From Acholeplasmataceae bacterium (GTDB lineage: Bacteria > Bacillota_I > Bacilli_A > Acholeplasmatales > Acholeplasmataceae): 64,000 bases of DNA. The notes below the pieces were generated by a model. The model was not told where the DNA came from. It worked only from the letters and a program-made list of their open reading frames with translations, and did not search any database. Where the stretch lies: positions 1,344,001-1,408,000 of the forward strand of contig OY775910.1 in the NCBI GenBank assembly GCA_963675245.1. The letters run 5' to 3'. Made by a program: the position numbers and the translations under genes. Below, in pieces: positions 1 through 64,000 of the stretch (positions are counted from its first letter, which is position 1; every line of letters starts with the position of its first letter).

Positions 1-147
1 ACCTGAAATGATTGATGCTTATATTAAAGATTTATTTTAAGTGATAAGATAAAATGTTAATGAGACATTTTATCTTACTTTTTTGAATGTTTCATCTTAT
101 GTGCATAGACATTTTTGATGATAGATGATAGAATATTATCGCGTGTC

Positions 148-225
148 GCACCCGTAGCTCAGTTGGATTAGAGTGCAGCCCTCCGAAGGCTGAGGTCGCA
201 TGTTCAAATCATGTCGGGTGCACCA
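148..225 (+). tRNA. tRNA-Arg(CCG)
   Basis: GCACCCG/CGGGTGC acceptor stem, anticodon arm CAGCC-CT-CCG-AA-GGCTG, TTCAAAT T-loop, encoded CCA. Confidence 0.96.
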
Positions 226-230
226 TAGCA

Positions 231-321
231 GGAGGAATACTCAAGCGGTTGAAGAGGCGGGCTTGGAAAGCTCGTAGGTCGGTAACACGGCGCAGGGGTT
301 CAAATCCCCTTTCCTCCGCCA
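231..321 (+). tRNA. tRNA-Ser(GGA)
   Basis: GGAGGAA/TTCCTCC acceptor stem, CGGGC-TT-GGA-AA-GCTCG anticodon arm, long variable arm, encoded CCA. Confidence 0.96.
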
Positions 322-329
322 TTATGTAA

Positions 330-362
330 CTTAAACATAACCTTATAAAGTTATGTTTTTTT
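330..362 (+). terminator. Hairpin plus T-tract after the tRNAs; member of island repeat family A
   Basis: AAACATAAC...GTTATGTTT followed by T-run; near-identical copy at 8352-8386. Confidence 0.75.
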
Positions 363-424
363 ATTTATAATGACATGTTATAATGATTTTATAAGAAAAA
401 TTTATATGGTTGTAAGGGGGATAT

Positions 425-1717
425 ATGACATTAAAACAATTTAAGCATGACATGATTAGAGGACTTGGAACATGTATCATTGAATTGGAAAATTCTAATG
501 ATATAAGTCAATATAAATCTATTGTTCTTTTTGGATGTCTAAATACAATCAGCTACGAACATCAAATAGAAGGAACAAGAAGTCGATATATGTATGAACT
601 TATTAAATATTTCAATGATGATTCGTATTTTGAAAATTCAATAATTTGTAAGTTCAAGAAAAATCTAAAAAGCGTAACTTTGATAGTCACACTTATTGAA
701 AGACTAGCTTATTTTGCAGGCAATGGAAGTGATAAGGCTAAACAAATACTATATGAAAAATATGAATACTTGATTCACAAGAATAATATTACACACGATA
801 ATGGTATAGTTTTAGATTGGCTATGTGTTAATTTATTGCAAGTTTACGGATATAAATTTTTGAAATATCATATTGAAACAGTAAAACAAATGAAAAAATA
901 TATAGAGGAAGATCATTTAGGGTGGTTTTATTATAGTGCTATTCAAAGATACAAAGAAAAGGCTGGAAGTTTGTTGAAATCTATTCACCCACACTATGAC
1001 AATAAACCAGAGTTTACATTTGAGCAGAATGATTTTTCTTTTCAAAATATATTTAATCATTTAATGGATGAAAATTTCTTTATTAGATTCAATGCATTCT
1101 CATTTAGAGCAGATGAACTAGAAATAAAGAAAGCTATTAATTTTTTAATTGAAGATGGCAATGTAATAAAGAAAAAAAGATTATTAAGACTCTTATCAAG
1201 GAAACCTATTGACCACAACATTGGAAAAATAATAGAAATGATTGGTAAATATCCTGATAATTTGGATAAAATAATTTTGGAATATTGCAGTAATATTCCT
1301 AATAATAATTTTGTTAAAAGATTAGGCTATAGTTTACTTGAAGAACGTTCTACTCGTTCTTTTGGTTTGCAAATGATTATAAATAGCTATAAGTCGTCAG
1401 ACAAAGAGAGTGTTATATACTATACTAAAAAACTTAAAATTGATTATGATGATATAGAATATTGGTATGATACATTTTCTGCGTTGCTTAATCTTATTTA
1501 TTCAAAGAAAAAAGATGTACCTATAGAATTACTACAATACATATTTAATGAAACACTGAATTCATACCAAAGAGAATATGTAATTGATATTATGAAAAGG
1601 AAAAAAATACAAAACATGAATATCTTATATATTGCTAAATATGATTCAGATTATGATGTTGTAAAAAAAGCTAAGAAGTTAATTGAAAGAATTAAAAGTG
1701 AATCATCTGGTAAGTAA
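425..1717 (+). CDS. Hypothetical protein (430 aa, probably helical)
   Basis: Long ORF with AAGGGGG RBS and TGnTATAAT at 376-384; no recognised motif. Confidence 0.8.
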   Translation: MTLKQFKHDMIRGLGTCIIELENSNDISQYKSIVLFGCLNTISYEHQIEGTRSRYMYELIKYFNDDSYFENSIICKFKKNLKSVTLIVTLIERLAYFAGNGSDKAKQILYEKYEYLIHKNNITHDNGIVLDWLCVNLLQVYGYKFLKYHIETVKQMKKYIEEDHLGWFYYSAIQRYKEKAGSLLKSIHPHYDNKPEFTFEQNDFSFQNIFNHLMDENFFIRFNAFSFRADELEIKKAINFLIEDGNVIKKKRLLRLLSRKPIDHNIGKIIEMIGKYPDNLDKIILEYCSNIPNNNFVKRLGYSLLEERSTRSFGLQMIINSYKSSDKESVIYYTKKLKIDYDDIEYWYDTFSALLNLIYSKKKDVPIELLQYIFNETLNSYQREYVIDIMKRKKIQNMNILYIAKYDSDYDVVKKAKKLIERIKSESSGK

Positions 1718-1728
1718 CTTATAAAACT

Positions 1729-1802
1729 ATGTAACATTTTTGTTTTATTGAATGGCCTTATAAAAGGAGAAATTGCTTAAACATCTCACAAAGGTTATGT
1801 TT
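1729..1802 (+). repeat. Repeat family A, long copy 1
   Basis: Aligns by eye with 9357-9430 (ATGTAACATTTTT...GAAT.GCCTTA.AAA.G...TAAA...CAAAGGTTATGTTT). Confidence 0.8.
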
Positions 1803-2027
1803 AAGCAGACCTTTCCCCCGCCACCTGGAGGAAACCGGATTTGAATTAATATTAGTTTTTTATGATTTATAATTTATATAATATAGTTGATTTATTCTAT
1901 TAATGATGATAACTTCATAGCGTAAAATTTTCTTTGATGATGTTTAGTTTTATTTGACAAGAATTAGTATAAGTGATAGAATGCATACAATAGGATTTAA
2001 TAATAATCTATACAATAAGGGGGATTT

Positions 2028-3146
2028 ATGAAAAAAACAATTTTATTATTATCTTTTTTCTTTTTATGTTTAATGCTTACATAAAATGTATATGCTAGTG
2101 ATGTATATTTAGTTAACGATAATGGGATAAGTGTTTCTTATTTGGATTACGATATGTTCAAGTTATTCGGCTTATCAGATGATGAAATTAAAATTTTAGA
2201 CTTGGAAACATATAATAAATATGCCAATAGAAATATTATAGAGCAATCATATAATAGGATTAATATTGAAACAACTTATACTGTTGACAATGGTGAAATT
2301 GTCTCAAGGGTATACAAAAGAATGAATGAGATAGATTTTAAAGAAAAAGTACAAGTTCACAAAAATAAAATAAATAAAGATAAAAATTATGACAAAGATG
2401 ATATTATACTTTCGTCTGAGGTTAGTTCTTATTCGATTACTCCAATATTCGAAATTGAACCTCCTGGAGGCGGAGGCAGTAGTTCAAACATCGTGCGATC
2501 AATTTATGATTCAACTGATTATATGACATTTGATTCTTACAATATCTATTATTCAGACGCTGGAAGCAGTGGAGAAGTCTATATCAGAATTGAAATAGAT
2601 TGGGTTACAGAACCTAGTCAAAGATTTACTGATATATTAACAATTGGTTTTGAAGATGTCATGCTAAAAGAAGAATTTATTGGAGGACAATCTTATCCAG
2701 ATATTCATTCTTCGTTTACTTATGATCATGATTTGCATATAACTTATTTATATGGTCCACCTACAGTTACTTCATCATCATATAATATAACTTTTGATGG
2801 AAGTGATTATTCAGAATATATATATGATCATAATGATGAACATTATGTTGGTGTTGAATATGAATTACCAAAGGACCAATTTAGTGTTATTGGATATATA
2901 TATGATTCTAAATATTCAAATTTTCATATGCAACTGGAAATGAATTTCACAAGAACTAATTCTGATACAACTGGATTAACTTTTTCTGAATTTTATGCTC
3001 ATCAATCAGGTAGTGGATCAATAGATTGGGGGAAAATTTCCTTGACTTCAACTCCAGCGTTCATTAATTATGAAACTTCTCTTTTTGTAAATGATCCTAA
3101 TTTTGATGATGCAGTCGGTGGATTTGCAATTTTTCAGAATATTTGA
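2028..3146 (+). pseudogene. Secreted protein gene with in-frame TAA in its signal peptide
   Basis: AAGGGGG RBS and ATG at 2028 in frame with ORF 2142-3146; reads MKKTILLLSFFFLCLMLT*NVYA-SD with TAA at 2082-2084. Confidence 0.75.
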
Positions 3147-3152
3147 TAGCGG

Positions 3153-3353
3153 GTGCTAAAAATGAGTAAAAGAAATATAAAATTAATCTTTATAACTTCT
3201 TCCATGTTATCATTTATCGCTATGATAACATTAACAATAGTAGCGCTTATCGATTGGCAAGCAGTCGATATTGTTTCTGGTCTGTTTGTTCATGTAACTA
3301 TAGTAGCTATATTTATTGTAAGCACAATTGGTTATATAATTATTGATAGATGA
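3153..3353 (+). CDS. Small two-TM membrane protein
   Basis: Two hydrophobic segments; directly follows the secreted-protein gene; start may be ATG 3162. Confidence 0.65.
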   Translation: MLKMSKRNIKLIFITSSMLSFIAMITLTIVALIDWQAVDIVSGLFVHVTIVAIFIVSTIGYIIIDR

Positions 3354-3570
3354 TATAAATTGTGATTAATGCTATAGAATATTATTGTGAAGATTAAGTG
3401 AATTTCAATCATAGTGCATCAACTTCTAAGTTGGTGCATTTTTTTTGGATATTTTTTTGCATCATATAGGACATTGTAGTTAGTGTTTAGTAGAAAATTA
3501 TGTTTGATAGCAAATGATACCGATGAAAAAATACTAATAAAACAGAGGGGATTATTACATTTTTCCATGC

Positions 3571-3653
3571 AAAAAAAGCAACTCAGCCCGAAAAAAAGCA
3601 AAACTCCGTCGAACACGAACGATTTTAGAGTAAAACTCCGTAATGACAAGACA
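3571..3653 (+). repeat. Repeat family B copy 1 (transposon-end-like, ends in ACA)
   Basis: 3626-3653 identical over 28 nt to 6078-6105; internal AAAACTCCGT direct repeats. Confidence 0.8.
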
Positions 3654-3964
3654 CGATTATTATAGAAATCGCAAAAAAATTGCTTTTAACAGCTTAATAT
3701 AGCCATTAATAGCGTTTATATTTGCGATTTTTTTGTTAAATGATTATGAGTTTTTGATTATAATACATGGTTCCTTAAGAGATAATCTGCAAATAAAATA
3801 ATTCACTTTGTAAGTTACTACTTAAATTTAAATATTTAGAGATTGATATAGGATAACATAATTTAGAGTGAATTGACTTGGATTATGTATTATGCTATAA
3901 TCAACTCAATTGATAGAGAACTATTGAATCATATTCTCTAAATACGTTAAGGGGGAAACAAACA

Positions 3965-5185
3965 ATGAAATCCATAAAGCGCAGCATTTTGTTATTTGTT
4001 CTATTTTTTGGTCTTTTTGTTAGTGTATTTGCAATTAGTACTACGCCAGTTCAGGCAGAATCTAATGTGGTAAATTCGACAGAAGTAATTGTATCATATG
4101 AAGATGTATTTCAATCTTATTACGATACAGTAATCTTAGAGGCTAAATTAGCATTTAAAGATACAAATCTATCCTTTGAAGAGTTTTGTGATAAGTATTA
4201 TTATTTTGATATGGATATAAAAACATATACTGAAGCAGTTATAGATGCTTATGTATATGGTGAATATTCTGATATTCCAATTGCTAAATCATCTTCATCA
4301 TCATCTTCAGAAACAGCCGATTATATTTTAGATAATGGTATATTTGAACGTGAACCAATTTACAATTATTTTGATTACTCTGTAATTGAAATTGGGGATA
4401 TTATTTATGAAACGGATACTATATTTTTTGATTCTGGTCATATAGCGATGATAACAGATTATGCCTATGATAGTACATATGGATCCTACTATCGTACTGT
4501 AGAAGCAGTTGAACCAACTGTGTCAAATGGTTTTTTAGATGATACAAGAATGATTGATTATAGAGTTAAAATATTAAGAGTTGTTGGTGCAAGCACAGCA
4601 CAAATTAATGTAGTTAGATATTTTATGAATTATCAGATTGGTAAATCATATAGTTTAAATCCAATAAGGTTAAATACAAACATAAATTCTAGTGAGTGGT
4701 ATTGCTCTGAACTTGTATATGCAGCTTATAAATATGCTAATATTGATATTGGTGTTAAAAAGAACAGTAGTGGTAATGATGTGTATTTAGTATTAGGGTG
4801 TTTACCAGTTGATATTTACAACAGTTATAATACAAGTGAAGTTACAATACCAAGTTTTTTCCTTGAAATGGAGAATATGGGAAAATCAGGCAGTTATTGG
4901 TTAATCAAAATTACAAATTTATCAAGCTCGTATATTAGCTTTCAATATAACAGTAAAATGTGTTTTGCAAATGATGCCGAAAATTGGAGCGGACTAAACG
5001 ACTTAGTTACGAGATCTTTATATCCGAATACTTCTGTAACTGTAAGTATTCGCGAAAATTGGTTTGCTACAACAGTTGTAGCCGGTTGGCTTGATAGTGA
5101 AGACATGAGATTTATTACTTATGGCAACCAGCTTACCACTAGTGGAGGTATCGTTGTTACGAATGTTAAGAAAGATGAGAGTTAA
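3965..5185 (+). CDS. Secreted permuted papain-like NlpC/P60 protein (YycO/YiiX-like) with C-terminal beta-rich domain
   Basis: Signal peptide ending VQA; GDIIY..GHIAM precedes WYCSELVYAAY (His-before-Cys permuted order). Confidence 0.8.
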   Translation: MKSIKRSILLFVLFFGLFVSVFAISTTPVQAESNVVNSTEVIVSYEDVFQSYYDTVILEAKLAFKDTNLSFEEFCDKYYYFDMDIKTYTEAVIDAYVYGEYSDIPIAKSSSSSSSETADYILDNGIFEREPIYNYFDYSVIEIGDIIYETDTIFFDSGHIAMITDYAYDSTYGSYYRTVEAVEPTVSNGFLDDTRMIDYRVKILRVVGASTAQINVVRYFMNYQIGKSYSLNPIRLNTNINSSEWYCSELVYAAYKYANIDIGVKKNSSGNDVYLVLGCLPVDIYNSYNTSEVTIPSFFLEMENMGKSGSYWLIKITNLSSSYISFQYNSKMCFANDAENWSGLNDLVTRSLYPNTSVTVSIRENWFATTVVAGWLDSEDMRFITYGNQLTTSGGIVVTNVKKDES

Positions 5186-5197
5186 AATGTCTCTTCT

Positions 5198-5983
5198 ATG
5201 TTTCTGGTGGTCATTGTGAAAGCACATAAATATCTAATATTTTCATTAAGTAGTTTTTTAATTACATCAATCTATTTATCACTTATATATGTTTTGGGTA
5301 CATTAAATTCATATTATGGAACATCATTTCCATTGTGGATATTTTTCGGTTTATCAGCATTTGAGATTATTGTATATTTAGCAATCAACAATAAAAAATG
5401 GTTATTGTTGAGCATTATTACAATTTTAAAAGGAACTAGTTATACATTAGTTATGTCTGTGTTTTTGTTTAGAGGAAGCAGTGTACTAGGTACACCTGAA
5501 CTGATATTTTTAATCATTGGTATACTATTAGTGTTGATTACAGTTTATATAGAATATTTTGGTATATCTCGGAAACTAAATTCTCGTTCTAATGAAATTA
5601 TTAGATCAGGTATATTCAAACAGAAAAGATTGTTGATTTTACATATTGTTTATTTAATCATTATCATGCTATCTATTATCAATGATAGTTTTACTTTTGA
5701 AGGTTTTGTCTTATCAGGTGGAATTTTTATTGGAGCTTTATTTATCAGCATAACTTTGACTCAGTATATTATTTCAAAAAACAAAGGGAAAAAATCATCA
5801 TTAACTATATTGACTATACTAAAATTTTTAACAATATTATTTGTTATGATCGGATTAATGATGTATGTCAATATTTCATTTTATCATCCATATACTGCTA
5901 TAGTTAACTTGTTATTACATTTGGTAGCTTTAGTGAATTTTAGTTTCGAAATGTACCTATTAAATCATCAACCACTAACATAA
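5198..5983 (+). CDS. Polytopic membrane protein, unknown function
   Basis: About 8 hydrophobic segments; start may be GTG 5216. Confidence 0.75.
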   Translation: MFLVVIVKAHKYLIFSLSSFLITSIYLSLIYVLGTLNSYYGTSFPLWIFFGLSAFEIIVYLAINNKKWLLLSIITILKGTSYTLVMSVFLFRGSSVLGTPELIFLIIGILLVLITVYIEYFGISRKLNSRSNEIIRSGIFKQKRLLILHIVYLIIIMLSIINDSFTFEGFVLSGGIFIGALFISITLTQYIISKNKGKKSSLTILTILKFLTILFVMIGLMMYVNISFYHPYTAIVNLLLHLVALVNFSFEMYLLNHQPLT

Positions 5984-6031
5984 ATATAGAATCAATAAAA
6001 TAATTTTGTATAGTTCAAAGAGCAAGATACT

Positions 6032-6105
6032 AAAAAAAAGCAAGTCCATCAGAAAAAAAGTAAAACTCCGTTGGAAATAGAGTAAAACTCCGTAATGACA
6101 AGACA
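6032..6105 (+). repeat. Repeat family B copy 2
   Basis: Same orientation as 3571-3653; AAAACTCCGT at 6062-6071 and 6084-6093. Confidence 0.8.
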
Positions 6106-6409
6106 TTAAACGAGCATTGGTCTGATACGATAAGTATTGGACCTTTTTATTTTGAAGATAGAGGATTTTCCCCTATTTTCAAAATATAGATAGTCAAGTA
6201 TAAGTCAAAAATCTAACTATTTCTTCACATTCATTTAATTCTACATTTAATGGGTCACACAATTACTTAACAAGCTACACGATAGCCTAACCTTTTACAC
6301 GGTTATAACAAGTATACTTTTTGAGACTATATAGTGTATAATTATGATAATGATTGTTCAGTATGAAACCGTTACACGCATCAGTTTAAATAATTATGGG
6401 GAGGAGCCA

Positions 6410-7075
6410 ATGAGACGATTCAAATACCCATTTTCAAAGCACATTGACAAAAAGTTGCTTAGAAAAAGAATTGATTTACTAGATAATTCAGCACGAGAAA
6501 GATATATTGCCAATAGACGGTTTCGCCTAATTTTTGGAACCCTATTTTGGATTTTGTTCGTTTTTTTTCTGGGTATTATGATTGTTCTTGAGCAAAATAT
6601 AAAACCAGTGATTGGAAAGACCTTATATACGATTTTGGTTATTTTCGTCAGCTTAATTTTACCGGCATTGTTATTATTATTTCCATATCGAAAACTCGAG
6701 AAAAATTATCCACCTCAGTCTTTAGAAACATTTCCAAAAGATATTATTGCTATCATTAATATAAAGCTATTGAAATACTATAAAATTCCGGAAAACTATA
6801 TTGTTACCAAATGTTATGATTCTTCAAATCAGCTTCTTGTTGATAAGGATGTGTTGCTTTTTTTTCACATAGACAAATTAAGGATGGTTAATGATTTTAC
6901 ATCGACAATTAAGGACTTCGGTTGTTTTGAATTTGGACTGGATGAGATTAAAGTGTCTTATGGAAAAAAAGAGGATATCGTTACAACTGAGATAAATGCA
7001 GAGAAGTTTTATATTTCATTAGGAAAAAGAGCAAAATCATTTATTTCAAGTAGAGGAAGAAATGAGAATGTTTAG
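6410..7075 (+). CDS. Hypothetical two-TM membrane protein
   Basis: ORF 6344-7075; GGAGGAG RBS favours ATG 6410. Confidence 0.7.
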   Translation: MRRFKYPFSKHIDKKLLRKRIDLLDNSARERYIANRRFRLIFGTLFWILFVFFLGIMIVLEQNIKPVIGKTLYTILVIFVSLILPALLLLFPYRKLEKNYPPQSLETFPKDIIAIINIKLLKYYKIPENYIVTKCYDSSNQLLVDKDVLLFFHIDKLRMVNDFTSTIKDFGCFEFGLDEIKVSYGKKEDIVTTEINAEKFYISLGKRAKSFISSRGRNENV

Positions 7076-7475
7076 GCTTTTTAAGAAAAAGAACAATGAA
7101 GAAGAACTTGCAAAAGCTCGAGAAAACCATAGAACACATTTTAGAGAAAGGCTACAGGTTAACAAAGATAAAAACACAACTTTTGAAGCGATGTACATTT
7201 TATTTAATGCTCTGGATATTGAAATTGTTGAATTAATAAAAAGGTACAACCTCTATATTGATTTTGATTTTGTTGATGAAGATCAATATTATGAGGTAAT
7301 GGTACAAAACATTAATGGTGGGAAAAAAGGTATGTATACTACTGTTGGTACAGAACAAGGTAAGAATATAATGACTCTTGATAGTATAGGAGATACGATA
7401 TCGACAGATGGATTATCTTCAGAAGATATTATGTCTAGAGTGATTGATGAAATAAAAACTTTTCACGGGAAATAA
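7062..7475 (+). CDS. Hypothetical protein
   Basis: 137-aa ORF with AGAGGA RBS, overlaps previous stop. Confidence 0.7.
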   Translation: MRMFRLFKKKNNEEELAKARENHRTHFRERLQVNKDKNTTFEAMYILFNALDIEIVELIKRYNLYIDFDFVDEDQYYEVMVQNINGGKKGMYTTVGTEQGKNIMTLDSIGDTISTDGLSSEDIMSRVIDEIKTFHGK

Positions 7476-7500
7476 ATACCCATAGGAGGATACCTACAAC

Positions 7501-8226
7501 ATGATTTGGATTGATAAGAAAGCGTTTAAAGAAACCTAATCAATACTTAAGCAGAAAACTAGTATGAAGCCTATCTTCGCTGATCTAAAACGATTTATTG
7601 AAAATATGTATTCGATTATTGTTCTTAACATAGTTTATGAGAAAATTAAATTCAAATCCAATAAGAATTCATATATATATGGAAAGAAGTATAGGTTGAT
7701 CTGCTATGTATCCTCTTATACCGAAAGAGAAAAGATGCAGAATAGAGTTGATGTTCAATTAGATAACTTTCCAAATGCGCATAAAATGGTTAATGATAAA
7801 GATATACAGAATACAATTTTAGATGAATTTTTTCAATTGTCAAAGAAATACAATTTTAAAATAAATGTTAGGAAGGAAGACATTTGGGTTGATTATTTCT
7901 ATTGGTTTTCTACACAATACATGAGTCTTATTGTAAGTAAAGTACAAAAGAAACTAATAGAAGATGTGCTTTCCAAATACAAAATTAAAGCAAATATATG
8001 GGGTATACATACAGGAACTTTTGGCATTGTTATATTCTATGATACAGATTCCAGTAAACTTATTAGCCAGCAAAATGGTATTTCAGAAGAGATTAAAAAC
8101 GAGATTTATTTAGGAGTAAAGCAACTAGATGAATTTAATTTTTATAAAGAAGAGTACATAAGTTTTGACTCAAAAGAAAATCTAGATAAAAATTATCAAG
8201 GAAGTCTATATTACTATTTTAAATAG
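7501..8226 (+). pseudogene. Hypothetical protein gene with early in-frame TAA
   Basis: AGGAGGA RBS (7484-7490) and ATG 7501 in frame with ORF 7564-8226; TAA at 7537-7539. Confidence 0.65.
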
Positions 8227-8235
8227 TAAAATTCG

Positions 8236-8330
8236 CTATTTTGATACAAGAAATTACTACATGAAAACCACAAAAAATAAAATGACTAAGTTAAGCCATA
8301 ATTTAGGGGTGCTAATTTGTATCAAAATAG
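8236..8330. repeat. 14-bp perfect inverted repeat bounding a 95-bp intergenic segment
   Basis: CTATTTTGATACAA (8236-8249) and TTGTATCAAAATAG (8317-8330). Confidence 0.75.
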
Positions 8331-8463
8331 GTAATGCAACCCATACTGTCTCTTAAACATAACCTCAAAAAGTTATGTTTTTTTTTGTATATTTTATTAT
8401 GATATAATAGAAATAAAGAATAACGATTAAAACTTTAATAGAATGCTTTGGGGGGGTATACTC

Positions 8464-8853
8464 ATGTCAATAATATTTAAGGATTATAATGAGATGAAGA
8501 AGCATAATACTGTTTTTATAGAAATTCAATATTGTAAACTTAGAGCTTCCAAAAGTATAAAAAAGAAAGTTGCTGTGAGAAATATGAAGTATCGTTTGTT
8601 AGATTCACTTTATATTCATAGTTCAGATATTGAGAAATTTTACGATGAATATGGAGAAATATTTGTTGATGGTACATACAATAATCAAAAGACTGGATTT
8701 ATTGATCCGTATGGAATTAACTATTTCCAGAAAAATCAAATAAATGATTTTATTAATCATATGTTGGAATCCAAACCTACTGATTACAAAATTATGATTG
8801 AATGGTTGAAACAAGCATTAGAATTTAATGGATTCTATATTCTGGGAATCTAA
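8464..8853 (+). CDS. Hypothetical protein
   Basis: ORF 8443-8853; G-run RBS favours ATG 8464; TGnTATAAT at 8400-8408. Confidence 0.7.
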   Translation: MSIIFKDYNEMKKHNTVFIEIQYCKLRASKSIKKKVAVRNMKYRLLDSLYIHSSDIEKFYDEYGEIFVDGTYNNQKTGFIDPYGINYFQKNQINDFINHMLESKPTDYKIMIEWLKQALEFNGFYILGI

Positions 8854-8946
8854 CTCAAAACTTCAAATTGTTATCATGAATGGTTCATCGAAATCCTTTG
8901 ATTGTTATGATTATTTCTGTTTGACAATACGGAGGTATATGTAAAA

Positions 8947-9258
8947 ATGACATATGAAGAATTTATTAAAGGAATAAATAATCGAACTAGAATCAAACAA
9001 ATAAACTTTTATATAAAGAATTATCACCATTATAAAAATTGTAGTATTGGTAGATATATAGATAACGTTAAAACAGTACAAAAAAAAATTAATGGAAGGA
9101 TAACCTGTATTCTAACTGAAGATCATTCAGAAGATGTATCTTTTTACGGTGATTTTAGTGAAAATTATAAATTGTTTGATTTAGGTTCAAAAGGAAAATA
9201 TACATTGAAAGACATTTGGAACAATATCGTAATTACCAAAATTGAATTCTTTAAATAG
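8947..9258 (+). CDS. Hypothetical protein
   Basis: 103-aa ORF with GGAGGT RBS. Confidence 0.7.
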   Translation: MTYEEFIKGINNRTRIKQINFYIKNYHHYKNCSIGRYIDNVKTVQKKINGRITCILTEDHSEDVSFYGDFSENYKLFDLGSKGKYTLKDIWNNIVITKIEFFK

Positions 9259-9356
9259 TTAATTAGATGTTCTTTAAATTTCAATTTGCTGTTTTTAATT
9301 ATTTTTAGCTCATTAGAAAAAGATTATGTTAAATTAATCAGATTATATTTTCAATC

Positions 9357-9430
9357 ATGTAACATTTTTTGTTTCATGAATTGCCTTACAAAGGGGTAAA
9401 GTATCTAAATACCTCTCAAAGGTTATGTTT
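9357..9430 (+). repeat. Repeat family A, long copy 2
   Basis: Similar to 1729-1802; followed by TGnTATAAT at 9448-9456. Confidence 0.8.
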
Positions 9431-9631
9431 TTTTTATTAAATGAACATGATATAATGAAGAAAATGATCTATAGGAGTACCATCTTGATTAATATTATAT
9501 ATGATGTTGATGTTACAAAATTAAAATATTTACTTCCAAAACAATATGATAATTTGAAAATATACTATTCATAGTATGTCATGTAAAATCCTTACTATAA
9601 GGACAAATATGACAAGATGGGATGGAGAAAA

Positions 9632-9832
9632 ATGAAAGATTTGATACTGTACATGGTAAATGAAGTCAAAGACATTCTGAAAATAACGCAGCGAACGCTG
9701 TACAATTACATTAAGAGTGGTGACTTAAAAGCCGTAAAAATCGGCAAATATTGGCGAGTAAAAAAATCCGACTTGGAAGAATTTATTGAATTTGGTACCA
9801 ACAAATCACACGACATTAACTCTTCAAAATAG
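9632..9832 (+). CDS. Excisionase-family (HTH_17-like) DNA-binding protein
   Basis: EVKDILKITQRTLYNYIKSGDLKAVKIGKYWRV pattern; GGAG RBS before ATG 9632. Confidence 0.85.
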   Translation: MKDLILYMVNEVKDILKITQRTLYNYIKSGDLKAVKIGKYWRVKKSDLEEFIEFGTNKSHDINSSK

Positions 9833-10207
9833 AGTTTATTCGTCGCAAGGAATACAACAACAATATATTAAAACGCTCAAACGAGCGTTTTTTTATGTCT
9901 GAACTAATTCATGCTGCGAAAGAAACGGATATGATTAATGATAAAAGAATCAAAGAAAATCAAAAACATAATAAAAATAATCAACTTTAATTCGCTCAAT
10001 ACAACATTGTTAATGTGTATTTAATAAAAATAACCTATAAAATTTTGACATACTATCATGACAAGATGTATTGTCTTAGAAAATTTGAAATATGTTACAT
10101 TTTTTATGTGTTAAAAAGATATTGTTTACATCCGAATTACAATATAATTATGATTGAATATTATATGATTAGCGCTTATAATGAGGGTGATTAGAAAAGG
10201 CAAGGTG

Positions 10208-11443
10208 ATGGATATGAATAAAAGAGAAATTGTAGATGGTATATATAGTTTTTCAATGAACATTGACAACATTATATTTGAAAATATGTGGGAACTACCT
10301 CATGGTGTATCGATGAATTCATACATTGTTAAAGGTAATGATGTGGCTATTATTGATGGTGTCATAGGTTGGGATGGTGTGCCTGAAACACTTTACAAAA
10401 ATTTAAAAGATTTTGATATTGAACTTGAAGACATTAAATATCTTGTTGTTAACCACGTTGAGATGGATCACACTGGATGGTTGACTAACTTCAAAAAAAT
10501 GAGTAAAGATTTTACCGTTGTCGCAACCAAAAAAGGAGAAGACATAATCAAATCATTTTATGGCGATGACATGAACATCTTAGTGGTCAAAGATGGAGAC
10601 ACATTAGATCTTGGTCATGGTAAGATATTAGCATTTTATGAAATTCCAAATGTACATTGGCCTGAGACGATGATGACTTATGAAATCAGTTCAAAAGCAT
10701 TATTTCCATGTGATTTATATGGTATTTTTGGGACAGTTAAAGGTCATCTTTATGATGATGAATTAACGGATGATGAAAAGAAGATATATGCTGAAGAAGG
10801 CTTAAGGTATTATACCAATGTTATGATGACCTATACACCAAGAGTTAAAAAGGCGATTGAAAAAACAAGGGCATTAGATATTAAGTTAATTCTTCCTGGT
10901 CATGGTATCTTGTATCGTGGTAATCCAGATCAAATCGTAGATGATTATGAACGATGGGGTGCTTATACAAATGGCCAAGGTGAGAATGAAGTCACGATTA
11001 TTTGGGGGTCAATGTATGGATCAACTGAAAAAATGGTCAATTATACGAAAGGACTACTAGAAAAAGAAGGCATTAAAGTAAAGATGGTCCAAATGCCTTA
11101 TGACACACAAAGTAATGTTTTAACAAAATCACTTAGTTCTGCAGCGATAATAATCGCTGCACCTACCTATGAATATAAAATGTTTCCACCTGTAGCTCAT
11201 GCACTTGATGAACTTGGTAGAAAAAGAATGATTGGAAAGAAGACGCTTTATTTTGGATCAGCTGGATGGATTGGTGGTGCAAAAAAGGATTTTGAATCTA
11301 TTCTTGAGACATCACGTATGAAATGGGATATTGTGGATGCTTTAGAGTTTATTGGTACAGCGGATGAAGATGCTTATCAAATGATCAATCATGCAGTTAA
11401 GAAATTAATTGAATCAATGAAGGAAAATATTTATCAAAGATAA
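10208..11443 (+). CDS. fprA: Flavodiiron protein (FprA/A-type flavoprotein)
   Basis: Metallo-beta-lactamase motifs NHVEMDH, HWPE, PGHG plus flavodoxin SMYGST; start uncertain (10181/10208/10214). Confidence 0.9.
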   Translation: MDMNKREIVDGIYSFSMNIDNIIFENMWELPHGVSMNSYIVKGNDVAIIDGVIGWDGVPETLYKNLKDFDIELEDIKYLVVNHVEMDHTGWLTNFKKMSKDFTVVATKKGEDIIKSFYGDDMNILVVKDGDTLDLGHGKILAFYEIPNVHWPETMMTYEISSKALFPCDLYGIFGTVKGHLYDDELTDDEKKIYAEEGLRYYTNVMMTYTPRVKKAIEKTRALDIKLILPGHGILYRGNPDQIVDDYERWGAYTNGQGENEVTIIWGSMYGSTEKMVNYTKGLLEKEGIKVKMVQMPYDTQSNVLTKSLSSAAIIIAAPTYEYKMFPPVAHALDELGRKRMIGKKTLYFGSAGWIGGAKKDFESILETSRMKWDIVDALEFIGTADEDAYQMINHAVKKLIESMKENIYQR

Positions 11444-11769
11444 TCTATTATTTATTTTTGCAACAACTATTAGAGATGTTAGTCAATAGCTAGCATCTTT
11501 TTTGATAAATAAAGAATTATTAACATTATTCATGCATAAGTGTGTGATTTATTGGGATTTAAAGCAAATTGATAAACGTACAATAGTTGTAGTAGTAAGA
11601 TAAAGACAAAGAAAGAAATTACTAACTTTTATCAATGAGGTGACTAACTATTAAAAGTCAAGTACTTTTAGTAGATAAACTGTAAAAACCTCCAATAGCC
11701 ATAATTTTTAGAGGTTAGCCATATAACTGGATGATTTTATGACTTAACCGCCACAGTTTAAGTAATCAA

Positions 11770-12930
11770 TTATTGTAGTTTAGAGGAATCAAAATCTTCC
11801 TGATGTGTTTCGAGATGATGAATGACTCTAATGAGTTTTTTTGAAAGATGAACCAGTGCGACACGATGATGTTTACCCTCTTGTTTCTTCTTGGTGTAGT
11901 AGTCGTAGAAGACGGGGTTATAGATCATAACCATCATTGAGATATTGATGAGTGTTGCTCTTAGGTACTTGCTGCCACGTTTAACCAGTTTACCTGTTGA
12001 AGACATGGTGCCAGACTGTCTGATGGTTGAATCCAGACCTGCATAGGATAACATTTCAGCGGGATTGGAGAAAAGTGAAATATCACCATATTCTGAAACG
12101 ATGACAGCTGCTGAAATGATTCCGATACCTTTAATGGTTTGAATCTTAGTTGGATATCGATGCATTAAAGAAATGATCTGTTTCTCAGTTTCTTCGATAT
12201 CTTGATTGAGTTTCTCAACATAAGAAATTGAAGTCTTAAGTTTGAATAGTTGATGATCTTGTGTCACACCAATGGTTGATTTTGCGAGTTCCTTCAGTTT
12301 AACAAACTTCGGATAATTGAATTTACCCATCGATCGTTTACGAAGCTTATCGAAGTGGTCATCAGTCATCCTTGCTATTTTATCCGGTGATGAAAAGCGC
12401 TTCAAGATGTATAAAGATGTATCACTATAGCCTTGTTCTTGCATAAAAGGTTTGAATTCAGGAAAGATGACATCTAAGACCTTGGTCATCATATTGTAGT
12501 GTTTCGTCCGAATTGAGATGAGTTTAAAACGTAACCTGGTCAGTGATTTTAAAGCACTTATATGATAAGATTGATGATGATAGGCTTTGTAGTCTACAGA
12601 TCTCATATAAGTTGAAATCATTTGTGCATCTTTCTTATCCGTCTTTGTTTTTCTCAGTGAATGGGCTTCTCCAAACTTCTTCACGAGAAAAGGATTAATC
12701 TCCATGAATGAATATCCATGGAGGATAAGAAATGACTTAAGGTTTTCTCCATAATGACCTGTGGCCTCTAAGCCTATTATCATTTCTTGCTTGACTAAAG
12801 AGTTAAAGTATCCTAATAGTTCTTTAAACCCAGACTGACTGTTCTCAAATGAGAACTGATGGCTAACTGTTTCGGTGGCGATGAAACAGTCATGCTTGTA
12901 CTTTGAAATATCGATGCCGATATAGATCAT
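11770..12930 (-). CDS. IS110 family transposase/recombinase (DEDD)
   Basis: IGIDISK, GLEATGHY, KTDKKDA, IKGIG and YAGLD..RQSG motifs. Confidence 0.97.
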   Translation of the reverse strand: MIYIGIDISKYKHDCFIATETVSHQFSFENSQSGFKELLGYFNSLVKQEMIIGLEATGHYGENLKSFLILHGYSFMEINPFLVKKFGEAHSLRKTKTDKKDAQMISTYMRSVDYKAYHHQSYHISALKSLTRLRFKLISIRTKHYNMMTKVLDVIFPEFKPFMQEQGYSDTSLYILKRFSSPDKIARMTDDHFDKLRKRSMGKFNYPKFVKLKELAKSTIGVTQDHQLFKLKTSISYVEKLNQDIEETEKQIISLMHRYPTKIQTIKGIGIISAAVIVSEYGDISLFSNPAEMLSYAGLDSTIRQSGTMSSTGKLVKRGSKYLRATLINISMMVMIYNPVFYDYYTKKKQEGKHHRVALVHLSKKLIRVIHHLETHQEDFDSSKLQ

Positions 12931-12974
12931 AAGTACACCTCCAAGAATTAAATTTGTACGTGTGGTAAGTCCAG

Positions 12975-13110
12975 CAGCGTCTTTATCTCATAATCATGTA
13001 AAAAGCGTCTTCCGCTAACTAACTATTGCTGATTAAAATAAAGACCGTGGTAAGCGTCACCTCAAAATAGTCTAGGTTATAAAAATATGACACAGATCCA
13101 CAGTACATTA
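12975..13110 (-). ncRNA. Predicted IS110 bridge RNA (core region; true ends unknown)
   Basis: Two stem-internal-loop domains whose loops match the element/target junctions in LTG-RTG-LDG-RDG order. Confidence 0.75.
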
Positions 13111-13195
13111 TTAGTATATTAAATTAGAACGAAAGGAGTAAAGATTTAAAGACTTAAGTAACTAACTTAATACACTTTAAATCTTACATGACTGT

Positions 13196-13525
13196 ATGAA
13201 AAATAAAATCATCATATTATTACTCCTGGTTTCATTTTTTGTTGGTGCTGTTCAATTATTATCTAATCGATCAGTTTCGACTGATGCAAACTCAGGTGCT
13301 ACACAACACGCTATTTCATCAAACATTGATGGCACGACAAGTCCAACAATCATTAATGAAGGTGCATTTTTTGATGGTCTTGCAGGTGTAACGATGATAT
13401 CTGAACTAGATGCCTTAAGTGGTGCATCAACATCTAGAGATGAATATGACGACGATGATGATGAACATGAAGATGAGTATGAACATGAAGATGAACACGA
13501 AGATGAATCGGAGTATGATGACTAA
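13196..13525 (+). CDS. Small exported protein with repeated DxxSGAT-like (flavinylation-type) motifs and His/acidic tail
   Basis: N-terminal hydrophobic segment; DANSGAT, DGTTSPT, DGLAGVT, DALSGAS; EHEDEY repeats; RBS displaced by IS110. Confidence 0.7.
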   Translation: MKNKIIILLLLVSFFVGAVQLLSNRSVSTDANSGATQHAISSNIDGTTSPTIINEGAFFDGLAGVTMISELDALSGASTSRDEYDDDDDEHEDEYEHEDEHEDESEYDD

Positions 13526-14148
13526 TGTTGACTATTTTATTAACAGCATTATTATTTGCAGTTTCCGGATATTTTTTCAGTAAGCAAATTAGAGTAAGTG
13601 CAATCTTTTGGTATATAGTTGCTAGCCTTATAGCGATATTTGTAGATCCTCATTCTGCAAATATATTTAGTCTTGGTTACGTCGCATTTGGTATTTTATT
13701 GTTAGTGATGTTTATGGGTGTATTTGATAAAGGAAAATTTAGAAATCAATTATTAGGAGTTAGAGGAGAATATGCCATCATTGGCACGATTTTATTGTTT
13801 CCACATGCGTGGGGTTATTTTGAATTTTATGGACTTGAAAACAATTTTTTTCAAAACAATCTATCCTTCTATATAGGTATAATTGCTTTAATCACTATGT
13901 TACCTTTAACATTAACCTCATTTAGAATTGTAAAAAGTAAAATGAAATATAAGAAATGGAAGAAATTACATCAACTATCTTATTTATTTTACGCACTGAT
14001 TGCTACACATATAATCTTACTTGACAATCAAAGATTTTGGCTTTATGTCATGATATTTGGAGTTTATACGATTATGAAGGTGATTATGCTACTTCAACCG
14101 AATAAAGCTAAACAACAGCAAAAACACAAAGCTATCCAACACAATTAA
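13525..14148 (+). CDS. Ferric reductase-like (MsrQ-type) transmembrane protein
   Basis: About 6 TMs; LTS...WKKLHQLSY..H heme-ligand pattern. Confidence 0.8.
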   Translation: MLTILLTALLFAVSGYFFSKQIRVSAIFWYIVASLIAIFVDPHSANIFSLGYVAFGILLLVMFMGVFDKGKFRNQLLGVRGEYAIIGTILLFPHAWGYFEFYGLENNFFQNNLSFYIGIIALITMLPLTLTSFRIVKSKMKYKKWKKLHQLSYLFYALIATHIILLDNQRFWLYVMIFGVYTIMKVIMLLQPNKAKQQQKHKAIQHN

Positions 14149-14165
14149 ATTTTAAAGAAAGGTGA

Positions 14166-14543
14166 ATGTACATGAGTGTTTTTACAACATTTTTAGAAAA
14201 AATAAATTCATTAGAACATCGTTATAAATTAGCGAATATATTGGATTGGATTCAGACCAACTATCCACAATTAGTACCTATGATTAAATGGAATCAACCT
14301 ATGTTTACTGATCATGATACATTTATTATAGGTTTTAGTGTTGCGAAACAACATATCGCCATCACCATTGAAAAATATGGCATGGATAAATTTAGATTAG
14401 AAATTGAAAATGCAGGATACGAACAAACCATGATGCTTTTTAAAATCAAGTGGGAGCAAACCGTTAATTATGGTCTATTGGAACGCATGATTGCATTTAA
14501 AATCAATGATAAATTAAATGATACTCATTTTTGGAAAAAGTGA
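14166..14543 (+). CDS. DUF1801/YdhG-like protein
   Basis: IKWNQPMFTDHDTFIIGFSVAKQHI motif. Confidence 0.8.
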   Translation: MYMSVFTTFLEKINSLEHRYKLANILDWIQTNYPQLVPMIKWNQPMFTDHDTFIIGFSVAKQHIAITIEKYGMDKFRLEIENAGYEQTMMLFKIKWEQTVNYGLLERMIAFKINDKLNDTHFWKK

Positions 14544-14692
14544 TGATTTGTCTTTACATAAAAGCGTTTACATTTTATAATATAAGTATGAGACATCTTG
14601 TTATTTTAGAGAAAGAATATGATAGGATTAAATATAAGACTAATAGCCTTTTTTAAGGTTGTTTTTTTCGTTGAAAGTGGGGAACATATATC

Positions 14693-16483
14693 GTGATAAA
14701 AGGAATAAATGCGATTGAATGGGTTAACGAAATGGCATTGCTTTGTGAACCGAATGACATTCATTGGGTAACAGGTGAAGAAGAAGAAAATAAGGCTTTT
14801 TTAGATCAATTAATAAATGAGCATAAAGCCATAAAGTTAAATGAAAAAACAAGACCTAATTCGTATGCTTTCTTTAGTGATCCGATGGATGTTGCACGGG
14901 TTGAAGAGAGAACATTTATTGCAAGTCTTAATGAAGATGATTCAGGTCCTACAAATCATTGGCGTGAACCCGAAGAATTAAAAGCAGAAATGAAAGCTTT
15001 ATATAAAGGTTCTATGAAAGGTAGAACCATGTATGTGATTCCATTCATTATGGGTCCATATGGGTCGCCACTTTCTAAAATTGGTATCCAACTCACTGAT
15101 AGTTTGTATGTGGTTGTCAATATGAGGATCATGACAAGAGTTGGGTATAAAGTACTTGAACTCATTAATCAAGGTGAATCATTCGTACCGTGCCTACATT
15201 CAGTTGGATATCCGTTAATAGAAGATGTACCTGATATTGCTTGGCCTTCTGCACCCATTGAAAAGAAATATATTGCTCATTTTCCTGATGAAGAATTGAT
15301 TTGGTCATATGGATCAGGTTATGGTGGAAATGCGTTGTTAGGCAAGAAATGTCTAGCATTAAGAATTGCTAGTGTGATGGCAAAAAAAGAACACTGGATG
15401 GCTGAACACATGTTAATCATTAAGGTGACTAATCCTGAAGGAAAAGTTAAATACATAACAGGTGCATTTCCCTCTGCGTGTGGTAAGACCAATCTGGCGA
15501 TGTTAATCCCTACAATTAAAGGGTGGAAAGTTGAAACAATCGGTGACGATATAGCATGGTTGTGGGTCAAAGAAGACGGGAAATTATATGCGATAAACCC
15601 TGAATATGGTTTCTTTGGTGTGGCTAAAGGAACATCGTATAAATCAAATCCAAACGCGATGAAAACAATCGAAAAAAATGCCATATTTACGAATGTCGCG
15701 ATCACTGATGATAATGATGTGTGGTGGGAAGGTATTGATTATGATAAACCTAACCATTTAAAAGATTGGGAACATCATGATTGGTATGCTGGTTCTTCAG
15801 CACCTGCAGCTCATCCTAATGGTCGTTTTACTGCTTATGCAAGCCAATCCCCTGTCATGGCACCTGAATGGGAAGATCCTCATGGTGTGCCGATATCTGC
15901 AATATTAGTGGGTGGTAGAAGACCTGATACTATTCCATTAGTACATGAAAGTTTAAATTGGAATCACGGCGTCTTTATGGGATCTATGATGGGATCTGAA
16001 ATCACAGCAGCGACTCTCACAAAAGATGTTGGTAAAATCAGAAGAGATCCGTTTGCGATGTTACCTTTTATAGGGTATCATGTCGGTGACTATTTGAATC
16101 ATTGGTTAGAGATGGGAAAAAGAATAAACAAAAAAACAGAGCCGAAATTTTTCTATGTCAATTGGTTTAGACGTGATGAAAATGGTCAATTTTTATGGCC
16201 CGGATTTGGTGAAAATTCTAGAGTGATTAAATGGATATTTGAGCGTTGCGATCACACAGTTGATGCTAAAATGACACCGATTGGTTATATACCTGAAAAG
16301 GATAGTCTAGATTTAGAAGGTATTGATGTATCTGAGGATCAAATGAATGAATTATTAACGGTTAATAAAGATCAGTGGCTTACTGAAGCTAGCTCAATTG
16401 AGAAATTTTATCAAACGATTGGTAGAAAGTTACCAACTGCATTAATACAGGAATTAGAAAATTTAAAAAAGAGATTAAAATAA
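14693..16483 (+). CDS. pckG: Phosphoenolpyruvate carboxykinase (GTP)
   Basis: FPSACGKTNLAM, GDDIAW, GSGYGGNALLGKKC, AAHPNGRF. Confidence 0.97.
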   Translation: MIKGINAIEWVNEMALLCEPNDIHWVTGEEEENKAFLDQLINEHKAIKLNEKTRPNSYAFFSDPMDVARVEERTFIASLNEDDSGPTNHWREPEELKAEMKALYKGSMKGRTMYVIPFIMGPYGSPLSKIGIQLTDSLYVVVNMRIMTRVGYKVLELINQGESFVPCLHSVGYPLIEDVPDIAWPSAPIEKKYIAHFPDEELIWSYGSGYGGNALLGKKCLALRIASVMAKKEHWMAEHMLIIKVTNPEGKVKYITGAFPSACGKTNLAMLIPTIKGWKVETIGDDIAWLWVKEDGKLYAINPEYGFFGVAKGTSYKSNPNAMKTIEKNAIFTNVAITDDNDVWWEGIDYDKPNHLKDWEHHDWYAGSSAPAAHPNGRFTAYASQSPVMAPEWEDPHGVPISAILVGGRRPDTIPLVHESLNWNHGVFMGSMMGSEITAATLTKDVGKIRRDPFAMLPFIGYHVGDYLNHWLEMGKRINKKTEPKFFYVNWFRRDENGQFLWPGFGENSRVIKWIFERCDHTVDAKMTPIGYIPEKDSLDLEGIDVSEDQMNELLTVNKDQWLTEASSIEKFYQTIGRKLPTALIQELENLKKRLK

Positions 16484-16506
16484 AAACCTCTTAATTGAGG
16501 TTTTTT
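16482..16506. terminator. Bidirectional intrinsic terminator
   Basis: AAAAACCTC-TTAATT-GAGGTTTTT between convergent genes. Confidence 0.85.
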
Positions 16507-18118
16507 AATAACTGGCAATAGCACCATCGCATCTTGATTCGGTACCACCGACGAGTACGCCAGTTTCATTGTTTCTCCAAATAATTTGCCCTCTACCGAA
16601 AGAGGAAGAATCTGTTTCTATTTTAATGTCATGTCCTTTTGCAATGAGTGCTTTTATGATTGCTTTATCACAGGCTGATTCAACTGCAACTTGTTTTTGT
16701 TGAAGCCATTGCCATCTTGGTGCATCAAGTGCCGATTGTGGATTCATCTTAAAATCGATTGTGTTCATAATGACTTGGAGATGTCCTTGCGGTTGCATAA
16801 AACCGCCCATAACGCCAAATGGACCTATCGCTTTATTATCTTTAGTTAAAAAGCCAGGGATGATCGTATGATATGGTTTCTTTCGCGGTGCTAAAGCATT
16901 ATAATGTGTGTCATCAAACGAGAAGTTGTGACCTCTGTTTTGAAGTGCAATTCCTGTATGTGGAATCACTATACCAGAACCGAAGCCCATATAATTACTT
17001 TGGATATAAGAGACCATATTACCTTCTTGATCAGCTGTTGCTAAATAAACAGTACCACCTTTTGGTGGGATACCTGCTTTAGGTATTTGTGCTTGGTCTG
17101 AAATAAGTAAACGTCTTTGTTTAGCATAATCTTCACTTAATAATCCTTTAATAGAAACGTGCATATACTTATGATCAGTAACATAAGTTTGTGCATCAGC
17201 AAAAGCGAGTTTAATCGCTTCGATTTGTTTATGAAATGTATCAGCACTATCATGATGATCAAAGGTATCATGTTTCAATATATTTAAGGCTTGAAGCGCA
17301 ACGATGCCTTGTCCATTAGGTGGCATTTCCCACACATTAAAGCCTTTATAGTTCACGGAAATTGGCGTGATCCACTCGGGTTCATAGGATGAGAAATCTT
17401 CTTTACATAAAAAACCACCATGTGCCTTTGAAAAAGCTATGATTTGATCTGTCAATTCACCATCATAAAATGCTTTAGCATATGTTTTACCAATGAGTTC
17501 AAGTGTCTTAGCATGACCTTTTGAATGCCACATTTCTCCAATTTTTGGTGCTTGACCATTGATTGTGAATGTATCAAACCAAGGCTTAAACATGTCATCT
17601 TTAAGATGTTTAGAGTAGAGGTTAAATGCATTTTCCCAATGGTAACCGAGTGTGGGTGAAATGGGATATCCGAATGCCGCATAGTTAATTGCAGGTTGTA
17701 AGACATCAATTAGTGGTAACTTCCCAAAACGTTTTGAAAGCATTGCCCATCCAGCTGGTGTACCAGGTACTGTAACAGGTACCATACCAAAACGGGGTAT
17801 TTCAGTTAGACCCATTTTCTTTAAGGCGTCAATGGAAATGTCTTTAGGTGCATAACCACTCGCATTGAGACCATGAAGTTCACCTTTAAACCAAACGATT
17901 GCAAAAGCATCACTACCAATGCCATTAGAAGTAGGTTCGACAACTGTAAGGCATGCTGCGGTTGCAATTGCAGCATCAATAGCGTTACCACCTTTTTTTA
18001 AAATATCCAATCCTGCTTGAGCGGCTAAAGGTTGAGAAGTAGCAACCATACCGTTTCTAGCATAGACACAATTTCTTTTAGAGGGATAGGGATATGAGAG
18101 TGGATTGTTTTCGAACAT
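16505..18118 (-). CDS. Gamma-glutamyltransferase family protein (YwrD-like)
   Basis: GGNAIDAAIA, GGTVY nucleophile site, PYHTIIP, GVMGGFMQPQGH. Confidence 0.93.
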   Translation of the reverse strand: MFENNPLSYPYPSKRNCVYARNGMVATSQPLAAQAGLDILKKGGNAIDAAIATAACLTVVEPTSNGIGSDAFAIVWFKGELHGLNASGYAPKDISIDALKKMGLTEIPRFGMVPVTVPGTPAGWAMLSKRFGKLPLIDVLQPAINYAAFGYPISPTLGYHWENAFNLYSKHLKDDMFKPWFDTFTINGQAPKIGEMWHSKGHAKTLELIGKTYAKAFYDGELTDQIIAFSKAHGGFLCKEDFSSYEPEWITPISVNYKGFNVWEMPPNGQGIVALQALNILKHDTFDHHDSADTFHKQIEAIKLAFADAQTYVTDHKYMHVSIKGLLSEDYAKQRRLLISDQAQIPKAGIPPKGGTVYLATADQEGNMVSYIQSNYMGFGSGIVIPHTGIALQNRGHNFSFDDTHYNALAPRKKPYHTIIPGFLTKDNKAIGPFGVMGGFMQPQGHLQVIMNTIDFKMNPQSALDAPRWQWLQQKQVAVESACDKAIIKALIAKGHDIKIETDSSSFGRGQIIWRNNETGVLVGGTESRCDGAIASY

Positions 18119-18279
18119 GATGATCTCTCCTTAAATATTTAACTTAAATATAGTATATAACAATGCTTTTAAAAAAGACAAAATATCGAGCAAATAAGCC
18201 AAAAAGTTCAGTATATCATTGAATATTTGTCATGAAAACTGCTAAAATAAAATTACAATATAAATTAAGGGAGAAATTT

Positions 18280-18993
18280 ATGATTTCATTTGTAAAGAAA
18301 TTTAAGGACATCTTGAATGTTGAGCTACAACTTGTCATCGTTATTATCATTGCGATTTATACGTTGGCATTTAGGGTTGCTTATATAGGTGGCTTTTTCG
18401 CAGCTCTTACATCATTATTACCAATATTGTTAATTGTATGTTCATCAGTATTACTCGTCTTTTTCAAGAAACCATTAGCAGGACATGCAGTCTTACTGTT
18501 AGGATTATTTATAGATGGATTAACCAATTTTATAGGTGCATTATTTAATTTATCATTTGGTCCTTTTGTATATGCACCAGGGTTTACACCTCAACTATTC
18601 GTAAACCTTATTATATTTATTTATTTAACACTCATAGTTATCTCATATTTAATGGCAGGTGGCGTTAGCACAAATCCACTTAAAGGTAAAACATTCATGT
18701 TAGGTGTTTTACTATTCGTGTTCGTATGGTTACTTCAAGGTTTTTATATTGCTGTGACTGCTTTGGCATTACCTCTGATTGCACTATTTATAGGATTAGA
18801 ATTCCCTGCTTTGATACTTATGCTCGCTATTGTGATTGATGAACCTTTCATATTCATTAATGACGCGATAAACTTGTCACTTGGATCGAGTGATTTAACT
18901 TATTATTTTTACATGATAGGTGCTGTATTCTTTATTTATTTATTGGGAGTAGAAGTCTATAAAGCAATTAGAAGTAAAAACTATAAATCATAA
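18280..18993 (+). CDS. Membrane protein, unknown function
   Basis: Multi-TM ORF 18232-18993; AAGGGAG RBS favours ATG 18280. Confidence 0.75.
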   Translation: MISFVKKFKDILNVELQLVIVIIIAIYTLAFRVAYIGGFFAALTSLLPILLIVCSSVLLVFFKKPLAGHAVLLLGLFIDGLTNFIGALFNLSFGPFVYAPGFTPQLFVNLIIFIYLTLIVISYLMAGGVSTNPLKGKTFMLGVLLFVFVWLLQGFYIAVTALALPLIALFIGLEFPALILMLAIVIDEPFIFINDAINLSLGSSDLTYYFYMIGAVFFIYLLGVEVYKAIRSKNYKS

Positions 18994-19065
18994 TAAAGTT
19001 ACACAATATCCACATTGTCACAAATGCCATGTCAAAAGGCATGGCATTTTTAATTGACATGATAT

Positions 19066-19142
19066 GCACTCGTAGCTCAGTTGGATAGAGCAGTGCCCTC
19101 CTAAGGCAAAGGTCGTGTGTTCGAATCACATCGGGTGCGCCA
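19066..19142 (+). tRNA. tRNA-Arg(CCT)
   Basis: GCACTCG/CGGGTGC acceptor stem, TGCC-CT-CCT-AA-GGCA anticodon arm, TTCGAAT, CCA. Confidence 0.95.
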
Positions 19143-19273
19143 TATAAAAAATAAGTCACTTTTTGAGTGACTTTTTTAATTTTGACATGAATATATGCCA
19201 TTGAAAACGCTTTACCACTAACAGTTTAAAGTAAATGTCGTTGTATCGTGATACAATAATCGTATAAGGGGAC

Positions 19274-19555
19274 TTGATTATGTTAAAAAACAAGACTTAC
19301 GCAAATGGACAAAAGACATATGAATTAAAAGATCATAAGATGACAGTCTTTTTTAAGAATGGTCTTGTTAAAGCACAAGGTTTGCTTGAAAATAATTTAA
19401 TGGAAGGCGAATGGATGTTTTATCGCAATTCTGGAGAATTATGGCAAATAGGTCACTTTACACATAATCAAAAGCATGGTACTTGGACAAGGTTCGATCG
19501 TGCTGGCAAGGTTGAAAAAAAAGAAGAGTTTGCTTTTGGCAAGCCGGTTAAATAG
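19274..19555 (+). CDS. MORN-variant repeat protein (YwqK-like)
   Basis: Repeated F/Y..NG...G....G.W units. Confidence 0.8.
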   Translation: MIMLKNKTYANGQKTYELKDHKMTVFFKNGLVKAQGLLENNLMEGEWMFYRNSGELWQIGHFTHNQKHGTWTRFDRAGKVEKKEEFAFGKPVK

Positions 19556-19563
19556 GGGGATTT

Positions 19564-19920
19564 ATGGAATTTGATTGGAATAAAGCAAGATCATTAGTTA
19601 ATCGTGTCAAAGCATTAGTATTTTTTATTAGCTATGATCGCAAAGAAAAAATTCTTAAAGGAAAAATTAAACGTTTTACAGGATATAAGACAGTTGCAAA
19701 ATTACCAGTGGTAGATAATCAGCGGTTTATCATCAATATGGATGTCAGTGAAGGAGAAGCATCATTTGTATTAGTTCAAAATGGTTTGGTCTTTCCACTT
19801 GAGAACATTTCTGCTACAGGAAATGTATCAGCACCTATTGAAAAAGGATTTGCTCGACTTCGATTAATTGGTGAAAAAGCATCATTGTCGTTTGCGATTA
19901 AAAAAATAGATGAAGCCTAA
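19564..19920 (+). CDS. Hypothetical protein
   Basis: 118-aa ORF with AGGGGG RBS. Confidence 0.7.
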   Translation: MEFDWNKARSLVNRVKALVFFISYDRKEKILKGKIKRFTGYKTVAKLPVVDNQRFIINMDVSEGEASFVLVQNGLVFPLENISATGNVSAPIEKGFARLRLIGEKASLSFAIKKIDEA

Positions 19921-19968
19921 GGGCTTCTTTTCTATTTTTCAGCAAAAACATGCTATAATATCAGCGTT

Positions 19969-21195
19969 ATGAAAAAATCAATTATTATTACATTAAGTTT
20001 CTTTTTATTACAGGGTATTATACATAATTTAGGACATCCTGTAACTCCAAAATTAGTGACTAGCCTTGGCATACCATCCTATATGTTTGGGATTTTTTTT
20101 GCCATGATGAGTGCAGGTTTGATGATAGGTGCACCCATTTGGGGTGTTTTAGGTGATCGTGGTGGTAAAAGATTTTACGCCTTTTTTGGTCTGATAGGTT
20201 ATTCGATAGGTCAAATTGGGTTTGCATATACAGAAGTAGAATCCATTATGGTTTTTTTCAGATTTTTAAGTGGATTTAGTGTTGCTGCATCTGTAACATT
20301 ACTAACTAGTTCAATTGTCGAATTGTCTGATAAAGGAAATCGCGCAAAGAATTTAGCGTTATCTGCTGCCATGACCGTACTTGGAGGATCAATTGGTTAT
20401 TATTTAGGTGGTTTACTCGGTTCTAATGATGCAGTGATGACATTTTTACATATCAGCGAATTAAAACATGTCTTTTTAATACAAGCAATTGTTAATGTTT
20501 TATATGGTGTTTATATCTTGCTAGCATTTCAAGAAAGTCGAGATAAGAATCCACAAAAAGAACACCTTAACTTTTTTACAAGTCTTAAGGAAACAACTAA
20601 AATTAAAAAGAGTTTATTATTCTTCTTATTGGCATTAACATTTATCACAATGGGTGTGACAAATTTGGGTAAATTTATTGATGTTTATTTCAATGATCTG
20701 GGATACAGTCCTGGTGATTTAGGTACATTTGTCATGGTTACAGGTTATGTATCGCTTGCTACTAGTATCTTTATTGTCCCAATTGTTGCGAAATTTAAAA
20801 AGCGATTATTACTACTGACTATCTTACAAGTATTAAACGCATTCATTATATTTTATGTATTCAGAGCAAGTAACTTCATGTTAGCTATTTATACGGTTTA
20901 TTTGTTATATATGGTGTTTAGATCCATTTATCAACCTTTGGAACAAAGTTACATTTCAGAACATGCTGTTGATAATAGGTATGGCGCAATCATGGGCGTA
21001 AGACAGTCATTTTATTCATTAGGTATGGTCATTGGACCTTTAGTGGGTGGCTTCTTATATAATATGTCACCGTTATTGCAGTTTGATGCAGCAGCGATTA
21101 CATTTTTAATTGGTGTGTCATTATTAGGCTTAACATATTATTTCCAAAAGAAAGAAAATAAATTAGCGAATGAATCTTCAAAAGGATTAGCCTAA
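19969..21195 (+). CDS. MFS transporter
   Basis: About 12 TMs, GVLGDRGGKR motif A, GPLVGG. Confidence 0.92.
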   Translation: MKKSIIITLSFFLLQGIIHNLGHPVTPKLVTSLGIPSYMFGIFFAMMSAGLMIGAPIWGVLGDRGGKRFYAFFGLIGYSIGQIGFAYTEVESIMVFFRFLSGFSVAASVTLLTSSIVELSDKGNRAKNLALSAAMTVLGGSIGYYLGGLLGSNDAVMTFLHISELKHVFLIQAIVNVLYGVYILLAFQESRDKNPQKEHLNFFTSLKETTKIKKSLLFFLLALTFITMGVTNLGKFIDVYFNDLGYSPGDLGTFVMVTGYVSLATSIFIVPIVAKFKKRLLLLTILQVLNAFIIFYVFRASNFMLAIYTVYLLYMVFRSIYQPLEQSYISEHAVDNRYGAIMGVRQSFYSLGMVIGPLVGGFLYNMSPLLQFDAAAITFLIGVSLLGLTYYFQKKENKLANESSKGLA

Positions 21196-21334
21196 ATGCT
21201 AATCTTTTTTTTAAAAATCAGTTTACTTTCAATGGTTAAATAAATTAGTCTAGCATGGTATTACACCCTGTCTTAAAGATTACATATGTTATAATTAATG
21301 TAGTAAGTAGGATGTTTAAAAAGAGAGATAATAT

Positions 21335-21964
21335 ATGAGAAAAACCATAACTTATCACAATAACACACCGATCATTGATGAGCTAATACAAAAAGATCCG
21401 CACTTAAAATCATTGTTTGAAGAAATTGATCATGTATCTATAACGCGTTCTGATAATTATTTTTTATCTTTAGTTGGATCAATCATCAGTCAACAGTTGT
21501 CTGGAAAAGTTGCTGATGTTATTTACAATCGTTTTTTGAATCATTATCAAAATGATGTAACACCACTTAAGGTCATACATACTGATGATGAAGATTTAAG
21601 ACAATTAGGTATCTCATATCAAAAGATTAGTTATTTGAAATCCTTGTCGTCCATGATTGTATCAGGTGAAATCAATATTGAAGATTTTATCCATCTGAAT
21701 GATGAGTCTATTATCGAAGAACTGATTAAAGTCAAAGGTATCGGTAGATGGACTGCACAAATGTTTCTCATGTTTTCATTAGGCAGAGAAGATGTTGCTG
21801 CACCACTTGATTTAGGACTTAGAAAAGCTTATTCAAGATTAATTGATAAAGAAGTTAGTGTGAAAGAATTTGAGCAGATTTGCGAGAAATGGATACCATA
21901 TCGATCCATTGTTTCTTTCTTTTTATGGAAATCAACAGATAAACCTAAGGAGAATAAATCATGA
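21335..21964 (+). CDS. DNA-3-methyladenine glycosylase (AlkA/HhH-GPD family)
   Basis: IISQQLS, VKGIGRWTA HhH, DLGLR, W.PYRS. Confidence 0.92.
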   Translation: MRKTITYHNNTPIIDELIQKDPHLKSLFEEIDHVSITRSDNYFLSLVGSIISQQLSGKVADVIYNRFLNHYQNDVTPLKVIHTDDEDLRQLGISYQKISYLKSLSSMIVSGEINIEDFIHLNDESIIEELIKVKGIGRWTAQMFLMFSLGREDVAAPLDLGLRKAYSRLIDKEVSVKEFEQICEKWIPYRSIVSFFLWKSTDKPKENKS

Positions 21965-23325
21965 AAGACATCATTTTTGTTATATTTGGATCGACTGGAG
22001 ATTTGACATCCAGAAAATTATTACCTGCGATTACAAAACTCTATCAAAGTAATGAAATGTCCAGAAATATTCGTGTGTTTGCTTTAGGTAGAAGAGAAAT
22101 GGATACTGATTCGTATCTTGATTACATTGAAGCGCATATGAATGGAAAAATGAAACGCGATATTTTAAAAGAGATTGTTCAATATCATAACATACAAATT
22201 ACAGAACGTGATGGTTATAAGGTTTTAAAAACGATTATTGATCGTGAAAAAGGTCCTGACACTAAAGAATTATATTATTTAGCCATTGGCCCTGAATTGT
22301 TTGGCACGGTTGCGGATCATATTCATGCATCACACATTGTTGAACATGGTAATTTGAATCAATCGATTGTTTTTGAAAAACCATTTGGACATGATTTACA
22401 AAGTGCTAAAGACGTTAATCAATTATTATGGACATATTTTGATGAAAAACAAATTTATCGTATTGATCACTATTTAGGTAAAGAGATGATACAAAATATC
22501 ATCATGGTGCGTTTTGCTAATCGTATCTTTGAAGAATTATGGCATAATAGAACGATTAAGTCGATTAAAATTATTGCCAAGGAATCTGATGGTATTTTAT
22601 CTAGAGCAGGTTATTATGACCAATCTGGGGCTTTAAAAGACATGGTTCAATCACATTTGTTGCAAATGTTAAGCCTTGTGGCGATGGATACACCTTTAAG
22701 CTATCATAGTCAAGATGTGACCGACGAAAAGGTTCATGCTTTAAAGCATTTAAGCTTTGATGAGGAATCGATGATTTTCGGACAATATAAAGGATATTTA
22801 AATGAAAAAAATATTCAACCTGATTCAAAAACGGATACTTTTATCTTTTTAAAAGCTTTTGTTAATACGCCCAGATTTAAAGGTGTACCTTTCTATTTAA
22901 TGACTGGTAAAAAATTAGATAAAAAAGAATCAGTGATTATTGTTGAATTTGAAGCAACTACTGAACAAAGAAAATGGGATTTAGCATTATCAACAAATAA
23001 ACTTTATATAAAAATTGCCCCTGAAGATGGTTTTGGATTGGAATTAAATTCCAAAGTGCCTGGGTTGACTAATAATGTAACAGATGTTGAATTGGAATAT
23101 TGTGTCGCATGTAATGCGTATGGTAATATGCCAGAAGCGTATGAAAAATTACTATTAGATATAACAAATGGTCATAAGACCTTATTTACAAGATGGGATG
23201 AAATCGAATATTCTTGGGCTTTTATTGATGCTGTTAAAGCCGTTAAACCTGAACTAGTGATTTATAACGACTATGATGAGTTAAAGACTTTAATAAAGGC
23301 GAAAACTAAGGAGGATATGATATGA
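21961..23325 (+). CDS. zwf: Glucose-6-phosphate 1-dehydrogenase
   Basis: FGSTGDL, EKPFG, RIDHYLGKE. Confidence 0.97.
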   Translation: MKDIIFVIFGSTGDLTSRKLLPAITKLYQSNEMSRNIRVFALGRREMDTDSYLDYIEAHMNGKMKRDILKEIVQYHNIQITERDGYKVLKTIIDREKGPDTKELYYLAIGPELFGTVADHIHASHIVEHGNLNQSIVFEKPFGHDLQSAKDVNQLLWTYFDEKQIYRIDHYLGKEMIQNIIMVRFANRIFEELWHNRTIKSIKIIAKESDGILSRAGYYDQSGALKDMVQSHLLQMLSLVAMDTPLSYHSQDVTDEKVHALKHLSFDEESMIFGQYKGYLNEKNIQPDSKTDTFIFLKAFVNTPRFKGVPFYLMTGKKLDKKESVIIVEFEATTEQRKWDLALSTNKLYIKIAPEDGFGLELNSKVPGLTNNVTDVELEYCVACNAYGNMPEAYEKLLLDITNGHKTLFTRWDEIEYSWAFIDAVKAVKPELVIYNDYDELKTLIKAKTKEDMI

Positions 23326-23942
23326 AACGATATGATGTCACGATGACGATTGATCAAGATATGCAAGTGTATAAAAATATGGCTTCTAAAAAACCAGTGT
23401 TTGATGTCATTGCTGATTTTGATCGTTATGATTATCATGAAACGAATATCACGATGAATGTGCATACTGGCACGCATATGGATTTCCCACTTCACATGAT
23501 CAAAGATGGTGAGACATCATCGATGCTCGATTTAAACCGTATGATTGGCACGGTGAAAGTATTCGATTTAACTCATGTGATGGATGCCATTACGAAAGAA
23601 GATGTAGAACAGTTAGCTATCGCACCTAAAGATAATGTTTTTTTTAAAACCTCAAATAGTTTCTCTGACTCTTTTGAACCTGAGTTTATTTATATTAAAC
23701 ATGATGCAGCTGATTATCTATCTGCACTGAAGTTAAATATTGTCGGTGTTGATGGGTTAGGTGTTGAACGAGGACAACCTGGTCATCCGACACATCTTGC
23801 TTTCATGGCCTCTCATACGTATATTATCGAAGGCTTAAGGTTAAAAGAAATAGATGCTGGTATTTACTATATGTATGCATTACCTTTGAAAATAAACGGT
23901 ATGGACGCATTACCTATGCGCGTCATTTTAGAGGATGTATGA
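23322..23942 (+). CDS. Cyclase-family metal hydrolase (KynB-like)
   Basis: HTGTHMDFP motif, IIEGL. Confidence 0.9.
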   Translation: MKRYDVTMTIDQDMQVYKNMASKKPVFDVIADFDRYDYHETNITMNVHTGTHMDFPLHMIKDGETSSMLDLNRMIGTVKVFDLTHVMDAITKEDVEQLAIAPKDNVFFKTSNSFSDSFEPEFIYIKHDAADYLSALKLNIVGVDGLGVERGQPGHPTHLAFMASHTYIIEGLRLKEIDAGIYYMYALPLKINGMDALPMRVILEDV

Positions 23943-24475
23943 TTAGATTAGCAATATTAAAAGATATCAATCAAATTTGGAAATTAAGATGTATGACATC
24001 TGATTTGCTTCATGAGCGAGGTATTGATCAATGGCAGTCTCAATTTCCAACGAAAGAACAATTTATCAATGATATCAATACTGAAGAGTTTTACGTGATG
24101 GAAGTTGATCATAAAATCATTGGTATGATGGCATTAAAGTCAGGTGTTGAGCCAACTTATGATGTCATATATGATGGCAATTGGCACGAAAATTTACCAT
24201 ACATGACCATCCATAGGATTGCCGTTGATCGTGCATATAAATCGCATGGTTATGGCTTAAAATTACTTGATTTTGCCAAGAAAAAAGCATCCACTTTAGG
24301 CTATCATTACATGCGCATTGATACACATGAAGATAATCAAGCAGCCATTAGACGTTTTACCCAATTTGGGTTTGTTTACTGTGGCTATATTTTATTATCT
24401 GAAGATCATCCAACAACACGTAAACGACTCGCTTATGATATGACATGGGAGATAAAGCATGAAAATTCTAATTAA
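23939..24475 (+). CDS. GNAT acetyltransferase
   Basis: IHRIAV...GYG and RIDTHEDN motifs. Confidence 0.9.
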   Translation: MIRLAILKDINQIWKLRCMTSDLLHERGIDQWQSQFPTKEQFINDINTEEFYVMEVDHKIIGMMALKSGVEPTYDVIYDGNWHENLPYMTIHRIAVDRAYKSHGYGLKLLDFAKKKASTLGYHYMRIDTHEDNQAAIRRFTQFGFVYCGYILLSEDHPTTRKRLAYDMTWEIKHENSN

Positions 24476-25376
24476 TTCAAAACATTTTAATATGTCAGAA
24501 TTTAAATTATTAATAACACATCTTGATGATGTGACTTTTACTGATGATTTCAATGATCTCGACATTGATGCAATGATTACATGGCCAAGTGCCATTAGGG
24601 CTGACATATTGGATCAATATCCTGATTTAAAACTTATTATGCTACCTTCAGCTGGTTATGATAAAGCCGATTTATCTTACCTCAAAAAACGTCAAATTGT
24701 TTTGACAAATGCACGCGGTGTTTATGACATTCAAATTGCTGAAGACGTTCTTTCGAAAATATTATATTTCAATCGAAACATGAGATTATTTCAAGAGAAT
24801 ATGAATCAATCTATATGGCATTATGAAGGTTCGTTTGCAGAGATTTATGGTAGTACTGTTGGTATCATCGGTGCTGGATCCATTGGTCAGAGGATTGCAA
24901 AAGTTATGAAAGGTTTTGATGCACATGTCATTGGTTATCGAAGAAATGAAGAACCACTACCTGACTTTAATCAAATATATACAGGTGATAAAGGCTTACA
25001 AAAACTTTTAAAGGTAAGTGATTATGTTATTTTAGCAGTACCCTTGAACGATAAAACGACATATTTGATTGATGAAGATGCATTAAGATTAATGAAAAAA
25101 AATGCGCTCATAATTAACATTGCAAGAGGTAAAGTAATTGAACAAAATGCACTAATTAAGGCACTAAACGAAGGATGGATTAGAGGTGCTGCACTTGATG
25201 TCACCGAGATAGAGCCATTACCGTCTGAAAGCCCATTATGGCATGCTAAAAACCTCTTCATTTCACCACATGTAGCGGGGAGTTCACCGAAAGCGCATAC
25301 ACGAGTTAATGCCTTACTAGAAAGATTAATCAATCAATTTAGATCTAATGAGCCAATCGACAATAGAATTTGCTAA
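24459..25376 (+). CDS. D-2-hydroxyacid dehydrogenase family
   Basis: GAGSIG, INIARG, LDV..EPL, SPHVAG. Confidence 0.92.
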   Translation: MKILINSKHFNMSEFKLLITHLDDVTFTDDFNDLDIDAMITWPSAIRADILDQYPDLKLIMLPSAGYDKADLSYLKKRQIVLTNARGVYDIQIAEDVLSKILYFNRNMRLFQENMNQSIWHYEGSFAEIYGSTVGIIGAGSIGQRIAKVMKGFDAHVIGYRRNEEPLPDFNQIYTGDKGLQKLLKVSDYVILAVPLNDKTTYLIDEDALRLMKKNALIINIARGKVIEQNALIKALNEGWIRGAALDVTEIEPLPSESPLWHAKNLFISPHVAGSSPKAHTRVNALLERLINQFRSNEPIDNRIC

Positions 25377-25425
25377 ATAGACATAAGTGAGTGTTGAACA
25401 CTCACTTTTTTTTACCCTAAAACAG

Positions 25426-25482
25426 TTGACAAAATAAGATAGTATGATAGAATAAGACATAGATATTTTGAAATTCAAAATA
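25426..25482 (+). promoter_or_regulatory. Sigma-A promoter and palindromic operator of the acc/fab operon
   Basis: TTGACA 25426-25431, TG-n-TAGAAT 25445-25453, palindrome TATTTTGAA-A-TTCAAAATA 25464-25482. Confidence 0.7.
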
Positions 25483-25571
25483 ATTATGTTTTTAACAATA
25501 AATATGATTTTATGTAACCTTAGTTACAATCGATTAAAAAAATCAAAAATAAAGGGTTAAAGCGTGAAAAT

Positions 25572-26006
25572 ATGACAATCAAAGAAATACAAGGAATCAT
25601 TAAGGATTTTGAAAAGTCAAGTTTAAGGACACTTGAAATTGAAGCAGATGGTGTTAAGATCAAATTATCAAAGAATGAGTATAATGAAACATTCATACCT
25701 ACGACGATAAAAGAAGTTCATCAAGAACCAGTTGTAGCAACCAGTCATAAAGTTAATGGACACACTGTAAATGCACCCCTTGTTGGTACATATTATAGTG
25801 CCTCAACACCGGGTGGCGACCCATTTGTAACAGTTGGACAACCTGTTAAAAAAGGTGATGTTGTTTGTATTATAGAAGCGATGAAAATCATGAATGAAAT
25901 TACAGCACAAACGGATGGAAAAATAGGCGAAATTCTTGTAAAAGACAAGGACGTTGTGAGTTTTGATCAACCTCTCATGACGATTGTGAAGGATTATGAA
26001 GCATAA
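25572..26006 (+). CDS. accB: Biotin carboxyl carrier protein
   Basis: EAMKIMN biotinylation motif. Confidence 0.96.
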   Translation: MTIKEIQGIIKDFEKSSLRTLEIEADGVKIKLSKNEYNETFIPTTIKEVHQEPVVATSHKVNGHTVNAPLVGTYYSASTPGGDPFVTVGQPVKKGDVVCIIEAMKIMNEITAQTDGKIGEILVKDKDVVSFDQPLMTIVKDYEA

Positions 26007-27360
26007 AGTATTAATTGCCAACCGTGGGGAGATTGCTGTCAGAATTATTCGTGCTTTAAAAGAATTGGGAATTGAAACGGTCGCTGTTTATGCGAAAGCC
26101 GATAAAGATAGTTTACACGTGAAGCTTGCTGACGAAGCGATTTGTATAGGTGAAGCAGCAAGTAAAGATAGTTATTTAAATATGAATCAAGTATTAAGTG
26201 CTGCTGTGGCAACAGGATCGAATGCGATTCATCCTGGTTACGGCTTTTTGTCTGAAAATCCAACATTTGTTGAAATGGTCGAAAGTTGTGGGATTAAATT
26301 TATTGGTCCAAAAGCATCATCCATTAAACTAGCAGGGGATAAAGCAGCTGCAAGAAAAGCTGCTAAGAAGGCGAATATTCCTATTGTAGAAGGTAGTGAG
26401 GATGTCGTCGAAGATGTAGAAGAAGGATTAAAGATTGCAAAAACGATTGGTTATCCTGTCATGATTAAAGCTGCAAGTGGTGGTGGTGGTCGAGGTATAT
26501 CTATTGCGAGATCACCGAAAGAATTTAAAGATGCATTTAATCGAACATCATTAGAAGCTGAATCTAGTTTTGGTAATCCGATGTTATATGTTGAGAAATT
26601 TATTGAATCTCCAAGACATGTTGAAATCCAAATATTAGCGGATGAATATGGTAATGTGATTCATTTGTTTGAAAGAGATTGCAGCATGCAACGAAGAAAT
26701 CAAAAGATGATTGAAGAAACACCATCCCCATTTATTTCAGACAGTGTGAGACATAAATTAGGATTAGCTGCTGTTCGTCTAGCGAAGGCGATAAAATATG
26801 AGAATGCAGGTACAGTTGAGTTTTTAGTTGATCAAAAAGGCGACTTCTATTTTATTGAAATGAATACGAGAATTCAGGTTGAACATCCAATAACTGAATT
26901 AGTAACTGGTGTCGATCTAGTGAAAGAACAAATTCGGATTGCCTATGGTAAAGAACTTGATATGAAACAACGTGATATCAAACCGACAGGTTGTGCGATT
27001 GAATGTCGAATTAATGCAGAAGATCCATTAAATAATTTTATGCCAACCCCAGGTAAAATTACAAATGTGTTATTTCCTGGTGGATTAGGTGTCAGATTAG
27101 ATACGCATATTTATCCTGGTTATGTCGTACCACCATTTTATGATTCTATGCTAGCTAAACTTATCGTGCATGCACCAACGAGATTAGAAGCGATAAGAAA
27201 AATGAGGGTTGCTTTAGAACAGTTTATGGTAGAGGGTATTAAAACCAATATTGAATATCAATACCTTATTATGCATAATCCTGATTTTATTAAAGGTAAT
27301 TATGATACTGGATTTATCGAAAGATTTAATAATTTGGTAAAGGATGTTGACGATGAATGA
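25996..27360 (+). CDS. accC: Biotin carboxylase
   Basis: ANRGEIA, HPGYGFLSEN, GGGGRG, EMNTRIQVEH. Confidence 0.97.
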   Translation: MKHKVLIANRGEIAVRIIRALKELGIETVAVYAKADKDSLHVKLADEAICIGEAASKDSYLNMNQVLSAAVATGSNAIHPGYGFLSENPTFVEMVESCGIKFIGPKASSIKLAGDKAAARKAAKKANIPIVEGSEDVVEDVEEGLKIAKTIGYPVMIKAASGGGGRGISIARSPKEFKDAFNRTSLEAESSFGNPMLYVEKFIESPRHVEIQILADEYGNVIHLFERDCSMQRRNQKMIEETPSPFISDSVRHKLGLAAVRLAKAIKYENAGTVEFLVDQKGDFYFIEMNTRIQVEHPITELVTGVDLVKEQIRIAYGKELDMKQRDIKPTGCAIECRINAEDPLNNFMPTPGKITNVLFPGGLGVRLDTHIYPGYVVPPFYDSMLAKLIVHAPTRLEAIRKMRVALEQFMVEGIKTNIEYQYLIMHNPDFIKGNYDTGFIERFNNLVKDVDDE

Positions 27361-28225
27361 TTTTATTGAAGAACGGAAGAAGAGACTAGATCGTTTCAAG
27401 AAAACTGTTCGTAAAAAGACGACAACATCAGAACCAATCGATATTCCAAGTGGTTTATTCATAAAATGTGATCGTTGTCAAGCAGCTATATATGAAAAAA
27501 ACTTAAAAGCCAATCAACTTATATGTCCATATTGTGACTACCATTTTAGAATGTCTTCATTAGAACGCATGGATAGTATTGTTGATACAGGTTCTTTTAA
27601 ACCTTTATTTGAAGATGTGACGTCTTTGAATCCATTAGAAATGGAAGGGTATGAAGAAAAAATTCTAAGAGCTAAAACAATCAGTTCATTAAGCGAAGCT
27701 TTTTATTCAGGTACAGCTAAGATTGTTGGTTTACAAGTTGCAATTGGTGTATTAGATAGCTTTTTTATGATGGGAAGTATGGGAAGTGCCGTTGGTGAAC
27801 GCGTAACGAGACTAATTGAGTACGCAATGGCAGAAAAATTACCTCTCATCATTTTTTCTGCTAGTGGTGGTGCAAGAATGCAAGAAGGTATTCTATCCCT
27901 CATGCAAATGGCGAAAACCTCAGCTGCATTAGCTAAGTTAGATGAAGCAGGTCTGCTCTATATAAGTATTTTGACAAATCCAACCACTGGTGGTGTTGCT
28001 GCAAGTTTTGCGTCGTTAGGTGATGTCATTATTGCTGAAAAATCAGCATTAATTGGATTTGCAGGTGCAAGAGTGATTAAACAAACGATTAATCAAGATT
28101 TACCTAAGGGATTTCAAACAGATGAATTTCAACTAAAACACGGACAAGTGGATATGGTTATTGGACGTAAAGATATGCGTAAAACACTATATCAATTGTT
28201 GCAGTTACATGGGGTGAAATCATGA
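27344..28225 (+). CDS. accD: Acetyl-CoA carboxylase carboxyltransferase beta
   Basis: C4 zinc finger, GSMGS, SGGARMQEG; start may be 27353. Confidence 0.96.
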   Translation: MLTMNDFIEERKKRLDRFKKTVRKKTTTSEPIDIPSGLFIKCDRCQAAIYEKNLKANQLICPYCDYHFRMSSLERMDSIVDTGSFKPLFEDVTSLNPLEMEGYEEKILRAKTISSLSEAFYSGTAKIVGLQVAIGVLDSFFMMGSMGSAVGERVTRLIEYAMAEKLPLIIFSASGGARMQEGILSLMQMAKTSAALAKLDEAGLLYISILTNPTTGGVAASFASLGDVIIAEKSALIGFAGARVIKQTINQDLPKGFQTDEFQLKHGQVDMVIGRKDMRKTLYQLLQLHGVKS

Positions 28226-29046
28226 ACGCATGGGATCGTGTACAACTAGCAAGACATCCGAAAAGACCAACAGCAGAAGTGTTAGTTAAAGCCTTATTTA
28301 CGGATTTTATTGAAATGCATGGAGATCGTTCATATGGTGATGATCGTGCAATTATTGGCGGTATTGCATCATTTAAAGGAAAACCTGTAACGATTATCTA
28401 TGAAGAAAAAGGTCGAACAACGGCTGAAAAGATTGAACACAATTTTGGTATGCCACATCCTGAGGGATATAAGAAAGCATTGCGTTTAATGAAACAAGCA
28501 GAGAAATTCAAAAGACCCATTATCACAATTATTGACACACCAGGTGCTTATCCAGGTATTGAAGCTGAAGAGCGTGGACAAGCCAGAGCGATTGCTGATA
28601 ATTTAATGCAAATGAGTAGACTGAACACACCTGTTTTAACGATTGTGTTATCGGAAGGTGGATCTGGTGGTGCATTAGCGATTGGCGTTGCAGATTATTT
28701 ATTTATGTTCGAAAATGCCATTTATTCGATTTTATCACCAGAAGGTTTTGCATCTATTTTGTATAAGGATGCTAATAAAGCGAAAGATATTGCACCTTTA
28801 ATGAAACTAACAGCAGAAGATTTATTATCCTTTCATGTGATTGATGAAATCATACCTGAAGGAGATGGATTGCACGTTGATCAAAGAACAGGATTTAAAC
28901 TTTTAGAAGAAGCAATCATTAAATCCTTAAGCACTATATCAAAAATGAAAATGAAAGATCGTTTAGACAAACGATATCTCAAATATAGACAAATGGGATT
29001 ATTTCAAGAAGGAGATATTAATGAAACCAATAAACATAGCCATTAA
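28222..29046 (+). CDS. accA: Acetyl-CoA carboxylase carboxyltransferase alpha
   Basis: LARHPKRP, DTPGAYPG, EGGSGGALA. Confidence 0.96.
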   Translation: MNAWDRVQLARHPKRPTAEVLVKALFTDFIEMHGDRSYGDDRAIIGGIASFKGKPVTIIYEEKGRTTAEKIEHNFGMPHPEGYKKALRLMKQAEKFKRPIITIIDTPGAYPGIEAEERGQARAIADNLMQMSRLNTPVLTIVLSEGGSGGALAIGVADYLFMFENAIYSILSPEGFASILYKDANKAKDIAPLMKLTAEDLLSFHVIDEIIPEGDGLHVDQRTGFKLLEEAIIKSLSTISKMKMKDRLDKRYLKYRQMGLFQEGDINETNKHSH

Positions 29047-29950
29047 GGGTAGCGGAAAGTATGTCCCAAGTGGTATCATAACCAATGAGGACTTAGAAAA
29101 AATAGTTGATACATCAGATGAATGGATTGTTACAAGAACGGGTATAAAAAAAAGACATAAAGCAGAAAATGAATCAGTAACTGATTTAGCTTATAATGCT
29201 GCTATTAACGCGATTGAATCTGCACAATATGATGTCAAAAAGATTGATTTGATTGTGGTTGCAACCATTACTAATTCACTGAGAACACCATCTGTTGCAA
29301 ACGAAATTCAAAGACGTTTAGGGTTAGAACATGATGTTATGAGCTTTGATCTTACTGCTGCATGTACAGGTTTCATTTACGGTATGGATGTCGCAGCTTC
29401 GTTACTCACATCAGGACGCTTTAAAGCAGCACTTGTCATTGGTGCAGAAACACTAACAAATGTTGTTGACTATACAGATAGAAACACATGTATTTTATTT
29501 GGTGATGGTGCTGGTGCAGTCATTATGGAACATACTACAGAAGACAAACCAAGTTATTATTATTCAGCGGCTATCGGTGATCCTAATGGTTATTTGACGG
29601 TTGAAGACCATATTAAAATGGACGGTAAACGCGTTTATTTATTTGCTGTGGACGCGATGCAGAAAGGCATTGAAAGAATGCTTGAGGAATCAGGTTTATC
29701 AATGGATGATATAGACGCGATTATTCCACATCAAGCTAACTTTAGAATTATTCAAGCAGTTGCTAAAAATATGAACGTGGATATTAATAAGTTCGTGATG
29801 AACATTGCTGAATATGGCAATACATCTGCAGCGAGTATCCCGATTACACTTAATGAATATTTAGATGAAAATCATAAACCCGGTCAAAAACTGATATTTG
29901 TAGGTTTTGGTGGTGGGTTTACATGGGGCAGTGCCCTAATTACACTTTAG
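29021..29950 (+). CDS. fabH: 3-oxoacyl-ACP synthase III
   Basis: AACTGF, PHQAN, GNTSAAS, GFGGG. Confidence 0.96.
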   Translation: MKPINIAIKGSGKYVPSGIITNEDLEKIVDTSDEWIVTRTGIKKRHKAENESVTDLAYNAAINAIESAQYDVKKIDLIVVATITNSLRTPSVANEIQRRLGLEHDVMSFDLTAACTGFIYGMDVAASLLTSGRFKAALVIGAETLTNVVDYTDRNTCILFGDGAGAVIMEHTTEDKPSYYYSAAIGDPNGYLTVEDHIKMDGKRVYLFAVDAMQKGIERMLEESGLSMDDIDAIIPHQANFRIIQAVAKNMNVDINKFVMNIAEYGNTSAASIPITLNEYLDENHKPGQKLIFVGFGGGFTWGSALITL

Positions 29951-29960
29951 GAGAAACGTT

Positions 29961-30893
29961 ATGAAAAATTTTGCAGAAATGTTAGGGATTAAATATCCAG
30001 TTATTCAAGGTGGCATGGCGAATATTGCAACCGCTGAATTAGCGTCAGCAGTATCAAATGCTGGTGGCTTAGGTTTAATTGGTGCAGGTGGTTATGATGC
30101 AGAATGGGTCAGGAATGAAATTAGAAAATGTAATCAATTAACAGATAAACCATTTGGCGTTAATATTATGCTGATGAGCCCTCATGCTGCTGATATAGCG
30201 AAAGTCGTTGTTGAAGAAGGCGTTAAAATCATCACAACTGGTGCGGGTTCTCCCGGTATTTTTATGGATGAATGGAAGAAAAACGGTATTACTGTTATTC
30301 CTGTTGTTCCATCTGCTGCACTTGCTAAACGCATGGAACGTATGGGTGCGGATGCCGTTGTTTGTGAAGGCACAGAAGCAGGTGGTCATATTGGTGAACT
30401 AACAACGATGGCAATGGTACCTCAAGTGGTAGATGCTGTAAATATCCCAGTGATTGCTGCTGGTGGTATTGCTGATAAAAGAGGTGTCTTAGCAGCATTT
30501 GCTTTAGGAGCAAAAGGTGTGCAAATTGGGACAGTCTTATTAGCAACTAAAGAATGTCCAGTTCATGAAAACTATAAACATATGGTCGTTAAAGCAAAAG
30601 ATACAGATACAGTCGTGACTGGAAGACAGACAAAAGCTCCTGTGCGTGTGATTAAAAATATGATGTCAACTGAATATTTATCAATGAGTTTACAAGGTGT
30701 TGATATCATGGAATTAGAGAAACTTACGCTTGGTTCACTAAGGCGTGCAGTATTTGAAGGTGATGTTGAGCGTGGTTCATTTATGGCAGGCCAATCTGCA
30801 GGTTTAGTTCACAGTATTAGAACAGTCAAAGAAGTATTATCAGATTTATTTGATTCTGTGAATGAATATAAAGATCAATTGGAAGTGATGTAA
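29961..30893 (+). CDS. fabK: Enoyl-ACP reductase FabK (FMN)
   Basis: IQGGMA, EAGGHIG, AAGGIAD; position in fab operon. Confidence 0.93.
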   Translation: MKNFAEMLGIKYPVIQGGMANIATAELASAVSNAGGLGLIGAGGYDAEWVRNEIRKCNQLTDKPFGVNIMLMSPHAADIAKVVVEEGVKIITTGAGSPGIFMDEWKKNGITVIPVVPSAALAKRMERMGADAVVCEGTEAGGHIGELTTMAMVPQVVDAVNIPVIAAGGIADKRGVLAAFALGAKGVQIGTVLLATKECPVHENYKHMVVKAKDTDTVVTGRQTKAPVRVIKNMMSTEYLSMSLQGVDIMELEKLTLGSLRRAVFEGDVERGSFMAGQSAGLVHSIRTVKEVLSDLFDSVNEYKDQLEVM

Positions 30894-31807
30894 TGCATAA
30901 ACTCGCTTTAATTTTTTCCGGTCAAGGTAGTCATTATGTCGGCATGGGATTAGATTATAAATCGAATTTATTTAGACAAGCACATGATATATTAGGATAT
31001 TGTCCCAAAGATGTCCTTGCAGATCAAGAAAAACTGGATCAAACATTATATGCACAACCTTTAATTGTTTTAAAGTCAATTATAGGATTTGAAACCATTA
31101 AAGATTTGGTTAAATTTGATGGTGTTTTAGGATTTAGTCTAGGTGAATATAGTGCATTATACGCAGCTGGTGTATTTCATTTTACTGATTTAATGAAACT
31201 TGTTTCTGTGAGAGCAAACTTGATGCAAGAAGCAACCCTTTTAAATCCAGGTGCGATGGCTGCAGTGATTGGTATAGAAGAAAGTGTTATTCAAGATGTA
31301 TGTGATACACTTCACCAAAATGTCATCATTGCCAATTACAATAGTCCTAGTCAATATGTTATCTCAGGAGATGACAAAGAAGTCGATAAAGCGATTGACT
31401 TGTTAAAAGAAAAAGGAGCGAGACGTGTAGTTAAACTCAATGTATCGGGCGCATTTCATTCTCATTTAATGGCACCAGTAAGCGATAAATTCAGTCATGA
31501 ACTAGAAGCGTTTGAAGCATTGAAACCACAGGTACCTGTTTATATGAATAAAACAGCACTACCTTTGGAAAAAGATCATTTAAAATATTTAATGGCTGCA
31601 CAAATAAGTCATCCTGTACAGTTTATTAAATCGATTGAAAACATGAAAAAAGATGGATTTACGCACTTTTTAGAAATTGGTCCTGGAAAAACACTAAGTG
31701 CATTTGTGAAAAAAATTGATCGTGATTTAGAGGTCATGAATTTTGATACATTCGAACAATTAGAAGATGTGAAAGGATGGTTAAAAAATCATGGATTTAC
31801 AAAATAA
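30893..31807 (+). CDS. fabD: Malonyl-CoA:ACP transacylase
   Basis: FSGQGS, GFSLGEY, SGAFHS. Confidence 0.95.
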   Translation: MHKLALIFSGQGSHYVGMGLDYKSNLFRQAHDILGYCPKDVLADQEKLDQTLYAQPLIVLKSIIGFETIKDLVKFDGVLGFSLGEYSALYAAGVFHFTDLMKLVSVRANLMQEATLLNPGAMAAVIGIEESVIQDVCDTLHQNVIIANYNSPSQYVISGDDKEVDKAIDLLKEKGARRVVKLNVSGAFHSHLMAPVSDKFSHELEAFEALKPQVPVYMNKTALPLEKDHLKYLMAAQISHPVQFIKSIENMKKDGFTHFLEIGPGKTLSAFVKKIDRDLEVMNFDTFEQLEDVKGWLKNHGFTK

Positions 31808-32534
31808 AGTTGCCCTAGTTACGGGTGGTGCTTCTGGGATAGGAGAAGCGATTACGCGTGTGTTAGCAAGCCATCATGCAGCTGTGGTGATTAATTATAA
31901 TCATAGTGCTGGCAAAGCAGAAAAGTTAGTTGAAGAAATTGTGAATAATGGTGGTAAAGCCATTGCTGTTCAAGCAGATATTTCCAATGCTGAAGATGCA
32001 AAGCGTTTAGTTGATGAAGCGGTTAAGACTTTTGGTGGTTTGGATATTGTAGTAAATAATGCAGGTATCACAGATGATGCATTAATTTTAAGAATGTCTG
32101 AAGATCAATTCAATCGCGTGATTGATACTGATCTAAAAGGCGTTTGGCATGTCTGTAAATATGCAGCAAGACCACTTTTAAAATCGACATCTGGTCGATT
32201 AATTAACATCACAAGTGTGTCAGGTATGACAGGTAATGTTGGTCAATCTAATTATAGTGCTGCTAAAGCAGGTGTGATTGGATTAACTAAAACATTAGCG
32301 AGAGAATTTGCCAGTAGATATGTCACAGTGAATGCAGTAGCGCCAGGTTTCATTGATACAAACATGACAAGTAAACTAAGTGAAGATGTGGTTCATGCGT
32401 TCATGGAAACAATCCCACTTAAACGCTTTGGGAAACCAGAAGAAGTAGCTCATGCAGTTTTATTTTTAGCGAGTGATGAAGCGGCGTATATTACTGGACA
32501 AGTATTATCTGTAAATGGAGGCATGGTGATATAA
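31791..32534 (+). CDS. fabG: 3-oxoacyl-ACP reductase
   Basis: TGGASGIG, NNAG, YSAAK. Confidence 0.95.
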   Translation: MDLQNKVALVTGGASGIGEAITRVLASHHAAVVINYNHSAGKAEKLVEEIVNNGGKAIAVQADISNAEDAKRLVDEAVKTFGGLDIVVNNAGITDDALILRMSEDQFNRVIDTDLKGVWHVCKYAARPLLKSTSGRLINITSVSGMTGNVGQSNYSAAKAGVIGLTKTLAREFASRYVTVNAVAPGFIDTNMTSKLSEDVVHAFMETIPLKRFGKPEEVAHAVLFLASDEAAYITGQVLSVNGGMVI

Positions 32535-33779
32535 ATGGAAAAAGAACGTGTTGTGATTACTGGTATGGGACTTGTCAGTCCTGTTGGATTATCAGTGGAA
32601 GAATCATTTAATAATATGTTAAAAGGTGTTAATGGTATTGACTATATAACACTCTATAATACCGACAATTGGAAGGTAACGATTGCTGGTGAAGTTAAAA
32701 ATATTGATTTTGATCATTATTTAGACAAAAAAGAGTCAAAGCGTAATGACCGTGTGACTAATTTAGCATTAGTTGCTGCACAGGAAGCATGGGCACAATC
32801 TAAACTTGAGGGTGTTAAATTAGATCCTTATCGTTTTGGTATGTTGGTTGGTTCTGGTATAGGTGGTCTAAATACGATATTCGAAGAAACGAAAAAGAGT
32901 GTCACACGTGATCCTTCACGTATATCACCTTTTTTCATTCCTAATGCGATTATTAATATGGTTGGTGCAAAACTGGGTATGATTTATCAAGCAAAAGGAC
33001 CTAATCTTCCACAAGTTACCGCATGTAGTGCTGCTACAAATTCGCTTGGTGAAGGTTATCGATACATTAAAGATGGTTATTTGGATGTCGTGATGTCTGG
33101 TGGATCAGAATCACCAATCAATGAAATTGGTGTCGGTGGATTTGCGAGTCTTCGTGCACTAGAACCATCAAATGATCCAACACGTGCAAGCCGTCCATTT
33201 GATTTAACGCGTAATGGATTTGTGATTGCAGAAGGTGCTGGTATTTTCATCTTAGAATCATATACACACGCTAAAAAACGTGGTGCGAAAATTCTAGCAG
33301 AAATCGTTGGCTATGGAACAACAGCTGATGCATTTCATATGACCGCACCAGATGAAGAAGCAAATGGTATCACAAGGGCTTTACAAGATGCCTTAAAAGA
33401 TGCTAACATAGAACCTGAAGAAGTTGGCTACATTAATGCACACGGTACGTCAACAACATTAAACGATAAATTGGAAACTTTGGGGATAAAAAGAGCATTT
33501 GGTAAGCATGCTTATGATTTAAACATAAGCAGTACTAAATCGATGACTGGTCATGCACTAGGTGCGTCTGGTGCTATTGAATCGGTTTCCGTGATCAAAG
33601 CATTAGAAACATCAATGATACCACCAACGATTAATTATGAAACCCCTGATCCTGATTGTGATCTAAACTACACTGTTAATAAAGCGGTTAAGAGAGATAT
33701 GACTTACGCAATGAACGTTAATGTTGGATTTGGTGGACAAAATGCGGTGGTCATATTTAAACGAGGAGAAGATGTATGA
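32535..33779 (+). CDS. fabF: 3-oxoacyl-ACP synthase II
   Basis: TACS, NAHGTST, KSMTGHALGA, GFGG. Confidence 0.96.
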   Translation: MEKERVVITGMGLVSPVGLSVEESFNNMLKGVNGIDYITLYNTDNWKVTIAGEVKNIDFDHYLDKKESKRNDRVTNLALVAAQEAWAQSKLEGVKLDPYRFGMLVGSGIGGLNTIFEETKKSVTRDPSRISPFFIPNAIINMVGAKLGMIYQAKGPNLPQVTACSAATNSLGEGYRYIKDGYLDVVMSGGSESPINEIGVGGFASLRALEPSNDPTRASRPFDLTRNGFVIAEGAGIFILESYTHAKKRGAKILAEIVGYGTTADAFHMTAPDEEANGITRALQDALKDANIEPEEVGYINAHGTSTTLNDKLETLGIKRAFGKHAYDLNISSTKSMTGHALGASGAIESVSVIKALETSMIPPTINYETPDPDCDLNYTVNKAVKRDMTYAMNVNVGFGGQNAVVIFKRGEDV

Positions 33780-34195
33780 CAAGAAAAGAAATAGAAGCAA
33801 TCATACCACATAGAGATCCGTTTTTATTACTTGATGAAATCGTTGATTTTGAATCAATGAAACATGGAACTGGTATTAAACATGTCAAGGTTGATGAAGA
33901 CTACTTTAGAGGTCATTTTCCTGAAAAACCTGTGATGCCAGGTGTATTAATTGTCGAAGCACTTGCTCAAACTGGTGCGGTCGTGATTTTATCGAATCCA
34001 GATTTTAAAGGAAAAATTGCTTATTTTACAGGTTTAAAGAGTGTGAAATGGCGTAAAAGTGTCTTTCCAGGCGATACGTTAGAGTTAAATGTCGAAATTA
34101 CTAAAGTACGTGGTTCATTTGGGTTTGGTTCAGGTAGAGCATACGTAGGTGAAGATTTAGTTTGTGAAGCTGAGCTTAGTTTTGCTATTAACTAA
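33776..34195 (+). CDS. fabZ: 3-hydroxyacyl-ACP dehydratase
   Basis: IPHRDPFLLLD, GHFP..PVMPGVLIVEALAQ. Confidence 0.96.
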   Translation: MTRKEIEAIIPHRDPFLLLDEIVDFESMKHGTGIKHVKVDEDYFRGHFPEKPVMPGVLIVEALAQTGAVVILSNPDFKGKIAYFTGLKSVKWRKSVFPGDTLELNVEITKVRGSFGFGSGRAYVGEDLVCEAELSFAIN

Positions 34196-34710
34196 TGTTT
34201 ACATTATTAGAATTTGATGATGTTGACTCAACGTCATCAATATTAAAAGAACACTATAGCTCATTTCCACATTTTACAGTTATTCGTACAAATTATCAAA
34301 AATTTGGCCGTGGTCAATTTGATCGTGTTTGGGATGCTGAAGCTGGCAAAAACGTATTAATGTCTTTACTTTTAAAAGATATTCATATCAATACGATTAA
34401 CAACATTAAAAACCAAACGGTTGCTGTTTTAATGCATGTTCTGAAAACATATGGTATTAAAGCGACATTTAAAGCACCTAATGATTTATACGTGGGTCAT
34501 GAGAAAATTTGTGGTATTTTGATTGAAACAAAAGCCAATCATAATCAATTAGATTATGCCGTTATTGGTATTGGATTAAATGTCAATCAAAAAAAATTTG
34601 GTAATTATAAGGCAACCTCAATGTCAAATATTTTGAATAAAGTATTGGATTTGAAAGTCGTATTTTATGATATATTTATCGGACTTGAAAAAACATTTAA
34701 AGAGGATTAA
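34195..34710 (+). CDS. birA: Biotin-protein ligase, minimal (no N-terminal HTH)
   Basis: DST, Q..GRGQFDRVW, KAPND, KICGILIE, GIGLNV. Confidence 0.9.
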   Translation: MFTLLEFDDVDSTSSILKEHYSSFPHFTVIRTNYQKFGRGQFDRVWDAEAGKNVLMSLLLKDIHINTINNIKNQTVAVLMHVLKTYGIKATFKAPNDLYVGHEKICGILIETKANHNQLDYAVIGIGLNVNQKKFGNYKATSMSNILNKVLDLKVVFYDIFIGLEKTFKED

Positions 34711-34712
34711 AA

Positions 34713-35600
34713 ATGACTAAAAAAACACAATCGTTACTTATTGTATTTACACTTTATGCGTTAGGTGCTGTCTTAGCAGCATTCACTTTCTTCATGTTAC
34801 CGTTTAGTACGGTAATATCACTTTTGATTGCTGATGTTGTTTACACGTTATTCATTTATGTGTTCAGTCTAATCTTGAAGAATGCAAGTCTATATGACCC
34901 TTACTGGAGTGTTATACCACCTGTATTATTGATATTTGTCGCAGTACAAGTCGGTCAACCTGTGTCAATGGGTGTCATTTTCATGTTATTTGGATTATCA
35001 TTCTGGTCAATCAGATTAACGTATAACTGGATAAAGCATTGGACTGATTTTACGTATTTGGATTGGCGTTATAAAAACTTTCAAGAGGCTAATCCTAAGT
35101 TATATTGGTTATCAAATTTATTTGCGATTCAACTTACACCAACATTGATTGTATTTGCACAAATCGCACTTGGTGTTTATGTAATTGAAGCAAATCCGGC
35201 ATTAAACCTTTTAACGGTTATCGGGACGTTGATGATGATTGTTGCTGCTGTGATTCAATTTATTGCTGATGCACAAATGGATGCTTTCAAAGAAGCAAAT
35301 CAAGGCACAAAGGCATGTATTGATGATGGATTGTGGCGGTACTCAAGACATCCTAACTATTTAGGTGAAGTCACTGTTTGGTGGGGATTATATTTAATCT
35401 ATTATTCAGTTGAAGGCTTTAATCCTTGGATGATATCACCACTCATTATGACGGCATTATTCCTGTTTATTAGTATTCCGATGATGGAAAAGAAAATATT
35501 GAAAACCAGACCTGAATATAAAGCGTATCAAGATCAAGTTTCCATGTTCTTTTTCTGGCCAAGAAAACAAGTCGAAGAGCAAATGGAAGAAACAGATTGA
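34713..35600 (+). CDS. DUF1295 / steroid 5-alpha-reductase-like membrane protein
   Basis: DWRY, ADAQM, GLWRYSRHPNYLGE. Confidence 0.88.
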   Translation: MTKKTQSLLIVFTLYALGAVLAAFTFFMLPFSTVISLLIADVVYTLFIYVFSLILKNASLYDPYWSVIPPVLLIFVAVQVGQPVSMGVIFMLFGLSFWSIRLTYNWIKHWTDFTYLDWRYKNFQEANPKLYWLSNLFAIQLTPTLIVFAQIALGVYVIEANPALNLLTVIGTLMMIVAAVIQFIADAQMDAFKEANQGTKACIDDGLWRYSRHPNYLGEVTVWWGLYLIYYSVEGFNPWMISPLIMTALFLFISIPMMEKKILKTRPEYKAYQDQVSMFFFWPRKQVEEQMEETD

Positions 35601-35629
35601 CACTTTCGAATTATTTGCTATAATAGACG

Positions 35630-35714
35630 AAGGGAATGACTGTCTCCCTTAGCGAAAGCTAAAACCGCAAAAGCGCTGATGACATCTACAACAATTTTTG
35701 TTGTAGATTTTTTT
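35630..35714 (+). promoter_or_regulatory. Fluoride riboswitch (crcB motif) with overlapping intrinsic terminator
   Basis: GGGAATGA-CTGTC-TCCC..AAACCGC..GCTGATGACATCTAC matches the crcB consensus with TGTC/GACA pseudoknot; terminator ATCTACAACA/TGTTGTAGAT plus T-run; promoter TTGACA 35597, TATAAT 35619. Confidence 0.88.
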
Positions 35715-35722
35715 ATAGGAGA

Positions 35723-36928
35723 ATGAATATGTTACTATCTATTGCTTTAATCATCTTAATCAGCCTAAGTCTGGCAACCATTTTTGAAAAGTTAAAATTG
35801 CCAGGTATTTTAGGGATGTTACTATCAGGTGTTCTATTAGGTCCATTTGTGTTTAACCTCATAGATCCAGCGATTTTAGGCATTTCAGGAGATTTAAGGG
35901 AGATTGCTTTAATTGTGATATTGATTAGGGCAGGTCTATCACTTGATTTAAAGGATTTAAGAGAAGTAGGAAGACCTGCGATTTTCTTATCGTTTTTGCC
36001 TGCGACGATTGAAATATTGGCGATTACGTTTATCGCACCACTCTTTTTTGATATTTCTTATTTGACGGCTATGACAATGGGAGCTATTGTAGCAGCTGTA
36101 TCGCCAGCTATTGTCGTACCAAGAATGATCAAATTAATTGAGAAGAAATACGGGAAAGATCATAAAGTACCACAGATGATTTTGGCAGGTGCGTCGATTG
36201 ATGACATATATGCGATTATTATATTCACCGTAGGTATCAATTTAAGTAAAGGTCAAGATTTTAGTTTTCTAACGATATTAAATATACCGTTATCCATTTT
36301 ATTAGGTGCTTTATTAGGTATTAGTGTTGGTTTGGGTTTGGTTTGGTTCTTTAAGACATTTCATTTACGGGATACTGTAAAAGTGATGTTAATATTTGCA
36401 TTCGGCTTTCTATTTATTACGCTTGAGGATCTAGTTCAACCATGGATTGCTGTATCAGGACTACTTGCTGTGATGGCAATTGCAATGACGATCAATCAAA
36501 GACATAATCTTTTATCTAATCGCCTTATAAAGAAGTTTGAAAAGATTTGGGTTACAGCAGAAATTATGCTATTTGTTTTAGTCGGTGCCTTAGTTGACAT
36601 CACGGTATTAGTTGATGCAGGGTTGTTCTCTGTACTATTAATAGTGGTAGCTTTAATGTTTAGAATGTTTGCTGCATATTTATCAACGATAAAAACGAAT
36701 CTTACAGGTAAAGAAAAATGGTTTACGGTATTATCATATACACCTAAAGCGACAGTTCAAGCAGCGATTGGTGCGATACCTCTAGCTCTAGGATTACCTC
36801 ATGGTGATTTGATTTTACTTGTTTCGGTACTTGCTATTGTCATTACTGCGCCATTTGGTGCGATTATGATGGATAGGACCTATAAACACTTACTTGTGCA
36901 AGAAATAGATGAGAATGAGGCAATTTAA
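35723..36928 (+). CDS. Cation:proton antiporter (CPA family)
   Basis: 12-13 TMs, AVSPAIVVP, ASIDD, PKATVQAA. Confidence 0.92.
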   Translation: MNMLLSIALIILISLSLATIFEKLKLPGILGMLLSGVLLGPFVFNLIDPAILGISGDLREIALIVILIRAGLSLDLKDLREVGRPAIFLSFLPATIEILAITFIAPLFFDISYLTAMTMGAIVAAVSPAIVVPRMIKLIEKKYGKDHKVPQMILAGASIDDIYAIIIFTVGINLSKGQDFSFLTILNIPLSILLGALLGISVGLGLVWFFKTFHLRDTVKVMLIFAFGFLFITLEDLVQPWIAVSGLLAVMAIAMTINQRHNLLSNRLIKKFEKIWVTAEIMLFVLVGALVDITVLVDAGLFSVLLIVVALMFRMFAAYLSTIKTNLTGKEKWFTVLSYTPKATVQAAIGAIPLALGLPHGDLILLVSVLAIVITAPFGAIMMDRTYKHLLVQEIDENEAI

Positions 36929-37049
36929 GGTAAAATAGTAGTTAGATAGCCTTAAGGCTATTTGGGAAAAGATAAAAATAATGTTAAAATAGTGTCAACA
37001 TAGATTTAAAAAGTTAGGCTTGAATTGAAAAGCATACAAGGAGAAATTT

Positions 37050-37469
37050 ATGAAACGCAACAAGTTTGTCGTCATTGGATCAGGAAGATTAGGATCGAAT
37101 ATCGCGACTAAAATGTCAGAACAAGGTGAAGACGTTATTATTATTGATGCGACGGATGATTCTTTTAGAAAATTACAAGAATCCTTTTCAGGTTATCAAG
37201 TTGTTGGTGATGCAACAGATTTATCTGTTTTAGATAATGCGTTTATTAAGCAAGCTAAAGCAACCGTCATCACGACAGATAACGATAATGTCAATATCTT
37301 CTTAGCACATGTTTGTTATTACGTTTATAATGTACCAAAAATTGTTGTTCGCTTAGCAGATACAGATAAAGGTAAATTATTAGAAGGTACGAATATTAAA
37401 GCTATCTATCCGTTTAATTTATCATTATCAGAATTTGATGATTTAAATGAAAGCGAGGAAGAACTATGA
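37050..37469 (+). CDS. TrkA-family protein, RCK_N domain only
   Basis: IGSGRLG, GDATD, 139 aa. Confidence 0.88.
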   Translation: MKRNKFVVIGSGRLGSNIATKMSEQGEDVIIIDATDDSFRKLQESFSGYQVVGDATDLSVLDNAFIKQAKATVITTDNDNVNIFLAHVCYYVYNVPKIVVRLADTDKGKLLEGTNIKAIYPFNLSLSEFDDLNESEEEL

Positions 37470-38125
37470 AAATCGTTCTAACAGGTGGTAAACACGAGTC
37501 AGATTATATTATTTCATTGCTAAAGAAAAAGCATAATCTCATCGTGATTAACCAAGATCCTTCATTTGCTGAATATATTTCATCACATAATGATATTGAT
37601 GTCTTTCCAGGAGACCCTACAAAGGCGTATACACTTTCAGATGCAGATGCTAAAAATGCGGATGTTTTCTTAGCATTATCAGATAATGATACGGATAATT
37701 ATATCGCTTGTATTACTGCAAAAAGATTATTTAATATTAAACGAACGGTTGCGAAAGTTAAAAATCCTAAAAACGTTGAACTCTTTAAACGTTTGGGTGT
37801 GGACTCTGTAATCAGTTCTACGTATTTACTTGCACAGACCATTTTAAATGAATCTTCAATTGAAAATATCATTAAGACATTATCTATAGAAGATGAAAAG
37901 ATTGTGATGCTTGAATTAGGTATTGAAGCTGATTATCAACTCGTTGATAAAAAGATTATGGATATTCAATTTCCAAAACGCGTTAATATTAGTTGTATTT
38001 TCCGTGATCCTCATGTCATTATTCCTGATGGATCTACTGTCATTCAACCAGATGATAAGTTAATTCTTGTAACAACACCAGATCATCAAGATGAACTGGT
38101 CGACTTCGTACAACGGAAAAGGTAA
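37466..38125 (+). CDS. trkA: TrkA-family potassium uptake regulatory subunit (RCK_N + RCK_C)
   Basis: GDPT, D.DN..AC..AK, LGVD.VIS, IPDG.T.IQPDD. Confidence 0.88.
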   Translation: MKIVLTGGKHESDYIISLLKKKHNLIVINQDPSFAEYISSHNDIDVFPGDPTKAYTLSDADAKNADVFLALSDNDTDNYIACITAKRLFNIKRTVAKVKNPKNVELFKRLGVDSVISSTYLLAQTILNESSIENIIKTLSIEDEKIVMLELGIEADYQLVDKKIMDIQFPKRVNISCIFRDPHVIIPDGSTVIQPDDKLILVTTPDHQDELVDFVQRKR

Positions 38126-38128
38126 ATA

Positions 38129-39616
38129 ATGGATAAAAAGATTACATCAGGATATCCACTTATTTTCAATTATCTTGGGATATTCGCTATTTTAATTGGT
38201 ATTATTAATGCCTTGCCATTGGCGGTTATTTTATTCTATCCGGATGAAGTAACCTATTTATGGCACTTTTTAGCGCCATCTTTAATGACGATTTTTATTG
38301 GACTAGTCATCATATTAATCTTTAAAGGTAGAGAAAAAGGACGTTTAGAGCGTTCTCAAGATGCAATCTTGGTTGTCTCTATTTGGATTATGGGGATTTT
38401 GACATCCGCAGTACCTTTTATGTTAACTGGTACATATAATTTTACACAAAGTGTATTTGAAACAACGTCAGGATATTCTACGACTGGTTTAACGGTCGTT
38501 GATGTGACACAAACAGCACATATATTCTTATTCTTTAGAAGTATGTTACAACTTGTTGGTGGGGTTGGGTTAGTCTTGGTATTAACATCAGCTATTTCTG
38601 ATAAGTTTGGTATGAGACTTTATAGTGCTGAAGGACATAGTGATAAACTGGTTCCTAACTTAATTAAATCTGGACGTATCATCATGTCAATATATTTAGG
38701 GTATATTGCAATAGGTGCAATATTTCTTGTGATATTTGGTATGAATGTCTTTGATGCAATAAACCATTCCATTTGTGCAGTCGCAACCGGTGGTTTCTCA
38801 ACACAAGCAGGTTCTATTGGCGCTTATAATAGTGTTGGTATTGAAACTACGATTATTGTCTTAATGATTTTAGGTGGTACCAATTTCTTCGTCCACTTGA
38901 TGTTATTAAGAGGTAAGCTAAAGAATGTCTTTGGACATGTTGAAATCAAATTATTAGGATTATTACTGATTATCTTTATCCCTCTCATGACCATTAACTT
39001 TATTACTTCTAATGGTGCAGGATTTGGTGAATCATTAAGAATTTCAACCTTCCAGTTTGTCTCAGCAGTGACAGGTACTGGTTATCAAACTGTTGCAGGG
39101 TTCGCACCTGTATCAACAGTCATACCGGTTTTCTCGTTAAGTGTGATTATACTTGTGATGGTTTTAGGTGCAGGTTTAGGCTCAACAGCTGGTGGTATGA
39201 AACAATATCGTGTCGCATTAGCATTTAAGAGTTTATGGTGGCATATTAAGGAACAAACTACCCATCATAAGACGATAAGAACGAGGTTTATATCTAAATT
39301 GGGTACACAGACAGTCGTTCAAAAAGAAGATATTAACCAGAACTATGCATTCTTAATGGTCTATATTCTAGTACTCGTTGCAGGAACATTTGTATTTACT
39401 GCGTATGGATATTCACTCATGGAATCACTTTTTGAATTCTCTAGTGCATTAGGTACCGTTGGACTTTCTGTAGGCATTACAGGTTATAATGCACCAGCCG
39501 GTATTCATTGGACATCTATTATTGGTATGTTTATGGGTCGTCTTGAATTCTTTGTCATATTCGTTGCAATCGCAAGAATCGCAACCGATACCAAAAGAAT
39601 TGTAAGTAAACAATAA
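38129..39616 (+). CDS. trkH: TrkH-family potassium uptake membrane subunit
   Basis: SGYSTTG, ATGGFS, GSTAGGMK, SALGTVGLS, GRLE. Confidence 0.95.
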   Translation: MDKKITSGYPLIFNYLGIFAILIGIINALPLAVILFYPDEVTYLWHFLAPSLMTIFIGLVIILIFKGREKGRLERSQDAILVVSIWIMGILTSAVPFMLTGTYNFTQSVFETTSGYSTTGLTVVDVTQTAHIFLFFRSMLQLVGGVGLVLVLTSAISDKFGMRLYSAEGHSDKLVPNLIKSGRIIMSIYLGYIAIGAIFLVIFGMNVFDAINHSICAVATGGFSTQAGSIGAYNSVGIETTIIVLMILGGTNFFVHLMLLRGKLKNVFGHVEIKLLGLLLIIFIPLMTINFITSNGAGFGESLRISTFQFVSAVTGTGYQTVAGFAPVSTVIPVFSLSVIILVMVLGAGLGSTAGGMKQYRVALAFKSLWWHIKEQTTHHKTIRTRFISKLGTQTVVQKEDINQNYAFLMVYILVLVAGTFVFTAYGYSLMESLFEFSSALGTVGLSVGITGYNAPAGIHWTSIIGMFMGRLEFFVIFVAIARIATDTKRIVSKQ

Positions 39617-39749
39617 TAACCGTGAATTAAATCACGGTTTTTTTTTGTGATAAAATATGATTGTAAGTTATCGTTTATTAATGCATCTTATCGAAAAATC
39701 CTTTGATTAGTGTACTTTCTATAGTAAGTTAGGGTTAGGAGGAGTTGGC

Positions 39750-40262
39750 GTGTTCAAAATTATTTGGAACAAGTCTGATTATGAATTACTGACAAAAAGA
39801 ATGAGCGAATCTAAACATTTTAAACTTATCGATGATCCAGATTTAATTGAAGCAGGTAAGATTGGTATTATTTGTGAAGAACAAGAGATGGACCAAATCA
39901 AACCTATTCTAGAACAAATCGAATTCGATAAAGCTTTAATGGTTTTTCCGACCACATCTGGTTGGGTACAGATTCCACTCAATCGTATTCTGTTTATCGA
40001 ATCATTTGGTGAGGAGATTGACATGCATTTGGTTGGTAATCGCACAGAGAAGGTTAAACAACCACTCTATCAGATTGAAGACATGTTAGCAAACTATCGT
40101 TTTGCAAGAATAGCGAAATCGTATATCGTCAATTTAAGAAAAATTAAGTATATTAGTCTAAGTATGAATGCTAAGCTTAATTTAGAGTTGACAGATGATT
40201 CGCATCTTTATGTGTCTCGTGCTTACGCAAAATCCTTCAAAGAAATATTAGGGCTTAAATAG
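39750..40262 (+). CDS. LytTR-domain regulator without receiver domain
   Basis: ILFIES, FARIAKSYIVN, VSRAY. Confidence 0.9.
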   Translation: MFKIIWNKSDYELLTKRMSESKHFKLIDDPDLIEAGKIGIICEEQEMDQIKPILEQIEFDKALMVFPTTSGWVQIPLNRILFIESFGEEIDMHLVGNRTEKVKQPLYQIEDMLANYRFARIAKSYIVNLRKIKYISLSMNAKLNLELTDDSHLYVSRAYAKSFKEILGLK

Positions 40263-40273
40263 GAGGTATCTTT

Positions 40274-42262
40274 ATGACAGTATTAGGTTGGATTGTTATC
40301 AGTGTCTTTAGTGTTTTAGCGTTATTAATTACGACAAAAGCAATTGTGGAATTTATTTGGAATAGAAGATTAAATGCATTTAAAGTAAGTGAACATATAT
40401 CAAAAGTTAAAATGCCTGTTGAAAGATGGGTTAAGTACGGGTATAGTTTGGCATTAAGTGCCGCTGTTATCGTCGTATCTGTATTTTCTGGTATGTTCTC
40501 ACCTGTTGTACCACTTGGTGATAAAACGTTAGTTAACGCGAACAGAGTGGGCAATGAAGTCACTTTAAATCATTTAATCAATGATTATCTACGTGATTCA
40601 GGTAATTATAATTATTATCCTGAGTTTGGCGCAGAAGATTTAGCAGATGTTCCGACTGCAGAATCAAGAGATCACACAGATACCAATGTGCAAGTTGAAG
40701 GTGTGGATGAAGGTGATGTATTAAAGACGGATGGTTATCGTGTTTTTTATGCACCAAGATATTATAACGTGATTGAAGTGTTAGATATTGAAGATGATCA
40801 CACGATGACACATGTTGAATCAATGGTCATTGATGACTTTAGAGTGGATTCTCTTTATTTAACTGATGACTACTTGGTAGTCATTGGGTATCGATATGAA
40901 GAAATGATTTATCCGATGGATACACTTGATATGTATTGGGGATTTTACTTCTATGAGCAAACAGCATCAATTATCGTTTTCGATACGGATACACTTGAGG
41001 AAGTATATCGATTAGAAACAGATTTATCATTTATTGATCATCGTTTGATTGATAATACACTTTATATTGTCTCTACAAAATGGTTTTACATCGATCAAGA
41101 ACCAAGACCTGAATTCGATGAAACCGTTAATGGCGAAACATCAAAAAGCTATTTGAGTTATATGGATATGTATTATTTTGATGATGTACCAGCATCTTCA
41201 ATGACGGTGATTACATCTCTTGATTTAAATACGTTTACACAAAGTTCTCAAGGGTTTATTGGAGCAACCTCTCAAATTTACGTCACTGAAAATTCGATTT
41301 ATTCATATTACACGAATTATAATTATACCGAAACAGCTGAAGGATATGATTATAACATTGAAACAAATATTGTAAAATACCATATTAATCAAGAAAATCA
41401 AACGATCGATTACGTGGCATCCACTAGTATTGAAGGTATCGTTGAAGATCGTTACTGGTTAGACGAATCAGGAGATTATCTACGGGTTGTTACAAGTCGT
41501 TCTTGGTGGGGAAATGATTTGCAGAATAGTCTTTATATTTTAAAAGAAAACCCCGAAACAGACACGTTTGATTTAGTGTCACTCATCGATGAAAACATTG
41601 GTCATGAAAATGAACATGTTGAATCTGTTCGTTTCCATGGTGATTATGTCAATATCGTGACATTTGAAAGAACGGATCCTTTATACACGTTTGATTTATC
41701 AGATCCAGAAAATCCTGTCATGTTAGATAATCCTATTGAAGAAGCTGGTTATAGTGAATATCTTCATATCTGGGATCAATCAAATCATGTGTTAGGTTTA
41801 GGCTTTCTAGATGCTAATGAAGATGGTAGAATCGATGGTATGAAATTATCTGCATATGACACAAATACTGGCACAATTCTTGATACAGATCCATATCCAT
41901 ATGAAGATGGTACTGGATGGCGTTATAGTTACACAGAAGCGATGTATAATCCGAAGGCACTCATGGTTAGTGTAGATTTAGGTTTATTTGGATTCCCAAT
42001 GGTTTCATATCATTATGATAATGAAACATATAATTATACGTATCATACATCATTTGTAGTCTATCAAATTGACTTTAGTCAAAATAATGTTTTAGGTGAA
42101 CCGATTATTATTGAACATGAATCAACTGACTGGTATAACCAAGTTGATCGTGGTGTGTATATTGATGGGTATATCTATACATTCTCAGCACATGAAATCC
42201 TCAGTTACAATTTATCTACAGAATTGTCCTTTGAACAATTGTTTATTAATTATGAACAATAA
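40274..42262 (+). CDS. Membrane-anchored protein with extracellular beta-propeller domain
   Basis: Two N-terminal TMs; TNVQVEGVDEGDVLKTDG, VTFERTDPLY..DLSDP.NP, GYSEYLH. Confidence 0.88.
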   Translation: MTVLGWIVISVFSVLALLITTKAIVEFIWNRRLNAFKVSEHISKVKMPVERWVKYGYSLALSAAVIVVSVFSGMFSPVVPLGDKTLVNANRVGNEVTLNHLINDYLRDSGNYNYYPEFGAEDLADVPTAESRDHTDTNVQVEGVDEGDVLKTDGYRVFYAPRYYNVIEVLDIEDDHTMTHVESMVIDDFRVDSLYLTDDYLVVIGYRYEEMIYPMDTLDMYWGFYFYEQTASIIVFDTDTLEEVYRLETDLSFIDHRLIDNTLYIVSTKWFYIDQEPRPEFDETVNGETSKSYLSYMDMYYFDDVPASSMTVITSLDLNTFTQSSQGFIGATSQIYVTENSIYSYYTNYNYTETAEGYDYNIETNIVKYHINQENQTIDYVASTSIEGIVEDRYWLDESGDYLRVVTSRSWWGNDLQNSLYILKENPETDTFDLVSLIDENIGHENEHVESVRFHGDYVNIVTFERTDPLYTFDLSDPENPVMLDNPIEEAGYSEYLHIWDQSNHVLGLGFLDANEDGRIDGMKLSAYDTNTGTILDTDPYPYEDGTGWRYSYTEAMYNPKALMVSVDLGLFGFPMVSYHYDNETYNYTYHTSFVVYQIDFSQNNVLGEPIIIEHESTDWYNQVDRGVYIDGYIYTFSAHEILSYNLSTELSFEQLFINYEQ

Positions 42263-42352
42263 ATTGAGAATGTAAAGATTTTATAAAGGAAGGTTATTCT
42301 AGCCTTCCTTTTTGTTTTCCGTATGGTAAGATATGTATGAAGAGGTGTATGT

Positions 42353-42775
42353 ATGAAAAAAGTTATCGTTGGCTATGTGTGTGTTCATAACAGTTGCAGA
42401 AGCCAAATGGCAGAAGCATTAACAAAAAAATATTACGGTGATTTCTTTGAAGTCTACAGTGGTGGCACTGAAACAAAACCACAAATCAACCAAGATGCCG
42501 TTAAGACTATTTTGACTTATCATGATATTGATATGAATCAAACGCAACGTTCAAAATTGATTGATGAATTACCACCACAACTCGACGTTTTGGTGACGAT
42601 GGGGTGTGCTGTTGAATGTCCTTTTATACCCACAAAACATAGAGAAGACTGGGGATTAGATGATCCTACAGGACATCCAGAGCAGGCATTTGTTGATACA
42701 ATGCATCTGATTGAAGATAAGATTAAAAATCTAAAAAAACGTATTGAAAATAAAGAAATTAATTTAGATGAATAA
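42353..42775 (+). CDS. arsC: Arsenate reductase, LMW-PTP family
   Basis: CVHNSCRSQMAE, TMGC..CP, WGLDDP. Confidence 0.9.
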   Translation: MKKVIVGYVCVHNSCRSQMAEALTKKYYGDFFEVYSGGTETKPQINQDAVKTILTYHDIDMNQTQRSKLIDELPPQLDVLVTMGCAVECPFIPTKHREDWGLDDPTGHPEQAFVDTMHLIEDKIKNLKKRIENKEINLDE

Positions 42776-42844
42776 GGCGATAAAATCGCCTTTTCTTTTA
42801 TGATATAATGTGTGTATACATAAAAAAGAAAAGAGGTAATTCTT

Positions 42845-43804
42845 ATGAAAGATCTCATCATTATAGGTGCTGGACCAGTTGGCTTATATGCTGGATTTTG
42901 TGCGGGATTAAGAAAGCTTGACGCGATGATTTTAGAATCATCATATGAAACAGGAGGGCAACTTTCTTTATATCAAGAAAAAGATATTTTAGATGTCCCT
43001 GGATTTACAAGTATTAAAGCAAAAGATTTAGGACAAGCATTACTTAAACAATACAAGACTTATGAAAAAGATGTGCCATTACACATTGGTGAAGATGTCT
43101 TAGAAATTCAAAAAACAGAAACACATTTTGAAGTAAAAACAGATAAGGGTAACTACCAATCCAAAAAGATTTTAATCGCTAATGGTGGTGGTAAGTTTTC
43201 ACCTCGTCTCGTTGAAGGGTTAGAAGCTTCAAATTTGTATTATCATATTTATAAAGTCAGTGAATTTCATGGTCAAAATGTCGCGGTTCTAGGTGGTGGT
43301 GATTCGGCTGTTGATTGGGCAATCGCGCTACTTGAAGAAGCGAAATCTGTGACCTTGATTCATCGTAGAGAAGAATTTAGAGCACATCAATCCTCACTGG
43401 ATATCTTTAAACAACGTGGTGGTAAGATTATCACCAATCATATCGTATGGGAATACGTGATGGACGAACGTCATATCACGTCATTAAAGCTTATGTGTAA
43501 TGCCGATGAGTGTGTTAGAGCAATTAAGGTTGATGCTGTATGTGTTTTTTTTGGGCTTGCGAAAACAAAAGTAAATTATGCACCATGGCAAGTTGAATTT
43601 GACCACAAAGGTATTCGTGTTAATCAAGAGATGGAGTCATCTATTAAAGGTATTTACGCAGTTGGTAATGCAGCATCTTATGAGGGTAAGCAAGATATGC
43701 TTACCAGTGGGTTTGGAGAGGTTGTTACGGCAATAGGTGCGATTAATTTCGCGATTCATCCTGAACAAAAAGTACCGAGATACTCTTCAATGTTGAAGAA
43801 ATAG
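42845..43804 (+). CDS. TrxB-fold FAD oxidoreductase, probably ferredoxin-NADP reductase (YumC-like)
   Basis: GAGPVG, GGGDSAVDWA, HRR..FRAH; lacks the TrxR CxxC. Confidence 0.85.
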   Translation: MKDLIIIGAGPVGLYAGFCAGLRKLDAMILESSYETGGQLSLYQEKDILDVPGFTSIKAKDLGQALLKQYKTYEKDVPLHIGEDVLEIQKTETHFEVKTDKGNYQSKKILIANGGGKFSPRLVEGLEASNLYYHIYKVSEFHGQNVAVLGGGDSAVDWAIALLEEAKSVTLIHRREEFRAHQSSLDIFKQRGGKIITNHIVWEYVMDERHITSLKLMCNADECVRAIKVDAVCVFFGLAKTKVNYAPWQVEFDHKGIRVNQEMESSIKGIYAVGNAASYEGKQDMLTSGFGEVVTAIGAINFAIHPEQKVPRYSSMLKK

Positions 43805-43813
43805 AGGGTTATT

Positions 43814-44377
43814 ATGTGGGACATTATTGTTAATTTTTTTACAGCTGCACCATGGTGGGAATTGTTACTTATATTTTTTGCTAAGCTGGTTGAAGTAACC
43901 ATTGGTACGATGCGCATTATTCTCATATCTAAAGGTTATCGTAAGCCGGGTACGATTTTAGCTATTTTCGAGATTTTATTATGGGTCTTTGTTGCATCAT
44001 CAGTGATTAGTGGTATTTTAGAAGCACCTATTAAAGGGGTTGTTTATTCACTTGGTTTTGCAGTTGGTGTTTATATTGGGTCTTTAATTGAAGGAAGACT
44101 TGCGATTGGTCGTATGATTATTCATGTCATTACATCTGTTAAAAATGCACCTTTAATCACGAGTGTCCTAAGAGAACAAGGACATGGGGTTACTGAAATC
44201 AACGCGAAAGGTAAACAATCTGATCGCATAGTATTGTTGTTATTTGTGAACCGTAAAAATAGACCAATTGTCATGAAATTAATTGAAGAGACAGATCCTA
44301 AAGCTGTTATAGCAGCAAATGAAGTCTCATTAATTCAAGGTGGCTTTGTCAGTCCTTGGCGAAAACTCGCAAAATAA
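43814..44377 (+). CDS. UPF0316/DUF5698-DUF2179 membrane protein
   Basis: IFFAK.VEV.IGT.R, FEILLW, LRE.G.GVT. Confidence 0.85.
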   Translation: MWDIIVNFFTAAPWWELLLIFFAKLVEVTIGTMRIILISKGYRKPGTILAIFEILLWVFVASSVISGILEAPIKGVVYSLGFAVGVYIGSLIEGRLAIGRMIIHVITSVKNAPLITSVLREQGHGVTEINAKGKQSDRIVLLLFVNRKNRPIVMKLIEETDPKAVIAANEVSLIQGGFVSPWRKLAK

Positions 44378-44432
44378 TGATTGTAAGTTTTGGTTGCATT
44401 AATTAAATAAATATGTATAATAAATAGTGCAT

Positions 44433-44507
44433 GGAGTTATAGCTCAGCGGGAGAGCACCTGCTTGACGTGCAGGGGGTCGTGGGTTCAATCCCCTCTAAC
44501 TCCACCA
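44433..44507 (+). tRNA. tRNA-Val(GAC)
   Basis: GGAGTTA/TAACTCC acceptor stem, CCTGC-TT-GAC-GT-GCAGG, CCA. Confidence 0.96.
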
Positions 44508-44598
44508 TGCACATATGTAAAACCTATGCAAATAGGTTTTTTCTTTCCATCTCTTCAGGGTTATAAGATTATGGCGTATTGTTAGAAAAAGGTGAATT

Positions 44599-45987
44599 AT
44601 GAATCAAGAACGTGAGCAGATGCTTGGTACTTTGAATGTAAAAAAATTGTTATTTAAACTTTCCGTTCCTGCAACATTTGGTATGGTTTTTAATGCTTTA
44701 TATAATTTGGTTGACACGATATTTGTTGCACGTGGTGTGAATGAATTAGCTATTGGTGCGCTAACATTCGCCTTCCCTGTACAAATGATTTTACTAGCAA
44801 TCGGATTAATGATTGGTATTGGTTCTGCATCGGTATATAGTCGTGCTTTTGGCAGAAAAGACTATGGAAAAATGGATAAAGCGGTAAATACAGCATTAGG
44901 TATCGATATTATTTTGGCTGGTATTATCATGCTTTTAGGTTATATCTTTTTAGATGATTTATTAAGATTCTTTGGTGCAACCGATATCAATATAGGTTAT
45001 GGTCGAGATTATTTAAGCATTATTTTATTAGGTTTATTACCTATGACATTATCGATGGTTTTAAACAATCTTAGTCGCGCTGAAGGAAGACCTCAAGTCG
45101 CGATGATTACGATGATCATCGGTGCAGGTTTGAATATCATATTAGATCCTATCTTTATTTTTGGATTTGGTATGGGTGTACAAGGCGCAGCTATAGCAAC
45201 TGTGATTGCACAAACTATGGCGTTTATATTCATTTTCACGACAACTTATGGCAAAAAATCATTATTGAAGATTCATATAACTCATTTCTTTAAATTCGAT
45301 TTTCCACTCATACGTGAAACCTTAAGTGTTGGTTTTCCAACATTCTTAAGAAACGCAACTGCTGCTGTATTAGTGATTATTATTAATCGTCTTATAAATC
45401 GATATGTAGCCGTTGATCCGGCATTAACGATATCGATTTATGGCATCATTAATCGCGTCATTAATTTCACGTTTATGCCTGCCTTTGGAATCATTCAGGG
45501 ATTGACACCAATAGTAAGTTATAATTATGGTGCGAAAAACTATAAGCGTCTAAAGGAAGCTATCACATTCGCAACTGAATTAATTGTTATTTATTTCATA
45601 TTAGGATTTGTGTTCGTCATGACTTTAGCACCTCAGATATTCTCGATTTTCTCTGAATCTAATAATCAAACCTTTATTAGTGACGGAGCACAGGCAATCA
45701 GAATCATATCAATTGGATTCTTATTGGTCGGTTTCCAAGTCATTGTTAGTTCTGTTATGCAAGCATTCGGATATCCTATAAGGGCACTTATTGTAACGAT
45801 ATCAAGACAGGTGATTTTCTTCATACCATTCGTTTATATTTTAACTGCCTTGTATGGCTCTGTAGGTATTTGGATTGCATTTCCTGCCGCTGATATCTTG
45901 GCAGGCATTGTAGGACTAGTGATATTAATATTAGAAATGAAACATATTCATAATAAATCGTTAGAAGAACATATCGCGTTCGCATAA
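44599..45987 (+). CDS. MATE family efflux transporter
   Basis: LYNLVDTIF, NIILDPIFIF, GAAIAT, YNYGA. Confidence 0.95.
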   Translation: MNQEREQMLGTLNVKKLLFKLSVPATFGMVFNALYNLVDTIFVARGVNELAIGALTFAFPVQMILLAIGLMIGIGSASVYSRAFGRKDYGKMDKAVNTALGIDIILAGIIMLLGYIFLDDLLRFFGATDINIGYGRDYLSIILLGLLPMTLSMVLNNLSRAEGRPQVAMITMIIGAGLNIILDPIFIFGFGMGVQGAAIATVIAQTMAFIFIFTTTYGKKSLLKIHITHFFKFDFPLIRETLSVGFPTFLRNATAAVLVIIINRLINRYVAVDPALTISIYGIINRVINFTFMPAFGIIQGLTPIVSYNYGAKNYKRLKEAITFATELIVIYFILGFVFVMTLAPQIFSIFSESNNQTFISDGAQAIRIISIGFLLVGFQVIVSSVMQAFGYPIRALIVTISRQVIFFIPFVYILTALYGSVGIWIAFPAADILAGIVGLVILILEMKHIHNKSLEEHIAFA

Positions 45988-45997
45988 AAAAAAGGCT

Positions 45998-46321
45998 TTA
46001 AGCCTCTTCAACCCAATTTTGACTCCATTGATCAATGGCATCCATGACTGGTTTAAGAGCATAGCCTTTTTTTGTTAATGCATATTCAACCCGAACCGGT
46101 ACTTCAGCATACACCGTACGCGTTATGATATCTTCAGCTTCTAATTCTTTTAAACGTTCAGAGAGAACTTTTCCACTCACTTGGATTTCTGATTCCAATA
46201 AACTAAATCGCTTAGCACCTTCCATCAGTTGATTAATGATTAGTCCAACCCAACGTTTGGATAATAATGTGCTTGCTTTTTCAAATTTGACACAAATAAC
46301 AGGTTCCACCATCGTCATCAC
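45998..46321 (-). CDS. HxlR-family winged-HTH regulator
   Basis: N-terminal Cys, KVLSERLKELE, VPVRVEYALT. Confidence 0.93.
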   Translation of the reverse strand: MMTMVEPVICVKFEKASTLLSKRWVGLIINQLMEGAKRFSLLESEIQVSGKVLSERLKELEAEDIITRTVYAEVPVRVEYALTKKGYALKPVMDAIDQWSQNWVEEA

Positions 46322-46422
46322 CTCTTATATTTATCTTAGCATAAAACTTTTTATAAGCAAATGATTTTACATTATCAAGTAACAAATATATAATAGGTTA
46401 CGTAAAGTAAGTAAAGGAGGTC

Positions 46423-46965
46423 ATGATGATGACAAACACTTTAAAAATAGGTATTATATTAGGTTCAACAAGAGAAGGACGTGTTTCACCACAAGTTGGT
46501 GAGTGGGTTAAAGAACAAAGTTTAACACGCGATGCATCATATGAAGTTGTCGATATTAGAGATTTCAATCTTCCATTATTGGGTGAAGATGGTGATCTAT
46601 CAGGAACTAAAAAGTGGCAAGCTAAAATTGCTGAATTAGACGGTTATATATTCATTACTCAAGAATATAATCATGGATTAGCTGCATCATTAAAGAATGC
46701 GCTTGATTACTTGACTAGTGAATGGAACAATAAAGCAGCAGGCATCGTCTCATATGGTTCAATTGGTGGCGCAAGAGCAGCAGAACACTTAAGAGGTGTA
46801 TTAGGAGAATTGCAAGTAGCTGATGTTCGTACTCAAGTATTGCTCTCTTTATTCACTGATTTTGATAATGGGGCATTTAAACCACAAGATTTACACTTAA
46901 CCAATTTAAACACATTATTTGATCAAGTTGAAACATGGGCAACTGCTCTAAAAGCAATTCGCTAA
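46423..46965 (+). CDS. NADPH-dependent FMN reductase
   Basis: GSTREGR, EYNHG, LKNALD, SYGSIGG. Confidence 0.93.
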   Translation: MMMTNTLKIGIILGSTREGRVSPQVGEWVKEQSLTRDASYEVVDIRDFNLPLLGEDGDLSGTKKWQAKIAELDGYIFITQEYNHGLAASLKNALDYLTSEWNNKAAGIVSYGSIGGARAAEHLRGVLGELQVADVRTQVLLSLFTDFDNGAFKPQDLHLTNLNTLFDQVETWATALKAIR

Positions 46966-47066
46966 TAACATCTTTATAGATGATTATGATAGCACTCGTT
47001 AGTTAATACTAACGGGTTTTGTTTTTTATATTGACATGTAAATGATAAGTGCTATAATGATTTAGT

Positions 47067-48479
47067 ATGGAAAACACTATAACAAAAGATGAGAAGAAAC
47101 GTCGGTTAATATTATATGATAAGAATATTTATAAAGGTCTTATCATCATGGCATTACCGCTCATGCTTAACAATTTTATAAAGACGATTCATGACATTAT
47201 TGACATGTTTTTCGTCGGTCGAATACCTGGTTCTGGCATTGAAGCGATTAATTCAATTCAACTGACATTTCCTGTCTTTTTTACATTCATTTCTCTGGGT
47301 ATTGGGTTATCAGCAGCAGGGACAGCAATTGTTAGTCAACTTGTAGGTGCGGGTCAAATGGAAAAAGCGAAACAATATGCTGGAAATTTACTTATTATCG
47401 CGATTGTATTAGGCGTATTACTCAATGTGTTCGCTTTCTTTGTTGGTCCTGAAATCATGCGTTTAATGGGTGCAGAAGGTTTTGTATTGCAAGAAAGCTC
47501 TACATATATTAGAATTAGATCATTTGAATTAATATTTGTCTTCTTATTCTTCGCGTTTACTGCCATCAGACAAGCCAGTGGTGATACAGTGACTGCGGTC
47601 ATCTATGGTGTCATTACAGTCATTGTTAATATCGTTTTATCACCAACACTTATTCAAGTGTTTCATATGGGTGTATCTGGTGCGGCTTACGCGACATTAG
47701 CAGCGAATATTTTAATCGTTCCATTCTTTGCTAGACAATTATTTGTGAATAAAACAGGCATTACAATCACTATATCGGATCTAAAAACAAGATGGGACCA
47801 AACAAGAGAGTTGATTAGAACAGCTATACCTGCATCACTTGGTCAATCAATTACGGCAATTGGATTTATCATTATTAATACGATTATTTATACGTTTGGC
47901 GATCAAGTATTAGCAGCCTTTACAGTCGGTAATAGAATCAATTCTATGATTCTACATCCTGTTATGGCAATTGGTGGTGTTGTTGCTGCTTATATTGGTC
48001 AAAATATTGGTAATAATAACCCTCAAAGAGCACGTGAAACATTCAAGAAAGCCATGATATTATCAGTAGGAATTTCAGTCTTTTTTACGGTCTTATTCAT
48101 GTTTCTTAGAACACCGCTAGTATCGATCTTTTTAAAAGAAGATCCAGAAGCCGTTAAACTAGCTTCCCAATATATGATCTATGTTTTATCAAGTATTCCT
48201 TTAATGGCAATTTTTCAGACATTTGTTGGTACATTTAATGGGAATGGAAGAACTGGATTTACATTCTTAATATCGATAACGAGATTATGGGTTTTACGCA
48301 TTCCTATTGTCTTATTATTTACCTATGTTACACAGATTGGTGCTTCTGGAATTTGGATCGCGATGACGATTTCAAATGTCGTGATTACAATTCCAGGAAT
48401 TATTCTTTATAAGCAGTTGAAGTTCTCACCAGTCGTTAAAACATTACGGACACGTGAACCACTTGAAAAAGTGGTATAA
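47067..48479 (+). CDS. MATE family efflux transporter
   Basis: DMFFVG, SQLVGAG, GAAYAT, GQNIG. Confidence 0.93.
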   Translation: MENTITKDEKKRRLILYDKNIYKGLIIMALPLMLNNFIKTIHDIIDMFFVGRIPGSGIEAINSIQLTFPVFFTFISLGIGLSAAGTAIVSQLVGAGQMEKAKQYAGNLLIIAIVLGVLLNVFAFFVGPEIMRLMGAEGFVLQESSTYIRIRSFELIFVFLFFAFTAIRQASGDTVTAVIYGVITVIVNIVLSPTLIQVFHMGVSGAAYATLAANILIVPFFARQLFVNKTGITITISDLKTRWDQTRELIRTAIPASLGQSITAIGFIIINTIIYTFGDQVLAAFTVGNRINSMILHPVMAIGGVVAAYIGQNIGNNNPQRARETFKKAMILSVGISVFFTVLFMFLRTPLVSIFLKEDPEAVKLASQYMIYVLSSIPLMAIFQTFVGTFNGNGRTGFTFLISITRLWVLRIPIVLLFTYVTQIGASGIWIAMTISNVVITIPGIILYKQLKFSPVVKTLRTREPLEKVV

Positions 48480-48497
48480 TCATCTTGGTGATAAGAC

Positions 48498-49025
48498 ATG
48501 AAAGAGAAACTTAAAAAAGCGAATACTATCTATAAAGGATCATTCATGAACGTCTATGAAGATGAGGTTATACTACCTGATAAAAAACTCGGAAAACGGC
48601 TTTATATAGGTCATCCTGGTGGTTCAGGTGTGCTTGCTATTACACCTGATGATAAGGTCATCTTAGTCAAACAATATCGATACGCAATTAAATCATATTT
48701 GATTGAAATACCTGCTGGAAAACATGATGCAAATGATGATCCATTTTTAACGGCTAAAAGAGAATTGGCTGAAGAGACAGGTTATACATCTGATGATATA
48801 TCTTATCTGACTGCGATTTATCCAACACCTGGTTATTCAGGTGAAATTATTACGATTTATCTTGCCAAAAACGCTTATTTGATGACCGAAAAAATCAAAG
48901 GCGATGACGATGAATTTATTACAGTTATGTGCTATGATAAAGCACAAGTCAATATGTTAATATCTTCAAATGAAGTCATTGATTCTAAGACGTTAATTGC
49001 ATTACAAATGTTTATGAATATGTAG
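48498..49025 (+). CDS. NUDIX hydrolase (ADP-ribose pyrophosphatase-like)
   Basis: Nudix box PAGK...TAKRELAEETGY, QYRYA. Confidence 0.93.
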   Translation: MKEKLKKANTIYKGSFMNVYEDEVILPDKKLGKRLYIGHPGGSGVLAITPDDKVILVKQYRYAIKSYLIEIPAGKHDANDDPFLTAKRELAEETGYTSDDISYLTAIYPTPGYSGEIITIYLAKNAYLMTEKIKGDDDEFITVMCYDKAQVNMLISSNEVIDSKTLIALQMFMNM

Positions 49026-49033
49026 GTGACAAG

Positions 49034-49492
49034 ATGATTGGATATTATAAAAGTCATATAGGTTATATCAAATATAGTTATGAAGGTCATACCATTTCTA
49101 GTATGTCATTTGTTGATGAAATACCACGTGAAATCACGTCAAATGATCTAATTAATCAATCCTTAGAGGCTTATTTTAATGGCATACAAAAAACGTTTAA
49201 TTTTTCCTATGATTTTACTGGATTTACTGCATTTCAAATAGATGTCTTTAAAGCTATGCTAAACATTCCTTTTGGCGAAACCAGAAGCTATGCACAAATT
49301 GCTAAAGCGATTGGTCGACCAAAAGCATTTCGAGCAGTAGGTCAAGCATGTAAAAGAAATCCAGTTGGTATAATGGTACCTTGTCATCGTGTGATTGGTA
49401 GTGACCACTCATTAACTGGTTACTCAGGAAAAGATTATATACATGTGAAAAAAATGTTGCTCGATTTAGAAAAAAAATATAGCACGACTTAA
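49034..49492 (+). CDS. ogt: Methylated-DNA-protein-cysteine methyltransferase
   Basis: RAVG.A..NP....PCHRV. Confidence 0.95.
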   Translation: MIGYYKSHIGYIKYSYEGHTISSMSFVDEIPREITSNDLINQSLEAYFNGIQKTFNFSYDFTGFTAFQIDVFKAMLNIPFGETRSYAQIAKAIGRPKAFRAVGQACKRNPVGIMVPCHRVIGSDHSLTGYSGKDYIHVKKMLLDLEKKYSTT

Positions 49493-49623
49493 TAATATAT
49501 TATTAACGGTCTTCGGACCGTCTTTTTTTTATATAAATAAGATTGAATTGACTTTTTTTTAAAGAACTTGTGTGATATATTTAAGATGTAATCGTTTCAA
49601 TCAGGTCGAGAAGGATCGTTTCA

Positions 49624-52203
49624 ATGAAGAAGTTCACTTGGAAACTCGCTATCACGGTCGTTGTTGCGTACTTGTTATTGACATCCGTTGTCTTATTGTC
49701 CTATACATTCATTTCGAATGGCTTTATTATGGGACAAGCAGAACAAGAACTCTCAACGATAGGAGAAGAAATTGCAAATTCCTTTTCGCTCCAAGTCACC
49801 TATGACTACAATCGCTTTGTCGATGAAATTGAGTCATTAGATGACCCACTAAATGAGTTTGTTCCTGCAAGCTTTTCTTTACTTAGTCAGAACATGCTTG
49901 GTTTTGGGCAAATCGTGGATCGTGAAGCAACTATTGGCGAAGATGTTTATACATACGATGCCAGTTTTTATAATTTAGATTTCCAACAAAACGTCGCCAT
50001 CTATAGATTTAGTGACGCTTTTTCAATGTGGACTGATGATACGAACCTCATGGTATTCAATTACAATAACTATATTGGCTATTTTGAGGCATCCAGTTAT
50101 CTACAAACATTTTTCTCAGGCAATAATATTGTATATGACTTCTATGTGATCGGGGCAGATTCCAGATTATACTATGATCATGTAAATACAACATATGAAC
50201 GATTTACAACGATTTTTAGAAATGAAGGTTATTCTGAGGCTTATCTAGCTGAAATGACAGGTATTCTTTCAAATGGTGAATCAGGTGTAATGCAATCTGA
50301 ATTATATGATTCAGCACAGCTTATATCATTTACACCCATTTCAATTTCGCTTAGTCAGATGACAAAACCACTTTATTTTGCAATCATGTATGAACGAACT
50401 GATGTGATTGCAACTGTCTCAACATTGAGTAATTTATTATGGGCAGTATTTGCAGTTATATTTGTTATTTTCTCTGTAACGATTGTAGTGATTTACCGTG
50501 TTCTTGCATCACGTATTGAAGATATTGATAATGCGAGACTCGCGTTATATTATGCAAAACCTTATATCATTAAAATTAGTAAAAAGGGTAAAATTAAGGG
50601 CTATAACAGAACATTTAGAAATTTTTTAGGTGATTTTGATATTTATGATGATGTAAGAGATTTTAAAGTCAAGAATGTCATTAACAAGGAAAGTATCTTA
50701 GAAATGGCAAGACGTCAACAATCCATGACGTTCTTATTTGAAATTGATAATGACGAAAAATATATCCTTTTTATTCCGACACGTACAACAGGTGGCATTC
50801 TTTTAATTGGTAGTGACACAACACATATTGAAGGACGTTTTGATCAATATCGTAGACTAGCATTAATGAATAGTGTTACAAATCTTCCCAATCAAAATCA
50901 ATTGATGCAAGACTTAGATGACATGTTAGATGATCCTGAAAGAGCACATCTAAACAATTCACTTATCACCTTTGATATCGTTAACTTCTCAAAAATTAAG
51001 CTTATTTTAGGACAACGCTCATCTGATCGTTTCCTTTCACTTGTTTCGGAAATGATTAATTCATCACTAGATGGTTATCCATCAACCTTATATAATATTG
51101 AAGCAGATCACTTTGTCGTCTTACTTCAAAATATTGAAACATATAAATGGACGGATCGTTGGATCGATAAAGTCATGCAAGTCTTTGATAAACCAGTAAC
51201 GATTGAGCGTAACTTCTTAAACGTTGAATTCAATTTTGGTATTTTTAATATTGAATATGATCGTTATGAGATTTTAAATAATTATGTATGTTATGAAAAT
51301 ATAATGCTTGCACATAAACATAGTAAGGATTCTACAAGATATAATAAATTCACATACGATGTATCACTATCCATCATCGCATCAAGAGAACACAAGATGG
51401 AACTTGATCTTGCTAATGCGATTAAGAAAAATGAATTTAAAATGGTATTACAAGCGCAACTTAACAATCAGACAAATAAGATTGTTGGTTTTGAAGCATT
51501 GATTAGATGGACAAATCCATCTTATGGTAATGAATCACCACTAAAATTTATTAAAATGGCAGAACAAAACGGTATGATTATCGATATCGGTCGCATTGCC
51601 CTTCATGAAACATTTACAATTGCTAAAGAAATGGAACCATATAATATCACAATTTCACTTAATATATCACCAGTTCAAATGCTTCAGGCAGGATTTGTTA
51701 ATGATTTAATCACAATCTTTGAACAATACGATTTAAAGAAAGGGTCAATTGCATTAGAAATTACCGAAACATTCTTAATTGATTCATTTGAACTTGTCAT
51801 TAACAAATTAAATCTATTAAAAAGACATGGTTTCCATATTCATTTAGATGATTTTGGAACAGGGTATTCATCACTTCAATACTTAAGAGATTTACCAATC
51901 AATGCACTCAAAATTGACAAGACGTTCGTCGACGAAGTAGAAACAGATGCCCATGCAAGAGCCATTGTAAGCATGATGTCTGACCTCGCTAAAAATATTG
52001 AACTTGACGTTATCGCAGAAGGTGTTGAAACAGCGAGGCAGAACTTTATTATCAAAAAAGCAAACTGTCATATCATTCAAGGATATCTAGTTTCAAAACC
52101 AGTTGATAAACAAGTTGCAATCGAACTCCTCAAGGCTTATAATATAGACCATACAGCAGATGTAAGTGCACTTTTACCTAAGGCAAAGGAGGGAAGAAAA
52201 TGA
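49624..52203 (+). CDS. Membrane sensor with degenerate GGDEF and intact EAL domain (probable c-di-GMP phosphodiesterase)
   Basis: TM-extracellular domain-TM; EADHF in place of GGDEF; EAL, LEITE, DDFGTGYSS, KID, AEGVE, QGY all present. Confidence 0.92.
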   Translation: MKKFTWKLAITVVVAYLLLTSVVLLSYTFISNGFIMGQAEQELSTIGEEIANSFSLQVTYDYNRFVDEIESLDDPLNEFVPASFSLLSQNMLGFGQIVDREATIGEDVYTYDASFYNLDFQQNVAIYRFSDAFSMWTDDTNLMVFNYNNYIGYFEASSYLQTFFSGNNIVYDFYVIGADSRLYYDHVNTTYERFTTIFRNEGYSEAYLAEMTGILSNGESGVMQSELYDSAQLISFTPISISLSQMTKPLYFAIMYERTDVIATVSTLSNLLWAVFAVIFVIFSVTIVVIYRVLASRIEDIDNARLALYYAKPYIIKISKKGKIKGYNRTFRNFLGDFDIYDDVRDFKVKNVINKESILEMARRQQSMTFLFEIDNDEKYILFIPTRTTGGILLIGSDTTHIEGRFDQYRRLALMNSVTNLPNQNQLMQDLDDMLDDPERAHLNNSLITFDIVNFSKIKLILGQRSSDRFLSLVSEMINSSLDGYPSTLYNIEADHFVVLLQNIETYKWTDRWIDKVMQVFDKPVTIERNFLNVEFNFGIFNIEYDRYEILNNYVCYENIMLAHKHSKDSTRYNKFTYDVSLSIIASREHKMELDLANAIKKNEFKMVLQAQLNNQTNKIVGFEALIRWTNPSYGNESPLKFIKMAEQNGMIIDIGRIALHETFTIAKEMEPYNITISLNISPVQMLQAGFVNDLITIFEQYDLKKGSIALEITETFLIDSFELVINKLNLLKRHGFHIHLDDFGTGYSSLQYLRDLPINALKIDKTFVDEVETDAHARAIVSMMSDLAKNIELDVIAEGVETARQNFIIKKANCHIIQGYLVSKPVDKQVAIELLKAYNIDHTADVSALLPKAKEGRK

Positions 52204-53630
52204 TGCCATATATATTTGAAATCAGCCCAGCTATACAGATCTTAATTTCTGTCGGAATTGTTGTTATTCTTGGCATACTCATTTATTTTCTCGCAATGTC
52301 GTTCTTCAAGGAAAGACAACGTTTAAAAGATGAAAAGTCACTAACAATTGAAGGTATTTTGACTAAAACTGAAATGATTTCGTTAATTTCCAGTTTAATC
52401 TCTAGAGCATCTGGAGATATGCAGTTTTCACTTATTTATATCGATTTAGATAAATTTACGGATTACGAAAATGCATTTGGTAATATCGAATCTGAACGAA
52501 TCATCGAACGTATTGTAAGAAATATCGAAGCAGTCATCCCAAGAAACATTAAAATTGCGCGTATGCAAAAAGATGAACTCATTTTAACGTTGCCTTATGA
52601 GTATGATCGAACTGAATCTATGGAAATCGCAAATAAGATTAAAAAAGCGATCGCTAAACAGATTAGATTGTTTGGCGATACGACGATTAACGCGACAGCC
52701 TCAATCGCAGTTGCTTTCTATCCTGCACATGGTTCACAAGTTAAAGAATTGCTTAATTCACTACAAATAGCAACATATATCATTAAGAAAAATGGTGGAG
52801 ATGCCGTTCGTATCTACTCAGAAGAAATGAGCAGTGAAGAAGGTGAGCATGTTGAGTATTATTATCAGATTAAGCATGCCATTCAACATAAAGAATTCCA
52901 ATTGTTTTATCACCCTATTATTGATGTTGAACATCAAACGATTTATGGTGCAGAAGCACTTATTCGTTGGAACCACCCAGAACACGGTTTACTTTCACCA
53001 TTTAAATTCTTAGGTATCATGGAACAATCAGGTGATATTCACTGGATTGGTTTGTGGGGATTAGAAACCATCATTAAAACTTATCAAGAAATTTCTCAGA
53101 TGTTTCCAACGATTGATTTCAGAGTCACAATGAACTTATCACCGAAACAGTTGATGAGTGATACGATTTTCCAGGATTTCCAAAAAATCTTAAAAAAATA
53201 TCGTATGAATGCAAAACACATTGTTTTAGAAATTGTTGAGTTTACATTGTTTGACCGGCAAGATGTCATTCGCAAAAACTTAAGTTTATTAAAACAGTTA
53301 GGCTTTTTAGTCGCGATTGATGGTTTTGGCTTAGATTTTAAAACATTAGAGAAGGTCGCTGCTCTAAATGTAGATATCATTAAACTTGATTCAGGATTCT
53401 TATCAGAAGAAGAAGATTTCATGAGAAGTAAATTTGCAAATCTATTAGTTGATTTTGCTAAGAACAATAATTGTGATGTCGTTTGTGAACTTATTGAAAC
53501 AAAAGAACTCATGGAAGCCGCTAAAGGGTATGGCATTCATTTGTTGCAAGGGTACTATTTTAGTCAACCTGTATCTGCAGAAGCATTACGTGGTTATATT
53601 GGCGTATCTTCATGGGATCAAAAATTATAA
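52200..53630 (+). CDS. Single-TM degenerate GGDEF-EAL protein
   Basis: QKDEL in place of GGDEF; EAL present but DGFGLDFKT replaces DDFGTGYSS. Confidence 0.9.
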   Translation: MMPYIFEISPAIQILISVGIVVILGILIYFLAMSFFKERQRLKDEKSLTIEGILTKTEMISLISSLISRASGDMQFSLIYIDLDKFTDYENAFGNIESERIIERIVRNIEAVIPRNIKIARMQKDELILTLPYEYDRTESMEIANKIKKAIAKQIRLFGDTTINATASIAVAFYPAHGSQVKELLNSLQIATYIIKKNGGDAVRIYSEEMSSEEGEHVEYYYQIKHAIQHKEFQLFYHPIIDVEHQTIYGAEALIRWNHPEHGLLSPFKFLGIMEQSGDIHWIGLWGLETIIKTYQEISQMFPTIDFRVTMNLSPKQLMSDTIFQDFQKILKKYRMNAKHIVLEIVEFTLFDRQDVIRKNLSLLKQLGFLVAIDGFGLDFKTLEKVAALNVDIIKLDSGFLSEEEDFMRSKFANLLVDFAKNNNCDVVCELIETKELMEAAKGYGIHLLQGYYFSQPVSAEALRGYIGVSSWDQKL

Positions 53631-53777
53631 GAAAGACGGTTTATTGAGCCGTTTTTCTTTACTGAATCATAAAAAAATCATGATTTTGAACTATTCTTTA
53701 CAAAACTCATATAAATGTTCAAAAAAGCCATCTATATATAGATGGTAAAAAAATATGGGAAAATGTGTAGAAAAGTA

Positions 53778-53806
53778 TTGACAATTTGTGAAAACGGTAT
53801 TAAAAT
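53778..53806 (+). promoter_or_regulatory. Sigma-A promoter of the riboswitch-controlled operon
   Basis: TTGACA-N17-TAAAAT directly upstream of the first aptamer. Confidence 0.8.
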
Positions 53807-53814
53807 CATGTTAC

Positions 53815-53923
53815 AAGTTGAAAAAGGCAAAGCTGAAGGAATTCAGTGACGCAAAGCTAAAGGGCCTAGATCAGGTAGCCAGTTACCATTTGTTAAGACA
53901 AAGTGGTGCTGGTATTTTTATTT
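53815..53923 (+). promoter_or_regulatory. GEMM-I (c-di-GMP-I) riboswitch 1 (G20) plus terminator
   Basis: GGCAAA-GCTGAA-GGAA-TTCAGT-GACGCAAAGC..GGGCCT..GGTAGCCAGTTACC; 3' strand is part of a terminator hairpin. Confidence 0.92.
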
Positions 53924-53935
53924 TCCAGAATCTGA

Positions 53936-54034
53936 TATGTTAAAAGCAAAGCTGAAGGAACTCAGTGACGCAAAGCTAAAGGGCCTAGAACAGGTAGCCA
54001 GTTGCCATCAAGATTGATGACTGCTGGCTTTTTC
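53936..54034 (+). promoter_or_regulatory. GEMM-I riboswitch 2 (A20 variant) plus terminator
   Basis: AGCAAA..GGAA..GACGCAAAGC..GGGCCT..GGTAGCCAGTTGCC; AGCCAG/CTGGCT hairpin plus T-run. Confidence 0.92.
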
Positions 54035-54069
54035 TGTAAAATAAAAAAATATAATTTATAGATTTTTAA

Positions 54070-54170
54070 AATGTAAAAAGCAAAGCTGTGGGGAACCCAG
54101 TGACGCAAAGCTATAGGGCCTAGTAAGGTAGCCAGTTGCCATCGACTATTTGATGACGGCTGGCTTTGTT
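54070..54170 (+). promoter_or_regulatory. GEMM-I riboswitch 3 (A20 variant) plus terminator
   Basis: Same consensus; AGCCAG/CTGGCT hairpin followed by TTGTT just before the RBS. Confidence 0.9.
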
Positions 54171-54188
54171 GTCGTAAGGAGTGATCCG

Positions 54189-54911
54189 ATGCATAGACTT
54201 TCAACCGTTACAGCGGCGAAAAAGATAAAAACTAGAAATCGCATATTTTCAATCGGTATCATTGTTAGTGGTATTTTATCAATCGTTCTAGGTGTTGTTA
54301 CATTCTATGGTCAACAAACAGGGAATTTCGTGATGAATGTCGATTATGATGCCTTCAATAGAGGAATAGTCATTGCTGATAATAGAACAATGGAAGACGC
54401 TGGGCCACAATTAATTAGTGAATCTATCACAGATGCAAAAGATGTGACGTATAGATGGTTAGATATTTCAAGTGCAAGTGAAACTGATGGTAATTTCTTT
54501 GATCCAGACCTTACATATATGGCGTATACATTCTATTTACAAAATGTGGGGTCAGAAGTTGTTGACATCACATATTCTATGAGAATTACTGATGTTTATA
54601 AAGGTTTAGATGAAGCAGTCAGAATTTTAATTATAGACGACGGCGTAGAAACACTTTATCAAAAAAGAGATGAAGCAGATGAATTTGGTGAACTTCCGAC
54701 TTATCCATTATCGATGCCTCCTGCATTAATGTTCCTAGATGATGATACAGTTGTCAGGAGGACAATATTAGGATTTGTACCAAATGAAATAAGAAAATTC
54801 ACAATAATGGTTTGGTTAGAAGGCGAAGATCCTGATACAAACGACGAAGTCTTAGGTGGACTCATTAAATTCAGATTGACATTCTCCATTGAGGAGGACG
54901 TAATCGCATGA
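54189..54911 (+). CDS. Single-TM exported protein related to the downstream fibre-like subunits
   Basis: AAGGAGTG RBS favours ATG 54189; N-terminal TM; YTFYL.N.G and C-terminal VWLEGEDPD motif. Confidence 0.8.
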   Translation: MHRLSTVTAAKKIKTRNRIFSIGIIVSGILSIVLGVVTFYGQQTGNFVMNVDYDAFNRGIVIADNRTMEDAGPQLISESITDAKDVTYRWLDISSASETDGNFFDPDLTYMAYTFYLQNVGSEVVDITYSMRITDVYKGLDEAVRILIIDDGVETLYQKRDEADEFGELPTYPLSMPPALMFLDDDTVVRRTILGFVPNEIRKFTIMVWLEGEDPDTNDEVLGGLIKFRLTFSIEEDVIA

Positions 54912-55885
54912 GACCAATTAACAGATTAAGATACTCCATATTACTTATGATTATCATGCTAATGGCACTAGGAACAGTGACATATGCATGGATAAGCTTA
55001 TCAACAATCAATAATATTGAAGGATTATCACTTAGTGCTACCTCTGGAGAAGAATTAGAAATTTCAATTGACGGTATTAATTATTACAACAATCTTAATA
55101 CTGATGAATTGTTGGATTTATTTGAAAATATTGTATTGACAGATGTCACAAGCAGAGATGGTATTAATTTTCAATCAGGTGGATTGAGAACTGGTCAAAA
55201 CATATATGCAAACGAAGATTATTTATCATTTGATTTGTACTTCAGAACAGTTTATGATGAACATCATGTCTATTTAATTAACAATGTAAGTGAACAAGTG
55301 AGTTATGATGTTTCAGCAAGAGGAACCTATGTAGTTTCAAATGGTATGGATTGGGTTAATCGTGTAGGATTCTTAAATGGTCCTGATCCAACAGATTATA
55401 TTGAGTCTGGTACACAAGCAAGATATTATGCAAGTGATACCATCAGAATGAGTTTCATTGAGCAACATGATGAAACGAATCCACTAGATACAAGAGATGT
55501 AAGTGAGTTAAGTCGTTGGATATTTGATCCATCGGGTGATGAAATGAGGGGTTATGGCAAGAGTTATGGTGCATATAGTTATTACATTCAAGTAACAAAT
55601 AACTATATCACTATTCCAAATGTCATACCAGAAGTAATATATGATTTAACAGAAACAGATCCAGAAAACCCATATATTACACATGATACTAATTCCTTAG
55701 TAACTATACTTCAAGCGTCAAATGAAACGAACGAAGAAGGTGAAGTTTACTACAAAGGTAAAATCACAGTTAACATTTGGGTTGAAGGATGGGATGCAGA
55801 CGCGTTCGATGCTGTAGATAAAGATCGTGTAAAAATCCAATTGCAATTCAAATCAACAAGATATATTCCAGATGATCAATCTTAA
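54908..55885 (+). CDS. SipW-type signal peptide protein (TasA/CalY-like candidate)
   Basis: Hydrophobic leader ending LGTVTYAWIS; C-terminal IWVEGWD. Confidence 0.8.
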   Translation: MRPINRLRYSILLMIIMLMALGTVTYAWISLSTINNIEGLSLSATSGEELEISIDGINYYNNLNTDELLDLFENIVLTDVTSRDGINFQSGGLRTGQNIYANEDYLSFDLYFRTVYDEHHVYLINNVSEQVSYDVSARGTYVVSNGMDWVNRVGFLNGPDPTDYIESGTQARYYASDTIRMSFIEQHDETNPLDTRDVSELSRWIFDPSGDEMRGYGKSYGAYSYYIQVTNNYITIPNVIPEVIYDLTETDPENPYITHDTNSLVTILQASNETNEEGEVYYKGKITVNIWVEGWDADAFDAVDKDRVKIQLQFKSTRYIPDDQS

Positions 55886-55947
55886 GGATTAACTTAACGA
55901 GAGTTAATTAAAATAAAAAAGAAAACAAGTTTAAGGAGACTAGAAAA

Positions 55948-56916
55948 ATGAGTAAAATTACAAGAAAGCTCGTATTATCACTTTTAACGGTTGTGTTAAC
56001 AGTCGTCGCACTGGGAACATCAACATTTGCGTGGTTCACAGTTACAAACCAAGCGTCAGTTCAAGAATTCCAAGCGAATATCGCTGCTGATTCTGGGATT
56101 GAAATTGCATTACCACAATTTGGAGAAGCAGATCCTCTTAATTGGGGATGGAAATCGTATCTTGATGCAACAGATATCGCAACATATATTTCAGATTACA
56201 TCAATTCAAGTTTCACATTTGATCATTTGTCATCAGAAAATGGTGTTGCCTTTACAAACATCGATGGTAATAGTACAACAACTGGTTTTTTAAATATTCC
56301 TGTATACTTCAGATCAGACAATATTTCAGCTATCAATTTAAATGCATTAACTTTACGTGCAGATGATGTACCAGCTTGGCGTACAACAGTTGGATTTACG
56401 AATGAACATGGTACTGCTATATCAGCAAATGGCACATTTGCAGTCAATGCTGCAGATGCATTTAGAATTTCACTTACTGATGTTACTGGTTCGAATGGTA
56501 CTTCAATCTTTGAATTAGAAGGTACTGCTACTAATGTCGTATTAGGAGAAATTGCAGGATTAGACATTCTTGATGTAGCTAACACAAATCCAACAACATC
56601 AGAACCATATACTTATGGTGCGATTGAATATTACTATGCTGCAAATAGCGCATATCCATCTGATGGTGATGGCGATGGCAGTGTTTTGGTTAATATTCCA
56701 GATACAACATTAATTCCTGAATATGCATCACCAGCTACACCGCTTGTATCACCAATGACAGTGCTTGGTTTAATTGCAGATGCTGGTTCAGTTTATGGTA
56801 AAGCTAATTACGGTCTATTAAGAATTCGTGTTTGGTTTGAAGGTTGGGACCAAAATGCATACAATTCATTATTAGGTGAAACAATTTTCACATCATTCAG
56901 TTTTGAAGCTGCTTAA
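55948..56916 (+). CDS. SipW-type signal peptide protein, candidate major fibre subunit
   Basis: Leader ending LGTSTFAWFT; C-terminal VWFEGWD; AAGGAG RBS; flanked by hairpins. Confidence 0.82.
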   Translation: MSKITRKLVLSLLTVVLTVVALGTSTFAWFTVTNQASVQEFQANIAADSGIEIALPQFGEADPLNWGWKSYLDATDIATYISDYINSSFTFDHLSSENGVAFTNIDGNSTTTGFLNIPVYFRSDNISAINLNALTLRADDVPAWRTTVGFTNEHGTAISANGTFAVNAADAFRISLTDVTGSNGTSIFELEGTATNVVLGEIAGLDILDVANTNPTTSEPYTYGAIEYYYAANSAYPSDGDGDGSVLVNIPDTTLIPEYASPATPLVSPMTVLGLIADAGSVYGKANYGLLRIRVWFEGWDQNAYNSLLGETIFTSFSFEAA

Positions 56917-56958
56917 TTCTAAAACATTTAGATTTATAGCTCAATTATACTTCTAGTC

Positions 56959-56998
56959 TGGTAAGTGTGGTAGACAGTGTTTTTAACCACACTTACCA
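56959..56998 (+). other. 13-bp perfect stem-loop without U-tract (mRNA stabiliser or processing site candidate)
   Basis: TGGTAAGTGTGGT / ACCACACTTACCA. Confidence 0.65.
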
Positions 56999-57047
56999 AT
57001 CCTTCATGGATTAGTACTAGATCACGACTTAATTCAAGGAGTTACGT

Positions 57048-57746
57048 ATGAAACAAACAAAATGGAATGTTAAGCGAATTGTTAAAATTGGCTTAAATAC
57101 CATATTCTATGGTGTAATTGTATTTTTGATGTTGTTCTCAGTTGCTAATATGAGACTTAGAAGTGAAAACAATATCGCAAATATATTTGGTGTTGGCTTA
57201 CTATCTGTACAAACAGATTCCATGACAGGAACATTTGATCCTGGTGACATGCTATTTGTAAGTATGCTTGATGAATCAGACTTTGAAGATCTTGAAGTTG
57301 GGGATATAGTAACCTATTTTGATGTTCAATTAGGTGCTTTTAACACACACAGAATTGTTGAAATTAATCTTGATGAACAATTTTTAACAACAAAAGCTGA
57401 TTATGCAGGTGGAAATGGTTCCGTAGCTGTACCGGATCAACCAGTTGCCTTTGATCGTGTTATTGCAAGATATGATGGTCAAATGATTGCAGGATTGGGA
57501 TCAGGACTTGATTATATGCAAACATCAGTTGGATTCGCCTTATTTGTTATTCTTCCTGTATTGATCGTGTTGATCATCGAGGGTGTTATTTTAGCAAGAC
57601 ATATCATGGCTATGAACCGTGAAAAGTTGGAGCAAAAATATGCGGAAGAACGTTTACAGGTTGCGCAAAGTTTAGAATCAGAACGTGAAAAACTTCGTGC
57701 TGAAATATTGGCTGAAATGACGAGAGAAAAGGCATTACACGCATAA
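57048..57746 (+). CDS. Signal peptidase I, SipW/ER-type (Ser-His)
   Basis: VQTDSM..TFDPGD, GDIVTY, THRIV, TKAD; N- and C-terminal TMs. Confidence 0.9.
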   Translation: MKQTKWNVKRIVKIGLNTIFYGVIVFLMLFSVANMRLRSENNIANIFGVGLLSVQTDSMTGTFDPGDMLFVSMLDESDFEDLEVGDIVTYFDVQLGAFNTHRIVEINLDEQFLTTKADYAGGNGSVAVPDQPVAFDRVIARYDGQMIAGLGSGLDYMQTSVGFALFVILPVLIVLIIEGVILARHIMAMNREKLEQKYAEERLQVAQSLESEREKLRAEILAEMTREKALHA

Positions 57747-57782
57747 AATTAACATATTAATGATACTCACAGGAGTTATATT

Positions 57783-59321
57783 ATGGTAGAGTTCGCTCGT
57801 TACTATATTGACCTGTTACGAAACTTTTTCATTAATGTCGGTGAATTTTTTGGAGCTATATTTCAAGCATTTGCCGATTTCTTTGTTCGTAGTGTAGGTG
57901 AATATTTTAATAGTTTTGTTATAGCAACAGCTCAATTTGGACTACTTGACTGGGTAATGGCATTTGTCGTTATTGTGATCAATTTAGTCTTTTTGGTGTT
58001 CTTGGTTTTAAAACTCTATCAGTGGCTTTCTAAATACGCGCGCTTCGTCGGGCGCGAGATTGAAAAAGACGAACTACTTGAAGAAATTGCGTTCTTAAAC
58101 CAAAAGACAGTTGAACTAGTTGATGAACGTAATAAAATCTTAGCACTTAAGGTTTCAAACTTGGGGTTAAGTCCTGAAGAAGAAATCAAAGCAGAAGAAA
58201 AAATCTTGGAAGAAGAAATTAAAGATCAAGGTCCTTCTCGATTTGTTAAACTCATTGCAGTTGACAAAGAATACGAAAATCGCGTGACACAAATTCACAT
58301 GCGAGAAGAAGACATGTTGAATTTGAACGAAATCGTGACAAGATTCATTAACTTTTCAGCAAATAAGCTTGGTTTATTCTACAATAGAAAAATAATTTCT
58401 GCATTCTTTGCTGGTATGGCATCTTCTAAAACAATGATTTTAGAAGGGATATCGGGTACTGGTAAAACATCACTACCATATGCCATGGGTAAATTTTTTA
58501 ATAACGATGCACATATCATTGCCGTTCAACCTTCTTGGAGAGATAGAGCTGAAATGATGGGTTATCTAAATGAGTTTACGAAGCGATTCAATGAAACAGA
58601 ATTCTTAGAAGCGATATATGAAACGACTTATCACAACGATATCAACATCATCGTTCTAGATGAAATGAACTTAGCACGTGTTGAATATTATTTTGCAGAA
58701 TTCTTATCACTACTTGAAATGCCAGATGTCGATAAATGGCTTGTTGATATTGTTCCTGATGAGCAACCTTCAGATCCTGTACATTTACATCGAGGCAAAA
58801 TGCTACTTCCACAAAATGTGTGGTTTATTGGTACAGCCAATAAAGATGATTCAACATTTACAATTACGGATAAAGTATATGACCGTGCCACATCTATTGT
58901 TATCAACACAAAAGCAGATTTCATTGATGCACCTGAAACAGATAGTATCACACTAAGTCATGACTATTTACAAGAGTTATTTAGATCCGCAATGGATGAA
59001 CATCAACTTACCTTAAAGGCATTAAAAAATCTTGAAAAACTTGATAGCTATGTTACAGTAAATTTTAAAGTCACATTCGGTAATCGTATCATGAAACAAA
59101 TCAGAGCATTCGTTCCTGTATTTGTTGCATGTGGTGGCTCTGAAAATGATGCATTAGATTACATGGTTGCAAACAAAATATTTAGAAAATTTGAAGGATT
59201 AAATTTACCGTTCTTGCAAAAAGAAATCACTGAATTATCAACATTGCTTGATCGCTTATTTGGTAAAAACTCTTTCCCAGAGTGTCAAGCATATCTTGAT
59301 TCGATAAAGAAAACATTCTAA
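57783..59321 (+). CDS. McrB-like AAA+ NTPase with N-terminal membrane anchor and coiled coil
   Basis: Walker A GISGTGKT, Walker B IIVLDEMNLA, GTANKDD (NxxD), KVYDRA; hydrophobic segment near aa 50-80. Confidence 0.85.
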   Translation: MVEFARYYIDLLRNFFINVGEFFGAIFQAFADFFVRSVGEYFNSFVIATAQFGLLDWVMAFVVIVINLVFLVFLVLKLYQWLSKYARFVGREIEKDELLEEIAFLNQKTVELVDERNKILALKVSNLGLSPEEEIKAEEKILEEEIKDQGPSRFVKLIAVDKEYENRVTQIHMREEDMLNLNEIVTRFINFSANKLGLFYNRKIISAFFAGMASSKTMILEGISGTGKTSLPYAMGKFFNNDAHIIAVQPSWRDRAEMMGYLNEFTKRFNETEFLEAIYETTYHNDINIIVLDEMNLARVEYYFAEFLSLLEMPDVDKWLVDIVPDEQPSDPVHLHRGKMLLPQNVWFIGTANKDDSTFTITDKVYDRATSIVINTKADFIDAPETDSITLSHDYLQELFRSAMDEHQLTLKALKNLEKLDSYVTVNFKVTFGNRIMKQIRAFVPVFVACGGSENDALDYMVANKIFRKFEGLNLPFLQKEITELSTLLDRLFGKNSFPECQAYLDSIKKTF

Positions 59322-59338
59322 ATGACTAGGAGTAAGCA

Positions 59339-61192
59339 ATGAAACATCAACAAGAACTAAAAGAATTTCATCAAGCAATCACCGATGCTTACTATCAAAT
59401 CGAAATGGAACAGGTTTTTCCAAATCGTTTCTATGATGCATTTCTTGCTGGTGAGAATGAAATGTATCAAAAATCCATTACTGAGTTGAAGGCATTCCAT
59501 GTAGATTGGATACCTACGCTTGAGTCATATTTACCATCTTTGAATAAGATTATTATGAATCCTAAATCAGGATTAAGATATGAACAACCAGTTGTCGCAA
59601 TTGAAAAAGCAAAAAAAGTTAATGCGCAGTCAATCAGGCACTTATCCATGCATTCTCATCTTGTTAAGGAAGTTAGAGAAGACATGGTTATTCCTAAAAA
59701 AATTATGACGACTCAAGCTGAAATTGACTATGCCATTTATGAAAATCGTTTTATTAAAACATTGGTTGAACGCTTATTTGATTTTGTGTTTAGAAGATAC
59801 AATATTATTAAGGCGAATATTGATTCTTTCAATAAGAGACACTTTGATTTAAAAAGCAAATTTGATATGCAAGATACAGATATTGATTTGGATATTCATG
59901 TAACATTTACTGAACGAGCAGATGATGAAAATGCGATTGAAAAAAACAATGAAATGCTTAAACGTATCGAAGCTTTAATGAAACAAATCAATGGGTTTAT
60001 GTCTACAGCATTTTGGGCTGAAGTTAAAAATGCTAAAAATGTAACACCACCGATTATGCAAACATCTATTCTTTTAAAGAATATTGACTATAAAAATTGT
60101 TATACACTGTGGCTTTTTCTAGACCGATTTAGCAATCTTGATTTTGATAATGATGTTAAAGAAAAGAATCTAACATTTGATAATTACTATACAAAAAATG
60201 TATATCAAATTGCCTTACAAACTGTAGCGATGATATACGGTAATCAGTTAGCACTAGATGAACATTATCAGTATCTGAATGAAAAAGAGTACAAAAGAAG
60301 AAGTCCAAAAATTATCAATAAACGACTTGATGAATTACTGACACATGATCAAGTAATAGAAATGGAAGATTTTTCATTAAACGAGTATTTCTTAGAGCAA
60401 AGTAAAAAGCAATTTACTAAATTACTTGAAGAAAAACAAGAAGAATCATCTAATTATGATGTCGCCTTACGTCGAGCATTACGTGATACAATTCAAATTA
60501 CCAATTCATTATTTGAATCCTATTTTAATTTGAATGATCAACCCGAAGGCGAAGATTTCATGTTTAGGTCACTCGTCAAAGAGTCTACATACGATCAACT
60601 ACAAACCGCAAGACAGCGAACAAGAATCATGAAGATTATAAGAGAAACAAAAGAAGTAGACTATAACAATATGATGAGACTAGAAAAGCGATTATTAAAA
60701 GAAGTAGAGTATCTTAATAAACAGTATCTTGATGAAGAAAAATCAAATATTAAGATAGTCGCAAAACGAAAAGGTTTAGAAGAAAAATTAAAGATTGAAA
60801 GACGTAATGCAGCGAAAGATCAAGCAAGAGTAACTAGATATTTGAAATACGTTTCTGATCAACATAAAAAACTTGAAGAAAATCACAGAAAGACGACTGA
60901 AAAAATCAGAAAGACAAGAGAAAAGGTTAAACTTACAGAAAAACAAGTTATTGCAGCTGAAAAGAGAAAAGCAAAAGCGGCATATCAAGCAGAACTTAAG
61001 CGCATTAAGGAACAACATAAAGCTGATAAGAAGAGATTAGAGACTCAATTAGCAAAGCAGACACAAAGTGATAAAACAAGATTAGAACAACAATTGTCAA
61101 ATATCGAAAAGGCATCTAAAAAACGGATTGATAAAGAAATGAAAACAATTGAAAAACGATATCAAAAGAAATTAAATAAAGTCAAAACTTAG
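59339..61192 (+). CDS. DUF2357 (McrC-like N-terminal) protein with long C-terminal coiled coil
   Basis: DYAIYENRFIKTL and LLKNIDYKNCYTLW motifs; K/E/Q-rich C-terminal third; no PD-(D/E)XK motif seen. Confidence 0.72.
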   Translation: MKHQQELKEFHQAITDAYYQIEMEQVFPNRFYDAFLAGENEMYQKSITELKAFHVDWIPTLESYLPSLNKIIMNPKSGLRYEQPVVAIEKAKKVNAQSIRHLSMHSHLVKEVREDMVIPKKIMTTQAEIDYAIYENRFIKTLVERLFDFVFRRYNIIKANIDSFNKRHFDLKSKFDMQDTDIDLDIHVTFTERADDENAIEKNNEMLKRIEALMKQINGFMSTAFWAEVKNAKNVTPPIMQTSILLKNIDYKNCYTLWLFLDRFSNLDFDNDVKEKNLTFDNYYTKNVYQIALQTVAMIYGNQLALDEHYQYLNEKEYKRRSPKIINKRLDELLTHDQVIEMEDFSLNEYFLEQSKKQFTKLLEEKQEESSNYDVALRRALRDTIQITNSLFESYFNLNDQPEGEDFMFRSLVKESTYDQLQTARQRTRIMKIIRETKEVDYNNMMRLEKRLLKEVEYLNKQYLDEEKSNIKIVAKRKGLEEKLKIERRNAAKDQARVTRYLKYVSDQHKKLEENHRKTTEKIRKTREKVKLTEKQVIAAEKRKAKAAYQAELKRIKEQHKADKKRLETQLAKQTQSDKTRLEQQLSNIEKASKKRIDKEMKTIEKRYQKKLNKVKT

Positions 61193-61215
61193 TTTTATTT
61201 GAGGAGGATGAGACG

Positions 61216-61980
61216 ATGAATAAGTTAAAAATTAAAGATCATAGAAAACTGACAATCGTTTCATTACTATATGTATTATTTGCCTTCTTTATGTTAGTGG
61301 TTGTGACATATGCTTGGTTTGCAAATACAAATCATAATAATGCTAGTCTAATTCAAAATGTTGCAGCAGTTGAAGCAGAATATCAATATTTTGTTTATAA
61401 TGATACATCTCATACTGGTTCACAAGAATTAACATTAATAAATAATACTACGACAACAGGGGAAGACTTAGCTTATGAATTTGTACCAAATCCCACAGTC
61501 GCTAGCTTTATTGATGGTTATATCGCACCAGGCGAAAGATTTTCATTTGCGATTAAAATTACAAATGTTGGATCGGGAACTGGCTATTTAGAAATACAAT
61601 TTGGAAATGTCACATCAATCAATTATGATTTAGAGATTAATCGTATTCAAAATGCAATTTACTTTGAAGTTACTAAAATTGTAAGTTCAGATGGTGTCAC
61701 GGAAAGTGATGATATCAAGGACATTAGTCCTGCACAACATTTTAGTTCATATTTTAACGGTGATATATTTCAACGATATCAAATGTTGAGAAATATTCCA
61801 TTGGGTTATACATCCTCAGATGAAGTCACAATTATATTCTTTGATATTGTATTTGATCCAACGATTTATGGCGAAGATGAATTTGGTATACCTTATACCA
61901 ACTCAAATATTTTCATGGGTCAAACAATTACGGTAAATAATATATATATGTATATTACTTCCAACGAGGTGACACCATGA
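61216..61980 (+). CDS. SipW-type signal peptide protein (TasA/CalY-like candidate)
   Basis: Leader ending VVTYAWFA; IAPGERFSFAIKITNVGS resembles the TasA/CalY PGD...I.N.GS motif. Confidence 0.8.
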   Translation: MNKLKIKDHRKLTIVSLLYVLFAFFMLVVVTYAWFANTNHNNASLIQNVAAVEAEYQYFVYNDTSHTGSQELTLINNTTTTGEDLAYEFVPNPTVASFIDGYIAPGERFSFAIKITNVGSGTGYLEIQFGNVTSINYDLEINRIQNAIYFEVTKIVSSDGVTESDDIKDISPAQHFSSYFNGDIFQRYQMLRNIPLGYTSSDEVTIIFFDIVFDPTIYGEDEFGIPYTNSNIFMGQTITVNNIYMYITSNEVTP

Positions 61981-62684
61981 GAAATATAGCACCTAAATTG
62001 TTTACTTCTTTAGCCATTATCATTTTCATTTTTGCGATTGTTATTATGATTTCTGGCACTTATGCGATTAGAAGGAATGAACCAGTTTATATCTTTGGAT
62101 ATGCACTTGCTGTTGTTCCTACTGAATCAATGGTTGGTGAACATGAAGATTCACTTGATATGAATGATCTCGTTATTATTAGAAAAATTGATATTAGTGA
62201 CATCCATGTTGAAGAACATCCAGTGATTGTCTATCAAGGTACAGGAAATAATAATGCTGATATTCTCATTATTCACAGAGTGATTGGCGAATCAAATGAA
62301 GGTTTAATCACTAAAGGTGATAATGAAGATACGAACGATGTCGCTGATCAATTATTAGTTAATGGTGCTCAAGCATATATTACAGATGATAATATTCAAG
62401 GTATATATGTCGCGAAAATCACTTTTTTAAAACCAATAGCAAATATTATGACGAATTCAAGATCAATGATATTTGCAATAATTGCAGTTATTTTATCGGT
62501 CATTCTCATTTCTGAGTTAATTCATTTTGTTAAAACGCTAGAGGATAAGAAAAAAGAAGATATGGCAAAGCAACACGCATCTTATTTAGCTATAATGAAT
62601 GACGTCACAAGGAAGTCAATCAAAGAGGAAATTAAAAAAGAGTATTTGGCAAACCTAGAGCAATCTAGGGACGCAAAGCTATAG
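61977..62684 (+). CDS. Second SipW/ER-type signal peptidase I
   Basis: VVPTESM, DLVII, IIHRVI, ITKGDN...D. Confidence 0.9.
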   Translation: MRNIAPKLFTSLAIIIFIFAIVIMISGTYAIRRNEPVYIFGYALAVVPTESMVGEHEDSLDMNDLVIIRKIDISDIHVEEHPVIVYQGTGNNNADILIIHRVIGESNEGLITKGDNEDTNDVADQLLVNGAQAYITDDNIQGIYVAKITFLKPIANIMTNSRSMIFAIIAVILSVILISELIHFVKTLEDKKKEDMAKQHASYLAIMNDVTRKSIKEEIKKEYLANLEQSRDAKL

Positions 62685-62735
62685 GGCCTTTCTAAGGTAG
62701 CCAGTTGCACCATTATCGTTGGTAGCTGGCTTTTA
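62638..62735 (+). promoter_or_regulatory. GEMM-I riboswitch 4 (G20) plus terminator, overlapping the peptidase 3' end
   Basis: GGCAAA-CCTAGA-GCAA-TCTAGG-GACGCAAAGCTATAGGGCCT..AAGGTAGCCAGTTGC; AGCCAG/CTGGCT hairpin plus T-run. Confidence 0.92.
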
Positions 62736-62759
62736 TGCTTTTATAAGAAGAGGAATAAC

Positions 62760-63416
62760 ATGAGAAAATCAAGTCTAATTATCATGTTAATAGTAGCAAC
62801 TTTCACACTTATTGGTAGTGTGTCTTATGCTTGGTTCACGTACGTTGAGAAGAAAAGCTTAGCGACTTTTGAAGCAGGCGTTTTGGCTATTCAAACAAAG
62901 ATAAATGATGATGTTTTCTCAGTCACATATGAAATTTCCGATATTGCTTATATAGATTTTGATAAGGATGTCGTTAATGATAGTTCTAACACGTTTGATT
63001 ATATGGCATCGTCAAACGTTCTCGAAATTGCGCTTGACCCTCAATCACCACTTGCTGTTCACACAGTTACAATTAATGAACCTATTGGACAAGAAGGTTT
63101 GCTATTGTTATTAATTAATGAAGGACTAAATCTAGAATCTGGAGCTCAAATCACGTCTAATTACCACGATCTGATTGAGACGATTACAACCGGTTCTAGC
63201 ACACCAGAAGAAATGAGACTAGCAATCGATTTGTACAATCAAAGTGTTTTAGATGATGTTTATGAGACGATTATGACAGCTTCTGATACACTTTATTTGC
63301 AAGTGGTGGTATGGGGTGATTATGATGAATTATCTGATCAATCAAATTATTTAGATTTGACATTTTCACTAACTGTAACCATTGAGACAATTAATGCAAG
63401 AGGTGCAACACCATGA
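62760..63416 (+). CDS. SipW-type signal peptide protein
   Basis: Leader ending IGSVSYAWFT; C-terminal VVWGDYD. Confidence 0.8.
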   Translation: MRKSSLIIMLIVATFTLIGSVSYAWFTYVEKKSLATFEAGVLAIQTKINDDVFSVTYEISDIAYIDFDKDVVNDSSNTFDYMASSNVLEIALDPQSPLAVHTVTINEPIGQEGLLLLLINEGLNLESGAQITSNYHDLIETITTGSSTPEEMRLAIDLYNQSVLDDVYETIMTASDTLYLQVVVWGDYDELSDQSNYLDLTFSLTVTIETINARGATP

Positions 63417-64000
63417 GAATAATAGATCGAATACTTCTCATTGCGATGACATTTATGCTGGGTTTGATGGTTGCAGTTATATCAACATATGCATATTTTC
63501 AAATAGCGGAAATACATGGCATCACGCTTTCAGCAGGTGAGTTTGATGTAGAATTACTTGTTAAATTTGATGGTGTGGTTGTTACATATGATAGTCCATT
63601 TTATGATATCGATCGAGGAAAAATTATTGCTAATGCATTTGACAATGCATCAAGCAATTATATCGGAAACATGACAATTGACTTATTAATAACACCTGAG
63701 GTTGCTGCAAGAATGAGATTTAAAATTCAACAGGAATGGATTCTTCAAAGATATTATTTAGATCAAGATCCAGAACATCCAATTGATCCAGTATTTGAGT
63801 CTATCTATCATTCTCAAAAAGCGAGTACATATTACCCATATTCATTGATGTTATGGGCGAATGGTATGACGACCATCTATGAACAAAATGGTATGAACTA
63901 TTATACAAATATTATCCCTAGTAGCACAGAAACGATAATACCAATTATAAATGGTGGAGATTCTTATACCGTGAGAACAAATAGTGTTCTATACGAGGAA
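63413..64000 (+). CDS. SipW-type signal peptide protein (partial, runs off window; not in ORF track)
   Basis: ATGA overlap with previous stop, GAGGTG RBS; MRIIDRILLIAMTFMLGLMVAVISTYAYFQ...; frame open to 64000. Confidence 0.8.
   Translation, partial: MRIIDRILLIAMTFMLGLMVAVISTYAYFQIAEIHGITLSAGEFDVELLVKFDGVVVTYDSPFYDIDRGKIIANAFDNASSNYIGNMTIDLLITPEVAARMRFKIQQEWILQRYYLDQDPEHPIDPVFESIYHSQKASTYYPYSLMLWANGMTTIYEQNGMNYYTNIIPSSTETIIPIINGGDSYTVRTNSVLYEE

Follow-up and report, generated by a model that had tools for sequence, protein, structure and literature searches.

A candidate bridge RNA in an IS110-group element of an Acholeplasmataceae bacterium, found inserted between Shine-Dalgarno sequence and start codon

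The question raised by this locus is whether the non-coding end of an IS110-type insertion sequence encodes an RNA that guides the element to its target and, if so, which host DNA this RNA reads and at which dinucleotide the strands are exchanged. The window, that is, the whole stretch of 64,000 nucleotides analysed here (contig OY775910.1 of assembly GCA_963675245.1), carries on its minus strand a 1.55-kb repeat that, judged from its sequence and its four near-identical copies in the genome (99–100% identity, n = 4), is an active-looking IS110 element. All four copies end alike at 11641–13190, an interval that takes in the proposed CA core twice (left copy, 13190–13189; right copy, 11642–11641); the assembly unitig present in every copy spans 11637–13190. 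The element proper runs from 13188 to 11643 and measures 1548 bp when one core copy is counted. Both ends are non-coding, the left end (13188–12931, 258 nt) being longer than the right end (11769–11643, 127 nt). The element is without terminal inverted repeats, and the junctions of the four copies showed no target duplication past the shared CA or TCA. It is an element of the ordinary IS110 type, one more member of a known RNA-guided principle, which it leaves unchanged.

The open reading frame between the two ends (11770–12930, minus strand) is predicted to encode an IS110-family DEDD/Ser recombinase of 386 aa, in which a DEDD RuvC-like domain is combined with a Tnp domain containing the catalytic serine. 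The protein matched PF01548 (E 3.2e-36) and PF02371 (E 4.7e-22), and scored 230 bits against NF033542, 'IS110 family RNA-guided transposase' (cut-off 140). When it was aligned to IS621 chain 8wt6_A, residues D7, E55, D98, D101 and S306 fell on D11, E60, D102, D105 and S241 (IS621 catalytic residue numbering as given in PMC11208158). These profile matches and aligned catalytic residues support an IS110-group protein, in agreement with the bridge-type recombinase that an earlier reading of this DNA from sequence alone had proposed.

The predicted bridge RNA of ~197 nt lies at 12979–13175 on the same strand, and its architecture is kept in 69 distinct sequences. Its 5′ end was deduced from the putative junction promoter described below, and its 3′ end was placed at the end of the donor-loop stem. 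At the 5′ side is a stem-loop (13115–13174) with a 13-bp stem (13174–13162 / 13127–13115), predicted both by RNAalifold from 14 close relatives and as the minimum free energy fold of the window copy; across relatives it changes on one side only, so that it is conserved while proof by covariation is absent. The target-binding loop follows (13045–13103), with a closing stem (13103–13098 / 13050–13045) in which 99.3% of cells were paired among the 69 sequences. Its left guide, LTG UGUCAUAUUUU (13092–13082), is followed by an invariant UA (13081–13080) facing the CA core, and this segment (13080–13092) was assigned from the left-flank permutation test described below. The hairpin capping the loop (13067–13080) is degenerate in the window copy but reads ACAG-loop-CUGU in relatives, with compensatory changes in 4/4 pairs. 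The right guide segment (13056–13066), assigned from right-flank covariation, consists of RTG UUUGAGG (13066–13060), the core-binding UG (13059–13058) and the handshake AC (13057–13056).

The donor-binding loop (12979–13045) is closed by a stem (13045–13035 / 12989–12979) that was found as a 7–13 bp duplex in 69/69 sequences. It holds LDG AAUAGUUAGU (13027–13018) and a second UA (13017–13016), together at 13016–13027 and the same as the right end of the element (minus-strand 11652–11643); a capping hairpin AGCG-GAAGA-CGCU (13004–13016; 100% of cells paired, compensatory changes in 3/4 pairs); and, at 12992–13003, RDG UUUUACA (13003–12997), core-binding UG (12996–12995) and handshake AU (12994–12993), the reverse complement of the left end at 13191–13184. 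The exact donor-loop matches are 10 nt long on the LDG side and 8 nt on the RDG side, and both are conserved in relatives; in one relative (L015) the LDG reads ..AGUCA, and the donor match continues through CA. In the window copy, the closing stems of the target and donor loops compete for G13045 and T13044.

Much of this architecture had been picked out in the sequence-only reading. The strings that it named are present at the minus-strand positions it gave: TCATATTTT at 13090–13082, TGAGGTGAC at 13064–13056 (equal to plus-strand 11636–11644), AATAGTTAGT at 13027–13018 (equal to minus-strand 11652–11643) and TTACATGA at 13001–12994 (equal to plus-strand 13184–13191). So are its two stems, ACTGTGG (13104–13098) / CCACGGT (13050–13044) and GTCTTTAT (13045–13038) / ATAAAGAC (12986–12979), and its hairpin AGCG-GAAGA-CGCT (13016–13004). 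The guide order LTG-RTG-LDG-RDG in two internal loops that it proposed is borne out with the strand logic of IS621, in which the left guides correspond in sense to the top DNA strand and the right guides are antisense, as described in PMC11208160. The 'long right-hand guides' of that reading are better described as a guide of 5–7 nt followed by two dinucleotides, one for the core and one for the handshake. Its statement that the guides match both junctions held for the strings themselves but not for the LTG match in the window copy, which is at chance level. An Rfam scan of 11000–14000 (E up to 10) returned 7 matches (E 0.75–7.3), all far under gathering scores; they were to unrelated snoRNA or lncRNA models at chance level and were rejected.

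How much of the guide complementarity could arise by chance was examined for the single copy with 2000 mononucleotide shuffles of the left-end interior (13165–12931) compared with 40-nt junction windows. A 10-mer was reached in 32/2000 shuffles and a 9-mer in 131/2000. Against the left junction, the strongest sense match was an 8-nt T-rich string rather than the LTG named earlier, and was reached in 796/2000 shuffles; the strongest antisense match was the 11-nt arm of a 5′ hairpin, not the RDG. The evidence for guides from the window copy alone is modest, with the LTG match there at chance. The guide features become clearly non-random only when the four copies and 80 related loci are compared.

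For the RTG, the test covered the 58 of 84 loci in which an RTG strand was accompanied by a right flank of 11 nt or more; these yielded 54 unique guide/flank pairs. Over p11–p17 (positions are numbered along the junction, p9p10 being the proposed core), each RTG matched its own right flank at 4.91 of 7 positions on average, compared with 3.15 (sd 0.14) for permuted pairs, and none of 10,000 permutations reached the value of the true pairs. Examples of such pairs are GGGGUGAC with GTCACCCC, GGAGUUGAC with GTCAACTCC, and GAAAGGC with GCCTTTC. The LTG agreed with its left flank more loosely: own and permuted matches in 10 positions were 5.79 and 5.12 in family A (26/5000 permutations reached the own value), 5.60 and 4.34 in family C (0/5000), and 4.87 and 4.08 in family B (0/5000). 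These LTG figures are for the best register, four registers and two scorings having been tried per family, and the excess over permuted pairs among relatives is only 0.7–1.3 matches in 10.

The folded structure was assessed with the 69-sequence set because the 14 close relatives were too uniform; an RNAalifold fold of those 14, which paired LDG with RDG (covariation term −0.05), was discarded. Among the 69 sequences, 91.6% of cells were paired compared with 85.2% in shuffles, and double changes occurred in 95 cells compared with 24 in shuffles, a number reached in 0/500 shuffles. Shifting the stem partners by 1–3 columns lowered pairing to 32–59%. The donor-loop stem appeared only 79.5% paired on the MAFFT alignment, where its 3′ arm is misaligned between subfamilies, and was found in 69/69 sequences by direct duplex search. 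Covariation across homologous IS ends, which the sequence-only reading had named as a check, is thus seen both between RTG and flank and in the compensatory changes of the loop-capping hairpins. Because the RTG covaries with DNA outside the element and the capping hairpins show compensatory changes, the RNA is assigned to the IS621 type of bridge RNA.

The DNA read by the RTG can be recognised from the insertion sites. On the right, the target CCTCA (11636–11640, minus strand) corresponds in reverse complement to the host Shine-Dalgarno sequence GAGG(TGA), as read from the sequence and from the empty lpd site of relatives. On the left, the target CATACAGT (13191–13198, minus strand) contains the CAT that corresponds to the start codon of ORF 13196–13525 on the plus strand, according to the ORF list and the copy junctions. 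In each of the four copies the ATG of a real ORF follows at a distance of 5 nt, and CACCTC flanks the other side. Read as its reverse complement, the target consists of Shine-Dalgarno sequence, spacer and ATG, and the orientation is the same in 4/4 copies. The ORFs downstream of the four copies are a 109-aa ORF and three others that we take, from their translations read by eye, to be a 214-aa SGNH-like protein, lpd and glnS. In relatives, the CAT of the left flank is 4–7 nt from the element. The closest relative (G006) reads ...TTGAGGTGAATGAAATGGCAAC uninterrupted upstream of lpd, an empty site, which demonstrates that the Shine-Dalgarno half is host DNA and not part of the element; the lpd locus of relatives lacking the element has the same Shine-Dalgarno sequence. 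Among related elements the RTG carries a range of Shine-Dalgarno variants (GAGGUG, GGAGUU, GGGGUG, GGGAGU, GAAGGU, GGAGAU, GGAGG and GAAAGG). The translation-initiation target went unnoticed in the sequence-only reading. In the papers covered by the analysis we did not find a description of this target (IS110, bRNA and Shine-Dalgarno taken together), and the orthologue lists in bridge-RNA supplements may already contain the family; in the one preprint among them that combines the three terms, Shine-Dalgarno concerns a riboswitch.

Where within this site the strands are exchanged was judged from the junctions of related loci. Left and right junction agreed at p7 (G; 13192 and 11644) in 3/57 loci, at p8 (T) in 49/57, at p9 (C) in 56/57 and at p10 (A) in 55/57. 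Junctions were called by regular expressions, with 18/84 left and 12/84 right junctions uncalled; one locus (L057) appears to be a nested or rearranged copy. A GT core at both ends had been proposed from the sequence alone, but the crossover point of that proposal appears to be two bases off, and CA at p9p10 is probably the core. In the four genome copies the left junctions read GT, GT, AT and AA. Across the family the polymorphism is one-sided: target bases stay on the left, and element bases are on the right in 72/72 junctions.

The guides follow the same division. The RTG is complementary to right-junction p7–p10 in 68/68 loci. Its nucleotides facing p9p10 track the core (UG for CA in 46 loci, AG for CT in 22), and the 2 nt after the RTG track the element's p7p8 independently (AC-GT 45, GC-GC 21, UC-GA 2; 68 loci). 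The GT of the right junction, the final two bases of the element, pairs with these 2 nt, and the RDG handshake AU fits AT, the commonest final two bases of the left target. In both right guides, UG pairs with the CA core. The left guides each have UA opposite CA, a pairing that would call for a U-G wobble at the first core base. Relatives with a CT core, whose left end reads CT followed by TGTATAAT, keep UA in the LDG, giving a mismatch at the second core base. Three copies (L007, L061 and L069) differ from sister copies of their element in having a left-junction CT in place of CA. An A at the second core base appears unusual against the rule derived from IS621, since T is almost invariant there among IS621 and related orthologues, as described in PMC11208158.

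Because T at p8 is shared in 49/57 loci, the shared stretch could be TCA or TC, and two other placements of the crossover in the same element have to be weighed. Empty sites do not separate the three placements because all predict the same uninterrupted sequence, and the predicted circle junction ...AATAGTTAGTCATGTAAGAT... is likewise identical whichever is assumed. Exchange at p7p8 would imply an IS621-like 'NT' core, read as GT in the element and mostly as AT in targets, with CA as the fixed start of both right arms. LDG (AAUAGUUAGU) and the RTG string do stop exactly at GT, the common T at p8 fits the IS621 second-base rule (PMC11208158), and a variable left and fixed right junction could come from top-strand-only integration as described for CazIS110-1 (10.1101/2025.10.25.684509). 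We nevertheless consider this placement unlikely, since the G at p7 is so rarely common to both junctions, the LTG ends in GU in 0/13 close relatives, and the CT-core subfamily reads GC there, which breaks the 'T second' rule anyway. In that subfamily the LTG also continues through p9p10 (e.g. L058, ..CACAUCCU), and L076 has GT at p7p8 together with CT at p9p10, its RTG being AG-AC. The IS621 donor, printed as ACAGTAT.CT.TGTAT in 10.64898/2026.08.31.748434, places the core at p9p10 when its CT.TGTAT part is aligned.

The same CT.TGTAT alignment favours p9p10 over a crossover at p8p9, in which the core would be TC here and CC in the other subfamily, with an invariant C and a pyrimidine as first base. 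The CT variants L007, L061 and L069 would then require independent mutations at one base, and p10, as a right-arm position that need not be equal in donor and target, is always equal within a subfamily. Placement at p8p9 is accordingly improbable in our estimate even though p9 is C in 65/66 left and 72/72 right junctions, p8 is a pyrimidine in 62/66 left junctions, and RTG and RDG are the same over p8–p10 (UGA here; AGG in the CT-core subfamily).

The two ends of the element also contain a possible promoter. A −35 box TTGACT in the right end (11656–11661, minus strand), 15 nt from the core end, is conserved in relatives, and a −10 box TAAGAT in the left end (13181–13186, minus strand) has the same geometry in relatives with a perfect TATAAT. 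On joined ends this gives TTGACT-17 nt-TAAGAT (TATAAT in relatives), an arrangement kept across three subfamilies at the sequence level, and it too went unnoticed in the sequence-only reading. A promoter/terminator scan returned 10 promoter-like sites against 8.2 expected and no terminators; the junction promoter, present on the circle only, is invisible to such a scan. No circle junction or joint was found in public sequencing runs, which were searched as assembled contigs at 85% likeness and in which RNA starts and ends are unreadable. A contig from a relative's RNA library (~90% identical) spans the ORF, the left end and the flank, and does not show a transcript. That there is no RNA guide at all, the internal strings being extra protein-binding copies of the ends and the protein alone reading ribosome-binding sites, is very improbable: the donor-side strings do copy the element ends and hardly vary, and RNA was not observed in the public runs, but the RTG covaries with DNA that is outside the element and present in relatives' uninterrupted sites, the guide strands lie in loops closed by helices with compensatory changes, and the protein family has been experimentally shown to need such an RNA, as described in PMC11208160 and PMC11187229.

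With a CA core and a bridge RNA, the following course of events can be proposed. Excision would join the element ends as ...AATAGTTAGT-CA-TGTAAGAT..., setting TTGACT 17 nt upstream of TAAGAT, and the resulting promoter would drive both the bridge RNA and the recombinase mRNA. The donor-binding loop would hold the joined ends, with LDG AAUAGUUAGU(UA) on the bottom strand and RDG UUACA-UG on the top strand, while the target-binding loop would hold the host site CAT-N5-CA-CCTCA. RTG GAGG-UG would do most of the target reading, LTG pairing being loose. Strands would be exchanged at the CA dinucleotide, and the handshakes would be formed by the target-loop AC with the element GT and by the donor-loop AU with the target's usual AT, in the manner of the IS621 handshake guides. 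The element would finally lie between ribosome-binding site and start codon, and the host gene and the recombinase gene would be read from opposite strands. What the computation shows directly is the complementarities, the covariation of guides with flanks and within the fold, the four copies each at a site of this kind, and the intact site of a relative. Transcription, circle formation, catalysis and the precise point of crossover are inferred. To the proposal as a whole (a 1548-bp IS110-group element with a bridge RNA of ~200 nt, CA exchange and Shine-Dalgarno/ATG targeting) we assign a probability of roughly 60%.

The target of IS621 is the REP element, unlike the Shine-Dalgarno/ATG region found here. 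The two systems share a DEDD/Ser recombinase with aligned catalytic residues; an RNA encoded in the longer left end, as described by Durrant et al. (2024, PMC11208160) and Hiraizumi et al. (2024, PMC11208158); a 5′ stem-loop, target loop and donor loop in that order, with four guides of the same strand logic; 2-nt handshake positions after the right guides (PMC11208158); and promoter boxes that are divided between the ends (−35 right, −10 left) and rebuilt on the circle. The left end also starts (core)TGTA.., comparable to CT.TGTAT (10.64898/2026.08.31.748434). The two proteins have low similarity (E 1.7e-15 across the RuvC-like domain), the core is likely CA rather than CT, the left guides have UA at the core, and the RTG has 5–7 nt plus core, compared with a native RTG of 4 nt in IS621 according to 10.64898/2026.08.31.748434. 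A further difference is that position 7 (T) is the same here in donor and most targets, which allows the handshake nucleotide to pair with its own partner as well; cognate handshake pairing inhibits exchange in IS621, as described in PMC11208158.

A similar site preference has been reported for IS900 of Mycobacterium avium subsp. paratuberculosis, for which a whole-genome analysis gave the motif CATGNNNNNNTCTCCTT (PMC8141618). In this motif a Shine-Dalgarno complement stands within a few bases of a start codon. IS900 likewise has a fixed orientation and lacks inverted repeats and target duplication. It differs in its actinobacterial host, in its GC-rich sequence and in a long antisense ORF, hed, which is said in PMC8141618 to use host signals; the ORF list contains no antisense ORF of more than 51 aa in the element described here. 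CazIS110-1 of Caloranaerobacter azorensis, compared here by its description in 10.1101/2025.10.25.684509, is also a Firmicute IS110 element with a bridge RNA, and is reported to integrate through the top strand >1,300-fold better than through the bottom strand. Such a top-strand preference would explain the target bases on the left and element bases on the right seen here, although the mechanism is experimental there and is read from junction polymorphism here. The seekRNA elements, e.g. ISEc11 (Siddiquee et al., 2024, PMC11187229), compared by description, represent the same principle under another name; the seekRNA comes from a non-coding region, upstream of the gene in the IS110 type, and short stretches of it match both target strands.

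A broader reading, which we advance tentatively and at somewhat less than even odds, is that IS110 elements of Mycoplasmatota and low-GC Bacillota form a clade in which the RTG is a Shine-Dalgarno mimic. Such elements would home genome-wide to translation-initiation regions with a naturally re-programmed guide, would use a CA instead of a CT core, and would record in their one-sided junctions an in-vivo integration through a single strand. In the genome analysed here, copies of the element have come between ribosome-binding site and start codon in lpd, glnS and two further genes, and the family constitutes a natural series of re-programmed RTGs with matching insertion sites. The core is likely not CT, and CA, if confirmed, would widen the sites addressable by bridge recombinases. 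The one-sided natural junctions bear on the question, still open, whether both strands are exchanged or integration uses the top strand alone.

All four strings on which a bridge RNA had been proposed by the sequence-only reading are present on the minus strand: UCAUAUUUU (13090-13082), UGAGGUGAC (13064-13056; identical to plus-strand 11636-11644), AAUAGUUAGU (13027-13018; identical to minus-strand 11652-11643) and UUACAUGA (13001-12994; identical to plus-strand 13184-13191). The stems ACUGUGG/CCACGGU and GUCUUUAU/AUAAAGAC, between which G13045 and U13044 are contested, and the hairpin AGCG-GAAGA-CGCU are likewise in the sequence. Taken singly, the string matches in the AT-rich window copy are only modestly beyond chance: with this copy alone, the 10-mer was equalled in 32/2000 shuffles, the 9-mer in 131/2000 and the best sense match to the left flank in 796/2000. 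Folding it as a single sequence gave z = -1.98. Since single-copy matches and fold are modest, the case for a bridge RNA depends on comparison with copies and relatives; there, guide-flank covariation, structural covariation and an IS621-like layout bore out the call made from raw sequence.

The recombinase ORF (12930..11770, minus strand; 386 aa; PF01548 and PF02371 matches) scored 230 bits against NF033542, 'IS110 family RNA-guided transposase' (cut-off 140). Its D7, E55, D98, D101 and S306 align with the catalytic residues of the solved IS621 protein as named by Hiraizumi et al. (PMC11208158), positions being counted by hand. The 1.63-Mb genome holds four element copies of 99-100% identity. 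The sequence common to them spans 11637-13190, as does the single assembly unitig that they share in a public run of the organism. The element boundaries originally drawn are correct to within two bases.

In element orientation, the left flanks of the four copies are TTCATACAGT, TTCATATAGT, GCCATATAAT and TCCATAATAA, followed directly by CATGTAAGAT; the right flanks read CACCTC[A/T] immediately 3' of AATAGTTAGT. In 4/4 copies the CAT of the left flank is the opposite-strand start codon of a real ORF (a 109-aa ORF, a 214-aa SGNH-like protein, lpd and glnS; the last three names were read from translations, without family search), and CACCTC complements the Shine-Dalgarno GAGGTG. All four copies thus separate a host gene's ribosome-binding site from its start codon and run antisense to that gene. 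At its copy, lpd begins just downstream of an E2 gene; in the closest relative without the element this locus reads ...TTGAGGTGAATGAAATGGCAAC and keeps the Shine-Dalgarno, which identifies the Shine-Dalgarno half as host DNA. CAT-N5-CACCTC has 37 exact genomic sites, versus one for the reversed control. Four of the 37 are the recombinase start regions of the element copies (GGAGGTGTACTTATG, window 12928-12945, minus strand, and its counterpart in each of the other copies), where the element could in principle be struck by itself. Both lpd (locus L003, 1500-3070; the final gene in a pyruvate-dehydrogenase cluster) and glnS (locus L004, ~1500) are severed from their Shine-Dalgarno, and no replacement is visible in the outward-facing left ends of these two copies. 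The 109-aa protein (window 13196-13525, plus strand) is hydrophobic at its N-terminus and ends in an acidic tail rich in Asp, Glu and His. In a compost metatranscriptome library (run X19; DNA carry-over possible), one contig, placed on window 11742-13191, carries a relative ~90% identical and passes at 13191 from the element into ATATTATGAATATATGG, a further CAT-N5 site.

With one genome scanned per species, 206 stretches encoded a relative, of which the best 80 were taken. Sixteen of the 80 are close (63-91% amino-acid identity; Acholeplasmataceae and other Mycoplasmatota) and the remainder lie at 47-52% (uncultured Bacilli, Izemoplasmatales, Erysipelotrichaceae and others); all have the same left-end architecture. 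Left ends begin CA followed by TGTAAGAT in group A, to which the window copy belongs, CA followed by CGTATAAT in group B, and CT followed by CGTATAAT or TGTATAAT in group C; the right-junction bases p7-p10 are GTCA, GTCA and GCCT, respectively. The right target guide (RTG) was tested on the 58 of 84 loci (80 relatives plus four own copies) that had an RTG strand together with 11 nt or more of right flank, giving 54 unique pairs. The p11-p17 flank matched the reverse complement of its own RTG at 4.91/7 positions, compared with 3.15 (sd 0.14) for permuted pairs, a score equalled in 0/10,000 permutations. For the left target guide (LTG; 64 loci that had the strand together with 14 nt or more of left flank; per family, four registers were tried with two scorings), own pairs in the alignment-predicted register exceeded permuted ones by 0.7-1.3 matches in 10, equalled in 26/5000 permutations for group A and 0/5000 each for groups B and C. 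As judged from these pairs, the RTG has been re-programmed on many occasions, in every case to a word resembling a Shine-Dalgarno, the right flank changing with the guide; predicted target reading is tight in the right half and loose in the left.

Covariation across homologous ends, proposed earlier as a check, was scored for the structure derived from the stems named above on 69 distinct sequences in a MAFFT alignment. Cells were paired in 91.6% (shuffled, 85.2%), and 95 were changed on both sides versus 24 shuffled, with 0/500 shuffles equalling the observed value; sliding partner columns by 1-3 lowered pairing to 32-59%. The covariation sits in the two capping hairpins (4/4 and 3/4 pairs), the target-loop stem being almost invariant. 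The donor-loop stem was 79.5% paired on the MAFFT alignment, where it is misaligned; a duplex search found 7-13 bp in 69/69. Among relatives the target loop is variable, the donor loop hardly so.

Several further motifs were seen. A candidate promoter, TTTACT-18-TATACT (13113-13142, minus strand), ends just 5' of the target-loop stem, and TATAAT occupies this position in groups B and C; the site might let integrated copies produce a short RNA, the promoter scan being at chance level overall. On a circle, TTGACT (11661-11656) would sit 17 nt upstream of TAAGAT (13186-13181), and groups B and C have the same spacing followed by a perfect TATAAT; no circle junction was found in assembled contigs of public runs. 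At the right end, ACTGTGGCGG (11748-11757, minus strand), 12 nt past the stop codon, is conserved among close relatives, and its first 7 nt repeat the 5' arm of the stem closing the target loop; it might act as another pairing partner or as a site for protein. AACCTCT...(T)GGAGGTT and then TTTT (~11683-11716, minus strand) looks like a terminator hairpin of the recombinase mRNA. Its arms change together in relatives (e.g. CACCTCT with AAGAGGTT at L008, a related locus), and the terminator scan did not pick it up.

The core, the crossover dinucleotide, had been read as GT at both ends (p7p8). Where both junctions were called (57 loci), left equalled right at p7 in 3, at p8 in 49 (86%), at p9 in 56 and at p10 in 55. 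The G is therefore peculiar to the window copy and a few others, left junctions within the genome being GT, GT, AT and AA, and the core appears to have been misplaced by two bases. RTG nucleotides opposite p9p10 follow it (UG with CA, AG with CT), and the next two follow the element's p7p8 independently (AC-GT in 45 loci, GC-GC in 21, UC-GA in 2), with GT occurring together with CT in one lineage (L076); such separate tracking is expected of predicted core-binding and handshake positions. Group C left ends beginning CT followed by TGTATAAT reproduce the IS621 donor, printed as ACAGTAT.CT.TGTAT (10.64898/2026.08.31.748434), which places the core at p9p10, CA in the window element. We assign this placement a probability of about 0.65. 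At three loci (L007, L061, L069) the left junction is CT versus CA in sister copies. Counted against CA are the two left guides, both reading UA opposite it and requiring wobble, the left donor guide (LDG) of group C, which fails to match that group's CT, the reported preference of IS621-type enzymes for T as second core base (PMC11208158), and the T at p8 common to left and right in 86% of loci. A crossover at p8p9 (TC) is considered unlikely, and the GT core equally so.

The right junction carried the element's own p7-p10 in 72/72 loci, and the left held target bases, p7 being variable and p8 other than T in 26/66 overall. Symmetric double-strand exchange with mismatched bases is expected to leave variants on both sides; from these natural copies, we infer that the one-sided pattern is what top-strand-only integration would leave. 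Top-strand integration by CazIS110-1 is described as >1,300-fold over bottom strand (10.1101/2025.10.25.684509), and copy-and-paste has been reported for IS621 (10.64898/2026.08.31.748434). Separately, the left junction at L057 (1-60), a related locus, adjoins a repeat of the element's own sequence from upstream of the target loop, suggesting that this copy is nested or rearranged, and L008 has a second right-end motif (4145) 1.37 kb downstream of the first.

IS110-group bridge RNAs are described in the left end, are predicted for 85.7% of catalogued IS110s and, in IS621, include the core in all four guide pairings (PMC11208160, PMC11208158). The IS621 'handshake guides', 2 nt past each right guide, pair after strand exchange with the other DNA at positions 6-7 (PMC11208158), and target loops vary among IS621 orthologues whereas donor loops are stable (Durrant et al., PMC11208160). 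The window element agrees with the left-end location and the handshake, its relatives showing the same loop contrast, while pairing of a CA core by all four guides would need the wobble in both left guides; its LDG and LTG are in the same sense as the DNA, and its RTG and right donor guide are antisense. Targeting of translation-initiation regions, which the window element shares, has long been known for IS900 of the IS110 family (motif CATGNNNNNNTCTCCTT; PMC8141618). No paper in the literature searched links a bridge-RNA guide with Shine-Dalgarno targets; the family may already be catalogued among the thousands of orthologues listed in published supplements. Bridge-RNA principle, architecture and handshake are already published (PMC11208160, PMC11208158); what is new here is another IS110 element with a predicted bridge RNA, built on that known principle.

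Follow-up and report, generated by a model that had tools for sequence, protein, structure and literature searches.

Insertion between the Shine-Dalgarno (SD) sequence and the start codon of a host gene is already known for IS900 (CATG-N6-TCTCCTT), and an explanation at the level of guides is given here. IS900 also carries hed, an antisense ORF that runs across the element and borrows the ribosome-binding site (RBS) and start codon of the host. The natural target of IS621 is a REP-type repeat, and IS492 of Pseudoalteromonas atlantica, a member of the IS110 family, causes phase variation by precise excision. In genes 25 and 38 of phage T4, a distant SD is brought to working distance by a stem-loop. 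According to PMC2942039 (2010, citing Doran 1997 and Inglis 2003), the SD and the start codon lie on opposite sides of inserted IS900 and IS901. The target motif of IS900 is given as CATGNNNNNNTCTCCTT in the part of PMC8141618 devoted to the element, where terminal inverted repeats and target duplication are described as absent. For IS621, the rules set out in the pertinent sections of Durrant et al. 2024 (PMC11208160) are that the 5' guide reads in the same sense as the left half-site, that the 3' guide is the complement of the right one, and that the 2-nt core takes part in all four pairings. A literature search found no paper naming both bridge RNA and IS900.

The window (the whole stretch of DNA analysed, 64,000 nucleotides) contains an IS110-family element at 11643..13190 on the minus strand, 1548 bp in length including one copy of the 2-nt core, with the left end at the high and the right end at the low coordinate. 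Its transposase (386 aa; 11770..12930, minus strand) was assigned DEDD and Tnp domains from Pfam, NCBIfam and relatives in the PDB. Residues 4-157 match PF01548 (3e-36), residues 262-345 match PF02371 (5e-22), and the protein scores 230 bits against NF033542, 'IS110 family RNA-guided transposase', for which the cut-off is 140. The PDB relatives are the transposases of ISCro4 and IS621 (phmmer E-values 1e-16 and 2e-15); protein identity to them is low, and IGID, EAT, KTDxxDA and SG are kept in the alignment to ISCro4. The domain order is that of the IS110 group, with the DEDD (RuvC-like) domain at the N-terminus and the Tnp domain with the serine motif at the C-terminus. Also in keeping with this group, terminal inverted repeats are absent, and CA alone is common to both junctions in the four copies of the element. 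These copies are near-identical, with two or fewer differing internal positions, and reside in a genome of 1.63 Mb and 34% GC that is Acholeplasmataceae-like. The repeat contig over 11637-13190 has a depth of approximately 4-6 times that of the flanks. In a second public sample the contigs are without the flanks of the window's copy, and in the contigs of four public runs, which drop rare forms, no circle junction, joint or empty site was seen. The observed anatomy, the four junctions, the covariation of guides with flanks and the empty sites in sister genomes indicate that this is very probably an active or recently active IS110 element, the insertion site of which is chosen by a bridge RNA encoded in its non-coding left end.

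In the window, the host SD GAGGTG (11637..11642, plus strand) stays on the right-end side, the TG at 11641-11642 being one copy of the core. The right-end terminus begins at 11643 (ACTAACTATT...) and the left-end terminus stops at 13188 (...CTTACA). Then follow, at 13189..13198 on the plus strand, the second core copy TG (13189-13190), the spacer ACTGT (13191-13195) and the ATG of the target gene at 13196. The insertion puts 1548 bp between host SD and ATG, and ORF 13196 is left without any SD in the 20 nt next to its ATG. Removal of 11643-13190 gives ATCAAT-GAGGTG-ACTGT-ATGAAA, which is exactly the empty allele that the sequence-only reading had predicted by deletion. The junction is identical in all four genome copies (GAGG-TG, the element, and N5-ATG of an intact gene), which on the other strand reads CAT-N5-CA, the element and CA-CCTC, each before an intact ORF. 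The adjoining genes encode a 109-aa secreted-like protein, lipoamide dehydrogenase, a GDSL esterase and GlnRS. CAT at N5 together with an open frame is found at 41 of the 321 genomic CACCTC sites, the four occupied sites included; for targeting by the right guide alone, the chance of finding 4/4 copies at N5 would be approximately 0.128^4 = 3e-4. The abundance of targets claimed for the element is borne out by 33 free CAT-N5-CACCTC sites in the host.

At the glnS copy, the empty site was checked in the closest sister genome, which has tgaggtgTTATTATGGAAAATCAATC, the allele predicted by deletion with one core copy retained. At the lipoamide dehydrogenase site, none of the 9 sister genomes carries an element; 6/9 have GAGGTG-N6-ATG and 3/9 have AAGGTGG or GAGGG variants, and the predicted spacer of the genome's own site is N5. 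An empty ortholog of the window's copy was not obtained, since none of the 9 sister genomes matches the 5' part of ORF 13196 at the DNA level. In target logic and geometry, with start-codon complement, spacer and SD complement in succession, the element equals IS900/IS901 of Mycobacterium avium, and the orientation of IS900 relative to its target gene is also the same as in this element. However, IS900 and IS901 belong to high-GC Actinobacteria, whereas the host here is Acholeplasmataceae-like with 34% GC, and the core and SD variant differ from those of IS900 (CA CCTC here). In contrast to IS900 with its hed, the longest antisense ORF within the present element has 51 aa and is internal (12543-12698, plus strand; ORF minimum 50 aa); a hed-like antisense gene was ruled out, this being the only plus-strand ORF listed.

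The bridge RNA was located at 12975..13113 (minus strand) by a match to the covariance model R1, with the target-binding loop first and the donor-binding loop second. Model R1 places the RNA upstream of the transposase gene in 65/66 loci (transposases at 47-52% identity) and detects it in 32/151 genomes of the same family. The fold comprises five helices with 26 pairs, with 97.3% of cells paired and 3 compensatory pairs in an alignment of 13 sequences. Variable columns occur only in the two guides, and the RNA is otherwise 90% identical. An Rfam scan of 11000-14000 (E up to 1) gave only a chance snoRNA match, and no family matches the bridge RNA. Directly upstream lies a promoter-like site, TTTACT-18-TATACT (13113..13142, minus strand), which is a consensus match only, the region having 10 promoter-like sites against 8.5 +/- 2.7 expected.

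All guides are read on the minus strand. The left target guide GUGUCAUAUUUUUA (13080..13093) has the form NN-CAU-N5-UA, with variable columns around an invariant CAU, which is the start-codon complement and is retained in 13/13 close relatives; UA faces the core. The right target guide UUUUGAGGUGAC (13056..13067) sets UGAGGUG against CACCTCA, i.e., the core and the SD complement. Both had been recognized in the sequence-only reading: its right guide UGAGGUGAC (13064..13056) sits in the conserved target loop, and its left guide UCAUAUUUU (13091..13083), which it had called the weakest assignment, falls within GUGUCAUAUUUUUA at the correct place in that loop. The left donor guide AAUAGUUAGUUA (13016..13027) is identical to the right-end terminus AATAGTTAGT followed by the core, except that the first core base is U and not C, and agrees with the right end at 10/10 positions in the close clade. 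The right donor guide UUUACAUG (12995..13002) is the reverse complement of the core and the start of the left end (CATGTAA), with 7/8 positions matched. The donor loop is matched in this way to the element's own right and left ends, AAUAGUUAGUUA to AATAGTTAGTCA and UUUACAUG to CATGTAA.

The likeness to IS621 and ISCro4 extends from the protein family to the place of the RNA, which is encoded in the left end before the transposase gene, to its order of loops, the target loop preceding the donor loop, to the senses of the guides and to the inclusion of the core in all four pairings. The core is CT in IS621 and CA here (CT in sister clades). In further differences from IS621, the reach of the right guide is 6-7 nt, the left guide is apparently longer, with 10-12 nt, and accepts one extra base in the spacer, and in both left guides U faces the first core base (U opposite the bottom-strand G). 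The natural target also differs, being a translation-initiation region and not a REP-type repeat. Base pairing and strand-exchange chemistry are inferred by analogy with IS621. The donor loop would recognize the two ends of the element itself. The 3' guide of the target loop, UGAGGUG, has the sequence of an SD and would therefore pair with the SD-complementary strand, including the 2-nt core CA, and the 5' guide, NN-CAU-N5-UA, would cover the start-codon complement and the spacer. The element would thus recombine into GAGG-TG-N5(6)-ATG; the host SD stays at the right-end side and the ATG at the left-end side, and after insertion the transposase gene is always directed away from the target gene. 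This design recurs throughout a broad clade, the hosts of which are Acholeplasmataceae-like bacteria and others of low GC.

A survey set of 88 non-redundant insertions was compiled, with L060, L106, L057 and L095 removed by hand. A start codon with an open frame abuts 75 of the 88 (85%). As controls from this genome, CACCTC sites give 32.8% and positions taken at random 7.4%. The start codons in these 75 are CAT in 73 and CAC in 2, all 0-12 nt from the core, and the spacer is N5 in 28 insertions and N6 in 26. At 13/88 sites no start codon with an open frame was found; at least two of these (L082, L130) are mis-set left ends. The right guide matches the right flank at 4.85/7 non-core positions (shuffled 3.53 +/- 0.10; 0/2000 shuffles reach the observed value), the match by position from the core being 0.99, 1.0, 0.99, 0.97, 0.91 and 0.77, then 0.45 or less. 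Across elements, SD-like guides include GAGGUG, GGGGUG, GGAGUUG, GGGAGUG, AAGGUG, GGAGAUG, GGAGGAG and others, and the flank varies in step. The left guide covaries with the left flank when both are anchored at CAT (192 vs 158 +/- 7; 0/2000 shuffles reach the observed value), and anchoring at the core gives a weak signal (81 vs 69.8 +/- 5.4; 45/2000 shuffles). Positions +3 to +6 after CAT covary (0.61, 0.57, 0.50 and 0.50 vs shuffled 0.35, 0.46, 0.41 and 0.37). Identity between guide and flank amounts to 11/11 through CAT in L151, and to 10/10 (TTTTCATTTT) at two sites of the type B element of genome G005 that have unlike outer flanks. In the element's own copies, 2-3 of 5 spacer bases match the left guide, the middle of which fits the targets poorly. 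Many targets have an N6 spacer, one base more than the N5 of the guide, and a plain continuous duplex from core to CAT can therefore not hold everywhere.

These data bear on a narrower explanation, that nothing but the SD is recognized: selection of the site would fall to the right guide by itself, the ATG would be a by-product, and the CAU or CUAU would belong to the RNA scaffold. The far stronger match of the right guide fits this explanation, as do the range of distances to CAT, N4 to N12, and the guide of a distant clade, which has CUAU in place of the CAU of the close clade and cannot pair with CAT in register. Nor are the best left-guide matches the occupied sites; when the 41 CAT-N5-CACCTC sites are ranked by guide match, those occupied rank 6, 13, 22 and 30, without enrichment. 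However, reading of the SD alone leaves unaccounted for the start codon and open frame at 85% of insertions against 33% of CACCTC sites, the position of the own copies (4/4 at N5 against 12.8% of CACCTC sites), the left-guide covariation at +3 to +6 after CAT, and the long identity runs of L151 (11/11) and G005 type B (10/10), and it is considered unlikely. The proposal that the element is aimed at SD-spacer-ATG as a whole is upheld by the 4/4 own junctions, the 75/88 insertions and the guide-flank covariation.

The genes downstream of the window's copy form a target operon at 13196..14543 (plus strand). Its first product is the 109-aa protein of ORF 13196, hydrophobic at the N-terminus and acidic in the tail; then come a membrane protein resembling ferric reductases (13525-14148, plus strand) and a DUF1801 protein (14166-14543, plus strand). 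It had been suggested that the element acts here as a reversible off-switch, parting the gene from promoter and SD and silencing it, with precise excision restoring expression of 13196-14543 in the manner of phase variation. IS492 would be the model for such a switch. The insertion of 1548 bp between host SD and ATG, with no SD within 20 nt, agrees with the suggestion. SD use in this genome is high, an SD-like tetramer being present before 660/1027 long ORFs and in 6.8% of random windows. A normal site is regained when the element is deleted together with one copy of the core. Precise excision of IS492, of the IS110 family, is cited in the reference list of PMC11208160. However, the switch found no support, as one copy lies before the sole glnS above the family cut-off, and gatB is absent in this genome and in 10/10 genomes of the genus. 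Moreover, a different element variant occupies the same glnS site in another species, and relatives precede ThrRS-like, GAPDH, Ddl and Era-like genes, the frames of which are all intact. According to the excision results of the CazIS110-1 preprint, excision rejoins the donor, the target is not regenerated and the original copy is kept. The element has no terminator-like site, so read-through transcription is possible, which also counts against an off-switch. Such a switch is therefore regarded as improbable, and silencing of the target gene is, we think, incomplete at most. Even less credible, in spite of the generally lesser harm of intergenic than of intragenic insertions (stated in the passage of PMC2942039 on this subject), is survivorship, in which insertions would be widespread and only those in the SD-ATG gap would persist: the element's own guides are complementary to the junctions, which vary together with them, the orientation is constant, the gap, with its 5-6 nt, is much too short to be hit by chance, and separating a gene from its SD is not obviously harmless.

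The last ~60 nt of the left end read, on the strand of the target gene, GAAAGGAG, a hairpin, AUG, the N5 spacer and the AUG of the gene; GAAAGGAG (13131-13138) lies at the foot of the hairpin (13138-13187), the whole occupying 13131..13187 on the plus strand. The hairpin folds with -14.3 kcal/mol (z = -2.9), and its helix covaries in 16 relatives. The GGAG-hairpin motif is present in 53/61 left-end types vs 2.5% of control windows. With the hairpin bridged at its foot, ~8 nt separate the SD-like motif from the start codon; for distant clades this effective distance comes to 12-19 nt. The motif is degenerate in exactly one clade, the one in which the cut falls within the SD and AGGAG stays with the gene. 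This conserved GGAG and hairpin may replace the displaced SD. The arrangement of GGAG, hairpin, 8 nt and AUG resembles that of T4 genes 25 and 38. We suggest, tentatively, that the element could supply a structure-dependent substitute RBS and so re-wire the start of the host gene. When applied to the left end, RNAalifold favors an invariant 13-bp helix that crosses the GGAG hairpin; G-U pairs occur in this helix solely on the transposase strand, so that both structures may sit on different transcripts. A substitute RBS, if real, would explain the persistence of these elements before essential genes, i.e., those for the sole GlnRS (2 hits in the genus), the ThrRS-like protein, GAPDH, Ddl and the Era-like protein. 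The elements would then be parasites of translation-initiation sites that bring their own RBS, a new way for a mobile element to occupy the front of an essential gene without death of the host. An outward promoter in the left end was unsupported, the consensus scan giving no plus-strand site near 13100-13190, where only weak hexamers are seen by eye. A mini-ORF from the ATG of the terminal CATG was also rejected as a feature of general use; its UGA overlaps the ATG of the gene in copies 1 and 3, and copies 2 and 4 lack this overlap.

Targeting by a bridge RNA, one target-loop arm of which is an SD look-alike and the other of which covers the start codon, provides an account at the level of guides of why some IS110-family elements land between RBS and start codon. 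Since the 3' end of the 16S rRNA determines the SD, this sequence occurs hundreds of times in almost any bacterium. An element that reads it would find targets in a new host after transfer, landing always outside the coding sequence and in fixed orientation. The 88 natural guide-target pairs indicate that ~6-7 nt of the right guide matter and that, for the left guide, neither mismatches in the middle nor a change of one base in spacing are prohibitive; they constitute natural variation for bridge recombinases. The right end contains TTGACT (11656..11661, minus strand; read from the sequence), a putative half of a junction promoter. Joining of the ends in a circularised element would give TTGACT-N17-TAAGAT, with TAAGAT from the left end, as a candidate junction promoter. 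For a reading frame starting from the orphaned host SD, the right end provides just an ATT codon and 11 codons.

The single-contig genome (1,626,300 bp, 33.9% G+C) contains four near-identical 1.55-kb copies of the IS110-family element, one of them at window 11643-13190; the copies differ from one another at no more than two internal positions. The transposase (386 aa, minus strand, 11770-12930) matches Pfam PF01548 and PF02371 and scores 230 bits against NCBIfam NF033542, 'IS110 family RNA-guided transposase' (cut-off 140); its relatives in the PDB are the transposases of ISCro4 and IS621. Written in the reading direction of the transposase gene, the left flanks and spacers of copies 1 to 4 are ...TTTTTCAT ACAGT, ...GTTGCCAT ATAAT, ...ACTTTCAT ATAGT and ...TTTTCCAT AATAA, and the right flanks are CCTCATT, CCTCAAT, CCTCTGT and CCTCAAA, respectively. 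All copies begin after the left flank with CA and TGTAAGATT..., and terminate before the right flank with ...AATAGTTAGT and CA. Nothing but this dinucleotide, the core, is shared by the two junctions in all four copies, so that the strand of the flanking gene reads GAGG-TG, element, a 5-nt spacer (N5) and ATG. Each ATG starts an intact frame, and the genes encode a 109-aa protein (ORF 13196), a 456-aa lipoamide dehydrogenase (standing after an E2 gene), a 214-aa GDSL-family esterase and GlnRS. The placement between a Shine-Dalgarno (SD) site and the ATG is thereby confirmed. The stop codon of ORF 13196 and the ATG of a ferric-reductase-like gene overlap (ATGA, 13522-13525), and the two genes (13196-14148) are probably translationally coupled.

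The empty allele reconstructed in the sequence-only reading, ATCAAT-GAGGTG-ACTGT-ATGAAA, is exact, and empty sites, by which that reading was to be checked, are found in sister genomes of the genus. Eight of nine are element-free at glnS, reading ...TGAGGTG-N5-ATGGAAAA, and in the closest of these, whose gene is 83% identical, the spacer is TTATT, exactly that left beside the own copy. The junction of the E2 and lipoamide dehydrogenase genes is element-free in all nine, with GAGGTG-N6-ATG in six and AAGGTGG or GAGGG variants in three. In the ninth genome (G051, locus L174, 2074-2218) exactly this SD-ATG gap of glnS is occupied: the contig breaks off within a related left end that has a different left guide. 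The glnS gene has therefore been hit a second time, in another species of the genus.

The 260 nt from the left end to the transposase gene are 90% identical among 13 close relatives, with the variable columns confined to two short blocks on the minus strand, GU-GU-CAU-AUUUU-UA (window 13093..13080) and UUU-UGAGGUG-AC (13067..13056). These are the 5' and 3' sides of one internal loop of a putative bridge RNA, closed by ACUGUGG/CCACGGU and a small inner hairpin showing compensatory changes. A second loop bears AAUAGUUAGUUA, the right-end terminus plus core, and UUUACAUG, the reverse complement of core plus left-end start. The alignment supports 26 pairs (97.3% paired), three of which changed on both sides, and the two-loop layout is that described for the IS621 bridge RNA in PMC11208160. 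No Rfam family matches this RNA. A covariance model of its 139 nt finds the RNA in the same upstream position relative to the transposase gene at 65 of 66 further loci, whose transposases are mostly 47-52% identical to that of the window, and the RNA is found in 32 of 151 sampled genomes of the same family (12 of 20 genera). At the single unmatched locus (L020, 1200-1500) host DNA resembling a tRNA gene stands in place of the left end and bridge RNA.

From 145 matches to the RNA model, L060, L106 and L057 (unusable left ends) and L095 (a duplicate of an own copy) were left out by hand, element ends were set by patterns that had been compared with the donor guides, and duplicates were removed, giving a set of 88 non-redundant insertions for which both flanks are available (core CA in 47, CT in 41). 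By position from the core, the right guide matches the flank in 0.99, 1.0, 0.99, 0.97, 0.91, 0.77, 0.45, 0.40 and 0.36 of sites. The mean agreement over the seven positions outside the core is 4.85, against 3.53 ± 0.10 when guides are permuted within core class (0 of 2000 shuffles as high). Guide and flank change together: GAGGUG with CACCTC, GGGGUG with CACCCC, GGGAGUG with CACTCCC, GGAGUUG with CAACTCC, AAGGUG with CACCTT, GGAGAUG with CATCTCC, GGAAGUG with CACTTCC, CUAGGUG with CACCTA and GGAGGAG with CTCCTC. An SD-like tetramer lies inside 39 of the 42 distinct right guides. The left junctions of L007/L092, L061 and L069 are CT and the right junctions CA, as expected from a mismatched core after strand exchange. 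In L057 (1-216) a tandem duplication of the sequence upstream of the RNA suggests a tandem or nested element.

On the other side, 75 of the 88 insertions have a start-codon complement (CAT 73, CAC 2) at 0-12 nt from the core and a frame open over 50 codons or up to the end of the available flank; the spacer is N5 in 28, N6 in 26, N7 in six, N8 in five, N4 in two and scattered in the others. The 13 misses include two with mis-set element ends, and in five the CAT is there with a short frame behind it. CAU is invariant in the left guides of the 13 close relatives; of 50 distinct left guides 27 have CAU, and 20 others have CUAU or CUAC in this position. With CAT as the anchor for guide and flank, the neighbouring variable positions agree better than in shuffled pairs (192, against 158 ± 7; 0 of 2000 as high), most strongly in the four bases on the core side; with the core as anchor there is a weak effect (45 of 2000 as high). 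Most elements have a guide spacer of N5, and targets have N5 or N6. On these data the start codon is read, though through no simple unbroken duplex. The proposal that the target loop encodes an SD-spacer-ATG pattern is thus supported by the collected insertion sites of homologues, and holds in a large clade. In genome G005 three copies of a single element type (L140-L142; two counted as separate sites) share TTTTCATTTT, which matches the left guide at 10 of 10 positions, with four variable bases between it and the core; guide and target agree here distally but not in spacing.

Insertion between SD and ATG is already known from mycobacterial relatives; the guide-level explanation is new. The IS900 target motif is given as CATGNNNNNNTCTCCTT, and the antisense ORF hed of IS900 is described as having no RBS or start of its own (PMC8141618); entry of some insertion sequences between SD and start codon is noted in PMC2942039 (2010), citing Doran 1997 and Inglis 2003. 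The two 2024 bridge and seek RNA papers, supplements aside, mention neither IS900 nor ribosome-binding sites or start codons as targets. Literature searches found nothing naming both 'bridge RNA' and 'IS900', and nothing on this point for IS110 and bridge RNA combined with SD.

An SD-like tetramer precedes 660 of 1027 long ORFs of the genome by crude start calls, against 6.8% of random windows, and loss of the SD should therefore matter to the gene. The left end may supply a substitute RBS for the displaced host SD, which we regard as possible and rather doubtful; among the readings left open it departs furthest from what is known. On the gene strand GAAAGGAG (13131-13138) is followed by a predicted hairpin (13138-13187; -14.3 kcal/mol, z = -2.9), AUG, the N5 spacer and the AUG of the gene. 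The hairpin is 93.7% paired with three compensatory pairs among 16 close left-end types. Its 5' foot carries an SD-like tetramer in 53 of the 61 left-end types that are distinct; among other windows taken from these sequences the count is 70 of 2833. Five of the eight types lacking this motif belong to the clade with guide GAAAGG, which cuts inside the SD so that AGGAG stays with the gene. In the close clade the motif and the ATG are effectively 8-10 nt apart, in several others 12-19 nt. The bases of the GGAG motif, read on the transposase strand as CUCCUUUC, could instead mask the RBS of the transposase, and RNAalifold favours an invariant helix that crosses the covarying terminal hairpin. 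This helix has 13 bp (UGUAUUAAGUUAG with CUAAUUUAAUAUA, window 13113-13176, minus), with G-U pairs on the transposase strand only, and the transcripts of the two strands may therefore fold differently.

Several observations speak against a plain off-switch, as far as expression can be judged from sequence alone. A single glnS of the genome scores above the family cut-off; all ten genomes of the genus (this one and nine sisters) have glnS and gatB was found in none, so Gln-tRNA should depend on GlnRS. Pfam matches were obtained for 33 of the 45 target genes long enough to scan, including a class Ic aminoacyl-tRNA synthetase, a ThrRS-like protein, GAPDH, D-Ala-D-Ala ligase, an Era-like GTPase, WhiA, BacA, sigma-70-family factors, chorismate synthase and a second lipoamide dehydrogenase. 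For the lipoamide dehydrogenase targeted in this genome a paralogue exists. A scan of the element gave no terminator-like sites, and read-through from a host promoter is therefore possible. The suggested reversible switch for 13196-14543 finds no support in these observations. For CazIS110-1 a 2025 preprint describes copy-out behaviour with the target not regenerated.

Were CACCTC alone read, the chance of all four copies lying at N5 would be about 3e-4. Apart from element ends the genome has 317 CACCTC sites; at 104 of these (32.8%) a start-codon complement lies 0-12 nt away and an open frame follows, with N5 spacing at 37, and 1482 of 20000 random positions (7.4%) pass the same test. CACCTC, the right half-site, is also present in both 16S rRNA 3' ends (G000:C1:768165 and 1071080), where the left half has no CAT and no element is found. 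The transposase initiation region, GGAGGTG-TACTT-ATG (window 12928-12947, minus; the same in all four copies), fits the target consensus, and the element copies themselves account for four of the 37 'free' CAT-N5-CACCTC sites; self-insertion in opposite orientation would therefore be possible.

Follow-up and report, generated by a model that had tools for sequence, protein, structure and literature searches.

A membrane-anchored McrB-family GTPase homologue and its McrC-like partner in a predicted c-di-GMP-switched surface-fibre operon of Acholeplasma-like bacteria

We analysed a 64,000-nt stretch of DNA (the window) from an Acholeplasmataceae bacterium (GCA_963675245.1 OY775910.1:1344001-1408000) and found an McrB-like AAA+ protein and an McrC-like partner that, judged by gene content and conservation, appear to be constant components of a surface-fibre operon switched by c-di-GMP in Acholeplasma-like bacteria. 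Pairs of this kind are already known, and the sequence features of this one identify it as the probable core of a CoCoPALM-type system, the class named by Bell et al. (eLife 2024). What is new in comparison to that description is the operon content, the c-di-GMP riboswitches, the synteny, the co-occurrence and the conservation of the GTPase. We propose, with a probability of roughly 0.6, that the pair serves the biogenesis of fibres or adhesins as a GTP-driven platform at the membrane and does not serve in defence.

Results

Operon content

The pair is encoded together with two SipW-type signal peptidases, six exported proteins carrying signals of the AxA↓WF type and a 2499-aa protein (Table 1). 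The two reading frames were confirmed as first annotated, together with the gaps of 36 nt from the first peptidase gene (57048-57746) to the GTPase gene and 23 nt from the partner to the gene at 61216; the two genes of the pair are separated by 17 nt. The genes of two EAL proteins lie immediately upstream of the operon; both proteins retain EALIR (in the 859-aa protein together with DDFG) and lack the GG(D/E)EF motif. The likely start of S253 is the ATG at 54189, and homologues of S253 occupy the same place in class A loci. The 2499-aa protein, next in the operon and outside the window, has a hydrophobic N-terminus, is probably surface-exposed and gave only a sub-threshold CBM_5_12 match in Pfam. 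The upstream flank consists of housekeeping genes, among which no mobility genes were found, and GC content is even across the region.

The first peptidase (SipW1) matched NCBIfam TIGR02228 at 52.4 bits (cut-off 51.85), and its residues S58, M59, H101, R102 and D118 are nearly invariant among 56 sequences. The second (SipW2) fell under the cut-off (41.3 bits, E 1.4e-10), with ESM...HRV...KGDN motifs visible. Both peptidases are predicted from these residues to be catalytic.

The exported S proteins gave no Pfam match even at E 5, TasA/Peptidase_M73 included, and no PDB profile match. The AF2 model of S*322 (pLDDT 80.7) is beta-rich, and its best fold match, a weak one, is the TasA fibre 8aur_A (Foldseek E 0.011; VIA Z 4.9, rmsd 4.0, 138 aligned), with TasA-like archaeal filaments close behind (7pnb Z 4.3, 7ueg Z 4.2). 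Its nearest named ESM cluster is Peptidase_M73 (0.86, likewise weak). At least one exported protein is probably a TasA-like donor-strand fibre subunit, although this model-based assignment is weak.

Table 1 Features of the operon and its upstream neighbours, in window coordinates.
Feature	Coordinates	Strand	Basis or detail
Membrane GGDEF-EAL protein, 859 aa	49624..52203	+	Pfam EAL 3.7e-61, GGDEF 2.3e-14
Membrane GGDEF-EAL protein, 476 aa	52200..53630	+	Pfam EAL 1.4e-56, GGDEF 2.4e-16
Promoter match, sigma-70-like, TTGACA-17-TAAAAT	53778..53806	+	11 of 12, the region's best; consensus match only
Three tandem c-di-GMP-I riboswitches	53816..54165	+	Aptamers 53816-53890, 53935-54009, 54069-54143
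S253, exported or anchored protein encoded first in the operon	54150..54911	+	N-terminal TM, no AxA↓WF site
Exported protein S*325	54908..55885	+	TYA↓WI signal
Exported protein S*322, candidate TasA-like fibre subunit	55948..56916	+	TFA↓WF signal
SipW-type signal peptidase 1	57048..57746	+	C-terminal TM, charged cytoplasmic tail
Membrane-anchored McrB-family (NxD branch) AAA+ GTPase homologue, 512 aa	57783..59321	+	Motifs, profiles, hydropathy
McrC-like partner, 617 aa	59339..61192	+	DUF2357 N-domain, helical middle, 200-aa basic helix
Exported protein S*254	61216..61980	+	TYA↓WF signal
SipW-type signal peptidase 2	61977..62684	+	C-terminal TM, charged tail
Fourth c-di-GMP-I riboswitch	62638..62731	+	Aptamer 62638-62712, RF01051 57.6 bits; hairpin and U-run after
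Exported protein S*218	62760..63416	+	SYA↓WF signal
Exported protein, 225 aa	63413..64000	+	TYA↓YF signal; runs 90 nt beyond window end

A membrane-anchored NTPase of the McrB NxD branch

The homologue set comprised 81 homologous ORFs in 79 loci, 78 of which were fetched from relatives and one of which is the window's own region. The 512-aa protein carries the AAA+ signature of the McrB clade, in agreement with the first-pass annotation: Walker A (GISGTGKT, aa 222-229), LDEMNLARVEYYFAEFLS (aa 292-309) and the arginine finger Y366-D-R368 are each kept in 80 of 81 homologues, and Walker B (VLDEMN, 291-296) in 80-81 of 81. The motif previously given as NxxD is better read as NxD followed by the D/E variant, GTAN353-K-D355-D356, with N and D355 kept in 80/81 homologues and D356 in 81/81. 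In section 7 of Bell et al. (2024), the NxD branch of McrB is defined by NxD in place of NxxD, with D or E as the usual next residue. A 903-aa paralogue in the same genome has NRDE at this site.

Similarity to solved structures is weak but specific. E. coli McrB chains are the sole solved relatives by sequence (phmmer E 0.011; family profile E 0.0014), the alignment spans Walker A to the Arg stretch, and besides McrB the phmmer search against the PDB gave two LSm5 rows at E ~0.5. Pfam AAA_5 scored 20.2 bits for the window GTPase, just under the 22-bit cut-off, and 32 bits for class C paralogues.

An amphipathic, Phe-rich N-tail leads into a single, strongly hydrophobic helix near aa 52-80 (Kyte-Doolittle scan), and conserved hydrophobics at 98/105/112/119 point to a short heptad helix after the TM, which bears out the earlier description of an amphipathic or hydrophobic N-terminus followed by a coiled coil. 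A TM-grade window occurs within the first 200 aa of all 81 homologues. FtsB homology of the N-terminus was not detected, the best Pfam match being DUF4446 (E 0.02). Motifs and hydropathy thus characterise the 512-aa protein as a predicted McrB-family NTPase, anchored in the membrane by an N-terminal TM and a short coiled-coil stalk. The protein is probably a GTPase that assembles into an McrB-like hexamer.

Mean column identity was 71% for the GTPase, compared with 39% for SipW1, 35% for the McrC-like protein and 31% for S*322 in largely the same loci. Its identity drops with taxonomic distance, from 75-90% within the genus to 42-63% in other families. Purifying conservation of the GTPase looks strong, and its inheritance looks vertical.

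An McrC-like partner in which no nuclease was detected

The 617-aa partner matched DUF2357 (PF09823) over aa 4-151 (E 4.9e-12; 46 bits against a cut-off of 23.3), and class B and small-genome homologues match this family too. Its AF2 model (pLDDT 78.8) contains a single helix at 417-616, and the DUF2357-like motifs with a trailing coiled coil of about 200 aa were recovered as annotated. The fold match to the McrC N-domain is weak: VIA Z was 7.1 both to 6ut5_G (135 aligned, rmsd 6.8) and to 6hz4_M (140 aligned, rmsd 8.0), tied with many unrelated helical matches.

The claim that the partner has no recognisable PD-(D/E)XK domain held in Pfam, in the PDB profile search and in the AF2 model. Pfam returned no nuclease family at E 0.01 for the whole protein or at E 5 for aa 301-617, and a PDB profile search with 59 partner homologues returned coiled-coil proteins only. 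In the model, beta structure after residue 264 amounts to a single strand (269-277), with residues 311-348 at low confidence; an alpha-beta-beta-beta-alpha-beta PD-(D/E)xK core could not be placed because this one strand is followed by helices to residue 616. Partner length ranges from 313 to 773 aa across the family, and the coiled coil varies accordingly.

The tail is K/R-rich, with a median net charge of +19 over the last 150 aa of 64 homologues. This charge would suit a pair that handles nucleic acid at the membrane, where the basic helix would bind DNA or RNA and the pair would export or import DNA for a matrix or for uptake beside the fibres. McrB motors translocate DNA, and the ancestry of the pair in a DNA translocase would fit as well. 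However, Pfam searches detected no DNA-binding domain, no competence or DNA-processing genes were found in the operon, and a basic helix under the membrane could equally bind acidic lipids. Moreover, small-genome lineages encode McrC-like proteins of 373-380 aa in which the tail is absent, and it is therefore not essential to the core function. We regard nucleic-acid handling as very improbable.

Synteny and co-occurrence

Homologous pairs do not lie mostly away from sipW and subunit genes, the distribution that the first-pass annotation had named as contrary to its reading: SipW is encoded within three genes of 63 of the 81 GTPase homologues. A DUF2357 protein directly follows the GTPase in 64/81, and the full order S-S-S-SipW-GTPase-McrC-like-(S)-SipW-S-S-giant was found in 50 loci. 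SipW linkage was also seen in 17 of 20 loci picked by hand from other families of the class; of the remaining three, two belonged to class B and one to class C. A further 13 loci (class A2) have a GTPase without an adjoining McrC-like gene; in A2 genomes from which the neighbouring module was also fetched, the full module lies next door.

Presence and absence of the GTPase and the subunit were scored in 121 family genomes, of which 63 had the GTPase, 61 had S*325 and 58 had both. Among the three subunit-only genomes, one has the gene at a contig end and two are assemblies of 83% and 92% completeness, whereas in each of the five GTPase-only genomes the copy is of class B, C or D or the match is weak.

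Class B (12 of 79 loci) and class C (three as scored) contain the pair without SipW or subunits; there it adjoins giant proteins resembling cadherins or transglutaminases, together with a GGDEF/EAL protein degenerate in both domains. Since class B loci are SipW-free and lie beside giant cadherin-like proteins, the association reaches beyond sipW to surface proteins and c-di-GMP at large; a SipW-specific mechanism is therefore too narrow. The earlier proposal of an McrBC-type motor co-opted in a SipW/fibre system thus gained from the synteny, co-occurrence, riboswitches, conservation, housekeeping flanks and failure to find a nuclease, but it tied the pair too closely to sipW, and what it described is the CoCoPALM class.

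These loci also bear on the alternative in which the pair has a regulatory or anchoring role instead of working as a motor. The ring and its coiled-coil partner would then act as a GTP-gated switch or cytoplasmic scaffold, which would license SipW cleavage, or hold or release fibres and giant adhesins as LapD controls LapA retention, or alternatively would form a basal anchor for fibres in wall-less cells. LapD controls LapA retention by inside-out signalling, and the class B trio, in which the pair is accompanied by a giant cadherin-like protein and by a TM protein whose GGDEF and EAL domains are both degenerate, with no peptidase, recalls LapA and LapD. The basic 200-aa helix and the wide range of partner lengths are more in keeping with a tether or scaffold than with an enzyme; the charged cytoplasmic tails on both SipW proteins and the carriers, mostly wall-less or small-genome Bacilli, point in the same direction. 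However, none of the NTPase motifs varies, the arginine finger included, and therefore hydrolysis matters; scaffold and motor roles can also coexist. We consider a purely regulatory or anchoring role unlikely.

c-di-GMP riboswitches

The three tandem aptamers ahead of the operon scored 60.9, 53.5 and 52.7 bits against Rfam RF01051 (gathering score 35). All four matches in the window cover the full model and represent four of the six RF01051 aptamers of the genome; the other two also sit ahead of proteins with AxW-type signals. Each tandem aptamer is followed by a hairpin and U-run that share its 3' strand (-15.8, -16.5 and -19.8 kcal/mol; z -3.1 to -3.7), and the hairpin of the fourth riboswitch reaches -17.1 kcal/mol with a z of only -1.6. 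The tandem riboswitches look like ON switches, because bound ligand would block terminator formation.

The first-pass annotation had reported neither terminators nor mobility marks. The four riboswitches bring terminator-like hairpins into the operon; the statement stands for mobility genes upstream and for the interval between 54150 and 62600, which holds no aptamers or such hairpins. The pair is therefore co-transcribed with its neighbours, as far as can be read from the sequence. Aptamers were present in 45 of 50 class A1 loci, in arrays of 1 to 7 per locus, and an independent covariance-model search of the 78 fetched loci gave 125 matches.

Discussion

Bell et al. (2024) devote a single paragraph to CoCoPALM, with two HHpred rows (FtsB E 1.2; SipA 4N31_A E 8e-8). 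Like the systems outlined there, the pair combines an NxD-type McrB GTPase bearing an N-terminal TM and coiled coil with a coiled-coil McrC homologue, whose nuclease is often missing in CoCoPALM, and has signal-peptidase-family genes as neighbours. The CoCoPALM peptidases are described as SipA-like pilus assembly factors, whereas those found here keep Ser and His and are of the SipW/archaeal type. Neither 'Acholeplasma' nor 'Mycoplasmatota' occurs in the main text of Bell et al. (2024), and its section 7 makes no mention of c-di-GMP control, TasA-like subunits or SipW-free contexts. Five orthologue accessions are absent from its four supplementary files, and RHC33375.1 is the sole named representative. 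A literature search found no follow-up paper of the kind to which that study defers its CoCoPALM analysis.

Compared with E. coli McrBC (6hz4, 6ut6, 7vsr), the pair has an AAA+ core with aligned Walker A/B, N..D sensor and Arg residues and a partner with a DUF2357/McrC N-domain. By contrast, the DNA-binding N-domain of McrB gives way to a TM helix and coiled coil, NxxD to NxD+D, and no PD-(D/E)xK domain was found in the 617-aa protein; the setting is a chromosomal fibre operon and not a defence island. CoCoNuTs likewise belong to the NxD branch and have long coiled coils and McrC homologues often without an active nuclease, but they lack a membrane anchor and invariably occur with HEPN or other nucleases (Bell et al. 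2024), whereas the pair described here has a TM anchor, secretory neighbours and no nuclease neighbour.

This ancestry raises a membrane-associated defence function, in which an McrBC-derived sensor or abortive-infection system would be lodged in the fibre operon or guard it, for example if the fibres are phage receptors. Other NxD-branch members, with CoCoNuTs as those described, are predicted immunity systems (Bell et al. 2024), which counts against the fibre reading. The PADLOC candidate model PDC-M26A also matches the AAA+ core (E 2.7e-41), and a second pair of more typical size (903 aa, with a 521-aa protein carrying a zinc ribbon) lies elsewhere in the genome. However, the PADLOC match covers profile positions 272-432 of 724 only (about 160), the McrC-like partner matched none of the PADLOC models, and class B, C and D paralogues gave the same partial picture, with no full-length match of both components. 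Neither a nuclease nor another effector domain was found by Pfam, PDB profile search or AF2 model. Operon order and content are fixed across families, conservation is very strong and vertical-looking, presence of the GTPase is tied to that of the subunit gene, the operon is under c-di-GMP riboswitch control, and its upstream flank is of the housekeeping type. We therefore judge a defence role improbable, and we do not think that the pair acts on foreign DNA.

A dedicated SipW-type peptidase beside exported subunits is also seen in B. subtilis tapA-sipW-tasA and C. perfringens sipW-bsaA-bsaB-bsaC (PMC11580942), and the aromatic P2' residue at the cleavage site of the exported proteins is shared with TasA (PMC10269814). 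In the C. perfringens model, subunits remain signal-anchored at the membrane during polymerisation (PMC11580942). Those two operons are without an NTPase, whereas this operon has one, together with two peptidases, six or more subunit-like genes and subunits that fall outside the Pfam TasA/Peptidase_M73 models. To our knowledge, Bacillus TasA fibres need no NTPase, and a motor is therefore no obvious requirement.

In the platform model that we favour, the operon is transcribed from a promoter gated by the three tandem riboswitches, and high c-di-GMP would allow it to be read through. By homology with McrC, the DUF2357 N-domain of the partner would plug the ring and switch on hydrolysis, with the long basic helix in place of the nuclease. 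The membrane-tethered ring and plug may then use GTP hydrolysis as a cytoplasmic engine or platform, which would drive or gate the processing, polymerisation or anchoring of signal-anchored subunits and large adhesins. In its layout this would recall type IV pili, in which an NTPase works with a platform and a dedicated peptidase. The likeness to type IV pili and type II secretion, with their signal-anchored subunits, dedicated peptidase and cytoplasmic hexameric NTPase at a membrane platform, is one of analogy only, without homology: here an McrB-type NTPase takes the place of PilB/GspE, and beta-rich subunits take that of type IV pilins.

The riboswitch array also has a counterpart. In Bc3-5 of Bacillus thuringiensis, a single 5' leader contains a tandem of three complete class I aptamers (PMC4759541), in another host and ahead of another operon, whereas the operon described here has a fourth aptamer within it.

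A putative membrane-anchored McrB-type GTPase and its McrC-type partner

The genome carrying the window is a single contig of 1.63 Mb, and close homologues of the proteins described here bear source names including Acholeplasmataceae, Peloplasma and Acholeplasma. The 512-aa GTPase contains four motifs, GISGTGKT (residues 222-229), LDEMNLARVEYYFAEFLS (292-309), GTAN353KDD356 and YDR368, each retained by 80 or 81 of the 81 homologous ORFs, which measure at least 430 aa and come from 79 loci, the window's own region included. A hydropathy scan revealed a Phe-rich amphipathic N-tail followed by a single strong transmembrane (TM) helix at about residues 52-80, and conserved hydrophobic residues at 98, 105, 112 and 119 mark a short heptad helix. 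A TM-type hydrophobic segment was found in 81 of 81 homologues. Since positive charges follow the TM helix, the positive-inside rule would place the AAA+ part in the cytoplasm. The only solved proteins matched by sequence were E. coli McrB chains (phmmer E 0.011; family profile E 0.0014), except for two LSm5 rows at E ~0.5 when PDB sequences were searched with phmmer, and Pfam AAA_5 fell slightly below its cut-off. NCBIfam gave no match for the GTPase or the McrC-like protein, and PHROGs gave only marginal ATPase matches for the GTPase and none for its partner or two subunits. The sequence identifies the protein as a membrane-anchored McrB-type NTPase whose catalytic motifs are intact.

The 617-aa McrC-like protein exceeds the Pfam cut-off for DUF2357, which corresponds to the McrC N-domain. 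Its AF2 model (pLDDT 78.8, built on 59 homologues) has a long beta-hairpin at residues 164-193, helices past residue 280 and an unbroken single helix at 417-616 that is strongly basic; alignment of the N-domain with McrC of E. coli and Thermococcus was weak (Z 7.1) and tied with unrelated helical matches. Pfam detected no nuclease family over the whole length or in aa 301-617, and a profile of the 59 homologues retrieved only coiled-coil proteins from PDB sequences. Because the model contains one strand after residue 264, a PD-(D/E)xK core cannot be placed in it, with residues 311-348 modelled at low confidence. Foldseek against the PDB returned no match at E <= 0.001, phmmer gave no PDB match, and a wide VIA search with the 617-aa model, which exceeds the size for reliable single-domain finding, was dominated by long-helix proteins with no nuclease chain in 50 rows. 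The protein is best described from its sequence as an McrC-type partner without detectable nuclease, and nucleic-acid handling by the pair is in our view highly improbable.

The first-pass annotation had described the McrB motifs, a hydrophobic N-terminus and a coiled coil in the GTPase, had proposed TM prediction as a check, and had read the partner as DUF2357 followed by about 200 aa of charged coiled coil with no recognisable PD-(D/E)XK; the observation is confirmed. The distances to the neighbouring genes also agreed, with the GTPase gene starting 36 nt after a peptidase gene and the next gene following the pair after 23 nt; the two members of the pair are 17 nt apart.

Membership in the CoCoPALM class

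Passages of Bell, Makarova, Wolf and Koonin (eLife 2024, PMC11090510) describe an McrB branch whose NxD motif usually has a D or E after it, and within that branch "another large clade" whose GTPase carries a fused FtsB-like TM and coiled-coil domain. According to these passages, the clade was named CoCoPALM on the support of two HHpred rows (FtsB, E 1.2; SipA 4N31_A, E 8e-8), and its analysis was deferred to a later paper. All four defining features, namely the NxD motif, the TM plus coiled coil on the GTPase, the signal-peptidase neighbours and the coiled coil on the McrC homologue, are present in the window pair, which makes it a member of a class that has been named but not studied. Among the matches listed in literature searches, only the eLife paper and its preprint were relevant to CoCoPALM, and no pairing of SipW with McrB was described. 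Searches joining Acholeplasma, c-di-GMP and riboswitch found nothing, and those combining Acholeplasma laidlawii with GGDEF found no work on this locus by title or abstract. Five orthologue accessions were absent from the supplements of PMC11090510, and in the portions of PMC11580942 covered, a single mention of McrB lay outside the operon passages.

Operon context and exported proteins

The pair is embedded in a long row of genes all in one direction, and sequence signals suggestive of co-transcription are common to the pair, the peptidases and the exported proteins.

Features of the gene row in order, with coordinates in the window
Feature	Position	Strand	Description
Two membrane GGDEF-EAL proteins			Upstream in row; EAL motif intact, GGDEF motif missing
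Leader			520 nt, after GGDEF-EAL genes
Promoter-like site	53778-53806		Best in region; just 5' of first aptamer
c-di-GMP-I aptamer	53816-53890		Tandem in leader (Rfam)
c-di-GMP-I aptamer	53935-54009		Tandem in leader (Rfam)
c-di-GMP-I aptamer	54069-54143		Tandem in leader (Rfam)
Three exported proteins			After leader, before SipW1
SipW1			SipW-type peptidase, directly before pair
GTPase	57783-59321	+	512 aa, open reading frame
McrC-like protein	59339-61192	+	617 aa, open reading frame
One exported protein			After pair, before SipW2
SipW2			Second SipW-type peptidase
c-di-GMP-I aptamer	62638-62712		Between SipW2 and next gene (Rfam)
Two further exported proteins			After SipW2
2499-aa protein			End of row, just outside window

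SipW1 passes the NCBIfam cut-off for archaeal/SipW-type signal peptidase I and keeps Ser58, His101 and Asp118 (56 sequences), and both peptidases end in a TM helix with a charged cytoplasmic tail; judged by sequence, they look catalytic and of SipW type rather than SipA-like. Complex prediction of full-length SipW1 with GTPase residues 1-160 scored 0.00, giving no answer and evidence neither way. In five of the six exported proteins, a hydrophobic N-terminus closes in T/S-Y/F-A|W/Y-F/I, with an aromatic residue at P2'; an aromatic P2' residue is also given for TasA, a SipW substrate, in a passage of PMC10269814. None of the exported proteins matched a Pfam family, even at E 5.

The AF2 model of the 322-aa exported protein (pLDDT 80.7) comprises a signal helix, a disordered stretch at 26-38 and a beta-sandwich. 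Its top fold match in both searches was the TasA fibre 8aur_A (Foldseek E 0.011; VIA Z 4.9, rmsd 4.0, 138 aligned), closely followed by the TasA-like archaeal filaments 7pnb and 7ueg, with nothing in the PDB at Foldseek E <= 0.001; the nearest named ESM cluster was Peptidase_M73 (0.86). These fold and ESM matches are weak and only suggestive of a TasA-like protein. The subunits of the operon are probably TasA-like.

Upstream, the operon is flanked by housekeeping genes (MATE pumps, FMN reductase, NUDIX, MGMT). A 662-aa protein encoded among them (40274-42262) carries a full-length Beta_propel domain (E 5.6e-92).

Candidate c-di-GMP riboswitches

Regulatory marks, missing from the first-pass annotation, are present in the form of four c-di-GMP-I aptamers above the Rfam gathering score. 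Every aptamer is followed by a terminator-like hairpin and U-run, in which the 5' arm of the hairpin is the aptamer's own 3' strand; the first three hairpins reach -15.8 to -19.8 kcal/mol (z -3.1 to -3.7) and the fourth is weaker. Because hairpin and aptamer share this strand, ligand binding should block termination, and the elements would act as ON switches. A triple-tandem class I c-di-GMP riboswitch is reported from Bacillus thuringiensis in a passage of PMC4759541.

The whole genome contains six such aptamers, four of them in the operon. The remaining two lie outside the window in the genome under study (G000:C1:1051984-1057455 and 1095619-1099654) and likewise stand before genes for proteins with AxW-type signals. 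A 1313-aa protein follows one of them; after the other come three such proteins in a small cluster and then two signal-peptidase-like genes, without an McrB-like gene. For this lineage, the sequences add an operon that c-di-GMP riboswitch arrays appear to gate and that has EAL proteins at its flank.

Locus classes within the family

Relatives of the GTPase number in the thousands, and the best 120, which are full-length at 62-100% identity, come nearly all from Acholeplasma-like bacteria. The protein was found in 63 of 121 family genomes and 13 of 20 genera, and not in the small-genome genera searched (g2, 0/16; g15, 0/15; g12, 0/10). We fetched 78 loci around the matches, covering most, not all, of the family's full-length matches, and annotated them with the window's proteins. 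ORFs were called mechanically (at least 70 aa, longest non-overlapping) and labelled by phmmer or by family HMMs made from the window's own proteins; ORFs containing X were left out, namely an McrC-like ORF of L073 and a GTPase ORF of L074, each at a 10-nt run of N.

Class A1 comprises 50 loci with the full module of exported proteins, SipW1, pair, SipW2 and giant protein, and one unclassed locus (L074) is an A1 locus with a scaffold gap. Class A2 comprises 13 loci with a duplicated upstream module lacking the McrC-like gene and SipW2. L073, scored here, is properly an A1 locus interrupted by a scaffold gap, and wherever the neighbouring module of an A2 genome was fetched as well, the full module lies next door. 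Tandem duplication of the whole module occurred in two genera (L036, L058, L062, L072, L077, L079, L081, L083, L085, L089, L091, L095), and the upstream copy there encodes a separate GTPase (61-72% identical) but no McrC-like protein or second SipW, and lacks a riboswitch. Aptamers were detected in 45 of the 50 A1 loci, four of the five aptamer-free ones being cut contigs, and in none of class B or C; a separate covariance-model search of the 78 fetched loci found 125.

Class B (12 loci) lacks SipW and riboswitch and consists of a cadherin-like protein of 2500-2650 aa, a TM protein of about 430 aa whose GGDEF and EAL domains have both lost their signature motifs, and the pair (class B context loci: L038, L040, L044, L049, L052, L053, L098, L101, L103, L109, L110, L111, L128, L135). 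This trio resembles the LapA/LapD logic of Pseudomonas. Class C was scored for three loci, of which L070 is really an A2 locus whose SipW gene is broken (119-aa fragment). In the class C context (L041, L051, L146), GTPase paralogues stand on either side of one McrC-like gene, beside transglutaminase-like large proteins, one of which combines a transglutaminase core with an antigen I/II C2-like domain; a 3.2-Mb genome of another family harbours one of these loci. For this lineage, the comparison adds SipW-free variants of the pair that sit with giant adhesin-like and degenerate GGDEF/EAL proteins.

Co-occurrence and the question of defence

In the first-pass annotation, homologous pairs lying mostly away from sipW and subunit genes were to count against its reading; the homologues lie mostly beside them. 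A SipW-like gene lies within three genes in 63 of the 81 GTPase homologues, and a DUF2357 protein directly follows in 64. In the same set of 121 family genomes, the 325-aa subunit occurs in 61, and 58 have both subunit and GTPase; these are raw counts from kin that are not independent, the pattern repeating over 20 genera. The subunit occurs by itself in three genomes (G011, contig end; G043, 83% complete; G097, 92% complete) and the GTPase by itself in five (G036, G037, G041, G050, G065), in each case as a copy of class B, C or D or as a weak match.

Mean column identity, taken over largely the same loci, stands at 71% (GTPase), 39% (SipW1), 35% (McrC-like protein) and 31% (322-aa subunit), and identity to the window GTPase drops stepwise with taxonomic distance. 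GC content is even over the region. This conservation, the housekeeping flank and the even GC content are unlike a defence island; we regard a defence module as an improbable reading of the pair.

Distribution beyond the family

Across the class, 154 of 399 scored genomes have a match. In 20 loci from other families, hand-picked for diversity rather than sampled at random, the McrC-like gene follows the GTPase gene in 20, SipW lies within three genes in 17 (two others being class B and one class C), and 10 have recognisable aptamers. The McrC-like protein measures only 373-380 aa in genomes of 0.8-1.2 Mb, where the long tail is therefore not needed. Scanning one genome per species by pattern yielded at least 581 encoding stretches, of which the best 80 bear the names Acholeplasma laidlawii, A. 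oculi, A. granularum, Paracholeplasma vituli, Peloplasma, Mariniplasma, Izemoplasmatales, Anaeroplasmataceae and unclassified Bacilli, with a few oddly labelled bins. The first four species are cultivable hosts of orthologous loci, that of A. laidlawii being at 61% identity; the presence of the locus in cultivable Acholeplasma species is a further addition for this lineage.

Proposed mechanism

By analogy with McrBC, the NTPase would form a hexamer, and the hairpin domain of the partner would enter the ring and trigger GTP hydrolysis. The genomic context suggests that high c-di-GMP would switch on expression of the operon, and that the ring-plug complex would work at the inner membrane face, where it may drive or gate SipW-dependent processing, polymerisation or anchoring of fibre subunits and large adhesins. 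In the Clostridium perfringens model given in passages of PMC11580942, the TasA-like BsaA remains signal-anchored as the polymer grows at the membrane, and a BsaA-like membrane polymerisation is a step at which a membrane platform could act. We assign a probability of about 0.6 to this family of mechanisms, in which a ring-plug complex drives or gates fibre and adhesin biogenesis at the membrane. A role of the pair as switch or scaffold, in which the same membrane-bound complex would perform no mechanical work, seems unlikely.

A more specific version of the ring-plug reading is put forward tentatively, and we doubt it more than we favour it. Here, the McrB-like ring and nuclease-less McrC-like plug would be the engine of a pathway, powered by NTP and not recognised before, that assembles TasA-like donor-strand fibres and giant adhesins. 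The pathway would be switched on by c-di-GMP via tandem riboswitches and ancestral to Acholeplasma-, Izemoplasma- and Anaeroplasma-like and small-genome gut Bacilli, and would amount to a new class of pilus biogenesis in which a restriction motor has become a machine for surface organelles. If the reading is right, an AAA+ motor known above all for cleaving modified phage DNA would have been recruited to build or control surface fibres, a clear case of a defence engine become a cellular machine, and possibly a new route of fibre assembly in bacteria without a wall to anchor pili. The riboswitch arrays provide a regulatory handle on the operon; together with the cultivable carriers, they would allow this named class to be tested directly.

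Extended peptidases and a second McrB-like pair

In other-family genomes of 0.8-0.9 Mb, the SipW before the GTPase is 723 or 834 aa long, with a long cytoplasmic extension (L137:7060-9231(+) and L145:6694-9198(+)). To the eye, the C-terminal ~250 aa resembled an EAL domain, but none was detected by Pfam at E 0.1, and family HMMs detected no DUF2357 part in either protein.

The genome under study also has a second McrB-like/DUF2357 pair among unrelated genes (locus L055, G000:C1:1616500-1623500; 2939-5650(-) and 1381-2946(-)). Its 903-aa McrB-like protein has a hydrophobic N-terminus and an NRDE motif and is 35% identical over the AAA+ core, and its 521-aa partner has zinc-ribbon matches below threshold. 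Similar copies of about 900 aa occur in about ten further family genomes.
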